Assembly: GCA_964014485.1 (NCBI GenBank)
Contig: CAXHAT010000045.1
Span: forward strand, 1-44,352
Length of the DNA stretch: 44,352 bases
Direction of reading: 5' to 3'
Source of the DNA: an uncultured Deferribacteres bacterium
GTDB taxonomy: Bacteria; Zhuqueibacterota; Zhuqueibacteria; Zhuqueibacterales; Geothermadaptataceae
Part shown: positions 1 to 44,352 of the stretch, piece after piece
Numbering within the stretch: the stretch's first letter is position 1
Layout: each line of letters begins with the position of its first letter
Translations under genes and position numbers: made by a program
The notes under the pieces: model-generated
Database searches by the model: none
Told to the model about the DNA's origin: nothing
What the model saw: only the letters and a program-made list of their open reading frames with translations

Positions 1-23
1 TCCAGTCAATCGCGCACAGCCCC

Positions 24-49
24 TGGATTCCCGCCTGCGCGGGAATGAC
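24..49. repeat. dRS3/REP-like palindromic element (ATTCCC-N8-GGGAAT)
   Basis: TGGATTCCCGCCTGCGCGGGAATGAC; degenerate second copy at 6054-6077 (GGATTCCTGCCTGTGCGGGAATGA). Confidence 0.7.
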
Positions 50-432
50 TTTGACGAGAGTTTCTATGGCGTCACGGCTGTCGCGTAACATCAGTTATTC
101 AAAAGCAGAGCTCCCATGAACCTGCTGCAAATCATAACACATATTTGAGATAAACACAACTTTTGATTAATGACGGACGACTGAGCAAGATTATTGTTTG
201 CAGACTACACGAACGCGGGAAGCAGATTTTTCGTCATCATAGCTTTGACAAACGGCGAAAACCAGACAATCCATGGCGCAATCATAAATTGACTTATCAG
301 CCGTCCATCTATTCCCTGAAGGGCATGAAAACAAAACTCTCCCCCGGCGCATTCTTTCTTACTCTGATTGAATTTTGAATAGACGTGTGTCTTAAACAAA
401 AGTGTTAAAGTTTGAAAATATACATAAAAACC

Positions 433-457
433 AAAGCCCTCCAAAAAGGAGGGCTTT
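433..457 (-). terminator. Intrinsic terminator-like hairpin downstream of the Bor-like gene
   Basis: AAAGCCCTCC-AAAAA-GGAGGGCTTT perfect 10-bp stem; on the minus strand it is followed by a T-rich tract. Confidence 0.65.
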
Positions 458-510
458 AAAAAAATGTTCCGATCAGCCTTTGAAAGAATCAACGTGTAGG
501 TCGAGACTTC

Positions 511-939
511 TTATTGCCGGATTTCCGATTTTTTGTCGGACGGCTCTGCATTTGGCGCGGCGGCTTGTTCGACTTGCTGTTCCACGTTGACCGCGTCCAT
601 TGCCTGAGCGCCGGAACCGTTGCCTTCAATCACCATCGTCGCGGGCACAATGGAAACAAGGCCGGTGAACGCGCCAATGAGAAAATCGACAAAAGTCCGC
701 TTCGTCGTGATGCGCACTTCGTTCAGACGATAATCTCTGATGACATTGGCGGAATTGTTTTCAGTGATTGGAGTGAGTCCCCAAAGTGCGTACCAAATGC
801 GCTTGGTTTTCTTGAATTTAGCATCTTCGGTTTCCGACATCAACGTCACACGATCGTCCATCGGCGGAGCGACTTGCCGCATGGTAAAACAGCCGGAAAA
901 CAGTACAGCGCTCAACAGAATCAAGCATCTTTTTTGCAT
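511..939 (-). CDS. Bor/Iss-family-like lipoprotein
   Basis: Lipobox LFSG-C; WYALWGLTPI and FVDFLIGAFTGLVSIVPATM segments resemble the Bor family. Confidence 0.65.
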   Translation of the reverse strand: MQKRCLILLSAVLFSGCFTMRQVAPPMDDRVTLMSETEDAKFKKTKRIWYALWGLTPITENNSANVIRDYRLNEVRITTKRTFVDFLIGAFTGLVSIVPATMVIEGNGSGAQAMDAVNVEQQVEQAAAPNAEPSDKKSEIRQ

Positions 940-1154
940 AACACTGCTCCAAGTATGTTGTGTGAAAAAATCAGGCGGGTGTTTTTCAGTTTAGAAAATC
1001 AGTGCAAAATTGCAAGCCCGTTCTGATGAACGGTCACATTCCTTATCTTTGCCTATGAACCTTGAGTTGAGGCGGTTTGGTTAAATTCTCAATCTAGGCA
1101 AATCAAGTCTAACCAGGGAGAGTTGTTCAATCTTGTGATTTAACGCAGAGAAAC

Positions 1155-1182
1155 GGAGTGCGAAGCTTCAGCATCGCACTCC
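1155..1182. repeat. REP-like intergenic palindrome
   Basis: GGAGTGCGA-AGCTTCAGCA-TCGCACTCC. Confidence 0.55.
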
Positions 1183-1221
1183 AAAATTGTTCTTCAACGC
1201 AGGCGGGATGCTTCTGCGCGA

Positions 1222-3204
1222 CTAATGGATGGTGATTTTTTCGATCTTATCGCCGACTTGAATCGCGTCAACGACGTCTTGGCCCAATTTGACTTGCCCG
1301 AAAATCGTGTATCTTCCGTTTAGGTGCGGCTGCGCGCTGTGCGTGATAAAAAACTGGCAGCCTTCCGTATCGGGGCCGACGCTGGCCATGCCAAGCGTGC
1401 CGCGACCATACTCCCGCCGATTGAATTCCGACCGGATCGAATAGCCCGGCGATCCCCACAAATCTCCGCGCGGGTCGCCGCCCTGAATGACGAAATTCGG
1501 CACGACGCGGTGGAAATTCAGGCCGTCGTAAAATCCTGATTCGGCCAATTTGATGAAATTCAAAACTGTCAGCGGCGCATCTTCGATGTACAAATCCGCT
1601 TCGATATTTCCTCTCTCGGTCTTAATTATCGCCACGGGGCTTTTTAGCTGAGCAAGGCGTGAAAGATCAAGATTGTGCGTCGGCGCGGTTTTGATCGTGA
1701 CTTTTTGGACATGCTCTTCGCCAGCAATTCTTTCCAGAGCTTGTGCCGCGCGCAACGCGTAGGCGCGGTCTTCCACCAGCATTTCCTTTTCCAAAACCGA
1801 TTGCGCTGAGTAGAGCTTGAGGCGTGCAAAAGTATTGAAAATCACATCGGCGGCTTCCGTATCCATTGGCCGCGGCAAAGCCTGAAAGGCTTGAGTAAGC
1901 TCCGCCTCGAATTTTGCGCCAAACGCACTGTCCTGTGCGAAATACTGACTGGCGATGGCAGTGAAAACCTGGTCTTTTTCCTGAAAAGCATTGAGAGCGA
2001 TTCGCGTGGCAACGCCGCCTTGAAATTGACGAATTGTCTCGAGAATGGCGACCTTGACCAGCGGCGCAGCGTTTTCGTAGAAGTCTGGGAAATGGCTGAC
2101 CGCGCTGGAAGCTCCGGTTTTTCCGAGCGCACGAATGATGCGCGCCTTTAAATTTTCGCCGCTTTGTCGCGCCAACTCAACCAATCGCTTGACGGCGGCG
2201 TGCCTTTCAAGAACGGCGTAAACGTCAGCGCAGGCGGCCCGTTCCCGCCAACTGAATTGCTCCGAAGCTTCCGCAGCGAAAAGCCGTTGTTCGAGAAAAG
2301 ATTTCAATTCCGTGTAACTGTTCGCGTTATTGTCTGCGCTTTTGCCCAAGCCGCTTTCAAGAGCGCCAAGCGCGGCCAGCCGAACGTGCTCGTTCTGATC
2401 GGAAAACGGCAAAATTTCAAAATAATTTTCCAAATCCAGACCGCCGATGGCACTGGCGGCTGTTGCGCGAACTCGCCAATCGGAATCGTTTTTTGCAAGT
2501 TTTGCCAACGTTTCCGCAGCCTCGGAATTTCCAATCCGACCAAGCCCGCGCGCAGCGTTCATCCGCACCCGTGCGTCAATGTCTCCGGCGGCCAAAAGAA
2601 GCGGCTGGAAATATGCGCTGTCCGCCTGGCGCATCATGGCCCAGGCCGCGCGCCAGCGAGCTTCGGCGCTTGCGTCTTGAAGCAGCGGCGCGAGAGAATC
2701 TGTCAGCGCCGGCATGGAGAGTCCGCGATAAACCATCTCGCCAACGGCCATGGCGGCCTGACCGCGCAATTCCGGCTGCGACAAAGCCAAGTAGTTTTCC
2801 AATAGTGCAACGTGATTTGTGTCGGCGACTTTGCCGAACGCCTCAATTAGCGTGCGCCGCGTTTCCAAATCATGCTCTTTTGCAATGCGGTCGATGATCA
2901 TTTCCGCAGCGTCGCCTGAGCGTAATTGACCAAGCGCGAACGCCGCTTCTCCGCGCAGAGGCAAGTCGGGAGAAGTCAAAAACGGCTTCAAATCATCAAT
3001 TGCTGACGTATCTCGCATTTGGCCGATCAGCCGCAGTGCGCGTTTTTTGATCTTCAGGTCGGGGTTGTTCTGCAACGCCGCGACGATTTGAGAAACATCG
3101 CTTCTTTCATCGGCGATTTTGAGTAGCGCGGTCGGTTCGGTTTCCGGTTTTGAGCAAGCGGCGATAAAGCCTAACGCCGAAATAAAAAAAAAGAATCGTT
3201 TCAT
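1222..3204 (-). CDS. HEAT-repeat lipoprotein with C-terminal cyclophilin-type peptidyl-prolyl isomerase
   Basis: Lipobox IAA-C; repeated VRxxAAxALG HEAT units; FHRVVPNFVIQGGDP, GTLGMAS and QFFITH cyclophilin motifs. Confidence 0.9.
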   Translation of the reverse strand: MKRFFFFISALGFIAACSKPETEPTALLKIADERSDVSQIVAALQNNPDLKIKKRALRLIGQMRDTSAIDDLKPFLTSPDLPLRGEAAFALGQLRSGDAAEMIIDRIAKEHDLETRRTLIEAFGKVADTNHVALLENYLALSQPELRGQAAMAVGEMVYRGLSMPALTDSLAPLLQDASAEARWRAAWAMMRQADSAYFQPLLLAAGDIDARVRMNAARGLGRIGNSEAAETLAKLAKNDSDWRVRATAASAIGGLDLENYFEILPFSDQNEHVRLAALGALESGLGKSADNNANSYTELKSFLEQRLFAAEASEQFSWRERAACADVYAVLERHAAVKRLVELARQSGENLKARIIRALGKTGASSAVSHFPDFYENAAPLVKVAILETIRQFQGGVATRIALNAFQEKDQVFTAIASQYFAQDSAFGAKFEAELTQAFQALPRPMDTEAADVIFNTFARLKLYSAQSVLEKEMLVEDRAYALRAAQALERIAGEEHVQKVTIKTAPTHNLDLSRLAQLKSPVAIIKTERGNIEADLYIEDAPLTVLNFIKLAESGFYDGLNFHRVVPNFVIQGGDPRGDLWGSPGYSIRSEFNRREYGRGTLGMASVGPDTEGCQFFITHSAQPHLNGRYTIFGQVKLGQDVVDAIQVGDKIEKITIH

Positions 3205-3361
3205 GTTTCCTTTTCAAAAACTCCATTATTTGTTGGGTCAGTGCTGGATTAATTTTCATTTTCTGAGAGTGGCGATGCGTATTGCGATTTGCCCCTACGA
3301 GCTCTTTTCAGCATGGGATTGTCCAAAAACACAAAGGGTGCAAAGCGAGACACAACATGTT

Positions 3362-3389
3362 GTAGGGGTTCAAGATTTTGAACCCCTAC
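3362..3389. repeat. GTAG-type REP palindrome
   Basis: GTAGGGGTTCAA-GATT-TTGAACCCCTAC; degenerate relative ending GCCCCTAC near 3270-3298. Confidence 0.7.
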
Positions 3390-3772
3390 GTCTGGCGTCT
3401 CCGGGATTCAAGGATCATGCTTTCCGTGGATAAAGATAAAAATATCAGGCAAAAGCGCCAGCAAGTATCGCTTGTGTCGTAACCCTTCTCATGGTACGCA
3501 CATGATGCTGCGTTTGAGGGAAATATTACGCCGTCCAAAGTTCGGGCGTTTGTTTTTTCAATACTACAATTTTTGCAAAGGGAGAGATTACATGCCTGAT
3601 AATCGAGACATGAGTTCTTTTCCGCCAAGCCGTTGCAGAATAACCGCGGAGCGGAGATCAATCAAAAATACAAGCCTGCTTGCTCGGTTCGATTAATATC
3701 TGGAATTGTGAGACGGAACCGCTCTACATATAAAACATTCACAACGCGATGACGACGTTTTAAAAAGCCAAT

Positions 3773-5695
3773 TTACCTGGAACGAACACCGCGAACGTAT
3801 AGGCCGTAGTCAACATGATTGTAATTGCAGTAACCGCCAAAAAAATTAACGTACCAAGCACCTCGGCGAAGTAGTCTTGTTTTGTCGATTGTCCATACAC
3901 GTGGTTGGCCTGAATGAAAGATAGGATCAATATAGGAATCGCCTTCTTCTTGCAGTGGCTTCATTAATGACATTGCTTCTTCTACTGTGGGTAAACGCCA
4001 ATCATCGAAACCGGCAAATTTGTTATGATTGAGTCCTTCAACATATCTGTTTGCATTAGCGAACGCTAATTTTTCCGACGAGCCAGCTTGTTGCCACATG
4101 AGACCAGTTGTTGCATCAAAAACGACGTTTTTTCGATCTAAAATAATCAATTCATATAGATGAAAAATACCTTTGGCGCTCTGATTCCACCTCGAATCAA
4201 ATAGCTTATTCTTATTAAGCATGCTCTTTACAGTATTTTTGTTAATCATTCTTTGTTCTGTTCGGAATTGAAAAATCGGCTTGATAAACAAACTTACTAT
4301 GCCACTCAAGTCAGCATGAGAAATATCCAAACTCACTTTTTGATTATTTTGCAAGTCATGCCACAACATTTCCAGAAAGAATCGTTTCATTTGACTGGTC
4401 CACGAATCGTCACGGCAGTTTTGATTACCGACAATAAATTGTTTTAAAAACAAGTATTCCATTATCGAGCGGTGGGCGAATTTGTAGTTGTTTTGCGCAT
4501 CACGGTTGAGTAGAGAACGTCCGCCGAGCTGCCAGTCTCGCAGCGCAACATCCCATTTTTCGGCCAAATACTTCAACTCTTCTCGCGGAACACGCTCTGC
4601 GCTGCGTTCCTGACGCTTCAAGTAAATGTCCACCGCCATAAGCTCTGAGAATTGTCGCAGCACTTCCTTCTCAACAAAACCTCTCTCTCGCTCATACCAC
4701 TTCTCCACAAGAATTTCATACAATTGGAACGAGTACTGAATCTGACTTTGGCTTTTCAACAAATCAGGGATATACGCCATGAGCATGGGGCGAACACTCA
4801 AAAGCGGCGCTTTTTGCATCAGCTCGCGCGTTTTGCCGCGCTCACGCCATTGCCAAAGCTTCCAGCGTTTGCGGATGAAACTTTCGACCTGCGGGTCAGT
4901 GAACGGTGCAAGGTACAGTTTCCAAAATTCATAGGTGCGTCCTTCTCCCGCCCTGCGCGGGCCAACACGCGCAATGCCGGTTTCTTTGGGGATTTCCTCC
5001 TCGCGCGGGAAAAACTGTGTGCGACAAGTAAGTACGACGCGTTCAAAATTCTCGCACAGCGCCATCAAATCGCGCAGGCGTTGCTTGTGGTCGGCAATCG
5101 CCTTGGCGTCTTCGTCAAAGGCGTCCAAAAACAAAATCGTTTTATTTTGCTGCGGGATTTTTTGAATATGCTCGTCCGCGTTGGGAATCCCCAAAGGCAC
5201 GAGCGCAATGCGCCGTCTTTTTCCTTCGGGCAGTTCTTGGTTGCGGGCGTAATAATTGAGCACGAAGGATGATTTGCCCATGCCGGAATCAGCCAGCAGC
5301 AGAAAATGGCGGTCACTGACGTCATCGCGCAATAGCGCGTCCATTTTGTCAAACAGTGGCTCGCGCGCAGGCACGGCTTGGCGCATTTTGGCTTCGTGCG
5401 CCGGATCGATGTTGGTGTAATCCGGCGGAATGTAGTAACGCGTGGAGTTTTGGATCACTTGCGTCGGATAGAGCTCAGCGCCGAATTCTCGTTCCAGTAG
5501 TTTTTCCTTGCGGCGCTGTTTTCTGTATTGCAGCCAGCCGGGAAATGCTGCAAAAAGTGCAATGCCCGCGCTTAAGAGCGCTACGAGAACGGGAATGTAG
5601 ATTTTCGGGGCGGAAAAGAATTCCTGAAACGCCGTCGAGTCCGCTACCAAAATGTTCCTCCCAATTTTTGTATAAAACCAACGACAGGAGTGCAA
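3773..5695 (-). CDS. N-terminal TM + NACHT/STAND NTPase + C-terminal DUF1566 (Lcl, C-type-lectin-like) domain protein; start uncertain
   Basis: Hydrophobic helix IYIPVLVALLSAGIALFAAF; Walker A ADSGMGKS; Walker B LFLDAFDE; VVLTCRTQFF; DUF1566 motifs DATTGLMWQQ, GFDDWRLPTVEE, AWYVNF...YVRGVR. Confidence 0.85.
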   Translation of the reverse strand: MHSCRWFYTKIGRNILVADSTAFQEFFSAPKIYIPVLVALLSAGIALFAAFPGWLQYRKQRRKEKLLEREFGAELYPTQVIQNSTRYYIPPDYTNIDPAHEAKMRQAVPAREPLFDKMDALLRDDVSDRHFLLLADSGMGKSSFVLNYYARNQELPEGKRRRIALVPLGIPNADEHIQKIPQQNKTILFLDAFDEDAKAIADHKQRLRDLMALCENFERVVLTCRTQFFPREEEIPKETGIARVGPRRAGEGRTYEFWKLYLAPFTDPQVESFIRKRWKLWQWRERGKTRELMQKAPLLSVRPMLMAYIPDLLKSQSQIQYSFQLYEILVEKWYERERGFVEKEVLRQFSELMAVDIYLKRQERSAERVPREELKYLAEKWDVALRDWQLGGRSLLNRDAQNNYKFAHRSIMEYLFLKQFIVGNQNCRDDSWTSQMKRFFLEMLWHDLQNNQKVSLDISHADLSGIVSLFIKPIFQFRTEQRMINKNTVKSMLNKNKLFDSRWNQSAKGIFHLYELIILDRKNVVFDATTGLMWQQAGSSEKLAFANANRYVEGLNHNKFAGFDDWRLPTVEEAMSLMKPLQEEGDSYIDPIFHSGQPRVWTIDKTRLLRRGAWYVNFFGGYCNYNHVDYGLYVRGVRSR

Positions 5696-6094
5696 AGCTT
5701 ACTTTGCTTTTCACCCTCTGCTAATAAGGAAACGGTGTATTCAGAAGCTGAACGAAAAAGCTTGAGAAAAACCGCTGCGGAATAGCAAGGCAAGCCTTGC
5801 ACTCCTTATGTCAGAAAACTCAGCACTTGCATAAAATACATTCACATTCTACTGGAAAGCAAGAGAACGAAGGTGAAGCCATCGCCATCTTCAAGATGCG
5901 ATCGCAGAAATCGTTTTCAAAGAAAGCCAGGCAACGGTTTCCAACCGTATTCGCTTGTATTATCGATACGGCGGGCGTATGCTTTACAATGCTAATTTTT
6001 TGCAAAAGGAGAGGTCACATGCTTGCCAATCGAGGTTTGGATTTTCGGTTTTGGGATTCCTGCCTGTGCGGGAATGAGATGAAAAAGCGCTGTG

Positions 6095-6122
6095 GTAGAG
6101 ACGCGATGCATCGCGTCTCTAC
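6095..6122. repeat. GTAG-type REP, perfect 28-bp palindrome
   Basis: GTAGAGACGCGATGCATCGCGTCTCTAC directly upstream of the likely M14 start codon. Confidence 0.75.
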
Positions 6123-6123
6123 A

Positions 6124-8790
6124 ATGATGAACCGATTCGTTTTTTGTGGGCTTTTGTTAGCATTGACGCTTGCAGCAACAGCCGTTTCCGCACAGGTTCC
6201 GCACCCGAAAGACGTTTACGGCTTTACGCCGGGGGACGATTACAAGCTGGCGAAGTATTCGCAAATGCTGGAATATTACCAAAAACTGGACGCCGCCAGC
6301 GACCGGGTGCAAATGCGTGAGATCGGCAAGTCGGTTTTGGGAAGGCCGTTACTATTGCTGTTCATTTCCAGCGAAGAGAATCTCAAAAATCTCGACAAAT
6401 GGCGCGACACGGCGGAAAAACTGACCCGCGCCCGCGTGGACGAATCGACGGCGGAAAAACTCGCCCGCGACGGCAAGGCCATTGTTTGGGTGGACGGCGG
6501 ACTACATGCGACGGAAGTGGCGCACGGCCAAATGACCGGACTTTTGGCGCACAAAGTCGCCACGGAAGAAACGCCGGAAATGCAAACGATCCGCGACAAT
6601 GTCATCATGCTCCTGATGCCAATGATGAACCCGGACGGCCTCGACATCGTCGCCAATTGGTACGAGAGAAATCTGGGTACGCCCTTCGAAACGACGCGCC
6701 CGCCGTGGCTGTATCATTTTTACGTCGGGCACGATAACAACCGCGATTGGTTCATGAACAACATGCCCGAATCGCAAGCGGTGACGGATGTCATTTATAA
6801 CGAATGGTACCCGCAGATCGTTTATAATCACCACCAAACGAGCCCCAGTTGGACGCGCATTTTCATCCCGCCTTTTGCCGATCCAGTCAACCCGAACATT
6901 CATCCCGGCGTGACCACTGGAGTCAATTTGGTCGGCAGCGCGATGGCGAACCGTTTTGCAACGAAGGAAATGCCTGGCGTAGTCTCCGGCGTGATTTTCA
7001 GTATGTGGTGGAACGGCGGCATGCGCACCGTGCCCTATTTTCACAACATGGTCGGTATTCTTACCGAAACGGCGCACGCCACGCCCAGCCCGCGATTTTA
7101 TGATCCCGATTCAATCCCCAAGAGTATCGCCAGTCGTCGCGGCGTCGGCATGTCAACTTCCGGCACGAATATTTTTTACCCGAATCCGTGGAAGGGCGGC
7201 GAGTCGCGCTTCAGCGATCCTGTGCGCTACATGTTGACCGGAACGATGGCGGTTCTGCGCATTGCTTCCGACCGGCGCGAAGAGTGGCTTTACAACATGT
7301 ATCGCATGGGACGCAGCGCCATCAAGAAGGGCGAATCGAATGAGCCTTTCGCGTATGTCATTTCTTCCGAGCAGTGGAACGCCGGAGAAGAGACAAGTCT
7401 GGTGAATGTGCTGCAAATTGGCGGCGTGGAAATTAAACGCGCGAGCAAAGCGTTCAAAGCGGGCGGCAAGAGTTATCCTGCGGGATCATTTGTCGTGCCT
7501 GCCGCACAAGCTTTCCGACCGTACGCAGTCGATTTGTTGGAGGAGCAAAACTACCCGGATCGCAGGCGTTCGCCAAACGGCCCGCCTGATCCGCCGTACG
7601 ATCTTGCCGGGTGGACTTTGCCGATGCAAATGGGCGTACAAGTGGATCGCGTCACGGAAAAGTTCTCTTTTTCCGGCGATCCGGTTGAAGGACAACTTGC
7701 TCCAAAGCCTGGCAAAGTTTCCGGCAATGCGGGGTTTGGCTATGTGCTCTCGCATCGTCCCAACGCCAGCGCCATGGCGGTGAATCGACTTTTGGCGGAC
7801 GGCGAAAAAGTGCATTGGGCAAGCGAAAAATTGAGCGTAGACGGCGAAGACGAAGTCGGCGCGATTGTGATCGAAGCGAACGGAGACGGGACCAAGTCTC
7901 GCGTCGAAAAGCTGTCGGAAGAACTTGGGCTGAATTTCTATGGCGCAGCGAAAAAGCCGAGCGAGAAATTGCATGCGCTCAAGTCGCCGAAGATCGGCCT
8001 GTACAAATCTTGGCAGGCTAATATGGACGAAGGCTGGACGCGCTGGCTCTTGACGGAATACGCTTTTCCGCACGACACCTTGCACGACGCGGATATTCAA
8101 AAGGGCGACTTGTCGCAATATCACGCGATCATTTTGCCAAGTCAGTCGCCGCGCGGCATTTTGAACGGCCATGCACCGGGAACGATGCCGGAAGAATACA
8201 CCGGCGGTTTGGGATTGGAGGGTGCGTTGGCGCTCAAATCGTACGTCGCGAACGGCGGAACCGTGGTTGCGTTGGACGCATCGAGCGATTTTGTCATCGC
8301 CCAATTTGGCTTGCCGGTCAGAAATCTGGTTGCGAATACTTCGCCGAATCAGTTTTTCATTCCAGGTTCGCTGGTACGGATGAACGTGAAAACGGATCAC
8401 CCGCTGGCTTACGGCATGGAAAAAGAAGCTGCTGCTTCGTTCGTGCGCAGCCGCGTCTTTGGAACGGTGCGTTTGCGGCGTTCGGGCGAGGGCGGCAGAG
8501 AAGAGATCAAAGAAGCGCCGCCGCTGCCTGTGGAAGTGATCGCGCGCTACGCCAAGAACGATATTTTGATGAGCGGTTGGGCTTACGGCGAAAAGCGCCA
8601 TCTCGGCGGCAAAGCTGCGGTAATGCGCGTGCGGCATGGCGAGGGAAATGTCGTTTTGTTCGGCTTCCGTCCGCAGTTTCGCGGTCAGCCGCGCGGCACT
8701 TACAAATTGTTTTTTAACACCTTACACGCCGCAACGATAGACGGTAAAATCGAAATTTCTGGCGCCCCGAATTCAGAGACGGGCGAGTAA
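6124..8790 (+). CDS. Secreted M14-family zinc carboxypeptidase with C-terminal glutamine-amidotransferase-like region
   Basis: Signal peptide from ATG 6124 (MMNRFVFCGLLLALTLAATAVSA); GLHATE zinc motif; NPDG; DNNRD; NHHQ. Confidence 0.88.
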   Translation: MMNRFVFCGLLLALTLAATAVSAQVPHPKDVYGFTPGDDYKLAKYSQMLEYYQKLDAASDRVQMREIGKSVLGRPLLLLFISSEENLKNLDKWRDTAEKLTRARVDESTAEKLARDGKAIVWVDGGLHATEVAHGQMTGLLAHKVATEETPEMQTIRDNVIMLLMPMMNPDGLDIVANWYERNLGTPFETTRPPWLYHFYVGHDNNRDWFMNNMPESQAVTDVIYNEWYPQIVYNHHQTSPSWTRIFIPPFADPVNPNIHPGVTTGVNLVGSAMANRFATKEMPGVVSGVIFSMWWNGGMRTVPYFHNMVGILTETAHATPSPRFYDPDSIPKSIASRRGVGMSTSGTNIFYPNPWKGGESRFSDPVRYMLTGTMAVLRIASDRREEWLYNMYRMGRSAIKKGESNEPFAYVISSEQWNAGEETSLVNVLQIGGVEIKRASKAFKAGGKSYPAGSFVVPAAQAFRPYAVDLLEEQNYPDRRRSPNGPPDPPYDLAGWTLPMQMGVQVDRVTEKFSFSGDPVEGQLAPKPGKVSGNAGFGYVLSHRPNASAMAVNRLLADGEKVHWASEKLSVDGEDEVGAIVIEANGDGTKSRVEKLSEELGLNFYGAAKKPSEKLHALKSPKIGLYKSWQANMDEGWTRWLLTEYAFPHDTLHDADIQKGDLSQYHAIILPSQSPRGILNGHAPGTMPEEYTGGLGLEGALALKSYVANGGTVVALDASSDFVIAQFGLPVRNLVANTSPNQFFIPGSLVRMNVKTDHPLAYGMEKEAAASFVRSRVFGTVRLRRSGEGGREEIKEAPPLPVEVIARYAKNDILMSGWAYGEKRHLGGKAAVMRVRHGEGNVVLFGFRPQFRGQPRGTYKLFFNTLHAATIDGKIEISGAPNSETGE

Positions 8791-8854
8791 GCAAATTTCA
8801 TTTTGACAGCGTCGCCGGAGCGAACCCGGCTTTCAAACTTTTTTAAAAATTCGG

Positions 8855-8888
8855 GAACTCCTCGCCATAAGCGGGGAGTTCTTTTTTT
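8855..8888 (+). terminator. Rho-independent terminator
   Basis: GAACTCCTCGC-CATAA-GCGGGGAGTTC followed by T7. Confidence 0.8.
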
Positions 8889-8972
8889 GTGCGTATTATT
8901 TGGCGAAGATTTTGTATGGCCGATAATAATGAAAAAAATTAGTTGGCTCTGGACTCTCATTCGGATGTTTTG

Positions 8973-10331
8973 ATGAATCATAAACGAACGCTTATTACAA
9001 TTTTGTTGTGCTTAACCCCGATTTGGCTTTGGGCAAACGGCGAAGGAAGCGCGACCGTATCTTTACTCGCAAACCTCGACCAATATAAATCCTCGCGATA
9101 CAACGATTGCTGGGGCTATACCGCGCCGGACGGGCGCGAATACGCTTTGCTCGGGGTCTTGGGCGGCACAAGCATCATCGATATCGCGGACGAAAACAAT
9201 CCCAGAGAAGTGGTGTTCATACGAAGTGATTTCAGCGAATGGAAAGACATTAAAACCTACGGACATTACGCGTATGTTTGTACTGAAACCGCCGCCATTG
9301 TTCAAATTATTGATTTGAGCAGTTTACCAAATTCAGCGCGCGCCATTAATACCTACAGCGGTCTGGAAACCACGCCGCACAATATGTTTATCGACGAAGA
9401 AATGGCGATTCTATACGTCGCTGAAGATTTTAACACGAACAGGGCGGTCGTTGCATTAAGCCTTCAAGATCCCGTAAACCCTGTGGAGTTGTCCCGGTTC
9501 GGCCCGGACTCGCACGACATGTTTGCGCAAGACTCCGTGCTTTATGTGGCGGAGGGTTCGCGGCCTTCAATCGGCATTTTCGATATGCGAAACCCTCGAA
9601 ATCCGAAGCTTTTGGTGCGCCATAATATTCCAGGCGGCGGCTACGTGCACAATGTTTGGGTGAGCGAAGATAACAAAATTATGATGACGACGGAAGAGAC
9701 GGTGGGGAGAAGCGTCAAATTGTGGAATATTGAGGATTTGGAAAACATCGACTTGCTGGACGATTATTTGGCGTCGGAACGATTGGCTCACAATGTTTAT
9801 ATCAAAGGCAATTACGCCTACGTTTCGCACTACGCAGACGGCCTGCGCATACTCGACATTACGAACCCCTGGTCCATCCGGGAGGCCGGTTATTACGACA
9901 CGCAAATCGGCGGAAGGATCAATGACGGCGCTTGGGGAGCGTATCCTTTTTTTGAATCCGGCAAAATCCTGATTTCAGACATCACCACCGGTTTGTATAT
10001 CGTGCGTTTCAATCAATTTACCGTCGACGTTCCCGAAGCGCCCGCCGCGCCGACGGACTTTTCACTCCAGCAAAACTATCCAAACCCATTCAATCCTCAA
10101 ACCACGATTCCGTTCCAACTGCCTGAATCAATGGATGTTAAACTCGAGATTTACAACGCTTCGGGGCAATTGGTTCGAACGCTAATTCAAGGGGCAAGAG
10201 ATGCGGGAGCGCATCGAGTCACTTGGGACGGGCGAGGAGATGTGGGAGGAGCTGTCGGCTCTGGCGTATATGTTTACCGCTTGCTTGGCGAGGGATTTAC
10301 CTTGAGCCGAAAGATGATTTATATCCGGTAG
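8973..10331 (+). CDS. Choice-of-anchor B family secreted protein (LVIVD repeats) with FlgD-Ig/secretion-type C-terminal domain
   Basis: Signal peptide from ATG 8973; NDCWGY...GREYAL; WKDIKTY; HN motifs; GAWGAYPFF; C-terminal LQQNYPNPFNPQT...WDG...SGVYVYRL. Confidence 0.85.
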   Translation: MNHKRTLITILLCLTPIWLWANGEGSATVSLLANLDQYKSSRYNDCWGYTAPDGREYALLGVLGGTSIIDIADENNPREVVFIRSDFSEWKDIKTYGHYAYVCTETAAIVQIIDLSSLPNSARAINTYSGLETTPHNMFIDEEMAILYVAEDFNTNRAVVALSLQDPVNPVELSRFGPDSHDMFAQDSVLYVAEGSRPSIGIFDMRNPRNPKLLVRHNIPGGGYVHNVWVSEDNKIMMTTEETVGRSVKLWNIEDLENIDLLDDYLASERLAHNVYIKGNYAYVSHYADGLRILDITNPWSIREAGYYDTQIGGRINDGAWGAYPFFESGKILISDITTGLYIVRFNQFTVDVPEAPAAPTDFSLQQNYPNPFNPQTTIPFQLPESMDVKLEIYNASGQLVRTLIQGARDAGAHRVTWDGRGDVGGAVGSGVYVYRLLGEGFTLSRKMIYIR

Positions 10332-10343
10332 GGCAAAGCGAAC

Positions 10344-10586
10344 TTAAACTTCACATTGATTGGCTGTATTGGCGCAGGAGAGCTCCGGCGGGGCGCCGCA
10401 ACCACAGGGTGAACCTGCAAAATCCGGCGTTTTGCTCATAGAGCCGGCGGCGAAGACGCTCAGTTTCCGCTGAACATTTTTCGCCCCGCAAAAAGTGCAA
10501 ACAACGCCTTTATCCGCCCCGCTCATTGGCCGGAGCAATTCAAAGCTCTCCCGACAGTTTTTGCAATCGTATTCGTAAATTGGCAT
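10344..10586 (-). CDS. FmdB-family zinc-ribbon protein
   Basis: MPIYEYDCKNC...CTFCG signature. Confidence 0.85.
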   Translation of the reverse strand: MPIYEYDCKNCRESFELLRPMSGADKGVVCTFCGAKNVQRKLSVFAAGSMSKTPDFAGSPCGCGAPPELSCANTANQCEV

Positions 10587-10607
10587 TTTGAAACCGTTGG
10601 ATCGCTT

Positions 10608-11135
10608 TTATTGGCCGCTTGGCGCCGCTTGTTTCGCTTCGCGTTCTTCAACAAATTTATCGTATGGTGTCGTCTTATAGTGCTCGCCGTCAATGTATTC
10701 TAACATGGGCATAAATTTTTCAGGCGGAATGTAGCCGGGCACTTTTGTGATAAAATCGCCGTTTTCGTTCAGGAAAACGGTGGCGGGAAAACCGGTTATC
10801 CCAAAGCCTTGCGTCAACTGTCGGTGAGTGTATTCTTTGCCGCGATAGGCGCCTTTTTCACTGGTTTCCGCATTGACTTTCGACATGACGACTTTTTCAG
10901 CGGCGAATTTGATGATCTCTTTATTGCCGTAGGTTTTCTCGTCCATCACCTTGCACCAGGAACACCAGTCGGTATAAAAATCGACGACGATGATTTTTTT
11001 CTCCGCCTTGCCTTTTTCCAGCGCTTCCGTGAAACCAAACCATTCGATTTTGTCGTTTTTTCCGTCCGATGAAAATGCCGTGCTAAAGATTGCTGCTACA
11101 ATCGCCATTGGGAGGAAAATCTTCCTGGTTTTCAT
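10608..11135 (-). CDS. Exported thioredoxin-fold protein (SoxW/DUF255-like)
   Basis: Signal peptide; VDFYTDWCSWCKVMD; cis-Pro loop GFPAT; PGYIPP. Confidence 0.85.
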   Translation of the reverse strand: MKTRKIFLPMAIVAAIFSTAFSSDGKNDKIEWFGFTEALEKGKAEKKIIVVDFYTDWCSWCKVMDEKTYGNKEIIKFAAEKVVMSKVNAETSEKGAYRGKEYTHRQLTQGFGITGFPATVFLNENGDFITKVPGYIPPEKFMPMLEYIDGEHYKTTPYDKFVEEREAKQAAPSGQ

Positions 11136-11258
11136 TTTTTACCTCGTTTTACATTCGACCAATACGGCAAACAGGTTTTAAAAGCCTCGTCACAAACACC
11201 AGTTGCTAACAAGAGATGCGACATATTCATTCCGTCCGTTTGTGTTCTTTGTGATGCT

Positions 11259-11471
11259 TTAAAGCGCATCGTTTTCCAGGTTTTCAGCAGCAGACGCCTC
11301 CACACGTTTTTGACGCGTGAATACTGAAAAAATACCGTAGCCAAAAACCAAAGCATAGCCCGCAATCACCTCGTAACTTGGCGTTGTTCTAAAGGCGGCT
11401 TCGTAGACGGCAAGGCTCAGGCTGACAACCATAAAAATCAAGCCCCGCAGGAGGTAACGATCAAATTTCAC
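11259..11471 (-). CDS. Small hypothetical membrane protein
   Basis: 70 aa, two hydrophobic segments, same strand as neighbours. Confidence 0.45.
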   Translation of the reverse strand: MKFDRYLLRGLIFMVVSLSLAVYEAAFRTTPSYEVIAGYALVFGYGIFSVFTRQKRVEASAAENLENDAL

Positions 11472-11501
11472 TGGAGCGATTCGCGACTATTTTGAGACTT
11501 T

Positions 11502-11584
11502 AGAGGGTATTCAAAAGCCCTTATATTTCTGCCCGCCTTAAGGTTCAGCGGGACGGCAGTTCGAGGGTTTTCAATACACGCTCT
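11502..11584. mobile_element. MITE-like element with terminal inverted repeats
   Basis: AGAGGGTATTCAAAAGCCCT ... AGGGTTTTCAATACACGCTCT; ends resemble those of 16955-17069. Confidence 0.45.
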
Positions 11585-11685
11585 TGGACAATCACCATTT
11601 TAAGTGTTTAATTTGGCTATCAATAGCCGAAATATCAACAAAAAAGATTTGATTTGTTGTAGAATGCCGAATCTGGCTCCGGCGG

Positions 11686-12066
11686 CTAGTCGATCAGGTA
11701 TGGAATCAAGAATCCCAGCCCGACCGCAATGGCCAAAGTTAAAACAATTTTATCGGTTTTGAACTGCGTGTCTTTCATGAAAAGCATTGCTGTTATAATA
11801 AAGCCGATCGAGAGCGAGAAAAGGACAAAATAGACATGATCGCGAACGACGTACCAAATCGCCGCGCCTAAAAATCCCCAAACGATGGAGCCGCTGCTGA
11901 GGATCGCCATCATCATCCAGGCTCGATTGATCCGATGGCTTTGCGCCAATGTAGCGCCGTTGGCTTCTAATTGTTTTTGAATGTAGGACAATCTCAACAA
12001 AACATATGCAACGCAGGCGACTCCGACGATAAATCCCGCGGAAAGACCGCGCAAAAAGGTTTCCAT
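11686..12066 (-). CDS. Hypothetical membrane protein (about 4 TM)
   Basis: 126-aa ORF with four hydrophobic stretches; GGAG upstream of ATG. Confidence 0.7.
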   Translation of the reverse strand: METFLRGLSAGFIVGVACVAYVLLRLSYIQKQLEANGATLAQSHRINRAWMMMAILSSGSIVWGFLGAAIWYVVRDHVYFVLFSLSIGFIITAMLFMKDTQFKTDKIVLTLAIAVGLGFLIPYLID

Positions 12067-12207
12067 GCTGTACTCCGGTGGTGCTTTCTAAATAAGGGGC
12101 AAAGGATCAAAGATACAAAGGGACAACTATGAGGAACTTTGCGTCTTTGTCCCTTCACAAACAAAAATATACCCCATTTTATTGAATTCGCGGGAGTTGC
12201 ACGGTGA

Positions 12208-13488
12208 TTATTCAGAGCGGAGGAGCTTAAAATCGTTGTTGCCCTTTTTGTCTCTAAAAATAAATCGTCTGTCCATATCGCGATAATACCACAGTTGAAT
12301 TGTTGCGGCGCCAAATTGATCGCTTTGCGTTTGCACGGAAGTCGGATCGCCGAAAATGATGTATTTCTCGCCGCGATCGGTTTCCCAACCCGCTTGCTGA
12401 ACGGCCAAAACCGAAAAGTGCTTGTTTGCAAATTCAACGCGTCGATAAAATTCGTCACGAATCGGGTTTACATCACTCTCGGGCTCGGGATTCCTAGCAT
12501 TCCAGAAATCTTTTAAAAGAGATGCACGCTCTTCCGGAGATGCGTTGACGATTTTCTGATATTCGTTTCTCTGCATGATGTATTTCAGCGCAAGATAAGT
12601 TTGGGCGTCGCTCTCGGCTTTTTCTCCATTGTTTTGAGCCACGTCATACTTGACTGAAAACTGACTGAGCGACTTCGCTTTTTGTTCGTTTAGGCTGGCA
12701 AGAATTTCAACCGTATAATTCCCGGCACTCTTGATTTTATCTGCCAAATCCTGGTCAAACTGGAGCGTTTCGTCTTCAAATACTGCGCTTTCGTCCCACA
12801 ACGCAACCACTTCTCCCGCCCAGTTTTTAAGCGTATAACTGATGCGTGTAGAATCTTCCGCCCCGCCGCCGCTGACGAAAAAACGAATAGGGACGCCTTT
12901 CGCCGCCGCCGAATAGATTTTTGGAAGATTGTATCGCATTGAATCGTTTTCAGTGGAAGGCTCCATAAACATAATGGAGCTGATTTGCAGGCTGTCTGCT
13001 TGGAAAGATTTGAGTTTTATTGGAAATTTGCGGAGCAGGCGGCGGCGCGTTTCCAAATCCGTAATTTCGAGATGAAGCTCATGGTTGCCCGGCTTCACGT
13101 CGTATTCAAATTGATCTCTGCTGTAAATATTGCGGCTGTTCGTCTCGTCGAAGGATTCCGCGAATATTTCCCTGGAATTCAGTTTTTCTCCGAGGTGCTC
13201 ATTTTCTGAATTGACGAGGTCCATTGAAATGCGAATGCCGGCGCGGTAGCGGCCGTTTTCCTGACGCACAAATTGCAGAACGTCGTTAACCAGCGCAATG
13301 TTGATTTCCAACTTTGTGTGATCCGTCTGCGCGCTTTTGAATTGATGCATACGAAACACAAAAGACGGCAAACCGAACATCTCATCGCGCCGTGCATCGT
13401 TTTCTTGAGTTGAAAAAGCAATGCTGAAAAAAGCGAAGAAAAGTATTGTGTATTTAAAACTTAAACGCATTTGAAATTCCCTGATCAA
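12208..13488 (-). CDS. GWxTD domain-containing protein (start may be ATG 13470)
   Basis: Signal peptide; FWNARNP, EFYRRVEFAN, GWETDRGEKYIIFGDP. Confidence 0.9.
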   Translation of the reverse strand: MIREFQMRLSFKYTILFFAFFSIAFSTQENDARRDEMFGLPSFVFRMHQFKSAQTDHTKLEINIALVNDVLQFVRQENGRYRAGIRISMDLVNSENEHLGEKLNSREIFAESFDETNSRNIYSRDQFEYDVKPGNHELHLEITDLETRRRLLRKFPIKLKSFQADSLQISSIMFMEPSTENDSMRYNLPKIYSAAAKGVPIRFFVSGGGAEDSTRISYTLKNWAGEVVALWDESAVFEDETLQFDQDLADKIKSAGNYTVEILASLNEQKAKSLSQFSVKYDVAQNNGEKAESDAQTYLALKYIMQRNEYQKIVNASPEERASLLKDFWNARNPEPESDVNPIRDEFYRRVEFANKHFSVLAVQQAGWETDRGEKYIIFGDPTSVQTQSDQFGAATIQLWYYRDMDRRFIFRDKKGNNDFKLLRSE

Positions 13489-13750
13489 GAGTCTTTAAAT
13501 GTTGGATTGTCGGAACATAGCATCGCCAAAAGGGTAATCTTCTTGTCGTCGTTTAGCATGTCATTCTCGCACGGGCGGGAACGACATGTTGTACGCTTTT
13601 GAAAAAAGCGACGGCGAAAATACAACATAAATTCGCCAAAAAGAAAGGCGAAATCCGCAGCCGAGTTTTTGCTTGCCATTCCATACCCCGTTTGCTATAC
13701 TGGCCGTCGGATTTTCGCACAACGAAAGCCTTGAAAATCGGAGACTCTTC

Positions 13751-14110
13751 GTGAAAAAACTCATTCCTTTTTTACTCGCCGCTCTCATTCTATCACTCTT
13801 CACCATAACTTGTTCCCCGCGAGATGATCGCGAGCGAATTCGCATGGTTGAAGGCGAACCGGATCAGATTAACACGTTTGGAAAAGAGCAATTTTGGCGA
13901 GAGTATTGGGTTTACGATAAAGGCCCTGAGGTCTGGCAATTTGAATTCAGGCGTTCCAGCGGCTGTGGAGCCATTGCGGAAGTCTACTTGGTTTGCGATA
14001 TTTTCACGCCTTGTCCCGCCGTTTTCGTTAAGAATCCGGGTGATTCTCTCACCGCCAGACCGCAATTCGATCTCAAAAAAGGCTCGAATCCGATTTCACC
14101 AAACTTTTAA
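13751..14110 (+). CDS. Hypothetical exported/lipoprotein
   Basis: GTG 13751 gives KKLIPFLLAALILSLFTIT-C signal; GEPD...EYWVY segment. Confidence 0.6.
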   Translation: MKKLIPFLLAALILSLFTITCSPRDDRERIRMVEGEPDQINTFGKEQFWREYWVYDKGPEVWQFEFRRSSGCGAIAEVYLVCDIFTPCPAVFVKNPGDSLTARPQFDLKKGSNPISPNF

Positions 14111-14133
14111 CTCAGACCAATCGAACACGCCCC

Positions 14134-14886
14134 ATGGAAGCCAAAGACATCGCCAACTACATCGATCAATATCTGCGCGTACCGGAAATTAAGGACGCTT
14201 CGCTGAACGGCCTTCAGGTTCAGGGAAAAACTGAAATTACAAAAATCGGCTACGCGGTTGACGCTTGCGTTGAATCCTTCCAAAAAGCCAAAGAACAAGG
14301 CGTTGATTTCTTGATGGTGCACCACGGCTTGTTCTGGGGACAGGAACAGGCTATCGTCGGTTCGCACTACGCGCGCGTGCGGTTGCTGATCGAGTCAGGG
14401 ATGAATCTTTATTGCGCGCACCTTCCGCTTGACGCGCACCCCGAAGTCGGCAACAACGCCCAATTGGCCAAAGCGCTTGATCTTTCCGTCGAACATTATT
14501 TTGGCGAATATCGCGGCACGCCCATCGCCGTCTACGCCCGGTCGGATACAAAAATTACTGCTGAACAACTTCTGGCGCGATTGAAAAAAGTCGTCGGCGA
14601 CCATGCCAGATTGGACGCTTTCGGCCCGAAGAAATTTCGCAACATCGGAATTTGCTCCGGCTCGGGAACGTCATTGCTGCCCGAAGCGAAGCGGATGAAT
14701 CTCGACGCTTTTATTACCGGTGAGACGCGCCAAAACTTCTACCATTTTACTCAGGAGGAAGGCATTCACGCGCTTTACGGGCGGCATTACGACACGGAAA
14801 TTATTGGTTTGAAAGCTCTCGCGGCGCACCTGGAAGAGATTTTCGAACTGCCGACGGTTTTTCTCGACGCACCAACCAGAATTTAG
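14134..14886 (+). CDS. Nif3-like dinuclear metal-centre protein (YbgI family)
   Basis: NGLQVQG, VHHGLFW, HLPLDAHPEVGNN, FITGE, HYDTE motifs. Confidence 0.92.
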   Translation: MEAKDIANYIDQYLRVPEIKDASLNGLQVQGKTEITKIGYAVDACVESFQKAKEQGVDFLMVHHGLFWGQEQAIVGSHYARVRLLIESGMNLYCAHLPLDAHPEVGNNAQLAKALDLSVEHYFGEYRGTPIAVYARSDTKITAEQLLARLKKVVGDHARLDAFGPKKFRNIGICSGSGTSLLPEAKRMNLDAFITGETRQNFYHFTQEEGIHALYGRHYDTEIIGLKALAAHLEEIFELPTVFLDAPTRI

Positions 14887-14918
14887 TCTAAGATTCCTTT
14901 TCAAAAAGTGGGGGCGCT

Positions 14919-16460
14919 ATGCTTTCCAAAGTTTTCAGTGCAGCGGTTCTTGGCATTGACGCTTATCTTGTAACCGTTGAGACGCATCTCGAAGGCCAAC
15001 TGCCGTTTGTTGCCGTGGTCGGCTTGCCGGACGGTGCGGTCAAGGAAGCGAGGGAGCGCGTGACCGCCGCGATCAAAAACTCCGGCTTTCGTTTTCCCCA
15101 AAAAAGAATCATTGTCAACCTCGCGCCTGCAGACATTAAAAAGGAAGGTTCGGCGTTCGATTTGCCCATTGCCGTCGGCGTCTTGGCCGCGACTGGCGTC
15201 ATCGAACCGGAACGCCTGCGTGATTTTGTCCTGATCGGCGAACTCTCCCTTGACGGAAGTTTACAGCGCGCCCGAGGCGTTTTGCCGATTGCCCTGGCGG
15301 CAAAAAAAGCCGGCAAGCGCGGTCTCATTTTGCCGCCGCAGAATGTCAAAGAAGCGGCAATCGTTGACGGGGTGGACGTTTACGGCGTGGAAACGCTGGA
15401 AGAAGCCGTCTCTTTTTTGAACGGCGACACCAAGCTCGCCCCGGAGCAGACCAACATCGGCGCGATCTTCTCCGAACACAAAGAACACTTGATTGATTTC
15501 AGCGACGTCAAGGGGCAGGAGCACGTCAAGCGCGCTTTGGAAGTGGCTGCGGCTGGCGGGCACAATATCATTATGATCGGGCCGCCCGGCTCCGGAAAAA
15601 CAATGGTTGCCAAGCGTTTCGCCACCATCCTGCCGGATTTGAGTTTGGAAGAAGCGCTGGAAACGACGAAGATTCACTCAGTGGCCGGGATTCTCCCAGC
15701 CGAAAAATCGCTTATCGGCACGCGTCCGTTTCGTTCGCCCCACCATACGATCAGCGACGCCGGGCTGATTGGCGGCGGTAAAATTCCGCGCCCCGGCGAG
15801 GTCAGCCTGGCGCACCACGGCGTGCTTTTTTTGGACGAATTGCCGGAGTTCAAAAAAAACGTGCTCGAAGTCATGCGCCAGCCGATGGAAGACGGCGTGG
15901 TCACCATTTCCCGTGCGCTGCTTTCGTTGACTTATCCGGCCAATTTCCTGCTCGTCGCAGCAATGAATCCGTGCCCCTGCGGCTACAGCACCGACCCGCA
16001 AAATGAATGCTCTTGCTCGACTCCGGTCATCCAGCGCTATATCAGCCGAATCAGCGGGCCGTTATTGGATCGAATCGATATTCATATCGAAGTGCCGTCA
16101 GTGAAGTACAAAGAGCTGTCGTCGCGGGAAGATGGAATAAGTTCAGAAACGATCCGCCAACGGGTTGAAGGCGCTCGGAAAGTACAGCAAAGTCGCTATA
16201 AAAACCTCAGCAGCGTTTATTGCAACGCCCACATCGGCTCAAAACAAATTCGCGCCTATTGCCGCTTCGATGGCGAAGGCGAGAAACTGCTCAAGATGGC
16301 CATCACCAAGCTTGGCCTTTCCGCCAGAGCCTACGACCGCATTCTCAAAGTCGCCCGCACTATTGCCGATCTTTCCTCATCTGAACAAATCCAGCCTGCT
16401 CATATTAGCGAAGCGATTCAGTACCGCACCCTTGACCGAAATTTTGGCGTTTCGATTTAA
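14919..16460 (+). CDS. comM: YifB/ComM family Mg-chelatase-like AAA+ ATPase
   Basis: [83 protein letters not shown]. Confidence 0.93.
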
Positions 16461-16554
16461 TATTCACTCAAAAAGTGTTTGGGAAACCTCGATTGTTAAC
16501 TTCATTCCCCCGGAAGTGCATCACTGTCAACCTAATTTCGAGACGCCCAAAACC

Positions 16555-16675
16555 CTCGTTCTCAATCTCAGGATTGGGAACGCAGTTGCACTCGAAACTC
16601 CAGTTTCGAGTGAATTCTTTGTCTCAAAACTGGAGTTTTTCCCCATTTTTATTCCCACCGGAGTTTGGAAACGAG
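16555..16675. repeat. Composite REP-like intergenic element
   Basis: Terminal CTCGTT ... AACGAG with internal palindrome CACTCGAAACT-CC-AGTTTCGAGTG. Confidence 0.55.
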
Positions 16676-16954
16676 CCGTAGCGAGGCACTGTTTGCGCCT
16701 GAGTCTCGGAAAATTTTTTGCTGAGCGTAACATCAGTTTTTAAATTTTTTCTTTTCAAGCAGAAGAAACGTTCTCACCTCGCGGCCTAAAAAGATTCCTG
16801 ATGAATGACAAGCAGGGATTTCCCACACAAGCGCTGATCGGAAAAGAATGCCGAAAGAGCTTGCGCTGGACGCAATTTTTTCTTATCTCAGCCCGGCAAA
16901 AATTAAACGCGAACAAATTTAAACGGCCATCTAGAAGAATGCAGTCGGCTCCAA

Positions 16955-17069
16955 AGAGCGTATTTTAAAAGTCCCCGTTTTGTCATTCCGAAGGAATCTT
17001 TTTAGTTGTACGGAAAAGTCTAAAAAGATGCTTCCAGCATGACAACTCAGGACTCTCTAAACGCGCTCT
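16955..17069. mobile_element. MITE-like element upstream of carA
   Basis: AGAGCGTATTTTAAAAGTCC ... GGACTCTCTAAACGCGCTCT outer IR with inner TGTCATTCCGAAGGAATCTTTTTAG ... CTAAAAAGATGCTTCCAGCATGACA. Confidence 0.5.
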
Positions 17070-17117
17070 AAGCCGGAAGGGGCAAAGCATATTCTGACTG
17101 GCCGACACAAACAACAA

Positions 17118-18269
17118 ATGAGTCAACCTATCGACGCAGTTCTTGTTTTAGAAGACGGAAAAACGTTTAAAGGTAAAGCGTTTGGGGCGGTTGGAACGAC
17201 GCAAGGGGAAGTCGTTTTTAACACCAGCATGGTCGGCTATCAAGAAATTATTACCGATCCTTCGTACTGCGGACAACTCGTCTGCATGACCTACCCGCAC
17301 ATCGGCAATTACGGCGTGAACATGCGCGACCTCGAGTCGCTGACGCCGCAAGTATCAGGATTCATCGTTCGGGAGGGCTGCTACATCCCCAGCAACTGGC
17401 GTTCGGCGGACACGCTGGATCATTATCTGGCCGCGGCGCATGTTGTCGGCATTCAGGAAATTGACACCCGGGCTTTAACCCGCCACATTCGCGAACACGG
17501 CGCCAAAGCCGGCGTCATTTCCAGCGAAGGCGTCGCCGTTGACGACCTGCTCGATCAGCTAAAATCAGCGCCGCATATGCAAGGGTCGGATTTGGTGCAA
17601 AGAGTCACCTGTCTTGAAAGTTACAAGTGGCGTGAGTCGCTGCCGGACAACTGGTACTCGGCCTATGATTCCCCTGATCTGGAAAAACGATTGCCGCACA
17701 AGCCGCATCTCGTCGTGATCGATTGCGGCGTAAAACGAAATATTCTGCGCTGGGCGGCGACTCTTGGCTTTGAAGTTACAGTCGTCCCGGCAAAAACAAC
17801 GGCGGAAGAAATTTTGGTCAAAAATCCGGACGCCGTTCTCGTCAGCAACGGCCCGGGCGATCCTGAGCCTGTAACTTACGTCGTTGAAACGCTGCGCGGC
17901 TTGATCGGCAAAAAGCCGTTATTCGGCATTTGTCTCGGCCATCAATTACTCGGCTTGGCCATGGGCGGACAGACTTTTAAGCTTAAATTCGGCCATCACG
18001 GCGGCAATCACCCGGTCAAGAATCTGGAAACCGGAAAGGTTGAAATCACGGCGCAGAATCACGGTTTCGCCGTCGATCCAAAGTCATTGTCTGAAAAAGA
18101 CACGGAAATCACGCACTTGAATTTAAACGACGGCACGCTGGAAGGTTTTCGCCATCGCGGGCTGCCGATTTTTTCCGTGCAGTACCATCCCGAAGCCTCG
18201 CCGGGCCCGCATGACGCCGGGTATCTTTTTGAGCAATTGCAAAATATGGTCTTATTGCAGAGTCATTAA
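17118..18269 (+). CDS. carA: Carbamoyl-phosphate synthase small subunit
   Basis: GEVVFNT.MVGYQE..TDPSY, SNGPGDP, FGICLGHQ, SVQYHPEASPGPHD. Confidence 0.97.
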   Translation: MSQPIDAVLVLEDGKTFKGKAFGAVGTTQGEVVFNTSMVGYQEIITDPSYCGQLVCMTYPHIGNYGVNMRDLESLTPQVSGFIVREGCYIPSNWRSADTLDHYLAAAHVVGIQEIDTRALTRHIREHGAKAGVISSEGVAVDDLLDQLKSAPHMQGSDLVQRVTCLESYKWRESLPDNWYSAYDSPDLEKRLPHKPHLVVIDCGVKRNILRWAATLGFEVTVVPAKTTAEEILVKNPDAVLVSNGPGDPEPVTYVVETLRGLIGKKPLFGICLGHQLLGLAMGGQTFKLKFGHHGGNHPVKNLETGKVEITAQNHGFAVDPKSLSEKDTEITHLNLNDGTLEGFRHRGLPIFSVQYHPEASPGPHDAGYLFEQLQNMVLLQSH

Positions 18270-18336
18270 TGTTATGTTTTAGCAAGTGCGATGTTGATTT
18301 GAGTTATGCGTTCATAGAACTTCTGCATGGTCAATC

Positions 18337-18762
18337 ATGAACGTCCCCAAAATAATTATCGACACAAATGTCATTGTGTCAGCTTTAAAATCGAAGAAAG
18401 GAACGTCGCACGCATTATTCAAGCTCATAGGAAAACAACAATTTGTTTGTAACATATCTGTTCCGCTGATTGTGGAATATGAAAAGGTGCTGTTGGATCC
18501 CGCATTAGAAATCCCATTCACTCAAACAAAAATTAAAAAAATTCTGAATTTCGTTTGCGCCAATTCTAACCATCATAGAATATTCTACCTTTGGCGACCT
18601 TTTTTGAAAGACGAAAAAGATGATATGGTTTTAGAACTTGCAGTTTCTTCAAATTGTGATTTTATTGTGACATTCAACAGGCGAGATTTTAAAGGCGTTG
18701 AAAAATTCGGCGTACAAGTACAAACGCCAAAAGAATTTTTAAACTATATCGGAGAAATTTGA
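18337..18762 (+). CDS. PIN-domain toxin of a type II toxin-antitoxin pair
   Basis: IIDTNVIVSAL ... WRPFLKDEKDDMVLELA ... IVTFNRRDF. Confidence 0.88.
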   Translation: MNVPKIIIDTNVIVSALKSKKGTSHALFKLIGKQQFVCNISVPLIVEYEKVLLDPALEIPFTQTKIKKILNFVCANSNHHRIFYLWRPFLKDEKDDMVLELAVSSNCDFIVTFNRRDFKGVEKFGVQVQTPKEFLNYIGEI

Positions 18763-19001
18763 TGAGTTCGATTCATGTAACTCTGCCGGATTCTTTGTAC
18801 AATGTTGCGGTGGAATTAGCTAAAAAAGATCATATTTCGATGAATCAATTCATTTCCACGGCGCTCGCTGAAAAAATTTCTGCACTGATGACTGAAGACT
18901 ATTTGCGCAAAAGAGCTCAAAAAGCACCAACTCAGGAAGAATTTTCTCGAATATTGGAAGAAACCCCTGATATAGAACCCGAAGAATATGATAAATTCTA
19001 A
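18759..19001 (+). CDS. Ribbon-helix-helix antitoxin (start 18759 or 18762)
   Basis: IHVTLPDSLYNVAVELAKKDHISMNQFISTALAEK; overlaps the PIN stop codon. Confidence 0.8.
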   Translation: MMSSIHVTLPDSLYNVAVELAKKDHISMNQFISTALAEKISALMTEDYLRKRAQKAPTQEEFSRILEETPDIEPEEYDKF

Positions 19002-19103
19002 CGCTTCTCCGAAGCTTAGCCGCTACTGCGATTTTCAAGAAAATTTTACCCTCCACAAGAATCCCAAATTAACCATTAATTTATTCAAGACCCCACTATT
19101 TCT

Positions 19104-22100
19104 ATGCCGAAACGCACAGACGTCAATAAAATCATGATCGTCGGCGCCGGGCCGATTGTTATCGGCCAAGCGTGCGAATTCGATTACTCCGGAACTCAGG
19201 CCACGCGCGCGCTGCGAGAGCTTGGCTATGAAATCGTGCTCGTGAACAGCAACCCGGCCACGATTATGACCGACCCGGAGTTTTCGCATCACACCTACAT
19301 TGAGCCGTTGACGCCGGAAATTCTGACCACCATCATCGAAAACGAACGCCCGGACGCTCTGCTGCCCACGATGGGCGGGCAGACGAGCTTGAATTTGGCG
19401 GTGAATCTCTCGGAATCCGGCGTGCTTGAAAAATACAACGTCGAGCTCATCGGTGCGAAGCTAGGCGCGATCAAAAAGGCGGAAGACCGCGAATTGTTCA
19501 AAGCGGCAATGGACAAGATTGACCTCGAAGTCCCCGTCGGCGGTTTTGCACGTTCCATCGATGAAGCAATGGAATTAATTGGCGAAATCGGTTTTCCCGC
19601 GATCATCCGTCCGTCTTTCACCCTCGGCGGAACAGGCGGCAGCGTTGCGTACAACATCGAAGAATACAAGGAATTGGCCGCGTACGGCATCAGCGCCAGC
19701 CCGATTGGCGAAGTTCTGATCGAGGAATCAATTCTAGGCTGGAAGGAATTCGAGCTTGAAGTGATGCGCGATCTGGCGGACAACGTCGTGATCATTTGCT
19801 CTATCGAAAACTTCGACGCGATGGGCGTGCACACCGGCGACAGCATTACGGTCGCTCCGGCGCAAACTTTGACTGACCGCGAATATCAACTCATGCGGGA
19901 CGCCGCGATCAAAATTATCCGAGAAATCGGCGTGGAGACCGGCGGCAGCAACGTGCAATTTGCGCTGAATCCTGACACTGGGCGCATGGTCGTGATCGAA
20001 ATGAATCCGCGGGTATCACGCAGCTCTGCGCTTGCGTCAAAAGCGACCGGGTTTCCTATCGCCAAAATCGCGGCAAAGCTGGCTGTTGGACTGACGCTCG
20101 ACGAAATTCCCAACGACATCACCGGCGAAACGCCCGCTTCTTTTGAGCCGGTGCTCGACTATGTCGTCGTCAAGATTCCGCGCTGGGATTTCGAAAAGTT
20201 CCCCAATACGGACATTAGCCTTGGCACCCAAATGAAATCCGTCGGCGAGGCGATGGCCATTGGGCGGACGTTTAAAGAAGCGCTGCAAAAAGGACTGCGT
20301 TCGCTGGAAAACGGGCGTTTCGGCCTTGGCGCTGACGGCCAGGATCGATTGGCCGGCGTTTTTGCCGAACTCGAAGCGGGCACTGTGAAGCGCCGCATCA
20401 AGGAAGGCTTGACTATGCCGACCAGCTCGCGGCTGTTTTACGTTCGCTATGCTCTGAAGCACGGCTATTCCGTTGAAGAGATTTATAAACATTCGGGGAT
20501 CGATCCCTGGTTCATTAACCAAATGCAGGAAATTGTCGATTTTGAGGCGATCTTGCGCAAAACAGGCGACGGAATTGTCAAGCAAGAAAATCGCGAGATG
20601 CTCTGGCAAGCCAAGCGATTCGGATTTTCCGATGTGCAGCTTGGTATTTTATCCGGGCTAAAAGAGACCGAGATTAGGGACGCGCGTAAAGCGGCGGGAA
20701 TCACGCCGGTCTATAAAACCGTGGACACCTGCGCGGCGGAATTTGACTCGCAAACACCCTATTTTTACAGCACTTACGAAGAAGAAAATGAAGCGATCCC
20801 CAGCACGAAAAAGAAAATCATTATTCTCGGCGGCGGTCCCAACCGCATCGGGCAAGGCATCGAATTCGACTATTGCTGCGTCCGCGCCGTGCTTGCCCTG
20901 AAGGAAGAAGGTTTTGAAACGCTGATGATCAATTGCAACCCGGAAACCGTCTCTACCGACTACGACGTTTCGGATCGCTTGTACTTTGAGCCGCTGACCT
21001 TTGAAGACGTGATGAACATCATTGATCTGGAACAGCCGGAGGGCGTAATCATCCAATTCGGCGGGCAAACGCCGTTGCGTCTGGCACTACGACTCGAAGC
21101 GGCGGGGGTAAAAGTCCTGGGCACTTCGCCGGACAGCATCGACCTTACGGAAGATCGCGCCCGATTCGGCAAGCTTTTGGATAAACTGAATGTGCGCCAA
21201 CCCGAAGCGGGCACGGCGTTTTCCTTTGATGAAGCAAAAGCCGTTGCCGAAAGAATCGGCTATCCCGTTCTGGTGCGCCCGTCCTATGTTTTAGGCGGAC
21301 GCGCGATGGAAATCGTGTATGACGAAAGTACATTGCGCGAATATATCCGCAAAGCGGCGGACGTTTCGCCGGAGCATCCCATTCTGATTGACAAATTTCT
21401 GGAAGACGCCTTTGAATTTGACGTGGACGCGATCTGCGACGGCGACGACGTGTTCATCGGCGGGATCATGCAGCACATTGAAGAAGCCGGCGTACATTCC
21501 GGCGACAGCTCGTGCATGCTACCGTCCTATAAACTTTCGGACGGAGTCGAGTCGGAGATTCGCGAGCAAACGACGATGATTGCGAAGCGGCTGAGCACAA
21601 TCGGTTTGATCAATATTCAGTATGCGCTAAAAGATGACTTTCTTTATGTGCTTGAGGTCAACCCGCGCGCCAGCCGCACGGTGCCGTTTGTCGGCAAGGC
21701 CACTGGCGTGCCACTGGCCAAAGTTGCGGCGAAAGTCATGGCCGGGCGAAAATTGCGTGAATTTGAGCTCGAAGATTCAGTGCAGCAAGGCTACATTTCT
21801 TGCAAAACCCCGGTCTTTCCATTCATGAAGTTCAAGGGCGTGCCCAATTATCTCGGGCCGGAAATGCGCTCTACCGGGGAAGTCATGGGAATCGGAAAAA
21901 CCTTTGGCGAAGCATTCTCCAAAGCGCAGCTCGCCGCTGGATTTAAATTGCCGCTGTTCGGCGCCGCGTTTATCAGCGTGAACGCTTCAGACAAGGAAGG
22001 CGTTGTGGCCGTCGCAAAGGATTTGAGCGAGTTGGGTTTTGACTTGCTCGCCACTTCAGGTACGGCTCGCGCACTTGAGAGCGCCGGGTTAGACGTGAAA

Positions 22101-22364
22101 AAAGTATACAAAGTCAAAGAAGGTCGTCCGGACATTATCGATCATATCGTCAACGGCGAAGTGCAAATCATTGTCAACACGCCGCTGGGCCGTGACAGCC
22201 GTGAAGACGAATACGCGATTGGACGCAATGCTCTCGCTCGCGACATTCCCTGCCTCACTACCCTCTCCGCCGCCGCCGCCGCTATCGAAGGCATTCGCTT
22301 CATTCAGAAAAACCAGTACATCGTCTACAGCTTGCAAAATTATTATAAAAATGGCTTGAAATAA
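19104..22364 (+). CDS. carB: Carbamoyl-phosphate synthase large subunit
   Basis: MPKRTD...[15 protein letters not shown]; two ATP-grasp halves; [19 protein letters not shown]-terminal MGS domain. Confidence 0.98.
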
Positions 22365-22519
22365 TTGTACAGCTCTAGGTCGTGCCCAGCTCAAATGATT
22401 CGCATATTTCAGCGAGCGTGGTAATCGGCTTATCTGCTTTTGTCTTTTGTTAAAACCTTTTAAAAAGCGGGGGACTCTGGAAAATGTACAGAGCTCGGGA
22501 AAGATCGCATCGCAATGGT

Positions 22520-22984
22520 TTAAAAATGATGAAACAAAAATAGCGCTGCGAATAGAACGAAAGCCGTAATCGCGAAAGATGAAATTGTAAAAAATCGAGG
22601 TTTACGATTACGACTTATTCGCGGTTGTTCATTGTTAAATGTATGTATTGCCGCGACATTGATCCGCTCAACATCTGCAATGATCCGATAGCCGCTCTTC
22701 GGAATCGTTTCAATGAACTTCGGTTTGCGCGCCTTATCACCGAATGCCTTTCTGAGTTTTGAAATCGCCTGAGTCAGTCCTTCTTCTCCCACAAACTTGT
22801 TCGGCCAAATCGCGTCGATCAAGAATTCGCGAGTCAACACTTCGCCGGGGCGATCTGCGAGTAAAGTCAGAACCCGCATGACACGAGGCTCCAGTCTTGT
22901 TATTTTCTCACCTGAGCCATTTTTAATCATAACCTGATTTGCCGCGGCGTCGACGACGCAGTCCTTGCCTATTTTAAATCTCAT
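22520..22984 (-). CDS. CadC/ToxR-like winged-helix regulator with C-terminal TM (start uncertain, ORF is open to 23140)
   Basis: LEPRVMRVLTLLA..PGEVLTRE.LIDAIW...LTQAISKLRKAFGD...FIETIPKSGYR; terminal hydrophobic helix. Confidence 0.85.
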   Translation of the reverse strand: MRFKIGKDCVVDAAANQVMIKNGSGEKITRLEPRVMRVLTLLADRPGEVLTREFLIDAIWPNKFVGEEGLTQAISKLRKAFGDKARKPKFIETIPKSGYRIIADVERINVAAIHTFNNEQPRISRNRKPRFFTISSFAITAFVLFAALFLFHHF

Positions 22985-23439
22985 CTTAAAAACCCTTTGT
23001 TTAGAACGAAATGAGCGCTTTTGCTTGGGAGACTCGTTTGCGGAGTGCGATGATTCATCATCGCCTGAGTAACATTCAACCATCCAATACTGAAGCATTG
23101 AACTTCCAAGTTCTCGGGTAGACTCTAAATACCCAATCATTTAAAATCTGTTACAAAATCAAGAAGAAAACAAGGTTTTCGTCAGGACTTTTGCCTGCTT
23201 AAAAGCTTTATTGGACGAGCAGAATAGAATTCACTAGGCGTCTGGAGACCAATTTTCTGCTATTTTCGGCAAAACTTTTCCAAACGTTGAAAACGAAATG
23301 ATATTGTAATCATAGACAAGATTCGAACTCCTGTTTTAAAAACTCTGCGAAGCTCTCCGAACTCAGCATCTCTGCGTTTAGTCTCAAGGTCTGATTGTCG
23401 CTTGCCTATGTTGTGTAAAAATCACCAAAATCATCTGAG

Positions 23440-24831
23440 GTGAAAATGATCCTTTTTGCAAACCGCCGGACGCTTTTGAACATGATCTTGATCGCGTGTG
23501 TTTTTTTTAGCCATGAAATTGTTTTCAGTCAAAGCTCCGGAATAGATGGGAGCAAGCAACGACTCGAAGAAAAAGTCGACGCCTACGTTCGTCCCTACCT
23601 GGAAACAGGAAACTTCAGCGGCTGCATTTTGATCGGAAAATCGGGGGAAGTGCTGCTCAACAAAAGCTACGGCTTTGCCGACCGTGAAAAACAAATACCC
23701 CACACGACGCAAACCAAGTTTCATCTGGCTTCCGCTTCCAAGCCTTTCACCACGGCGGCGATCATGCTATTGGAAGAACGAGGCCTTCTCGAAGTAACCG
23801 ATCCGGTCACAAAATTTGTCGCTGATTTTCGACACGGAGACAAAATCACTATCCACCACCTGATGACGCATTCCAGCGGCATTTCCAACAGCCCTGGACT
23901 CGGCCATTTTTTGGATGAACTGTTTAACCGCTCAAAAACGCCGAAGTCGCTCGTCGCCCAATTTAAGGACGATGACCTGATTTTTGAACCGGGCGAGCGC
24001 TATAGCTACAACAACGCCAACTACCAGTTGCTCGCCTACATCGTTGAACTCGCTTCCGGGCGGAAATTTGACGCCTTTCTCAAAGATAACATTTTTTCGC
24101 CGCTCGAAATGCATGACTCAGGCCACGATTCCGGCGACGGCTCACAACTGGAGCAGAGTGCAAAAGGCTACGCGCCGGTAGGATTAACCGACATAGAACC
24201 GGCGCCTTCGGTGAATTGGACGACCAAGACCGGCAGCGGCTCGCTCTATTCCACCGTGCAAGATATGTACAAATGGGATCGCGGCTTGCATGAAGGAAAG
24301 CTGCTCAAACAAAGCAGTTTGGACAAGCTGTTTAAGAATCATCTTGCCGGATCGGGCTATGGTTGGTTCACGGTTCCGCATCTCAACAGAGAGCGCGTCT
24401 ATATCAACGGCCGCAGCCCCGGCTTTTCTTCCTACCATGTGCGCTATCTGGAAGACAAATTGACGATTATCATCCTGAACAATATGTACAACTCCCTGCC
24501 CACGCCGATGGGAAAAGACATTGCCGCCATCTTCTTTGATGAACCCTACCAGGTTCCCCAATTTTCCGCCGCAAAGTCCCGCCGGGAAGTGATCAACGCC
24601 ATTGTTGGGACGTACCAATTTGGCCCGGATTTTTATCGGCCCAACGGCGCCACGAAAATCTTTGCAAAGGACGGCAACTTGTACACCTCCGAAGGCGGAC
24701 TTCTCGCTACGCCGGACGAGATGACGTTCATCTACCGCAGATACTGGTCAACCTTGACTTTTGTGCGCGGAGAAAACGGCAAAGTGACGCACGTTATTTT
24801 TGATTCCTTCAAAGGCAACAAAGAGAAATAG
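23440..24831 (+). CDS. Beta-lactamase-family (class C/PBP-like) serine hydrolase
   Basis: Signal peptide; LASASK (SxxK); HLMTHSSG; FEPGERYSYNNANY (YxN). Confidence 0.9.
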   Translation: MKMILFANRRTLLNMILIACVFFSHEIVFSQSSGIDGSKQRLEEKVDAYVRPYLETGNFSGCILIGKSGEVLLNKSYGFADREKQIPHTTQTKFHLASASKPFTTAAIMLLEERGLLEVTDPVTKFVADFRHGDKITIHHLMTHSSGISNSPGLGHFLDELFNRSKTPKSLVAQFKDDDLIFEPGERYSYNNANYQLLAYIVELASGRKFDAFLKDNIFSPLEMHDSGHDSGDGSQLEQSAKGYAPVGLTDIEPAPSVNWTTKTGSGSLYSTVQDMYKWDRGLHEGKLLKQSSLDKLFKNHLAGSGYGWFTVPHLNRERVYINGRSPGFSSYHVRYLEDKLTIIILNNMYNSLPTPMGKDIAAIFFDEPYQVPQFSAAKSRREVINAIVGTYQFGPDFYRPNGATKIFAKDGNLYTSEGGLLATPDEMTFIYRRYWSTLTFVRGENGKVTHVIFDSFKGNKEK

Positions 24832-24976
24832 ACCCTATTTTCATAACTCTACACATAGGATCACCAGGAGCCTTCTGGATACTGATGGTCCTGTATTTCT
24901 CTTTCTTCTTCTACTTTGATTTGACCATCCATTCACAATTGTGAACAGAAATTAATCACATATTCCAAATTTCCGC

Positions 24977-25005
24977 TTGATATTCCGCCGCCTTAGCAAT
25001 ACCAT
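24977..25005 (+). promoter_or_regulatory. Sigma70-like promoter upstream of the intI remnant
   Basis: TTGATA-17 bp-TACCAT; flanked by palindromes TTCACAATTGTGAA (24932-24945) and TTCAAT-TATC-ATTGAA (25005-25020). Confidence 0.5.
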
Positions 25006-25054
25006 TCAATTATCATTGAAATAAAAAATTGTGATTGACTCGCGATGGGGAGTT

Positions 25055-25276
25055 ATGTCCGCCGTCCAATCTCAAAAATCCATCCCGCCAAAGCCGAAAC
25101 TTCTCGAACAGGTGGGGTACGACCTACGTGCGAAGCACTACAGAAAGAATACGTTCGTTGTTACCGTGAAAGCGGCGGGCGGCAAATGGAATAAGAAGAA
25201 AAGGCTCTCGGAATTGCCCTACGGCGAAGCTGTTGAACTGAGACTGCAAGATGGGATCATGGAAGAAGTCAATTAA
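25055..25276 (+). pseudogene. intI: Integron integrase N-terminal remnant fused to an unrelated C-terminal fragment
   Basis: KPKLLEQVGYDLRAKHY matches the IntI N-terminal pattern PKLLDQVR..LR.KHYS; no catalytic domain; directly upstream of the attC array. Confidence 0.65.
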
Positions 25277-25366
25277 AATGTTTCCCATATAAGAAATGTT
25301 TTTGGAATTTCTGGAAATGTTTCTTGTATAAGAACTTTTTCGATAAAATTCGCATGGATATAGGCG

Positions 25367-25411
25367 GGATTATGCGGCTCGTGTCCAGCAACATAATCCT
25401 AAGTTAGCCGC
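25367..25411 (+). other. Candidate attI site
   Basis: Core GTTAGCC at 25403 starts cassette 1 with no attC upstream; preceded by inverted repeat GGATTATG (25367-25374) / CATAATCC (25392-25399). Confidence 0.55.
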
Positions 25412-25445
25412 TGATTCGCAGATTATTGATTGAAAAGAGACAAGC

Positions 25446-26480
25446 ATGCCTCGAGAATACTACATTCCGAAACTCAAGCACCAGCTTAAAAGTCTTTACT
25501 GGGTGATCTTCGCTATTGCTCTCAGCAGCATATTTGTGTTACGGAAATTAGATTCGAATCTTGTGATGATTTTCTCCGCTTTGATCTCCTGTTACGTAGC
25601 CTTCGAACTCGCACGCTTTTTTCTGCTGCGAAGTGCACCGTTCAATCTCTCTTCAGACGGGATAGTTTTTCAAAGGAAGGAACGGGTGGAAGAAAAACAC
25701 AGCTGGGCTGAATTCAACTCAATTTGGGAAGAAAAGGATTCCTGGATCTTTGTGAAGTCTTCCGGCAAGAGAATCCGTGTTCGCATGATCGGCTTTGATA
25801 TCGAAACACAGATTGAAATAGCTGAGCGTATTGGTGCGCTGAGACCATCCCCGACTTCAGAAACCAACACCGGAACTGTTCAGAGCCGAGAAATCGTATT
25901 CAAACCCGAGTACGAAAAATCGACTCTGCTTGCCTTCGCTCTCGGCATCCCAATGTTTTCTTTTTTCATAATTTTTCAGTTTGTCACAGGAGTGAGCGAT
26001 CAAGTCACATTCGCTACCATCATGCTTGTAGCGTGCGCAATTCTGGCTCTATTCAACTTCTATCGAAGGATTTCGTTCGGTGACCATATTCTAGTTGAGC
26101 GATACGTCCTAAAGCCTAAAGTCATAAACTATGGTGATATCAAAGATTACAGCATGAGCACCATCATTACAACCAAGGGAAGAATAGCCCTACACTCAAT
26201 GGTCAATAGTGAGCTCGTAATTCAGATTATTGAGCAAAAACTACAGGAAGGGAAAATCTTCGAGGAGCAACTCAGGGGTGAAGTAGCCTTTCAAGAGCTT
26301 GTCGCATGGCGCGCGTCGATGCTCAGTCTTCCAATTTCCTTAGTGATTGTCGCAGTAATGTATACTTTCGACTTATTGCCCAAACACTACAGACTCGAAC
26401 TCGTGTTCATATTAGTACTTATCGTTACATCTGGCGTTTCATACTTGATTTTAAAGTCGAGACAGGAAATGAGTAATTGA
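25446..26480 (+). CDS. Cassette 1: hypothetical multi-pass membrane protein (YcxB/bPH-like modules)
   Basis: 344 aa; TM pairs separated by beta-rich soluble segments, e.g. DGIVFQ...HSWAEFNSIWEEKDSWIFV. Confidence 0.7.
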   Translation: MPREYYIPKLKHQLKSLYWVIFAIALSSIFVLRKLDSNLVMIFSALISCYVAFELARFFLLRSAPFNLSSDGIVFQRKERVEEKHSWAEFNSIWEEKDSWIFVKSSGKRIRVRMIGFDIETQIEIAERIGALRPSPTSETNTGTVQSREIVFKPEYEKSTLLAFALGIPMFSFFIIFQFVTGVSDQVTFATIMLVACAILALFNFYRRISFGDHILVERYVLKPKVINYGDIKDYSMSTIITTKGRIALHSMVNSELVIQIIEQKLQEGKIFEEQLRGEVAFQELVAWRASMLSLPISLVIVAVMYTFDLLPKHYRLELVFILVLIVTSGVSYLILKSRQEMSN

Positions 26481-26491
26481 TCGGATGCTGC

Positions 26492-26626
26492 GGCTAACAA
26501 TCACGTCAACTGGACCCCAAAAAGCTGAGCGCGCATTTCAAATTTGTGAGCATGATGAGCCGACAGAAATAAGTCAAAGTTGAGTACTTCGAGTGTTTTG
26601 GGGCCCAGTTACGAGCACCGTTATGA
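26492..26626 (+). other. attC site 1
   Basis: R'' GGCTAAC-5-L'' CGTCAACT-GGACCCCAAAA ... TTTTGGGGCCC-L' AGTTACG-6-R' GTTATGA. Confidence 0.9.
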
Positions 26627-26667
26627 AACCAGTTATCTGTCCTTGGTAATGAAGGAGCTTAACAAAG

Positions 26668-27279
26668 ATGAATACCGTTCCCCAAATAAGCTGTCCGAGT
26701 TGTGAGCAGTTGAACCCATACACTGCGGCGAAATGTAAGAAGTGTGGTGAAAGCCTGGTTTTTAAAACAGGTCGAGAATCAAAATCTTCGACTACGGATC
26801 AAGTATTGCCCGGTCTAACTTCAACCCATCTCCATTCAAATCTTGGAGTTCAACCGAAGGGCGCGATATCTGGCCCCGGTGCCTCGGTTCAAAAACAAGC
26901 CTCCGCAGCTTGGAATGCTAGGGACTACCAAGCTGCATTGCCGTTATACTCAAAGGTCATTGAGTTGGGTTTAGATTCAGAATATGATATGTCTCTGATG
27001 CATTCTTCCCTTGGTCAAGTTCACATACAGCTTGGGAATATCAGAGATGCTGTTGATCAGTTTCATGCGTGTTTAGCCTTGGAAAATCGAGCTGCACGAG
27101 CAACTTGGCAGGCCCTAATGTATATTTCGTACATATATCAAGCAGCGAAGATGCCCAACGACGCTTCTGCTGCGCTTGAAAAGGCGAGAGAAGTTAATCT
27201 AAATCTGGCACACCGCTCAAATATTAAGTCTGAAGTACATGCGAAGGTTCAACAGTGGTACTCAAGAGGATGTCCATGA
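26668..27279 (+). CDS. Cassette 2: zinc-ribbon + TPR protein
   Basis: AAGGAG RBS; CPSC-x10-CKKC; TPR-like helices YQAALPLYSKVIEL and LGQVHIQLGNIRDAVDQFHACLAL. Confidence 0.75.
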   Translation: MNTVPQISCPSCEQLNPYTAAKCKKCGESLVFKTGRESKSSTTDQVLPGLTSTHLHSNLGVQPKGAISGPGASVQKQASAAWNARDYQAALPLYSKVIELGLDSEYDMSLMHSSLGQVHIQLGNIRDAVDQFHACLALENRAARATWQALMYISYIYQAAKMPNDASAALEKAREVNLNLAHRSNIKSEVHAKVQQWYSRGCP

Positions 27280-27363
27280 GATTTGTCTCCATTCAATGGA
27301 TAAACATGTGAATAATTGGGAACTGTTCCTGCCTTCACGTTCACAGCTCTTCGCCAGTTCGTT

Positions 27364-27495
27364 TCATAACATCTCGTTCGTTTTGACGGCGAAAAGCTGG
27401 GCGCGAATTCAGAGTTTTCGGGTCCGTGAGCGTGTCGTTTTAAAGAATGTTTCGGTGCTCGCTAGTTTCGCCGCAACACAACTTGGCCGTTATCC
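27364..27495 (+). other. attC site 2
   Basis: R'' TCATAAC-5-L'' GTTCGTTT-TGACGGCGAAA ... TTTCGCCGCA-L' ACACAAC-6-R' GTTATCC. Confidence 0.88.
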
Positions 27496-27532
27496 ATGAA
27501 TTCATGTAAGTTTAATCTGGCAGGAGGCCAGA

Positions 27533-28015
27533 ATGGAAAGTTGGATAGGAATTGTAATTGCGAAGAATGAGCTTACGCTAGTTCGTCTCGCTGTATCGGA
27601 GAAACTTGGTCGTGTGGAAGTAGTCGATGATCGAACTCTCAAACTTCAGGCTGGATCACGTGGAGTTGCGTACCGGAAAGCTCAAGAATGGGTGGTCACT
27701 TATCTTAGAGAATTGGGCCCACAAAGGGTAACGATTAAAGGATCTGCTTTACCACGGCAAGGAAGTCCGAAGCTCGGATTGCTGGAAGGGGCTGAGTTCA
27801 GAGGTGCAATAATGGCGGGCATTGTCGAATCCGGTTGCAAATTGGAAGTCTCAAAGAAGGCTAGCTTGAGTAAAAGTTTCGGTGACCGGAAAGTGGATGC
27901 CTATGTGAAAGATGATACGTTTTGGGGTCAAAACTTCACGGGGAAATTGAGAAAGGGAAGTAGAGAAGCAGCATTGATGGCTTACGCGACTGTGCAACGG
28001 CATGGCTCACTTTAG
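27533..28015 (+). CDS. Cassette 3 gene A: RuvC/DUF3010-like RNase H-fold protein, catalytic acids apparently lost
   Basis: AGGAGG RBS; IGIVI strand, PQRVTIK, EGAEFRGAIMAG helix and REAALMAY terminal helix parallel the RuvC layout (by eye). Confidence 0.55.
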   Translation: MESWIGIVIAKNELTLVRLAVSEKLGRVEVVDDRTLKLQAGSRGVAYRKAQEWVVTYLRELGPQRVTIKGSALPRQGSPKLGLLEGAEFRGAIMAGIVESGCKLEVSKKASLSKSFGDRKVDAYVKDDTFWGQNFTGKLRKGSREAALMAYATVQRHGSL

Positions 28016-29051
28016 AAGTACCAACCTAAAAGCGGTGTCTCGGCTGGGCGCAGGTCAATTTGGAACTGTGTATCTTGCCGAAGACCAGTTGCATGGGGCA
28101 GTTGCAGTCAAGTACATTGAAAAGAAGAAGACCGAGCTTGATAATCAGTGGAAGGAACGGAAAGAGAGTTTATTGTCGGAAGGAAATCGGCTCAAAGCTG
28201 CAGAACATGCCAATGTGGTTCAGATTTACGATGTAAGGCAAACCGACGATGGAAATGGAGTATTGCTTGTTATGGAGTACTGTCCAGGGGGGTCATGCGA
28301 GCAGCTTTATAAATCAGGTCCTCTCTCGATCTCTCAGGCCCAGAATATACTCTCTGATGCTGCATTGGGTCTGAAAGCTATACATGCGCGCGGAATGATT
28401 CATCGCGACTTAAAGCCGGCGAATATCCTTATTTCGGAAAATGGCCGGGCAAAGATAGGAGATTTCGGCTTAGTTACAGATGAATTGGTTTATGGCTATG
28501 CTGCCGCCGCTGGTTACTTGGATCATCTAGCGTTTGAATATCACTCGAACCACAAAACAAGTGAAAAAACCGATATCTGGGCGTTCGGGATGACAAGCTA
28601 CCGTCTTTTGCACGGCAGGGCATTTTATGAATCGCTTCCGCGCCCTATCCATCTAATCCCTCACGGAAAATTTGGTTCTTCGCTTCCATGGCTTCCTCAC
28701 ATCCCGATGCAGTGGAGGCGGTTTGTTCGCCGAATGCTCCATGATGACCCAGATGCAAGGGTCACAGATGCTGATAGTCTATTTAGTGAGATCGCAAAGC
28801 TCCCAAATACTCCAGTTTGGGAATGTGATTACTCTGAACAAAAAGTGAATTGGAGTCGAACGAAAAAGAAAAGACGAATAATTGTCACCTGGAATCGACC
28901 TTCAATCAGAAGTCAGACGTGGGAAGCATCTTCCTTCCCTAAAAATAGCGGCCGTGCCAAAAAGCTTGCCGGTTCTTCAAAGAATCTTGGAAAAAGTCAA
29001 GCCACTAAAGAACTTGAATCGTTCTTTAGAAAACACGAAAATACTGGATAA
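28002..29051 (+). CDS. Cassette 3 gene B: Hanks-type Ser/Thr protein kinase
   Basis: GAGQFGTVY, VAVK, LVMEY, HRDLKPANIL, KIGDFGL, DIWAFG; stop codon lies inside attC3 R''. Confidence 0.93.
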   Translation: MAHFRSTNLKAVSRLGAGQFGTVYLAEDQLHGAVAVKYIEKKKTELDNQWKERKESLLSEGNRLKAAEHANVVQIYDVRQTDDGNGVLLVMEYCPGGSCEQLYKSGPLSISQAQNILSDAALGLKAIHARGMIHRDLKPANILISENGRAKIGDFGLVTDELVYGYAAAAGYLDHLAFEYHSNHKTSEKTDIWAFGMTSYRLLHGRAFYESLPRPIHLIPHGKFGSSLPWLPHIPMQWRRFVRRMLHDDPDARVTDADSLFSEIAKLPNTPVWECDYSEQKVNWSRTKKKRRIIVTWNRPSIRSQTWEASSFPKNSGRAKKLAGSSKNLGKSQATKELESFFRKHENTG

Positions 29052-29159
29052 CAATTCATTCGTGGTGACAGTGAACAGTGGGTGCTTTTTGCAGAGTTTG
29101 AAGTTTATAGAGTTTTCGGAAATTTTCCTGTTCACTGCCCCACAATTCACCCGTTATGC
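29046..29159 (+). other. attC site 3
   Basis: R'' GGATAAC-5-L'' ATTCGTGG-TGACAGTGAACAG ... CTGTTCACTGCC-L' CCACAAT-6-R' GTTATGC. Confidence 0.9.
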
Positions 29160-29204
29160 TCTAAGAAAACTTGATTCTATAGTATCAAGGTAGTATTATT
29201 CCTC

Positions 29205-29399
29205 ATGCCAAGAAAAATTAGAGAACTGATTCGTGATTTGGAAAAAGCGGGTTTCGTTAATCGTGGCGGGAAAGGTGGTCATCGCAACTACATTCACGAA
29301 TCGGGCGTCGTATAAACTATTTCCGGAAAACTCGGTGATGATGCAAAACGGTATCGGGAAATATTGGTCAAACAAAAAATTGCAGAAATAAAACAGTGA
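29205..29399 (+). pseudogene. hicA: HicA-family toxin with in-frame stop
   Basis: MPRKIRELIRDLEKAGFVNRGGKGGHRNYIHESGVV*TISGKLGDDAKRYREILVKQKIAEIKQ; TAA at 29313-29315. Confidence 0.85.
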
Positions 29400-29749
29400 A
29401 AGAAAGAGACAAATATCTAAAACTAGTCGAATGGTCTGAAGAAGATCAGAGTTATGTAGGTTCTGTCCCAGGTTGGATTGGAAAATGCTGTCATGGCGAG
29501 GATGAAACAAAAGTTTATCAAGAACTTTGCCAAATTGTGGACGAGTGGATTGAGATTTACAAAAAAGATGGTCGTCCTCTCCCGTCAGAAACTGCCGGTA
29601 AAAGATATTCAGGAAAATTTGTTTTACGTACTGATCCTGACTTACATCAAACTTTAGCAAAACGCGCATTGAATGAAGGTGAAAGCCTAAATAATTTTGT
29701 AGTCAAGACCTTAAAAAGAGTCGTCGCGGCGCAGCCTAAAGTGCAATAG
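29396..29749 (+). CDS. hicB: HicB-family antitoxin
   Basis: VEWSEEDQSYVGSVP..CCHG N-domain; YSGKFVLRTDPDLH...SLNNFV RHH; GTGA overlap with hicA. Confidence 0.88.
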   Translation: MKERDKYLKLVEWSEEDQSYVGSVPGWIGKCCHGEDETKVYQELCQIVDEWIEIYKKDGRPLPSETAGKRYSGKFVLRTDPDLHQTLAKRALNEGESLNNFVVKTLKRVVAAQPKVQ

Positions 29750-30057
29750 AGTTCTTGTCACGATTTTTCAAATTTTTGTTCTCACCTGTGAATCCGTGCT
29801 TTACTTTTTGTCTCGCTGAGGCGTGAGGGACGTTGCTGTTTTTGGGATGGGTTTTGATTTCGGGCCTTCTTCTGTTGGGGAGGTTTCTGTAGCACTGTTT
29901 ACAGCGCCCCGGTTTTGTTGCCGTTCACCTCAACGTATAAAATATCGTCCAGCAAAAAGATTCGGGGGCAAATCCTTTCATAGAATGATGTCTTACGAAC
30001 TTGGTCCAGTGTGTATACTTTCTTGAAAGGATGTTTAATGTTTAGCAAGGAGCGAGT

Positions 30058-30252
30058 ATGCGAACAAATATTGATATCGACGATCAATTGATGAATACTG
30101 CGCTTGAGTTGTCTGGACTCAGAACGAAAGAAGCGGTTGTAGAAGAAGGATTGAAATTGTTGGTGCAGATGAGAAATCAGGATAAAATTCGCAGTTTGCG
30201 CGGCAAGTTGAAGTGGGAAGGAGAGCTGGAAAAATCCAGATTAGATTCATGA
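30058..30252 (+). CDS. VapB-family (DUF2191-like) antitoxin, orphan
   Basis: AAGGAG RBS; MRTNIDIDDQLM..A..LSGLRTKEAVVEEGLK...LRGKLKWEG. Confidence 0.82.
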   Translation: MRTNIDIDDQLMNTALELSGLRTKEAVVEEGLKLLVQMRNQDKIRSLRGKLKWEGELEKSRLDS

Positions 30253-30966
30253 CGCCTGCGATCGGGCGCTCAGAAAACGCATGAAGTGCGCTCGGTAAAC
30301 TCTGCCAATCGGCAGGGCTTTTTTGCCAAGCAAGACACGATTACCTTCAATCGCCGTTATTTTATCTGCGGCTACAACAAAGGATTTGTGAATGCGGATA
30401 AACGTCTCGCCCAGTAAACGTTCCAAATCCGAGATTTTTTCTGAAGTTTGTATCTGGCTGTTGGTCAGGAAAACGAGAGAGTTGTTGCCGCTTGCTTCAA
30501 CGTATAAAATGTCGTCCAGCAGGACTTGCTGGAGCTTTTTCTCGCCCTTCAGAAACAGAGCGTCAGGACTTGAGACTTCCTTCTTCGCGGGTTGCTTTTC
30601 TCGCGTCACAGCCAGCGCGTCCGAGGCTTTGTTCACCGCCTTCAAAAATCTTTCAAAGCTGAACGGCTTCAGCAAGTAGTCGCAAACGCTGAGTTCAAAC
30701 CCCTCCAGCGCGTATTCCTGATACGCGGAAGTCACGATCACCTGCGGCGGACGTTCGAGCGTCCTCAGAAAATCAAAACCCTTCAGCTCCGGCATGTTAA
30801 TGTCCAAAAACATCAAGTCGACCTGATTCTGGTTCAGGTAGTTCAACGCTTGCAGCGCGTCGTAGCAATTGGTTTTGAGCTGCAGAAAAGACAGGTCTTT
30901 GGCGTATTTTTCAATGACCCGATGCGCTATCGGCTCGTCGTCGACAATGATGTATTGAACTTTCAT
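30247..30966 (-). CDS. LytTR-family response regulator
   Basis: IVDDEP, DLMFLDINMP, DYLLKPF receiver; DILYVEA and FIRIHKSFVV LytTR. Confidence 0.93.
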   Translation of the reverse strand: MKVQYIIVDDEPIAHRVIEKYAKDLSFLQLKTNCYDALQALNYLNQNQVDLMFLDINMPELKGFDFLRTLERPPQVIVTSAYQEYALEGFELSVCDYLLKPFSFERFLKAVNKASDALAVTREKQPAKKEVSSPDALFLKGEKKLQQVLLDDILYVEASGNNSLVFLTNSQIQTSEKISDLERLLGETFIRIHKSFVVAADKITAIEGNRVLLGKKALPIGRVYRAHFMRFLSARSQAS

Positions 30967-32228
30967 GAGACGGTGAATTTTAACGTGGCCTTGTACTCGC
31001 CTTCCGCCGAGTCGTCCAGGACAAGCGAGTGCTTTTCGGGAAACAGGAGTTCCAACCGGCGCTGAAGGTTTTTCAAGCCGATGCCGCCGCTTTCCTTCTC
31101 TTCGTCAATCTTAAAATTATTGTGCGTTTCAAAATACAAGGCGTTGTCGATAGACAAAAGCTTTATGTGGATAAAAGCGTTTTCCGTCATCGTTTCCGCA
31201 CCGTGCTTAAAGGCGTTTTCCACCAGGACAATAAACAGCAGCGGCGGAATCATGAGCTGCTCGTCGGCGGGGTGGTCGAACTTAATGTCGAGTTCGCGCT
31301 GGAATCTGATTCTTTGCAGTTCGAGGTAATTTTCCAGGTACTTGACTTCATCGCTCAGCGCGACGCTGTCCTTCTCGCCCTCGTAAATGGTGTAGCGCAT
31401 CATGTCGGACAATTTGAGCACGACCTCGGGCGCCTTGTCGGATTTTTCCACCACCAGACCGTACAAATTGTTGAGCGTGTTGAAGAAGAAATGCGGGTTG
31501 ATTTGCGATTTCAGCATATGGATCTCTGCGCCCATCGAGGATTCCTTGAGCTGACTCACTTTGGCTTTTTGAACAAAACGGTCAATGACAAGATACCCGA
31601 CGCAGAGTATCATGCCGCCAATCGAGAAAACGATGGCGACGACCTCCGCATCTTCCGCGATCAACATGCTGAGGAACGCCAGCGCAAAGTAGACGATAAC
31701 AACGAGCTTCATTGTAATCTTCGGGCGTGACGAGCGCGACCAAAGCCCCGCCTTTTTCGAGCCCGCATTCCCGATTTCACCGGCGCGTTCCAGTTTTCGC
31801 GCTTTGTACTTGCGGAAAACGCGCCGCAAAAGCGCAATCCCGAACATAACGATGGTCATGACGACGCAAAGGATCACGAATTCAACGCCGACGTCGCCTT
31901 GATCAATGGTCGAAACGAACGTAGCGAAAAGACTCAGCGGGAGCAAAATTCTCAGCAAAAGCTCGCCGGATATTTTCCGTTCCTTGAAAAGGCGCTTGAC
32001 GTGGAATTTCAGCAATCCCCATTCAGATAAAACTTCCTGTTCCTTCTCGGCGCGTCGGCGCAGGATTTTGGAGATGACAATTCTTACAAATGCGGCGATG
32101 TAAACACTCGCAAAAAAGGCGGTCGCCTTCACCTCGTCCTGGACGACGGCGGTCATGAAGATAATAAAAAAGATGGCGAGCAAAAAGCCCGCGACGGATT
32201 TCCATTTTATTTTTGGTATTGTAAACAT
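30963..32228 (-). CDS. LytS/YehU-family membrane sensor histidine kinase
   Basis: Multiple TMs; LKSQINPHFFFNTLNN; LVENAFKHG; GGIGLKN. Confidence 0.92.
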   Translation of the reverse strand: MFTIPKIKWKSVAGFLLAIFFIIFMTAVVQDEVKATAFFASVYIAAFVRIVISKILRRRAEKEQEVLSEWGLLKFHVKRLFKERKISGELLLRILLPLSLFATFVSTIDQGDVGVEFVILCVVMTIVMFGIALLRRVFRKYKARKLERAGEIGNAGSKKAGLWSRSSRPKITMKLVVIVYFALAFLSMLIAEDAEVVAIVFSIGGMILCVGYLVIDRFVQKAKVSQLKESSMGAEIHMLKSQINPHFFFNTLNNLYGLVVEKSDKAPEVVLKLSDMMRYTIYEGEKDSVALSDEVKYLENYLELQRIRFQRELDIKFDHPADEQLMIPPLLFIVLVENAFKHGAETMTENAFIHIKLLSIDNALYFETHNNFKIDEEKESGGIGLKNLQRRLELLFPEKHSLVLDDSAEGEYKATLKFTVS

Positions 32229-32265
32229 AGGTCAGGGTATTTATTTGTGGGTTAATAATCAATGC

Positions 32266-32434
32266 GGTTAGGCTGTAGACTGTTAGTCTGTTAGACTATT
32301 AGGTTTAAAATGCTCCGAGTTGCGCATCACCCACCGTATAGCCTAACAGTCTAACAGTCTAACAGTCTAACAGTCTAACAGTCTAACAGTCTAACAGACT
32401 AACAGACTAACAGACTAACAGACTAAAAACCTAA
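32266..32434. repeat. 8-bp tandem repeat with inverted partner
   Basis: 6x CTAACAGT + 4x CTAACAGA (32343-32422), then CTAAAAAC CTAA; degenerate inverted copies (ACTGTTAG, TCTGTTAG, ACTATTAG) at 32266-32305. Confidence 0.95.
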
Positions 32435-34795
32435 CTACTCGTCTCTCAAAACTTCCGCCGGATTCACTTTGATCAATTTGCGCGTTTGCATGGCGAGCGA
32501 AATCGCAGCGAGCGAGAACACCAAAATGTTTGAAACCAGGAGCGGTTCAAGGCCTAACGGAATTTCGACCGGCGCGAATTGCAGAATGCCGCCCAAGCCA
32601 AAATAAAAAAGCGGCGTTGCGATGAGCGTGGCGATCCCCAGCATAACCAAGAATCCGCGATTCACCAACAGAATGACATGGAAGGCTGAAGCGCCCATAG
32701 CTTTGCGAACGCCCACTTCTTTGATGCGCTGCGCTGTTCGCTGCAAAGCGACCCCGAAAAGCCCCATGCACGAAATGAACAGCGAAAAACCGGCTACGTA
32801 GCCGATAAAAGTTCCAATGCCGCCCAGGGATTGCACATCGAAGACTTCCGTTTGCGGGAAATATTCGAAAGACCTCTCCGGGAACTCTCGCTCCCAAATC
32901 GTTTTGAGCGAGGCGACAACGTCACCCATCGCTTCATTTTGAACTTGCAAGGTGAGAAAATTATATGCGGAAACGTCTGACAGACTAAAAATAACAGACT
33001 GTTCCTTGCCCATGATCGGCTGCACAATAAAATCTTCAACAACGCCGACGATGGTGAAAGATTGATCGTTGATGCGCACTTCTTTGCCCACAGGGTCGGC
33101 CCATTGGCGATATTTTGTGAAGGTTTTGTTGACCACCATCGCGCTGGAGTTATCGGCCGAGAACCCTTTGCCAAAAGCGCGACCTGCGTCAACCCTGATT
33201 CCCATCGCATTGAGATAGGACGGTCCGATTTTAAACATCATCACCTGCCGCTCAGAGCCTTCAACGAGAATTGAGGTGCGTCTTCGCATGCGCCCGATGT
33301 GATCTTCCGTACCGGCCGCCAGCCGTACATTGTGCAGCCTTACCGCTTCATTGTACAATCTATCATACTGCTCCGGGCCCGAGACGGGGATGACGAGAAC
33401 TGTTTTTTCATCGTAGCCCCAATCGTCGCTGAGCAGCTTGTCGTCCAACGAAGTGAAGAAGATAGAAAGGCAAATCGCCAGTATGGCCAGCACGAATTGC
33501 ACGACGGTGAGGGTTTGGGTGAGTTTCTTCTTCTCCGACAATTTCAGCTTGCCGCGCAAAATGGCGATGGGTTGAAAAGACGAAATATAGAACGCAGGAT
33601 AGCTGCCGGAGACGAGACCGATAAAAACGAGCAAGCCGGTGAGAAAAATCCAAAACTCGAAATTGCCGGAAAAATCGAAGGGAATCTGCACGGTCACGAG
33701 GTCATCCAGAAAAGGAACCGTCACAGTTGAAGCGAAGGCGATTCCCCCGAGCAAGGCGGCAGTGCACAGGATGAGATTTTCGGTGAGAAATTGAACGACA
33801 AGCTGCCGTTTCTCCGCGCCCGCCGCTTTTCGCACGCCGATCTCTTTCAATCTTCGCGCGGCGGCGCCCAGCGAAATGGTGATGTAGTTGAAACAGGATA
33901 CCAAAAGCACCAAAACGCCGGTCAACGCGAACATCAGGGATTCCCACAAAAGCGGCGCTTCCATGGCGCGTTTTTCGATAGCCCAAGCCGTCAGCCAATC
34001 CGGGTTCTGAATGCTGTCCAGGAAAAAAGAGCGCACCTGCCACTCATGATTGGCGGCGTTTTGAGCAGGGATGTAGCGCTGTAATTGGTCGGCGATAAAT
34101 TCGGTGTCTTCTGCTTTTTTGAGCTGGACGAACGTCGCGTCTGTGAAGGCGCCCCAATCTTCCAGACGCTCCAGCCCTGCGGAAACCCGTTTTTCATACC
34201 CGAGGAGAAAATCAAATTTGAAACTGGCTTTCCGAGGAAAAGCTTCGGCGACGCCTTGCACGACAAACGTCTCCTGTGACCCGTTTCCGAACGTGACGGC
34301 GAGCGTTTGGCCAATCGGTTCATGGTCTCGAAAATACTTGGCGGCCATTTCCGAGCCGAGAATGACGGACGACGGATCTTCCAACGCCGCCGCGCTTCCT
34401 TTGACCAGCGGGAAGGTGAGAAGGTCGAAAAAACCGGCGTCCGCGAACGATGCGATTTCTTCAAAAGCGATTCCGGTCGATTGCACCATGACCGGATGGT
34501 TGGCGAAACGAACCGCACGCTCAATTTGCGGGAAACCGGCGTCCAGGGCTGGGCCGAGCGGGACGGGGGAGATTCCCCACCGTTGCTCTTCACCTTCACG
34601 CTCCGCCGTGTGACCGACGAGAAAGATGTTCTCGCCGTTTTCATGGAAGTCATCCATGGAATTCAGCGATTGCAGAAAGAGAAACAGCGCAATGGCACAC
34701 CCCACGGCTGCGGATAAGCCGACAATATTGATCAACGAGACGACTTTGTTTTTTCGCAGATTGCGAAAGCCGAGCAATATATAATTTTTGAACAT
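32435..34795 (-). CDS. ABC transporter permease (MacB/FtsX-like, duplicated)
   Basis: MFKNY..GFRNLRKNK..SLINIVGL; RLKEIGVRKAAGA; GSYPAF; RIKEVGVRKAMGA; NPAEVLRDE. Confidence 0.92.
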   Translation of the reverse strand: MFKNYILLGFRNLRKNKVVSLINIVGLSAAVGCAIALFLFLQSLNSMDDFHENGENIFLVGHTAEREGEEQRWGISPVPLGPALDAGFPQIERAVRFANHPVMVQSTGIAFEEIASFADAGFFDLLTFPLVKGSAAALEDPSSVILGSEMAAKYFRDHEPIGQTLAVTFGNGSQETFVVQGVAEAFPRKASFKFDFLLGYEKRVSAGLERLEDWGAFTDATFVQLKKAEDTEFIADQLQRYIPAQNAANHEWQVRSFFLDSIQNPDWLTAWAIEKRAMEAPLLWESLMFALTGVLVLLVSCFNYITISLGAAARRLKEIGVRKAAGAEKRQLVVQFLTENLILCTAALLGGIAFASTVTVPFLDDLVTVQIPFDFSGNFEFWIFLTGLLVFIGLVSGSYPAFYISSFQPIAILRGKLKLSEKKKLTQTLTVVQFVLAILAICLSIFFTSLDDKLLSDDWGYDEKTVLVIPVSGPEQYDRLYNEAVRLHNVRLAAGTEDHIGRMRRRTSILVEGSERQVMMFKIGPSYLNAMGIRVDAGRAFGKGFSADNSSAMVVNKTFTKYRQWADPVGKEVRINDQSFTIVGVVEDFIVQPIMGKEQSVIFSLSDVSAYNFLTLQVQNEAMGDVVASLKTIWEREFPERSFEYFPQTEVFDVQSLGGIGTFIGYVAGFSLFISCMGLFGVALQRTAQRIKEVGVRKAMGASAFHVILLVNRGFLVMLGIATLIATPLFYFGLGGILQFAPVEIPLGLEPLLVSNILVFSLAAISLAMQTRKLIKVNPAEVLRDE

Positions 34796-34830
34796 AATGA
34801 TACTCCAGCGCCTTAAGAATTTTCGCTGCC

Positions 34831-34864
34831 TAACTCTGACAGGGTTGGAACCCTGTCAGAGTTA
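34831..34864. repeat. Perfect 16-bp-stem palindrome (REP-like)
   Basis: TAACTCTGACAGGGTT-GG-AACCCTGTCAGAGTTA. Confidence 0.7.
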
Positions 34865-35136
34865 AAAAATCTTCTTTTGAGAGATTGGATCAGCGCTAAA
34901 TGCAAGGCGAGGATATTCATCATGCGTGTAGAAAACAAATTTTGCTGATAAACGACGTGATACCGAGGACAAACGACAGAGCTTTGATGATGAACGCTGA
35001 TGATCCTGAAATATTTGCCGGTTGTGCCAGTGGTTAAATTACGCTCAACGAATTCGAGCGATTCCACGTCCTGCTCAAGAAGCCGATTGAAATGATTGAT
35101 TCATTTTTTTCAGAAAACAGATTAAGGTGCGCCCTG

Positions 35137-36396
35137 ATGAAAGCCTTGTTTAAAATTTCTCGCGTCGTTCTAACACTTGTTCTTTTCACTGCCTGCAGCG
35201 TAGACCAGCCGGAAAATTCAGCATCAAAATTTGACTGGCCGCAATGGCTTGGGGTGGAACGCAATGGCAGATCCGCTGAAACCGACTTGCTCAAAACATG
35301 GCCTGAAGGCGGGCCGCAGGAGCTTTGGCGCGTGGAGGTCGGCGGGGGATATTCCGGACTGTCAATCTCGCAGGGCAGGCTGTACACCATGGTCTGCGAC
35401 AGCACCGACGAATACGTGCTCTGTCTCGACGCCGAATCCGGGAACGAGCTTTGGCGCGTACGTTCGGACTCCGCTTACGTCGATCGGTTTGACAACGGCA
35501 ACGGCCCGCGCTCAACCCCGACTGTCGACGTTAACGGACGGTTTGTTTTTGCATTGGGCGCGCACGGGGCGTTGGGCGCTTATGCGAAAGATTCCGGCGA
35601 GCTTGTGTGGCGGAAAAATCTCAAAACCGACTTCAACAGCCCCGGCCCGGCGGGTGACGGCGGTTTCGCGTCGTCGCCGCTGATTGAAGGCGACATGCTG
35701 CTGGTGGAAACCGGCGGCGCGGCCAACAACAGCTTCGCGGCGTTTGATAAAAACACCGGCGGTTTGCTGTGGCAGACCGCCTCCGACAGCGCCGGGTTTG
35801 CTTCGCCCGTTGCGATCACGGTGCACGGAGAGCGGCAAATCGTCTTTTTCTCGTCGGAAAGCATGACCGCTCTTGCCGCCGAGACCGGCGAAATCCGCTG
35901 GCGGCTTCCCTGGAAAACGCCCTACAACATCAGCACAAACGCGCCGATTTTCATCCCGCCGGATCGGATGCTCGTCTCTTCAATTAATGACATGGGTTCG
36001 GCGCTGATCAGGCTGGAAAAGTCCGGCGACGATTTTTCGGTGAATGAAATTTGGCGCAGCAATAAAGTCTTGAATTCCTACGCCACGCCGATTTTGCACG
36101 ACGGCTATCTTTACGGCTTTCAAAATACGTTCCTGAGCTGTGTGGCGTTAGACTCCGGGGAAGAACAATGGCGGCAGCGCGGCTTCAGTTACGGTACGCT
36201 TGCCTACGCCGACAGCCATCTCGTTGTTCTGGGCGAAAAAGGCAAACTGGCGTTTGTTGAAGCGGTCCCTGACGCCTACAATGAAAAAGCCGCCGTCGAA
36301 GTGCTCGGCAACCGCTGCTACACCCCGCCTTCCATTGCCAACGGCAAGCTCTACCTGCGCGATGAAAGTACGATTCTCTGCCTGCTGCTGAAATGA
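35137..36396 (+). CDS. PQQ-like beta-propeller lipoprotein
   Basis: Lipobox FTA-C from ATG 35137; DWPQWLG..RNG; repeated LDAESGNELW tryptophan-docking motifs; NGKLYLR. Confidence 0.88.
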   Translation: MKALFKISRVVLTLVLFTACSVDQPENSASKFDWPQWLGVERNGRSAETDLLKTWPEGGPQELWRVEVGGGYSGLSISQGRLYTMVCDSTDEYVLCLDAESGNELWRVRSDSAYVDRFDNGNGPRSTPTVDVNGRFVFALGAHGALGAYAKDSGELVWRKNLKTDFNSPGPAGDGGFASSPLIEGDMLLVETGGAANNSFAAFDKNTGGLLWQTASDSAGFASPVAITVHGERQIVFFSSESMTALAAETGEIRWRLPWKTPYNISTNAPIFIPPDRMLVSSINDMGSALIRLEKSGDDFSVNEIWRSNKVLNSYATPILHDGYLYGFQNTFLSCVALDSGEEQWRQRGFSYGTLAYADSHLVVLGEKGKLAFVEAVPDAYNEKAAVEVLGNRCYTPPSIANGKLYLRDESTILCLLLK

Positions 36397-36409
36397 AGAA
36401 TCCTGTAGG

Positions 36410-36497
36410 CCGCCGCTCATCAGTTTTCGTTTGACTTCTCGCCCGCTATTTTTTTCTTCAACACGTGATGCACAATAATTCAACTGTCTTGAGCGTA
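36410..36497 (+). repeat. 88-bp direct repeat, copy 1
   Basis: Ungapped match to 40898-40985; first about 54 bp have a single mismatch. Confidence 0.9.
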
Positions 36498-36661
36498 CAT
36501 ACCCTAATTTCTTCAAAAGTGTCCTGGATGGAGCAGTTTGATTATAACGGGCGGATTTTGGCTTCGGAAACAAATTGCATGTTCTTGTGAGGCAAGAAAA
36601 TGATCATCCGAATCTCAATGGGTTTTGACGTTATTTGAAGAGCTAAAATAATCTTGAAAAA

Positions 36662-38084
36662 ATGCTAACATCAAAAACAACCACAGCGAATCACAAGACA
36701 TTTTTATCTCGCAGGGTTTTCCTGAGAACTACAGGTTTGGCCGGGGCGGTTCTGGCGAGCGGCAAGTCTGCTTTTGCAAAAAATATAGAATCAACAGCCC
36801 TGAGAGAGCAGTGCGGTTTTTCTGAGTTGCCGTACGATTTTGTCTATTTGAACAGCGGTACCGAAGGCTCCATGCCGGAATGCGTGCTGTCGAATTTACA
36901 CAAAAACTCGCTTAAGTGGGCTGGCAATCCCACGTGGTCTTATGAGCTTGACCAGGAGCTTGGAAAACGGCAGGAGTTGAACCGTACAAAAGTAGCCGGG
37001 TTTTTGGGCGCCGGAAAAGACAACATATGCCTCACCGATAACACCACCATGGGGCTAGGCATGACTATCATGGGGTTGAACTTTGGTCTCAATGATAGGG
37101 TAGTCACTACCAATCACGAACATCAGGCAACGATTTCGCCGCTGCAAGTCTGGCAGGCTCGGTACGGACTTCGGATTGAAATGCAATCATTTCCGTCGCC
37201 GGAAAACCTGAATCGAATGAATACGCATGAACTTCTTGACGTCCTGTTTCCGAATACGCCGGCCCTCCGGGGAGCAAAGGCGCTGTGCGTTTCACACGTC
37301 TATCCCACAAGCGGAGTGCGTCTTCCCTTGCAAGCGCTGCGAGAAAAGGCCGAGGAACTCAATATCCCCTACTTGATCGTTGACGGCGCACAGGCGCTGG
37401 GAATGATTGATGTGACCACGCGTGATAATGGAGTGGAAAACTGCGATTTTTATGCTTGTCCGGGGCACAAGTGGCTGAACGGCCCGCCTAGTACGGGCGT
37501 GCTTTACATTCGAAACGCCGCTATCCGTCCGCCGGAGTTTTATCCCGTCATTTCACAACGAATGGGTCAATATTCCGACTGTGATGATGATCAAGCCTGC
37601 TTTCCCGTCGCTGAAGCGCTTCAGGTGCGCGGATGCAGTAACGCCCCTGGCTTCGCAACAATGGTCAGAGCGATGGAATTTGCTGAGTGTGAAGGCGGCG
37701 CAACGAAGATCGAGAAACGCATTCTCAGCTTGTCCCAAAAAGTCCCAAAAAGTTAAAGACTTCATTTTAGCTCGCGCCCCGCGCTGTATTATCTCACCGC
37801 ACGCGGACGCACAGCTATTGTCGGGCCTCACTGCGTTCTTTCCATTTAAGTGGGACAAGCCGCAGACGCCTTTGACAGACAAGAAGACCGCTGATTGGGT
37901 GGTTAAAGAATTGTTAGCAAGAAAAATTCAGATTCGATCAATTGGCGTGCCTAACGCCGACCCTTCGAGACAATCTGCTGAAAAGTTGTATGCTTTGCGC
38001 GTTTCGACCGGTTATTTCAATACAACGGCTCAGATAGAAGAATTCAAGCAAGCGCTGAAAGAAATACTGGCAGGCCTCGGTTGA
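36662..38084 (+). pseudogene. Tat-exported class V PLP aminotransferase (CefD/PvdN-like), frameshifted
   Basis: SRRVFL Tat motif; YLNSGT, VDGAQALG, GHKWLNGP; tandem GTCCCAAAAA x2 at 37732-37751 shifts the frame; C-terminal LRVSTGYFNT is in the next frame. Confidence 0.85.
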
Positions 38085-38438
38085 GATTTTATTCTTTGGC
38101 GAATGCGATGCATGAATTACCTTAACACAAAACAGCGAACAAGTCCATGTTTCGTGTCACGACAACTCAGGCCTAACCCTAAATTTGCCAGACGCAAATG
38201 CACGCTATTGAATTCGGCGTTTTCGTGAGAACACTGTTTAAGTTCAGGCGAAGCAGAGCGACTTTGGTAAAACCGATAAGGAGTGTGACCATGGTTTTGT
38301 AACAATGAATCGACTGGCGCCCGCTTCAGCGAAGCAAATGAAAACTCTACGGAAGAAGATTTATGTGATCGTTGCAATTCGTTGCTTCGATACGGCAATC
38401 TTGCCTTATTCGACTCCAAATCCAAAATAAGGAAGCAG

Positions 38439-40739
38439 ATGATGTCCGCTGAAAAGATCAATTTTATCGATAATGACGTTTTGACCACTGGAACAAGACT
38501 TGCGTTGAAGTCTGTAGAGGGTTCTCCAATAAAGAACACAGGAAGTCCTACGCCGCCGGGACCTTGTTGGTATATATATCGCAGTGAAGGATTATCGTTT
38601 AGCTTGCTTTTGCCCAAAGGCCAAAATGTGCTGTTAAAGTGGAAGATAGCGGCCTGGAAGGCAGATTATTGGCTTGAAGTGAATGATACGAAAGGCGAGG
38701 TACGAAAGCAGCGTGACGAGGGCAGTACAACGACGCCTTATACTGAACACTCCTGGGATATTTCAAGTTACGTGCGGGAAGGAAATAACACCATTAAACT
38801 CACCAGAACAAGAGAGGGGGATTCCGGGCCGTTATCTATCAATGAAGTTTCTGTAGAGATCACGCAGCCCGAGGCCTATCCAAACGGCAATATCGAAATC
38901 GATGGTATTGAGGTCACGCAAGCGATACAGAATATTGTGACGCATGACGTTCCGCTTATTGAAAACAAAAAGACGGCTGCCCGGATTTATCTAACTGTTC
39001 CGGAAGCGATGAGCGCGGGAAAATTGACCGGCGAGCTAAAAATAACAAAAGGCGATGAAACCTACCATGCTTACTCAGAAGGAAGCCTTGACGTTACCAA
39101 CGCGAATCAAGACGCCTTACTCAAAAAACGGGAAAATATAAATAACAGCCTCAACTTCCTGTTGCCGGAGGGAGCGTGCTCTGGCGAAGTGGACGTAACC
39201 CTGGATGGTCTTTACGCCGACATTGGAGAAAATTCATACTCGGTAAATATCGGTACAAGCGCTAACCGCAGCGTGTCATTCGAAAAAGCGCCACCTTTGC
39301 GCCTGCGGGTGATCGGATTGCGCCATAAAGACCAAGAAGATCCGGATTGTCCGGAGCAGCCGCGTCAAATTGATTATGATCTGATTAAATCCTGGTTAGG
39401 ACGGGCTTTCCCAGTCCCCGATGTTGAATTTTCCCGTATAGTCACCGATACACCGAGAAACTTCTCTACGCCATTTATAAATCATAGATTTAAAGTTTGG
39501 GCGCAGGTGGCGGCGATAAGGCATTTGGATATGGCCTTCGGCTCGATCGACAGGCGCACCCACTATTACGGCCTGGCGATTGATCACAGAAGAATGGACA
39601 GTGATGAGAACTACAAGGAATGTTGTCATACATTTCTGAAAGGAGCCGGCGAACTTGAATTTTATGCAGACCCCACTCTTGTTGCGGCAGGCCCCACCGG
39701 AACTCCATGGGTCACAAAAGTAGGCCCTGGAGGGGAAGAAACCCAGGATAGAATCGATCTGATAACTGCGTGGGACAATGACGCATCTTTTGGCGACTGG
39801 TATGCAGCCCATGAACTTGGCCATAATCTTGGACGCCTTCATACTTTCATCCCGATTAGCGGCTATCCATACGCAAATGGCAAGATTGGGGACACGGGCA
39901 GACCCTACATTGGTTTCGATGTGGGTGATGAAAGCTTAAATCTTGAGAGACAGGCAATGCCCTATAATAAATATAGTGATGTCATGAGCTACAACCTGTT
40001 TCGATGGGTAAGCGATCACACCTATAAAGCGATACTGACTCGCTTAAAAGAAGAAGATGTAATAGGCCAAGACGGCAAGGGCAGTGGCTGCGCCGTTAAG
40101 TTCGAGGAAGGAATTTTCATCAGCGTGATTGTCCTGAAAAAAGAAATCGTCTATGTCAATCCGGTAAGCGGCGGATTTGTGCGAACGGCCAGTTCCCACT
40201 TCAACACAAAGTTGAGAATACACTACCAAAGCAGCGATGAGAGCCTGCCCGCAGACAGAAGGGATAGACAAGAAGATACGCAGATAAATCGAGGTATGCA
40301 TAGCATAGATTTTATAGACTGGGCGATCAAGTTAAACTTGAGGGACAAGGAGAGTGTAAGCAAAATTGAATACCTGGAAGACGAACAAGTCAAGTCGACT
40401 TATATTGTCCCGCCCAACGTGGATTCGATTGACACTGTTAAAGTCGCAGCCGATGTCGAAGGCGTAAGAACCGTTACATGGAAAACGACGGGCGAGGACG
40501 CCGTTTTTAATGTTCAAGCGAGTCGCGACAATGGTTCCAGTTGGGAAACGTTGGCTGTCGGTCTAAATGAAAAAAGCTTTGACATTGAAACGAATCTATT
40601 CGCAGGCTTCGAACAGTGGCAGGCGAAGGTTCGCGTCATGGCAACGAATGGCGTAGAAGCCAAATTTTCTCCAGCTTGCTGGCTAACGTCTGAGCGAGAA
40701 CCTGGTTCTGACCGTCGTATTCTTCCTGATGTTCTGTAA
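38439..40739 (+). CDS. Metzincin zinc metalloprotease (M66-like) with N- and C-terminal beta-sandwich domains
   Basis: AAGGAAG RBS before ATG 38439; IEVTQAIQ; AHELGHNLGRLH; Met-turn DVMSY; SRDNGSSW. Confidence 0.8.
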   Translation: MMSAEKINFIDNDVLTTGTRLALKSVEGSPIKNTGSPTPPGPCWYIYRSEGLSFSLLLPKGQNVLLKWKIAAWKADYWLEVNDTKGEVRKQRDEGSTTTPYTEHSWDISSYVREGNNTIKLTRTREGDSGPLSINEVSVEITQPEAYPNGNIEIDGIEVTQAIQNIVTHDVPLIENKKTAARIYLTVPEAMSAGKLTGELKITKGDETYHAYSEGSLDVTNANQDALLKKRENINNSLNFLLPEGACSGEVDVTLDGLYADIGENSYSVNIGTSANRSVSFEKAPPLRLRVIGLRHKDQEDPDCPEQPRQIDYDLIKSWLGRAFPVPDVEFSRIVTDTPRNFSTPFINHRFKVWAQVAAIRHLDMAFGSIDRRTHYYGLAIDHRRMDSDENYKECCHTFLKGAGELEFYADPTLVAAGPTGTPWVTKVGPGGEETQDRIDLITAWDNDASFGDWYAAHELGHNLGRLHTFIPISGYPYANGKIGDTGRPYIGFDVGDESLNLERQAMPYNKYSDVMSYNLFRWVSDHTYKAILTRLKEEDVIGQDGKGSGCAVKFEEGIFISVIVLKKEIVYVNPVSGGFVRTASSHFNTKLRIHYQSSDESLPADRRDRQEDTQINRGMHSIDFIDWAIKLNLRDKESVSKIEYLEDEQVKSTYIVPPNVDSIDTVKVAADVEGVRTVTWKTTGEDAVFNVQASRDNGSSWETLAVGLNEKSFDIETNLFAGFEQWQAKVRVMATNGVEAKFSPACWLTSEREPGSDRRILPDVL

Positions 40740-40783
40740 TGATATTGTCGCAGCCGTAGTCGACGTTGAGGGCAGGCTTGATC

Positions 40784-40816
40784 AACCTTCCGAAAGCTTT
40801 GAGCCTTCGGAAGGTT
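40784..40816. repeat. REP-like palindrome
   Basis: AACCTTCCGAA-AGCTTTGAGCC-TTCGGAAGGTT. Confidence 0.6.
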
Positions 40817-40897
40817 TCGTTCTGCGCAGTTCAAGTCAACGATGATCGCCGGATTTTCCCGAACCGTCGGTATTATTCCAGCCAGCCAAACTCTTGT

Positions 40898-40985
40898 CCG
40901 CCGCTCAGCAGTTTTCGTTTGACTTCTCGCCCGCTATTTTTTTCTTCAACATGTGACGCATTTAAGCTTGGCTGTTTTGAGCGTA
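40898..40985 (+). repeat. 88-bp direct repeat, copy 2
   Basis: Ungapped match to 36410-36497 at offset 4488. Confidence 0.9.
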
Positions 40986-41101
40986 ATAAATTTAAGTTTC
41001 GCGTCAAAAGCCGCTCGCATCATCCTACCGTGGCGCTGACTGCAGAGACGAATTTGCTTGTTTCTACTGAGTTAAGTGAAAATTGAGAAGGAGGAAGACC
41101 G

Positions 41102-43633
41102 GTGAAATCATTGCAAAGTCATTTTATTCCACAAACCAGATTGGACAAGCATTCGATTCGGACTCAGTTCGCCAGCACAAAAATGTTGTCTGGCGTCGTT
41201 TCATTTTTGGCGATCTTCTTTGCGAGTTCGCTTTTCGCACAACCTGCAGGGCCGGTTTGGATCCACATTCATACGGCAACACATAACTCGAAACCGCAAG
41301 ATCCACAAAACCCCGGGAGCGTAACCGATACCTGGTCTTCAGCGTCAACCTGGGAGCAAAACGCCGCGCCGACTGATGAAAGCACCGTCTATATTACGGC
41401 CGGTATAACAGTGACTGGAGCCTCCGGAACGGCCGAGATGATTATCGTTGAGAGAGGCGCGACGCTGGAACTTGGCGGAGACCTCGAGGTCAACTCTTTA
41501 ATCTGGGTGCGCTCAGGCGGTACGCTAAACATTGGCGCGCATACCCTGAGCGGCGGCACGCTCCGCCTGGGCTGGACAAGCGAAAGCGCAAATTTAGTCC
41601 GCAGCACAGGCGGCAAAATTCGAACAAATACCTGGGATCACTTTCGCACTGATCAGACAATGGACATACTTGACCGTGTGGAGAATCTCTACTTGTCCAA
41701 CTTTAACGGCGCCGTAACGACGTTCACAACGACCTCGCGTTTCAATATACGCGGCTCAGTCTGGGTGGAGCGAGGCGGAACCAGAGGATCGACCACGCTT
41801 GAGCTAGGCGACGATCTTGAGCTCACCGGCAACCTCTCGATGCGTGAGGGCGTCCTCAAGGATATGGGCTACAATGTGACGGTTGGGGGCCAAATCACCA
41901 ACGGCAACAGCAGGTTATGGGGCTGGAACGGCATGACAACCGAGCGCGGCGGCGGCAATTTGATTGCGCGCAAGATGGTCTTCGGGCGCGGTGTTGGTAA
42001 CGTGAGCTTCCGCAGTTGCGACGTTATTCTGGAGCAGTTTACAACCGTAAACCGCTTTACGACCACAACCAATTTTTCAATTGACCAAGATGGGACAAAT
42101 AGTGCCCGAAGCGGTACCGGCCTGTCAATCGAAAATCCGGCGGACAATGCGTTTGTGCTCGGTCACAGAGACGGCGCAAGAGACCGAACTGTAATGACTT
42201 TAAACTGGAACAACACCGTTTCACCTGGATTCGATTGGATACTTCGCTGGAAGGGAAACCATCTAGATCAACTCAAACAGTACATTCGGGACGGAAAGCT
42301 TGTGGCCGGGACCTTGCCTGGCGGCGTGAGTTTTACAGCTGACGATAATGTATTTCATGACACGATGGGATTGATTGCGGAGGAGGAGTATACCTACATT
42401 GGCATACCTGGGGCTACTGATCCAGCAGCTCTTGACGCGGTCCCGGAGCTAAACGTAGGCCCAAGCTACGTCAATTTGACTGAAGGACCAACCGGTGATC
42501 AATACGTGGAGACAGAAGGCGCTGTTAATGCAGTCATGGTATTTGTGGATTTCGAGGGCGCGCGAGCCGGTGATCTTATTACGGAGACTGTCGGTAATGA
42601 CAAGCTGGGGAACGGTGCAGCACAGATGCTTTTTGAGAGACAATCTTACGGCAAGATGAAACTCAACGTCACTCGCATTGACGGGTGGAGAAGCTTGTCC
42701 AACACGGCGAGTCATTATACGGACACGCCTGATGATGGGAATCCGGCCACGCCTGAGGATGATGCAACCCACTTCGATACTTATGCTGAACACCTAACTT
42801 ATATTCAGGATGTGACGGCACTCTTTACTGATGTGACTTTTTCCAACTACGATATCGTGCTTATTGTCGCTTCACCAACGCCCGATATCAGGTTATCTCC
42901 TGCTGTCACTGTAGGGGCTGGAGACATAAGCACCTTGAATGGCGTACGAGCGGCCGTTACGTTTGGAAATGACAGCTATACAAACCGCTGGACGAACTTG
43001 GTGCATGAAATGGGACACCTGTTTGGCCTTCCGGATCTGTACCCATTTGCGCCTCTAAAAAAGAAAGACAGCGTTGTGGGGCCATGGGATTTGATGGACG
43101 ATATTTTTTCAGGGAATGTTTTTCTCGGCTGGCATCGGCACAAAATGGGCTGGCTGGATGGAAGCCGCATGAGATATCTCCAACGCACGACAACGACTTT
43201 CGAGCGGACCTACGAGCTGACGCGCGTGTCCTCCTGCTGCGGTCCATCGATGGTGGTTATTTCGGCGGGCACTGAGACCAATCCATCAAAGGTGTTTGTG
43301 GTTGAACTCACCGAGCCCGTCCTGACGTCAGATTGGCGAGCGAAGCAAATGTCTAGTAGTGATGGCGTGCTGATCTACAGCGTTGACGCCACTCTTGCAA
43401 GCGGTAGTTTCCCAATCAATGTCTACTCACGAACACCAAGGCCGGCGACGCCTGCAAGTGATTCGGATTATGAATTTTTATGGCAAGCGCCTTGGGAAGT
43501 TGATGATACCTTTAATGATACAGATTCTCCAGTTGACGGCGTCCCAATGAAAGTGGAAGTTCTCAGCAAAACAGGCACAGGATCCAATTCCACCTACGAG
43601 GTCAAAATTACTGTAAACAGCAGTAACCAGTAA
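41102..43633 (+). CDS. Secreted M6-family (immune inhibitor A-like) metalloprotease with G8/beta-helix-like N-terminal region
   Basis: GGAGGA RBS; signal ending SSLFA; WSSASTW...P...VYI; VMVFVDF, QSYGK, HEMGHLFGLPDLY, GPWDLM, KMGWL. Confidence 0.82.
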   Translation: MKSLQSHFIPQTRLDKHSIRTQFASTKMLSGVVSFLAIFFASSLFAQPAGPVWIHIHTATHNSKPQDPQNPGSVTDTWSSASTWEQNAAPTDESTVYITAGITVTGASGTAEMIIVERGATLELGGDLEVNSLIWVRSGGTLNIGAHTLSGGTLRLGWTSESANLVRSTGGKIRTNTWDHFRTDQTMDILDRVENLYLSNFNGAVTTFTTTSRFNIRGSVWVERGGTRGSTTLELGDDLELTGNLSMREGVLKDMGYNVTVGGQITNGNSRLWGWNGMTTERGGGNLIARKMVFGRGVGNVSFRSCDVILEQFTTVNRFTTTTNFSIDQDGTNSARSGTGLSIENPADNAFVLGHRDGARDRTVMTLNWNNTVSPGFDWILRWKGNHLDQLKQYIRDGKLVAGTLPGGVSFTADDNVFHDTMGLIAEEEYTYIGIPGATDPAALDAVPELNVGPSYVNLTEGPTGDQYVETEGAVNAVMVFVDFEGARAGDLITETVGNDKLGNGAAQMLFERQSYGKMKLNVTRIDGWRSLSNTASHYTDTPDDGNPATPEDDATHFDTYAEHLTYIQDVTALFTDVTFSNYDIVLIVASPTPDIRLSPAVTVGAGDISTLNGVRAAVTFGNDSYTNRWTNLVHEMGHLFGLPDLYPFAPLKKKDSVVGPWDLMDDIFSGNVFLGWHRHKMGWLDGSRMRYLQRTTTTFERTYELTRVSSCCGPSMVVISAGTETNPSKVFVVELTEPVLTSDWRAKQMSSSDGVLIYSVDATLASGSFPINVYSRTPRPATPASDSDYEFLWQAPWEVDDTFNDTDSPVDGVPMKVEVLSKTGTGSNSTYEVKITVNSSNQ

Positions 43634-43958
43634 ATCTGCGTTTTTGATCATTTTACATAAAAGACTTTGACGAGCCGGGATTTGGTCATCAGTATTCAAG
43701 GAAAGAAGAAAAGCTTTCCCCGAGACGCCAGGCGTCAGCGGAAATAGCGCCTCAGCCTTTGCAATATTTTTCGTCAGCGTTTTATCCGGCCTGCATGGTC
43801 ATCACGCAATCCAGTTGATCGGGTAAATCCAGTCAAAAAATATTAGGCATCGAAAATCAACGTCGAACTGTGACTTAAGCCCGGAATCCCTTGCATAATT
43901 TTCGAAAATCGAGTATTGCCAAGCCCTGAGGCTTTATTCGATTTTCGGAGATCCATAC

Positions 43959-44297
43959 ATGACCAATCCTCTGCAATCCATTCGCATCGGCACGCTGGCG
44001 CCAGGTGACGGGCCAAATCCCGCCGAATATATCCGCCAAATTTTGCCGCACGGCTTCGAGAGCTTTCAAATCACGTTTTGGGAGAATTGCACAAAAATTA
44101 ACCTGCCCAAACTCGCCGATGAGATTCATCACGTCCTGGACGACTCGGGAGCGGTGATTAGTGCTCTCGGCGTTTACGGCAATCCGCTCGAAAACGACGA
44201 AAAGGCAGCGGAGACGCGCAAGAGCTGGCAGCTTCTGGTTGAGAACGCGCATCTGTTCGGCACGGACATTGTCGCCGGATTCGCCGGGCGCTTGCGT
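43959..44297 (+). CDS. Sugar phosphate isomerase/epimerase (xylose-isomerase-like TIM barrel), 3' truncated
   Basis: GGAG RBS; IRIGTL, HGFESFQITFW, ISALGVYGNPL, VAGFAG; frame interrupted by a foreign 55-bp tail. Confidence 0.75.
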
Positions 44298-44352
44298 GAC
44301 AGAAGGCGCTGTTAATGCAGTCATGGTATTTGTGGATTTCGAGGGCGCGCGA
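44298..44352 (+). repeat. Exact 55-bp copy of 42511-42565 at the window end
   Basis: GACAGAAGGCGCTGTTAATGCAGTCATGGTATTTGTGGATTTCGAGGGCGCGCGA at both places. Confidence 0.95.

Follow-up and report, generated by a model that had tools for sequence, protein, structure and literature searches.

To our knowledge, the kinases that take part in phage defence (Stk of prophage 933W, Stk2 and PD-T4-6) are each catalogued as one gene, and little is known of the way in which they detect infection. Stk2 reportedly stops phage growth through phosphorylation. In the annotation of the Stx phage Min27 (NC_010237.1), a RuvC-like ORF overlaps the start of stk and lies downstream of cI. For Stk of prophage 933W, the available text indicates that the kinase is activated by HK97 infection and takes part in exclusion, and that it is hardly, if at all, active in the absence of infection (PMC3681748). 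In the KKP modules of Pf prophages, as the accessible part of the report describes them, kinase toxicity is held by a partner and released by a phage protein, the module both regulates and defends, and the kinases control Pf prophage production via phosphorylation of MvaU (PMC11341870). Additionally, many cassettes of sedentary chromosomal integrons have been described as encoding defence systems in the accessible sections of a preprint (10.1101/2024.07.02.601686), where the words “kinase”, “RuvC” and “PD-T4-6” do not occur in the main text.

Here we describe a locus of an uncultured Deferribacteres bacterium in which a gene for a RuvC-fold protein (gene A) and a gene for a Hanks-type Ser/Thr kinase (gene B) fill one cassette between two copies of a structured repeat of 120-140 nt with TAAC...GTTA ends. 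The whole stretch of DNA analysed, 44,352 nt long, is referred to as the window; C46, C67, C312, C323 and C355 are other contigs of the same genome. The features of the locus are the following:

24966-25141, + strand: 5′ remnant of an integron integrase gene (promoter region and first ~30 codons), with 71% identity over 178 nt to C46:7382-7205.
25148-25410, + strand: conserved platform segment, 80% identical to C46:42894-43152, with an attI-like junction at its end (GTTAGCC, 25404-25410).
25446-26480, + strand: ORF of cassette 1, a 344-aa predicted membrane protein without a family match (ORF call, profile searches).
26489-26629, + strand: attC-like site a (nhmmer and CM matches; alignment A4).
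26668-27279, + strand: ORF of cassette 2, a zinc-ribbon and TPR protein (Pfam TPR_2, 2.1e-8; DZR, 0.0032).
27361-27498, + strand: attC-like site b, whose R′ box opens the A-kinase cassette (repeat family, covariation).
27533-28015, + strand: gene A (160 aa), a RuvC-fold protein lacking the catalytic Asp and Glu (V8, K69; model, family alignment).
28002-29051, + strand: gene B (349 aa), a Hanks-type Ser/Thr kinase, soluble, with the full set of catalytic motifs (Pfam, motifs).
28785-29048, + strand: segment coding for the basic and conserved C-terminal domain of the kinase, with five strands and one helix (alignment A6, model pLDDT 88.4, pI).
29043-29162, + strand: attC-like site c, the A-kinase cassette's own, whose R′′ box overlaps the kinase stop codon (repeat family, covariation).
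29205-29749, + strand: hicA, with an in-frame TAA at 29313-29315, and hicB, which follow the array as the next unit (Pfam).

Gene A is preceded by AGGAGG, 8 nt 5′ of its ATG, and its ORF overlaps that of the kinase by 14 nt (28002-28015), exactly as a preliminary description of this DNA had stated. The same description had placed both genes in a single cassette between the boundary motifs GTTATCCA (27489) and TGGATAAC (29045). Both motifs are found in the window and the cassette is indeed bounded by attC-like sites, but the motifs are not the paired ends of a single inverted repeat and belong instead to two different sites: GTTATCC (27489-27495) is the R′ box of the preceding site b, and GGATAAC (29046-29052) is the R′′ box of site c, the R′ box of which is GTTATGC (29153-29159). 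Beyond the array, the attC model detected no site 3′ of hicA/hicB, and the Pfam-identified neighbours of the pair in the window are HicB and VapB. A small ORF at 25031-25276 had no match in Pfam or NCBIfam, the Rfam search of 24500-30500 returned only a sub-threshold match to the glutamine riboswitch, and the scan for promoters and terminators gave the same counts as in shuffles.

In attC sites, the core-site consensus is RYYYAAC for R′′ and GTTRRRY for R′. The repeat described here, with the consensus xxxTAAC ... GTTAxxx, has 12 copies in the genome, three of them within the window, and the cassette's own site carries inverse core sites at its ends that agree with the core consensus at 5/7 (GGATAAC) and 6/7 (GTTATGC) positions. 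In the alignment of the repeats, 20 base pairs are conserved and 13 of these show compensatory changes; 90.8% of the cells are paired, compared with 26-41% when the partners are slid, and the observed values were reached by none of 500 shuffles. The family forms the imperfect hairpin typical of attC sites, with a 4/5-nt unpaired spacer and, in the 5′ arm, a conserved unpaired C (column 20) and AC (columns 27-28). Folds of single sites were no better than those of shuffles (z -0.1 to -1.6), and a first attC finder, based on core-site pairs and an MFE hairpin, was dropped as unspecific, with many matches inside genes.

Four relatives have an IntI that exceeds the NCBIfam cut-off and is followed by 1 kb or more of sequence. 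In three of them, co-oriented repeat matches lie 3′ of the integrase gene (three sites in G141, one in G140 and one, weak at E 1.3e-3, in G090), and no match was found 3′ of the IntI of G104. Because of this position 3′ of an intact integron integrase in 3/4 relatives, together with the strong covariation, the repeat is attC-like and, as judged from the sequences, behaves as the attC site of this lineage. The integrase in the window is only a 5′ intI remnant; its match at C46:7382-7205 is the start of the genome's IntI-like gene (55% over 38 aa at the peptide level), which is itself broken by a stop or frameshift. The platform segment is also matched on C323, and the similarity of all three copies stops just after AAG|TTA. 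The A-kinase unit is predicted to be one cassette in a short attC array, from which the integrase has apparently been lost. It resembles the defence-carrying integron cassettes in being a compact system within one attC-bounded cassette next to toxin-antitoxin (TA) genes, and differs from them in that the array here has an integrase remnant only. A second attC-bounded copy of the A-kinase cassette was not found, no contig joining across it was found in three DNA runs of one study, and the attC model gave no site in 12 other loci with the pair. A different cassette of this genome, of 577 nt, is present on C312 and C355 with 94.6% identity, bounded by TTAGRT and CCGT; this cassette and the platform junction behave as mobile units, with the same DNA in different surroundings and a G|TT-type break.

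The kinase motifs, the missing transmembrane segment and the basic C-terminal extension of about 80 aa read earlier from the sequence have all held up. The translation contains GAGQFG, VAVK, HRDLKPAN and DFG, with AFE standing for APE, and matches Pfam Pkinase (PF00069) at 153.7 bits (cut-off 31.7); the protein is predicted to be soluble, and the basic extension comprises the last ~88 residues (pI 10.3). The catalytic residues are, moreover, invariant in all six aligned kinases, and kinase B contains each residue required of an active Hanks kinase. It belongs to a family of at least 760 kinases at E 1e-40 or better, and matches phrog_2361 as well as the PADLOC models for PD-T4-6 and mad6. Many of the PD-T4-6 models (PDLC04039-04064) match the kinase domain (residues 13-271, best E 8.5e-42), and annotation pipelines would probably give the kinase this name. 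PD-T4-6 is, however, catalogued as a single gene, whereas the window kinase has an upstream partner that is absent from the PADLOC models, and the profile matches do not extend to its tail. Although the best PADLOC match of the domain is to Mad6 of the MADS system (1.2e-59, profile positions 50-312 of 659), the window kinase is half the length and reaches 111.8 bits with NCBIfam MAD6 (NF047741), for which the cut-off is 460; the two upstream ORFs of the window that were scanned had no PADLOC match, mad models included.

The basic character of the tail is shared by its relatives, the pI being at least 8.9 in 11 of 12 kinases. A protein search with the tail alone recovered only the window's own protein, the 12 tails had no match in Pfam, and the ESM Atlas gave no usable match. 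In Foldseek, no PDB entry was found at E ≤ 0.001, the weak rows being p32/C1QBP, Whirly and Pur-alpha. The fold assignments offered by VIA-align (TriTu immunity protein, Z 8.1; WGR domains, Z 5.2-5.8) were set aside, as this range is common for unmatched models.

For gene A, the RuvC-like character claimed in the preliminary description is confirmed by the AF2 model (pLDDT 96.1), which has a RuvC-type RNase H-like fold; the top 12 PDB rows in Foldseek are all RuvC (among them 7xhj, 4ld0 and 6lw3, TM 0.72-0.76, E down to 4e-10), and phage RuvC-like resolvases are matched in BFVD. The window protein matched no Pfam family, RuvC (PF02075) and DUF3010 (PF11215) included; 2 of 82 relatives touch Pfam RuvC, at E 0.011 or weaker, and 27 of 82 match DUF3010 at E up to 1 (best 3.3e-4), which is a related family of which A is not a member. 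In the ESM Atlas, A falls in unnamed clusters, in one of which DUF3010 is found on 11% of the members. The A family comprises 141 clusters at 50% identity, and the genome has its own normal ruvC as well, on C67.

The substitution of V and K for the first two catalytic acids, also noticed earlier, extends across the 82-member family. At position 8, equated with the RuvC Asp from the strand register in the model and not from the alignment, the four commonest residues are V (29), T (16), I (10) and S (7), none of them an acid. At position 69, Lys is found in 67 of 82 members, and a profile-profile alignment puts K69 on the invariant catalytic Glu of RuvC and R90-G91 on its invariant Arg-Gly. A therefore shares with RuvC the fold and the helix-2 Arg-Gly motif, whereas the strand-1 catalytic Asp and the strand-4 Glu are missing. 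The complete acidic tetrad of RuvC (these two residues plus two acids of the last helix) was not found in the family; of the conserved acids E88 (81/82), D127 (79/82) and E145 (63/82), E145 alone may match, by eye, one of the last two. From model and alignment together, the A family appears to have kept the RuvC fold and lost the first two catalytic acids family-wide. A is also basic (pI 9.9), as are many of its relatives (pI > 8 in 51/82).

The homologues of A and B occur together wherever this could be judged. Searches with A gave five loci (P. putida, Anaeromyxobacter and three metagenome contigs), and at each of them the 3′ end of A overlaps or adjoins the gene for a kinase of this same family. 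Among 22 viral loci found with the kinase, six are close relatives (43-47% identity), and A lies directly upstream of the kinase in all five of these in which upstream DNA is present; this count covers the six close loci, the other 16 being more distant (≤30% identity). On the S. meliloti plasmid pHRB800, an IS5-family element cuts A at profile position 95, just 5′ of an intact kinase ORF. This truncated A was recovered only with the family profile, a tblastn search of A against plasmid and GenBank phage collections giving no match. A is thus directly upstream of the same kinase type at every locus that could be judged, and the pair is an overlapping operon conserved in distant bacteria and temperate-phage contigs. 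Its distribution is patchy: of 167 genomes in the window's phylum, the one that carries the window was alone in having A, and in the class to which the P. putida genome belongs, A turned up in one of the 400 genomes scored.

A defence-type neighbourhood is seen in restriction-modification, ShosTA, TA and prophage immunity-type settings. For instance, the pair lies beside a DpnII-like restriction enzyme and a D12 methylase in one locus (L013), and pHRB800 has ShosA/ShosT as neighbours. In P. putida, the neighbours are HetE-N with PIN-TPR-GreABC and HATPase_c_3 with Metallophos. In three viral contigs (L027, L028 and L029), the pair is located 3′ of a CI-like repressor (phrog_4) on the same strand, and in three others (L026, L030 and L031) it is surrounded by genes for tail, lysis or head functions. 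The neighbours in L011 (BNR and GNAT) include none suggesting defence. By gene content, these surroundings are those typical of defence genes.

The layout of the viral loci is shared with Min27, where an ORF of ~150-160 aa with a RuvC fold overlaps the start of a Hanks kinase of ~345 aa behind cI on the same strand, as in L027-L029, and the kinase domains are homologous (27% identity; A3 profile E 2.2e-36). The two RuvC-like proteins, however, are not sequence relatives (A family versus the Min27 protein, E 0.048 in a three-sequence search), and the N-terminal part of the Min27 protein still matches a RuvC profile (E 1e-5), in contrast to A, for which no Pfam RuvC match was seen. Stk also lacks, by profile (A6, E 0.25), the basic tail of five strands and a helix. 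The link to the Stk system is thus one of design and kinase domain only. With KKP, the pair shares the form of a prophage-borne kinase module, but KKP is under phosphatase control and the pair described here has no phosphatase, its partner being a RuvC-fold protein. Neither A nor a paired A-kinase system is represented in PADLOC, and a literature search found no description of the pair, which may nevertheless be mentioned in the original Stk or PD-T4-6 papers. The earlier remark that the pair was not recognised as a named system agrees with the lack of a paired model in PADLOC, and needs qualification in that the RuvC-like plus stk layout is precedented in Min27 and the kinase domain matches PD-T4-6 and mad6.

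On balance, we lean towards A and B forming a two-gene module that is complete in itself and moves horizontally, most probably a phage-defence system of the abortive-infection or exclusion type. The kinase would be the effector, which once switched on would halt phage growth by phosphorylating proteins of the host or the phage, as has been reported for Stk of prophage 933W and Stk2. Comparable roles had been proposed in the preliminary description, in which A may be a sensor of branched DNA or an inhibitor and the kinase a toxic effector. A would be a non-catalytic regulatory subunit, kept at a fixed ratio to the kinase by translational coupling. In the version that we prefer, A would have kept the recognition of branched or junction DNA, or of a phage recombination protein, and would signal to the kinase that a phage is replicating or recombining; the basic C-terminal domain would help the kinase to hold nucleic acid or A. 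Judging by fold and charge only, A or the tail may bind DNA; the complex prediction for the kinase (A3) and A (A1) had a score of 0.00, which says nothing for or against contact. The intact kinase ORF next to a broken A on pHRB800 is hard to reconcile with a strict dependence of the kinase on A, unless the plasmid copy is not expressed.

The pair could also be an addiction module, with a constitutively toxic kinase and A as its co-translated inhibitor, that stabilises the array, prophage or plasmid and provides defence at most as a by-product. TA genes are known to be carried in chromosomal cassette arrays. The layout, in which the larger enzyme gene is preceded and overlapped by a small one, would suit such a module, the window pair lies among the TA genes hicAB and vapB, and other copies are found on prophages and a plasmid; the KKP kinases, toxins restrained by a partner according to the accessible part of PMC11341870, would be a precedent. 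On the other hand, the available text on Stk of 933W reports a kinase nearly or fully inactive before infection (PMC3681748), and neither a fold or motif of known antitoxins nor an HTH or RHH DNA-binding domain was found in A by Pfam, family scan or Foldseek. The kinase ORF of pHRB800 is, moreover, intact next to a truncated A, where an expressed lethal toxin would not be tolerated. We regard addiction as rather unlikely.

A regulatory role within mobile elements seems to us less probable still. Here, the kinase would phosphorylate nucleoid proteins or phage regulators and tune lysogeny and induction, and A would tie it to the state of the element's DNA. The position directly behind a CI-like repressor in three viral contigs agrees with such a role, but behind cI is also the classical site of exclusion genes. 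The control of Pf prophage production by KKP kinases through MvaU, as given in the accessible part of that report (PMC11341870), offers a parallel, whereas the pair is also found in an attC cassette, beside restriction-modification genes and on a plasmid, settings that offer no lysogeny for it to control. Finally, A might still be a nuclease or DNA-processing enzyme acting through E88, D127 and E145, and the pair a phosphorylation-regulated unit of DNA repair or recombination. The conservation of these acids would favour it, and the nearest Pfam family, DUF3010, is described in the available text as having conserved active-site residues (PMC3985635). Yet both RuvC metal-ligand positions are occupied by V/T/I/S and Lys in the A family, and a mobile, patchy distribution is ill-suited to a repair function. 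This is the most improbable of the readings considered.

Returning to the defence module, the pair is small enough for one integron cassette or a prophage immunity region, and is a candidate two-gene addition to the defence cargo known from integron cassettes. A large cross-phylum kinase family would be paired, at every locus judged, with a RuvC-shaped protein predicted not to cut, which makes A a concrete candidate for the subunit through which such kinases sense infection or are regulated. As a more speculative extension, to which we give little weight, the dead RuvC-fold A could be a structure-specific sensor of Holliday junctions or branched phage intermediates that switches on the Hanks kinase. 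If so, this would be an immune pathway that reads the shape of DNA, rather than a sequence or a protein, and whose output is protein phosphorylation; taken with the RuvC-like and Stk pairs of Stx phages, it would mean that the kinase defences now catalogued as single-gene systems generally have an overlooked pseudo-nuclease subunit.

The stretch is the whole of contig C45, which comprises 44,352 bases and is one of the 465 contigs of an 8.4-Mb genome, and it is present solely in marine-metagenome DNA runs, all from one study. Two of its ORFs, here called A and B, overlap by 14 nt, as their coordinates bear out, and an AGGAGG lies 8 nt 5′ of the ATG of A. These ORFs and the elements discussed with them are as follows.

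24966-25141: integrase remnant, similar to the 5′ end (promoter and initial codons) of the IntI-like gene on contig C46
26489-26629, plus strand: attC-like repeat copy, directly behind a gene or operon
27361-27498, plus strand: attC-like repeat copy, directly behind a gene or operon
27533-28015, plus strand: ORF A, 160 aa
28002-29051, plus strand: ORF B, 349 aa
29043-29162, plus strand: attC-like repeat copy, directly behind a gene or operon

Searches of Pfam, NCBIfam and PADLOC gave no hit for A. Its family, gathered by an exhaustive search, has 141 representatives when clustered at 50%, nearly all of 150-165 aa, and 94 score E 1e-10 or better; from it, 82 full-length members were aligned (fragments and longer forms were left out). 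The AlphaFold2 model built on this alignment (pLDDT 96.1, pTM 0.90) has the order strand-strand-strand-helix-strand-helix-strand-helix, and its top 12 PDB matches are all RuvC (query-normalised TM 0.68-0.76, E down to 4e-10), which upholds the RuvC-like character assigned to A by eye in the preliminary description; in a viral structure library, the matches are phage RuvC-like resolvases. Additionally, 27 of the 82 members weakly match the Pfam family DUF3010 (best E 3.3e-4), placed by Majorek et al. (PMC3985635) in the RNase H-like resolvase clade, and two weakly match Pfam RuvC.

The first two catalytic acids of RuvC appear to be replaced in A, and the V and K noted earlier at their positions hold at the family level. 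Position 8 in strand 1, which the strand register of the model would equate with the first Asp of RuvC, is V, T, I or S (29, 16, 10 and 7 of 82), and 67 of 82 members have Lys at position 69. When the family was compared by hhalign with a RuvC profile made from 15 genomes of the phylum (probability 49%, E 1.7e-4), K69 was aligned with the invariant Glu and R90-G91 with the invariant Arg-Gly of RuvC. Other residues are strongly conserved, namely E88 (81 of 82), R90 (82), G91 (81), D127 (79), W131 (76), R144 (80) and E145 (63). The predicted pI of A is 9.9, and it exceeds 8 in 51 of the 82 relatives. A normal ruvC is located on contig C67 of the same genome.

B is a soluble Hanks-type kinase (Pfam Pkinase, 153.7 bits against a cut-off of 31.7), and the motifs previously reported as intact can be read in its translation (GAGQFG, VAVK, HRDLKPAN, DFG and AFE). 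Among 8000 candidates scored with a profile built from six kinases, at least 760 proteins reached E 1e-40 or better; the best 120, named from Burkholderia, Bordetella, Aeromonas, Xanthomonas, Mesorhizobium and others, are 334-346 aa long and extend over 88-99% of the query, and thus take in the C-terminal tail. This extension, described earlier as basic, comprises the last ~88 residues and is indeed basic in 11 of 12 sequences, in all of which W12, W23, R30, W46, A48 and G56 are invariant. Modelled alone, it forms five strands and a helix (pLDDT 88.4), for which fold and family searches returned no confident match. In PADLOC, the kinase domain matches mad6 (1.2e-59) and the PD-T4-6 models (8.5e-42), and B stays under the NCBIfam MAD6 cut-off (111.8 vs 460 bits).

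The two 8-mers given with the cassette in the preliminary description do exist, but each comes from a different copy of one repeat. Starting from three similar-looking stretches between genes, a profile search settled on 12 copies genome-wide, three in the window and nine on other contigs; to judge from the ORF list, each of the nine lies beside the end of a co-oriented ORF. The copies have TAAC...GTTA ends in common, and their consensus forms one hairpin of 20 pairs, in which the paired ends are followed by a 4/5-nt unpaired spacer, a 16-pair stem that keeps an unpaired C and AC on its 5′ arm, and a variable middle. Compensatory changes occur at 13 of the 20 pairs; 90.8% of cells pair, vs 26-41% when partners are slid by 1-3 columns, and none of 500 shuffles matched the observed values. 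The core sites of attC follow the consensus RYYYAAC/GTTRRRY. Judged from its sequence, the 12-copy repeat has the anatomy of an attC site. A and B alone lie between two such sites and are the sole content of one cassette (~27490-29153), in agreement with the preliminary description. No second attC-bounded copy of this cassette was found in the searches made. Another cassette of the genome, a 103-aa ORF with an attC-like site, is duplicated on contigs C312 and C355 (577 nt, 94.6% identical, different surroundings), bordered by TTAGRT on one side and by the GT within the R′ box of its site on the other.

The cassette belongs to a three-site attC array without a working integrase. In the window only a remnant of the integrase region is left, and the IntI-like gene on C46 is itself broken by a stop or frameshift. 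The 260-nt segment that follows the remnant recurs on C46 and C323, and similarity among the three copies ends right after AAG|TTA, as expected of an attI junction. Just before this attI-like junction on C45, C46 and C323 there is a small ORF (25031-25276 in the window) whose beginning resembles an integron integrase and is followed by a conserved KAAGGxWNKKKRLxELPY stretch; it has no match in family searches, and copies or remnants lie at C46:42583-43152, C44:3979-4225 and C323:795-1039. Within the class, 53 of 121 genomes have integron integrases that score above the NCBIfam cut-off, a tally that takes in the unpublished genome G158. When the covariance model of the repeat was run on DNA around intI of relatives, co-oriented matches were found 3′ of the gene in three of the four having at least 1 kb of sequence there: three sites in G141 (contig C56), one in G140 (C16) and a weak one in G090 (C3, E 1.3e-3), with none detected by the model in G104. 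G146 and G154 fall outside this count, as their contigs end at or within ~800 nt after intI. Sites on the same strand as intI and 3′ of it (loci L087, L089 and L091) correspond to the "inverted integrase" arrangement, not to the usual divergent one.

To the right, the cassette is followed by hicA, hicB and vapB. The hicA gene (unit 29205-29749) carries an in-frame TAA at 29313-29315, after which the frame goes on HicA-like, and hicB is intact; thus, from the sequence, the toxin gene looks inactivated and the antitoxin kept. The right edge of the island shows signs of rearrangement: vapB (30058-30252) lacks a vapC partner, and a minus-strand fragment of a LytTR domain (29899-30087) shares a repeat (88%) with 30482-30521 in the adjacent response-regulator gene. 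Further on, the 8-nt unit AGTCTAAC is repeated in tandem about 12 times at 32324-32443 and recurs inverted at 32276-32303; these repeats separate a histidine-kinase gene from a MacB-like transporter gene and could be slippage-prone or regulatory. There are also a 70-nt direct repeat (91%; 36403-36472 and 40891-40960) behind two ORFs 4.5 kb apart, and an exact 55-nt repeat (42511-42565 and 44298-44352) whose second copy terminates at the contig end.

The pair is a conserved overlapping operon of an intact kinase and a RuvC fold without metal ligands. A and the kinase co-occur from whichever gene the search starts. In all five loci found through A (in Pseudomonas putida, Anaeromyxobacter oryzisoli and three metagenome contigs) the genes overlap by 4 or 8 nt. 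The kinase led to 22 viral contigs, and among the six carrying close relatives (43-47% identity; the 16 distant ones, at 30% or less, were left out of the pairing count) A lies directly upstream in all five with upstream DNA present, the sixth beginning inside the kinase. The pair is found on a cassette and a plasmid as well as within defence islands and the immunity regions of prophages. On three viral contigs it comes directly after a CI-like repressor of the same strand, and on the other three it lies amid tail, lysis or head genes. Its neighbours at one locus are a DpnII-like nuclease and a D12 methylase, and elsewhere include ShosA/ShosT, while those at locus L011 are uninformative. In P. 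putida, its flanks hold a HATPase_c_3 protein with a metallophosphatase (1424-5250 of the locus) and a HetE-N protein together with a PIN-TPR-GreABC protein of 1134 aa (8446-12212); the three large proteins scanned among them gave no PADLOC match besides two weak ones (E about 2e-4), and these flanking genes are possibly further uncatalogued conflict systems. The distribution of A is patchy, as only the already known genome has it among 167 of the window's phylum and, likewise, among 400 scored genomes of the class of P. putida.

A comparable arrangement exists in the Stx phage Min27, with the order cI, DUF3024 gene, a 153-aa ORF annotated as "RuvC-like Holliday junction resolvase" and stk, the last two overlapping by 7 nt (2574-4651 of the locus, where a 54-aa ORF also lies behind stk). 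Stk of prophage 933W has been reported to be activated upon HK97 infection and to have a part in exclusion (PMC3681748). Min27 Stk and the kinase domain of the window are related (27% identity, profile E 2.2e-36), whereas the Min27 RuvC-like protein is not matched by the A family (E 0.048), nor is Min27 Stk by the tail profile (E 0.25). On these comparisons, the two pairs share a design, but the window's pair stands in a large branch of its own, distinct in both partner family and tail domain. Literature searches found no description of a RuvC-fold and kinase pair, and the main text of an integron-defence preprint does not contain "kinase", "RuvC" or "PD-T4-6".

The kinase would act as effector in abortive infection or exclusion, with A as its non-catalytic regulator. 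In our preferred version, A would read branched phage DNA or a phage recombination protein, since the RuvC scaffold and Arg-Gly helix are kept, catalysis appears lost, and A is basic, as is the kinase tail; this is the model's least secure step. The main rival is a toxin-antitoxin pair, in which A would be the inhibitor. In Sinorhizobium meliloti plasmid pHRB800, A is truncated (profile positions 5-95, E 1.1e-23) and an IS5-family element separates it from a kinase that is intact; this survival beside a broken A argues mildly against a constitutively lethal kinase. What had been observed of the pair stands, and its interpretation is supported in part. The module is real and mobile and is probably defensive: a variant Stk-type kinase defence with an unstudied pseudo-nuclease partner.
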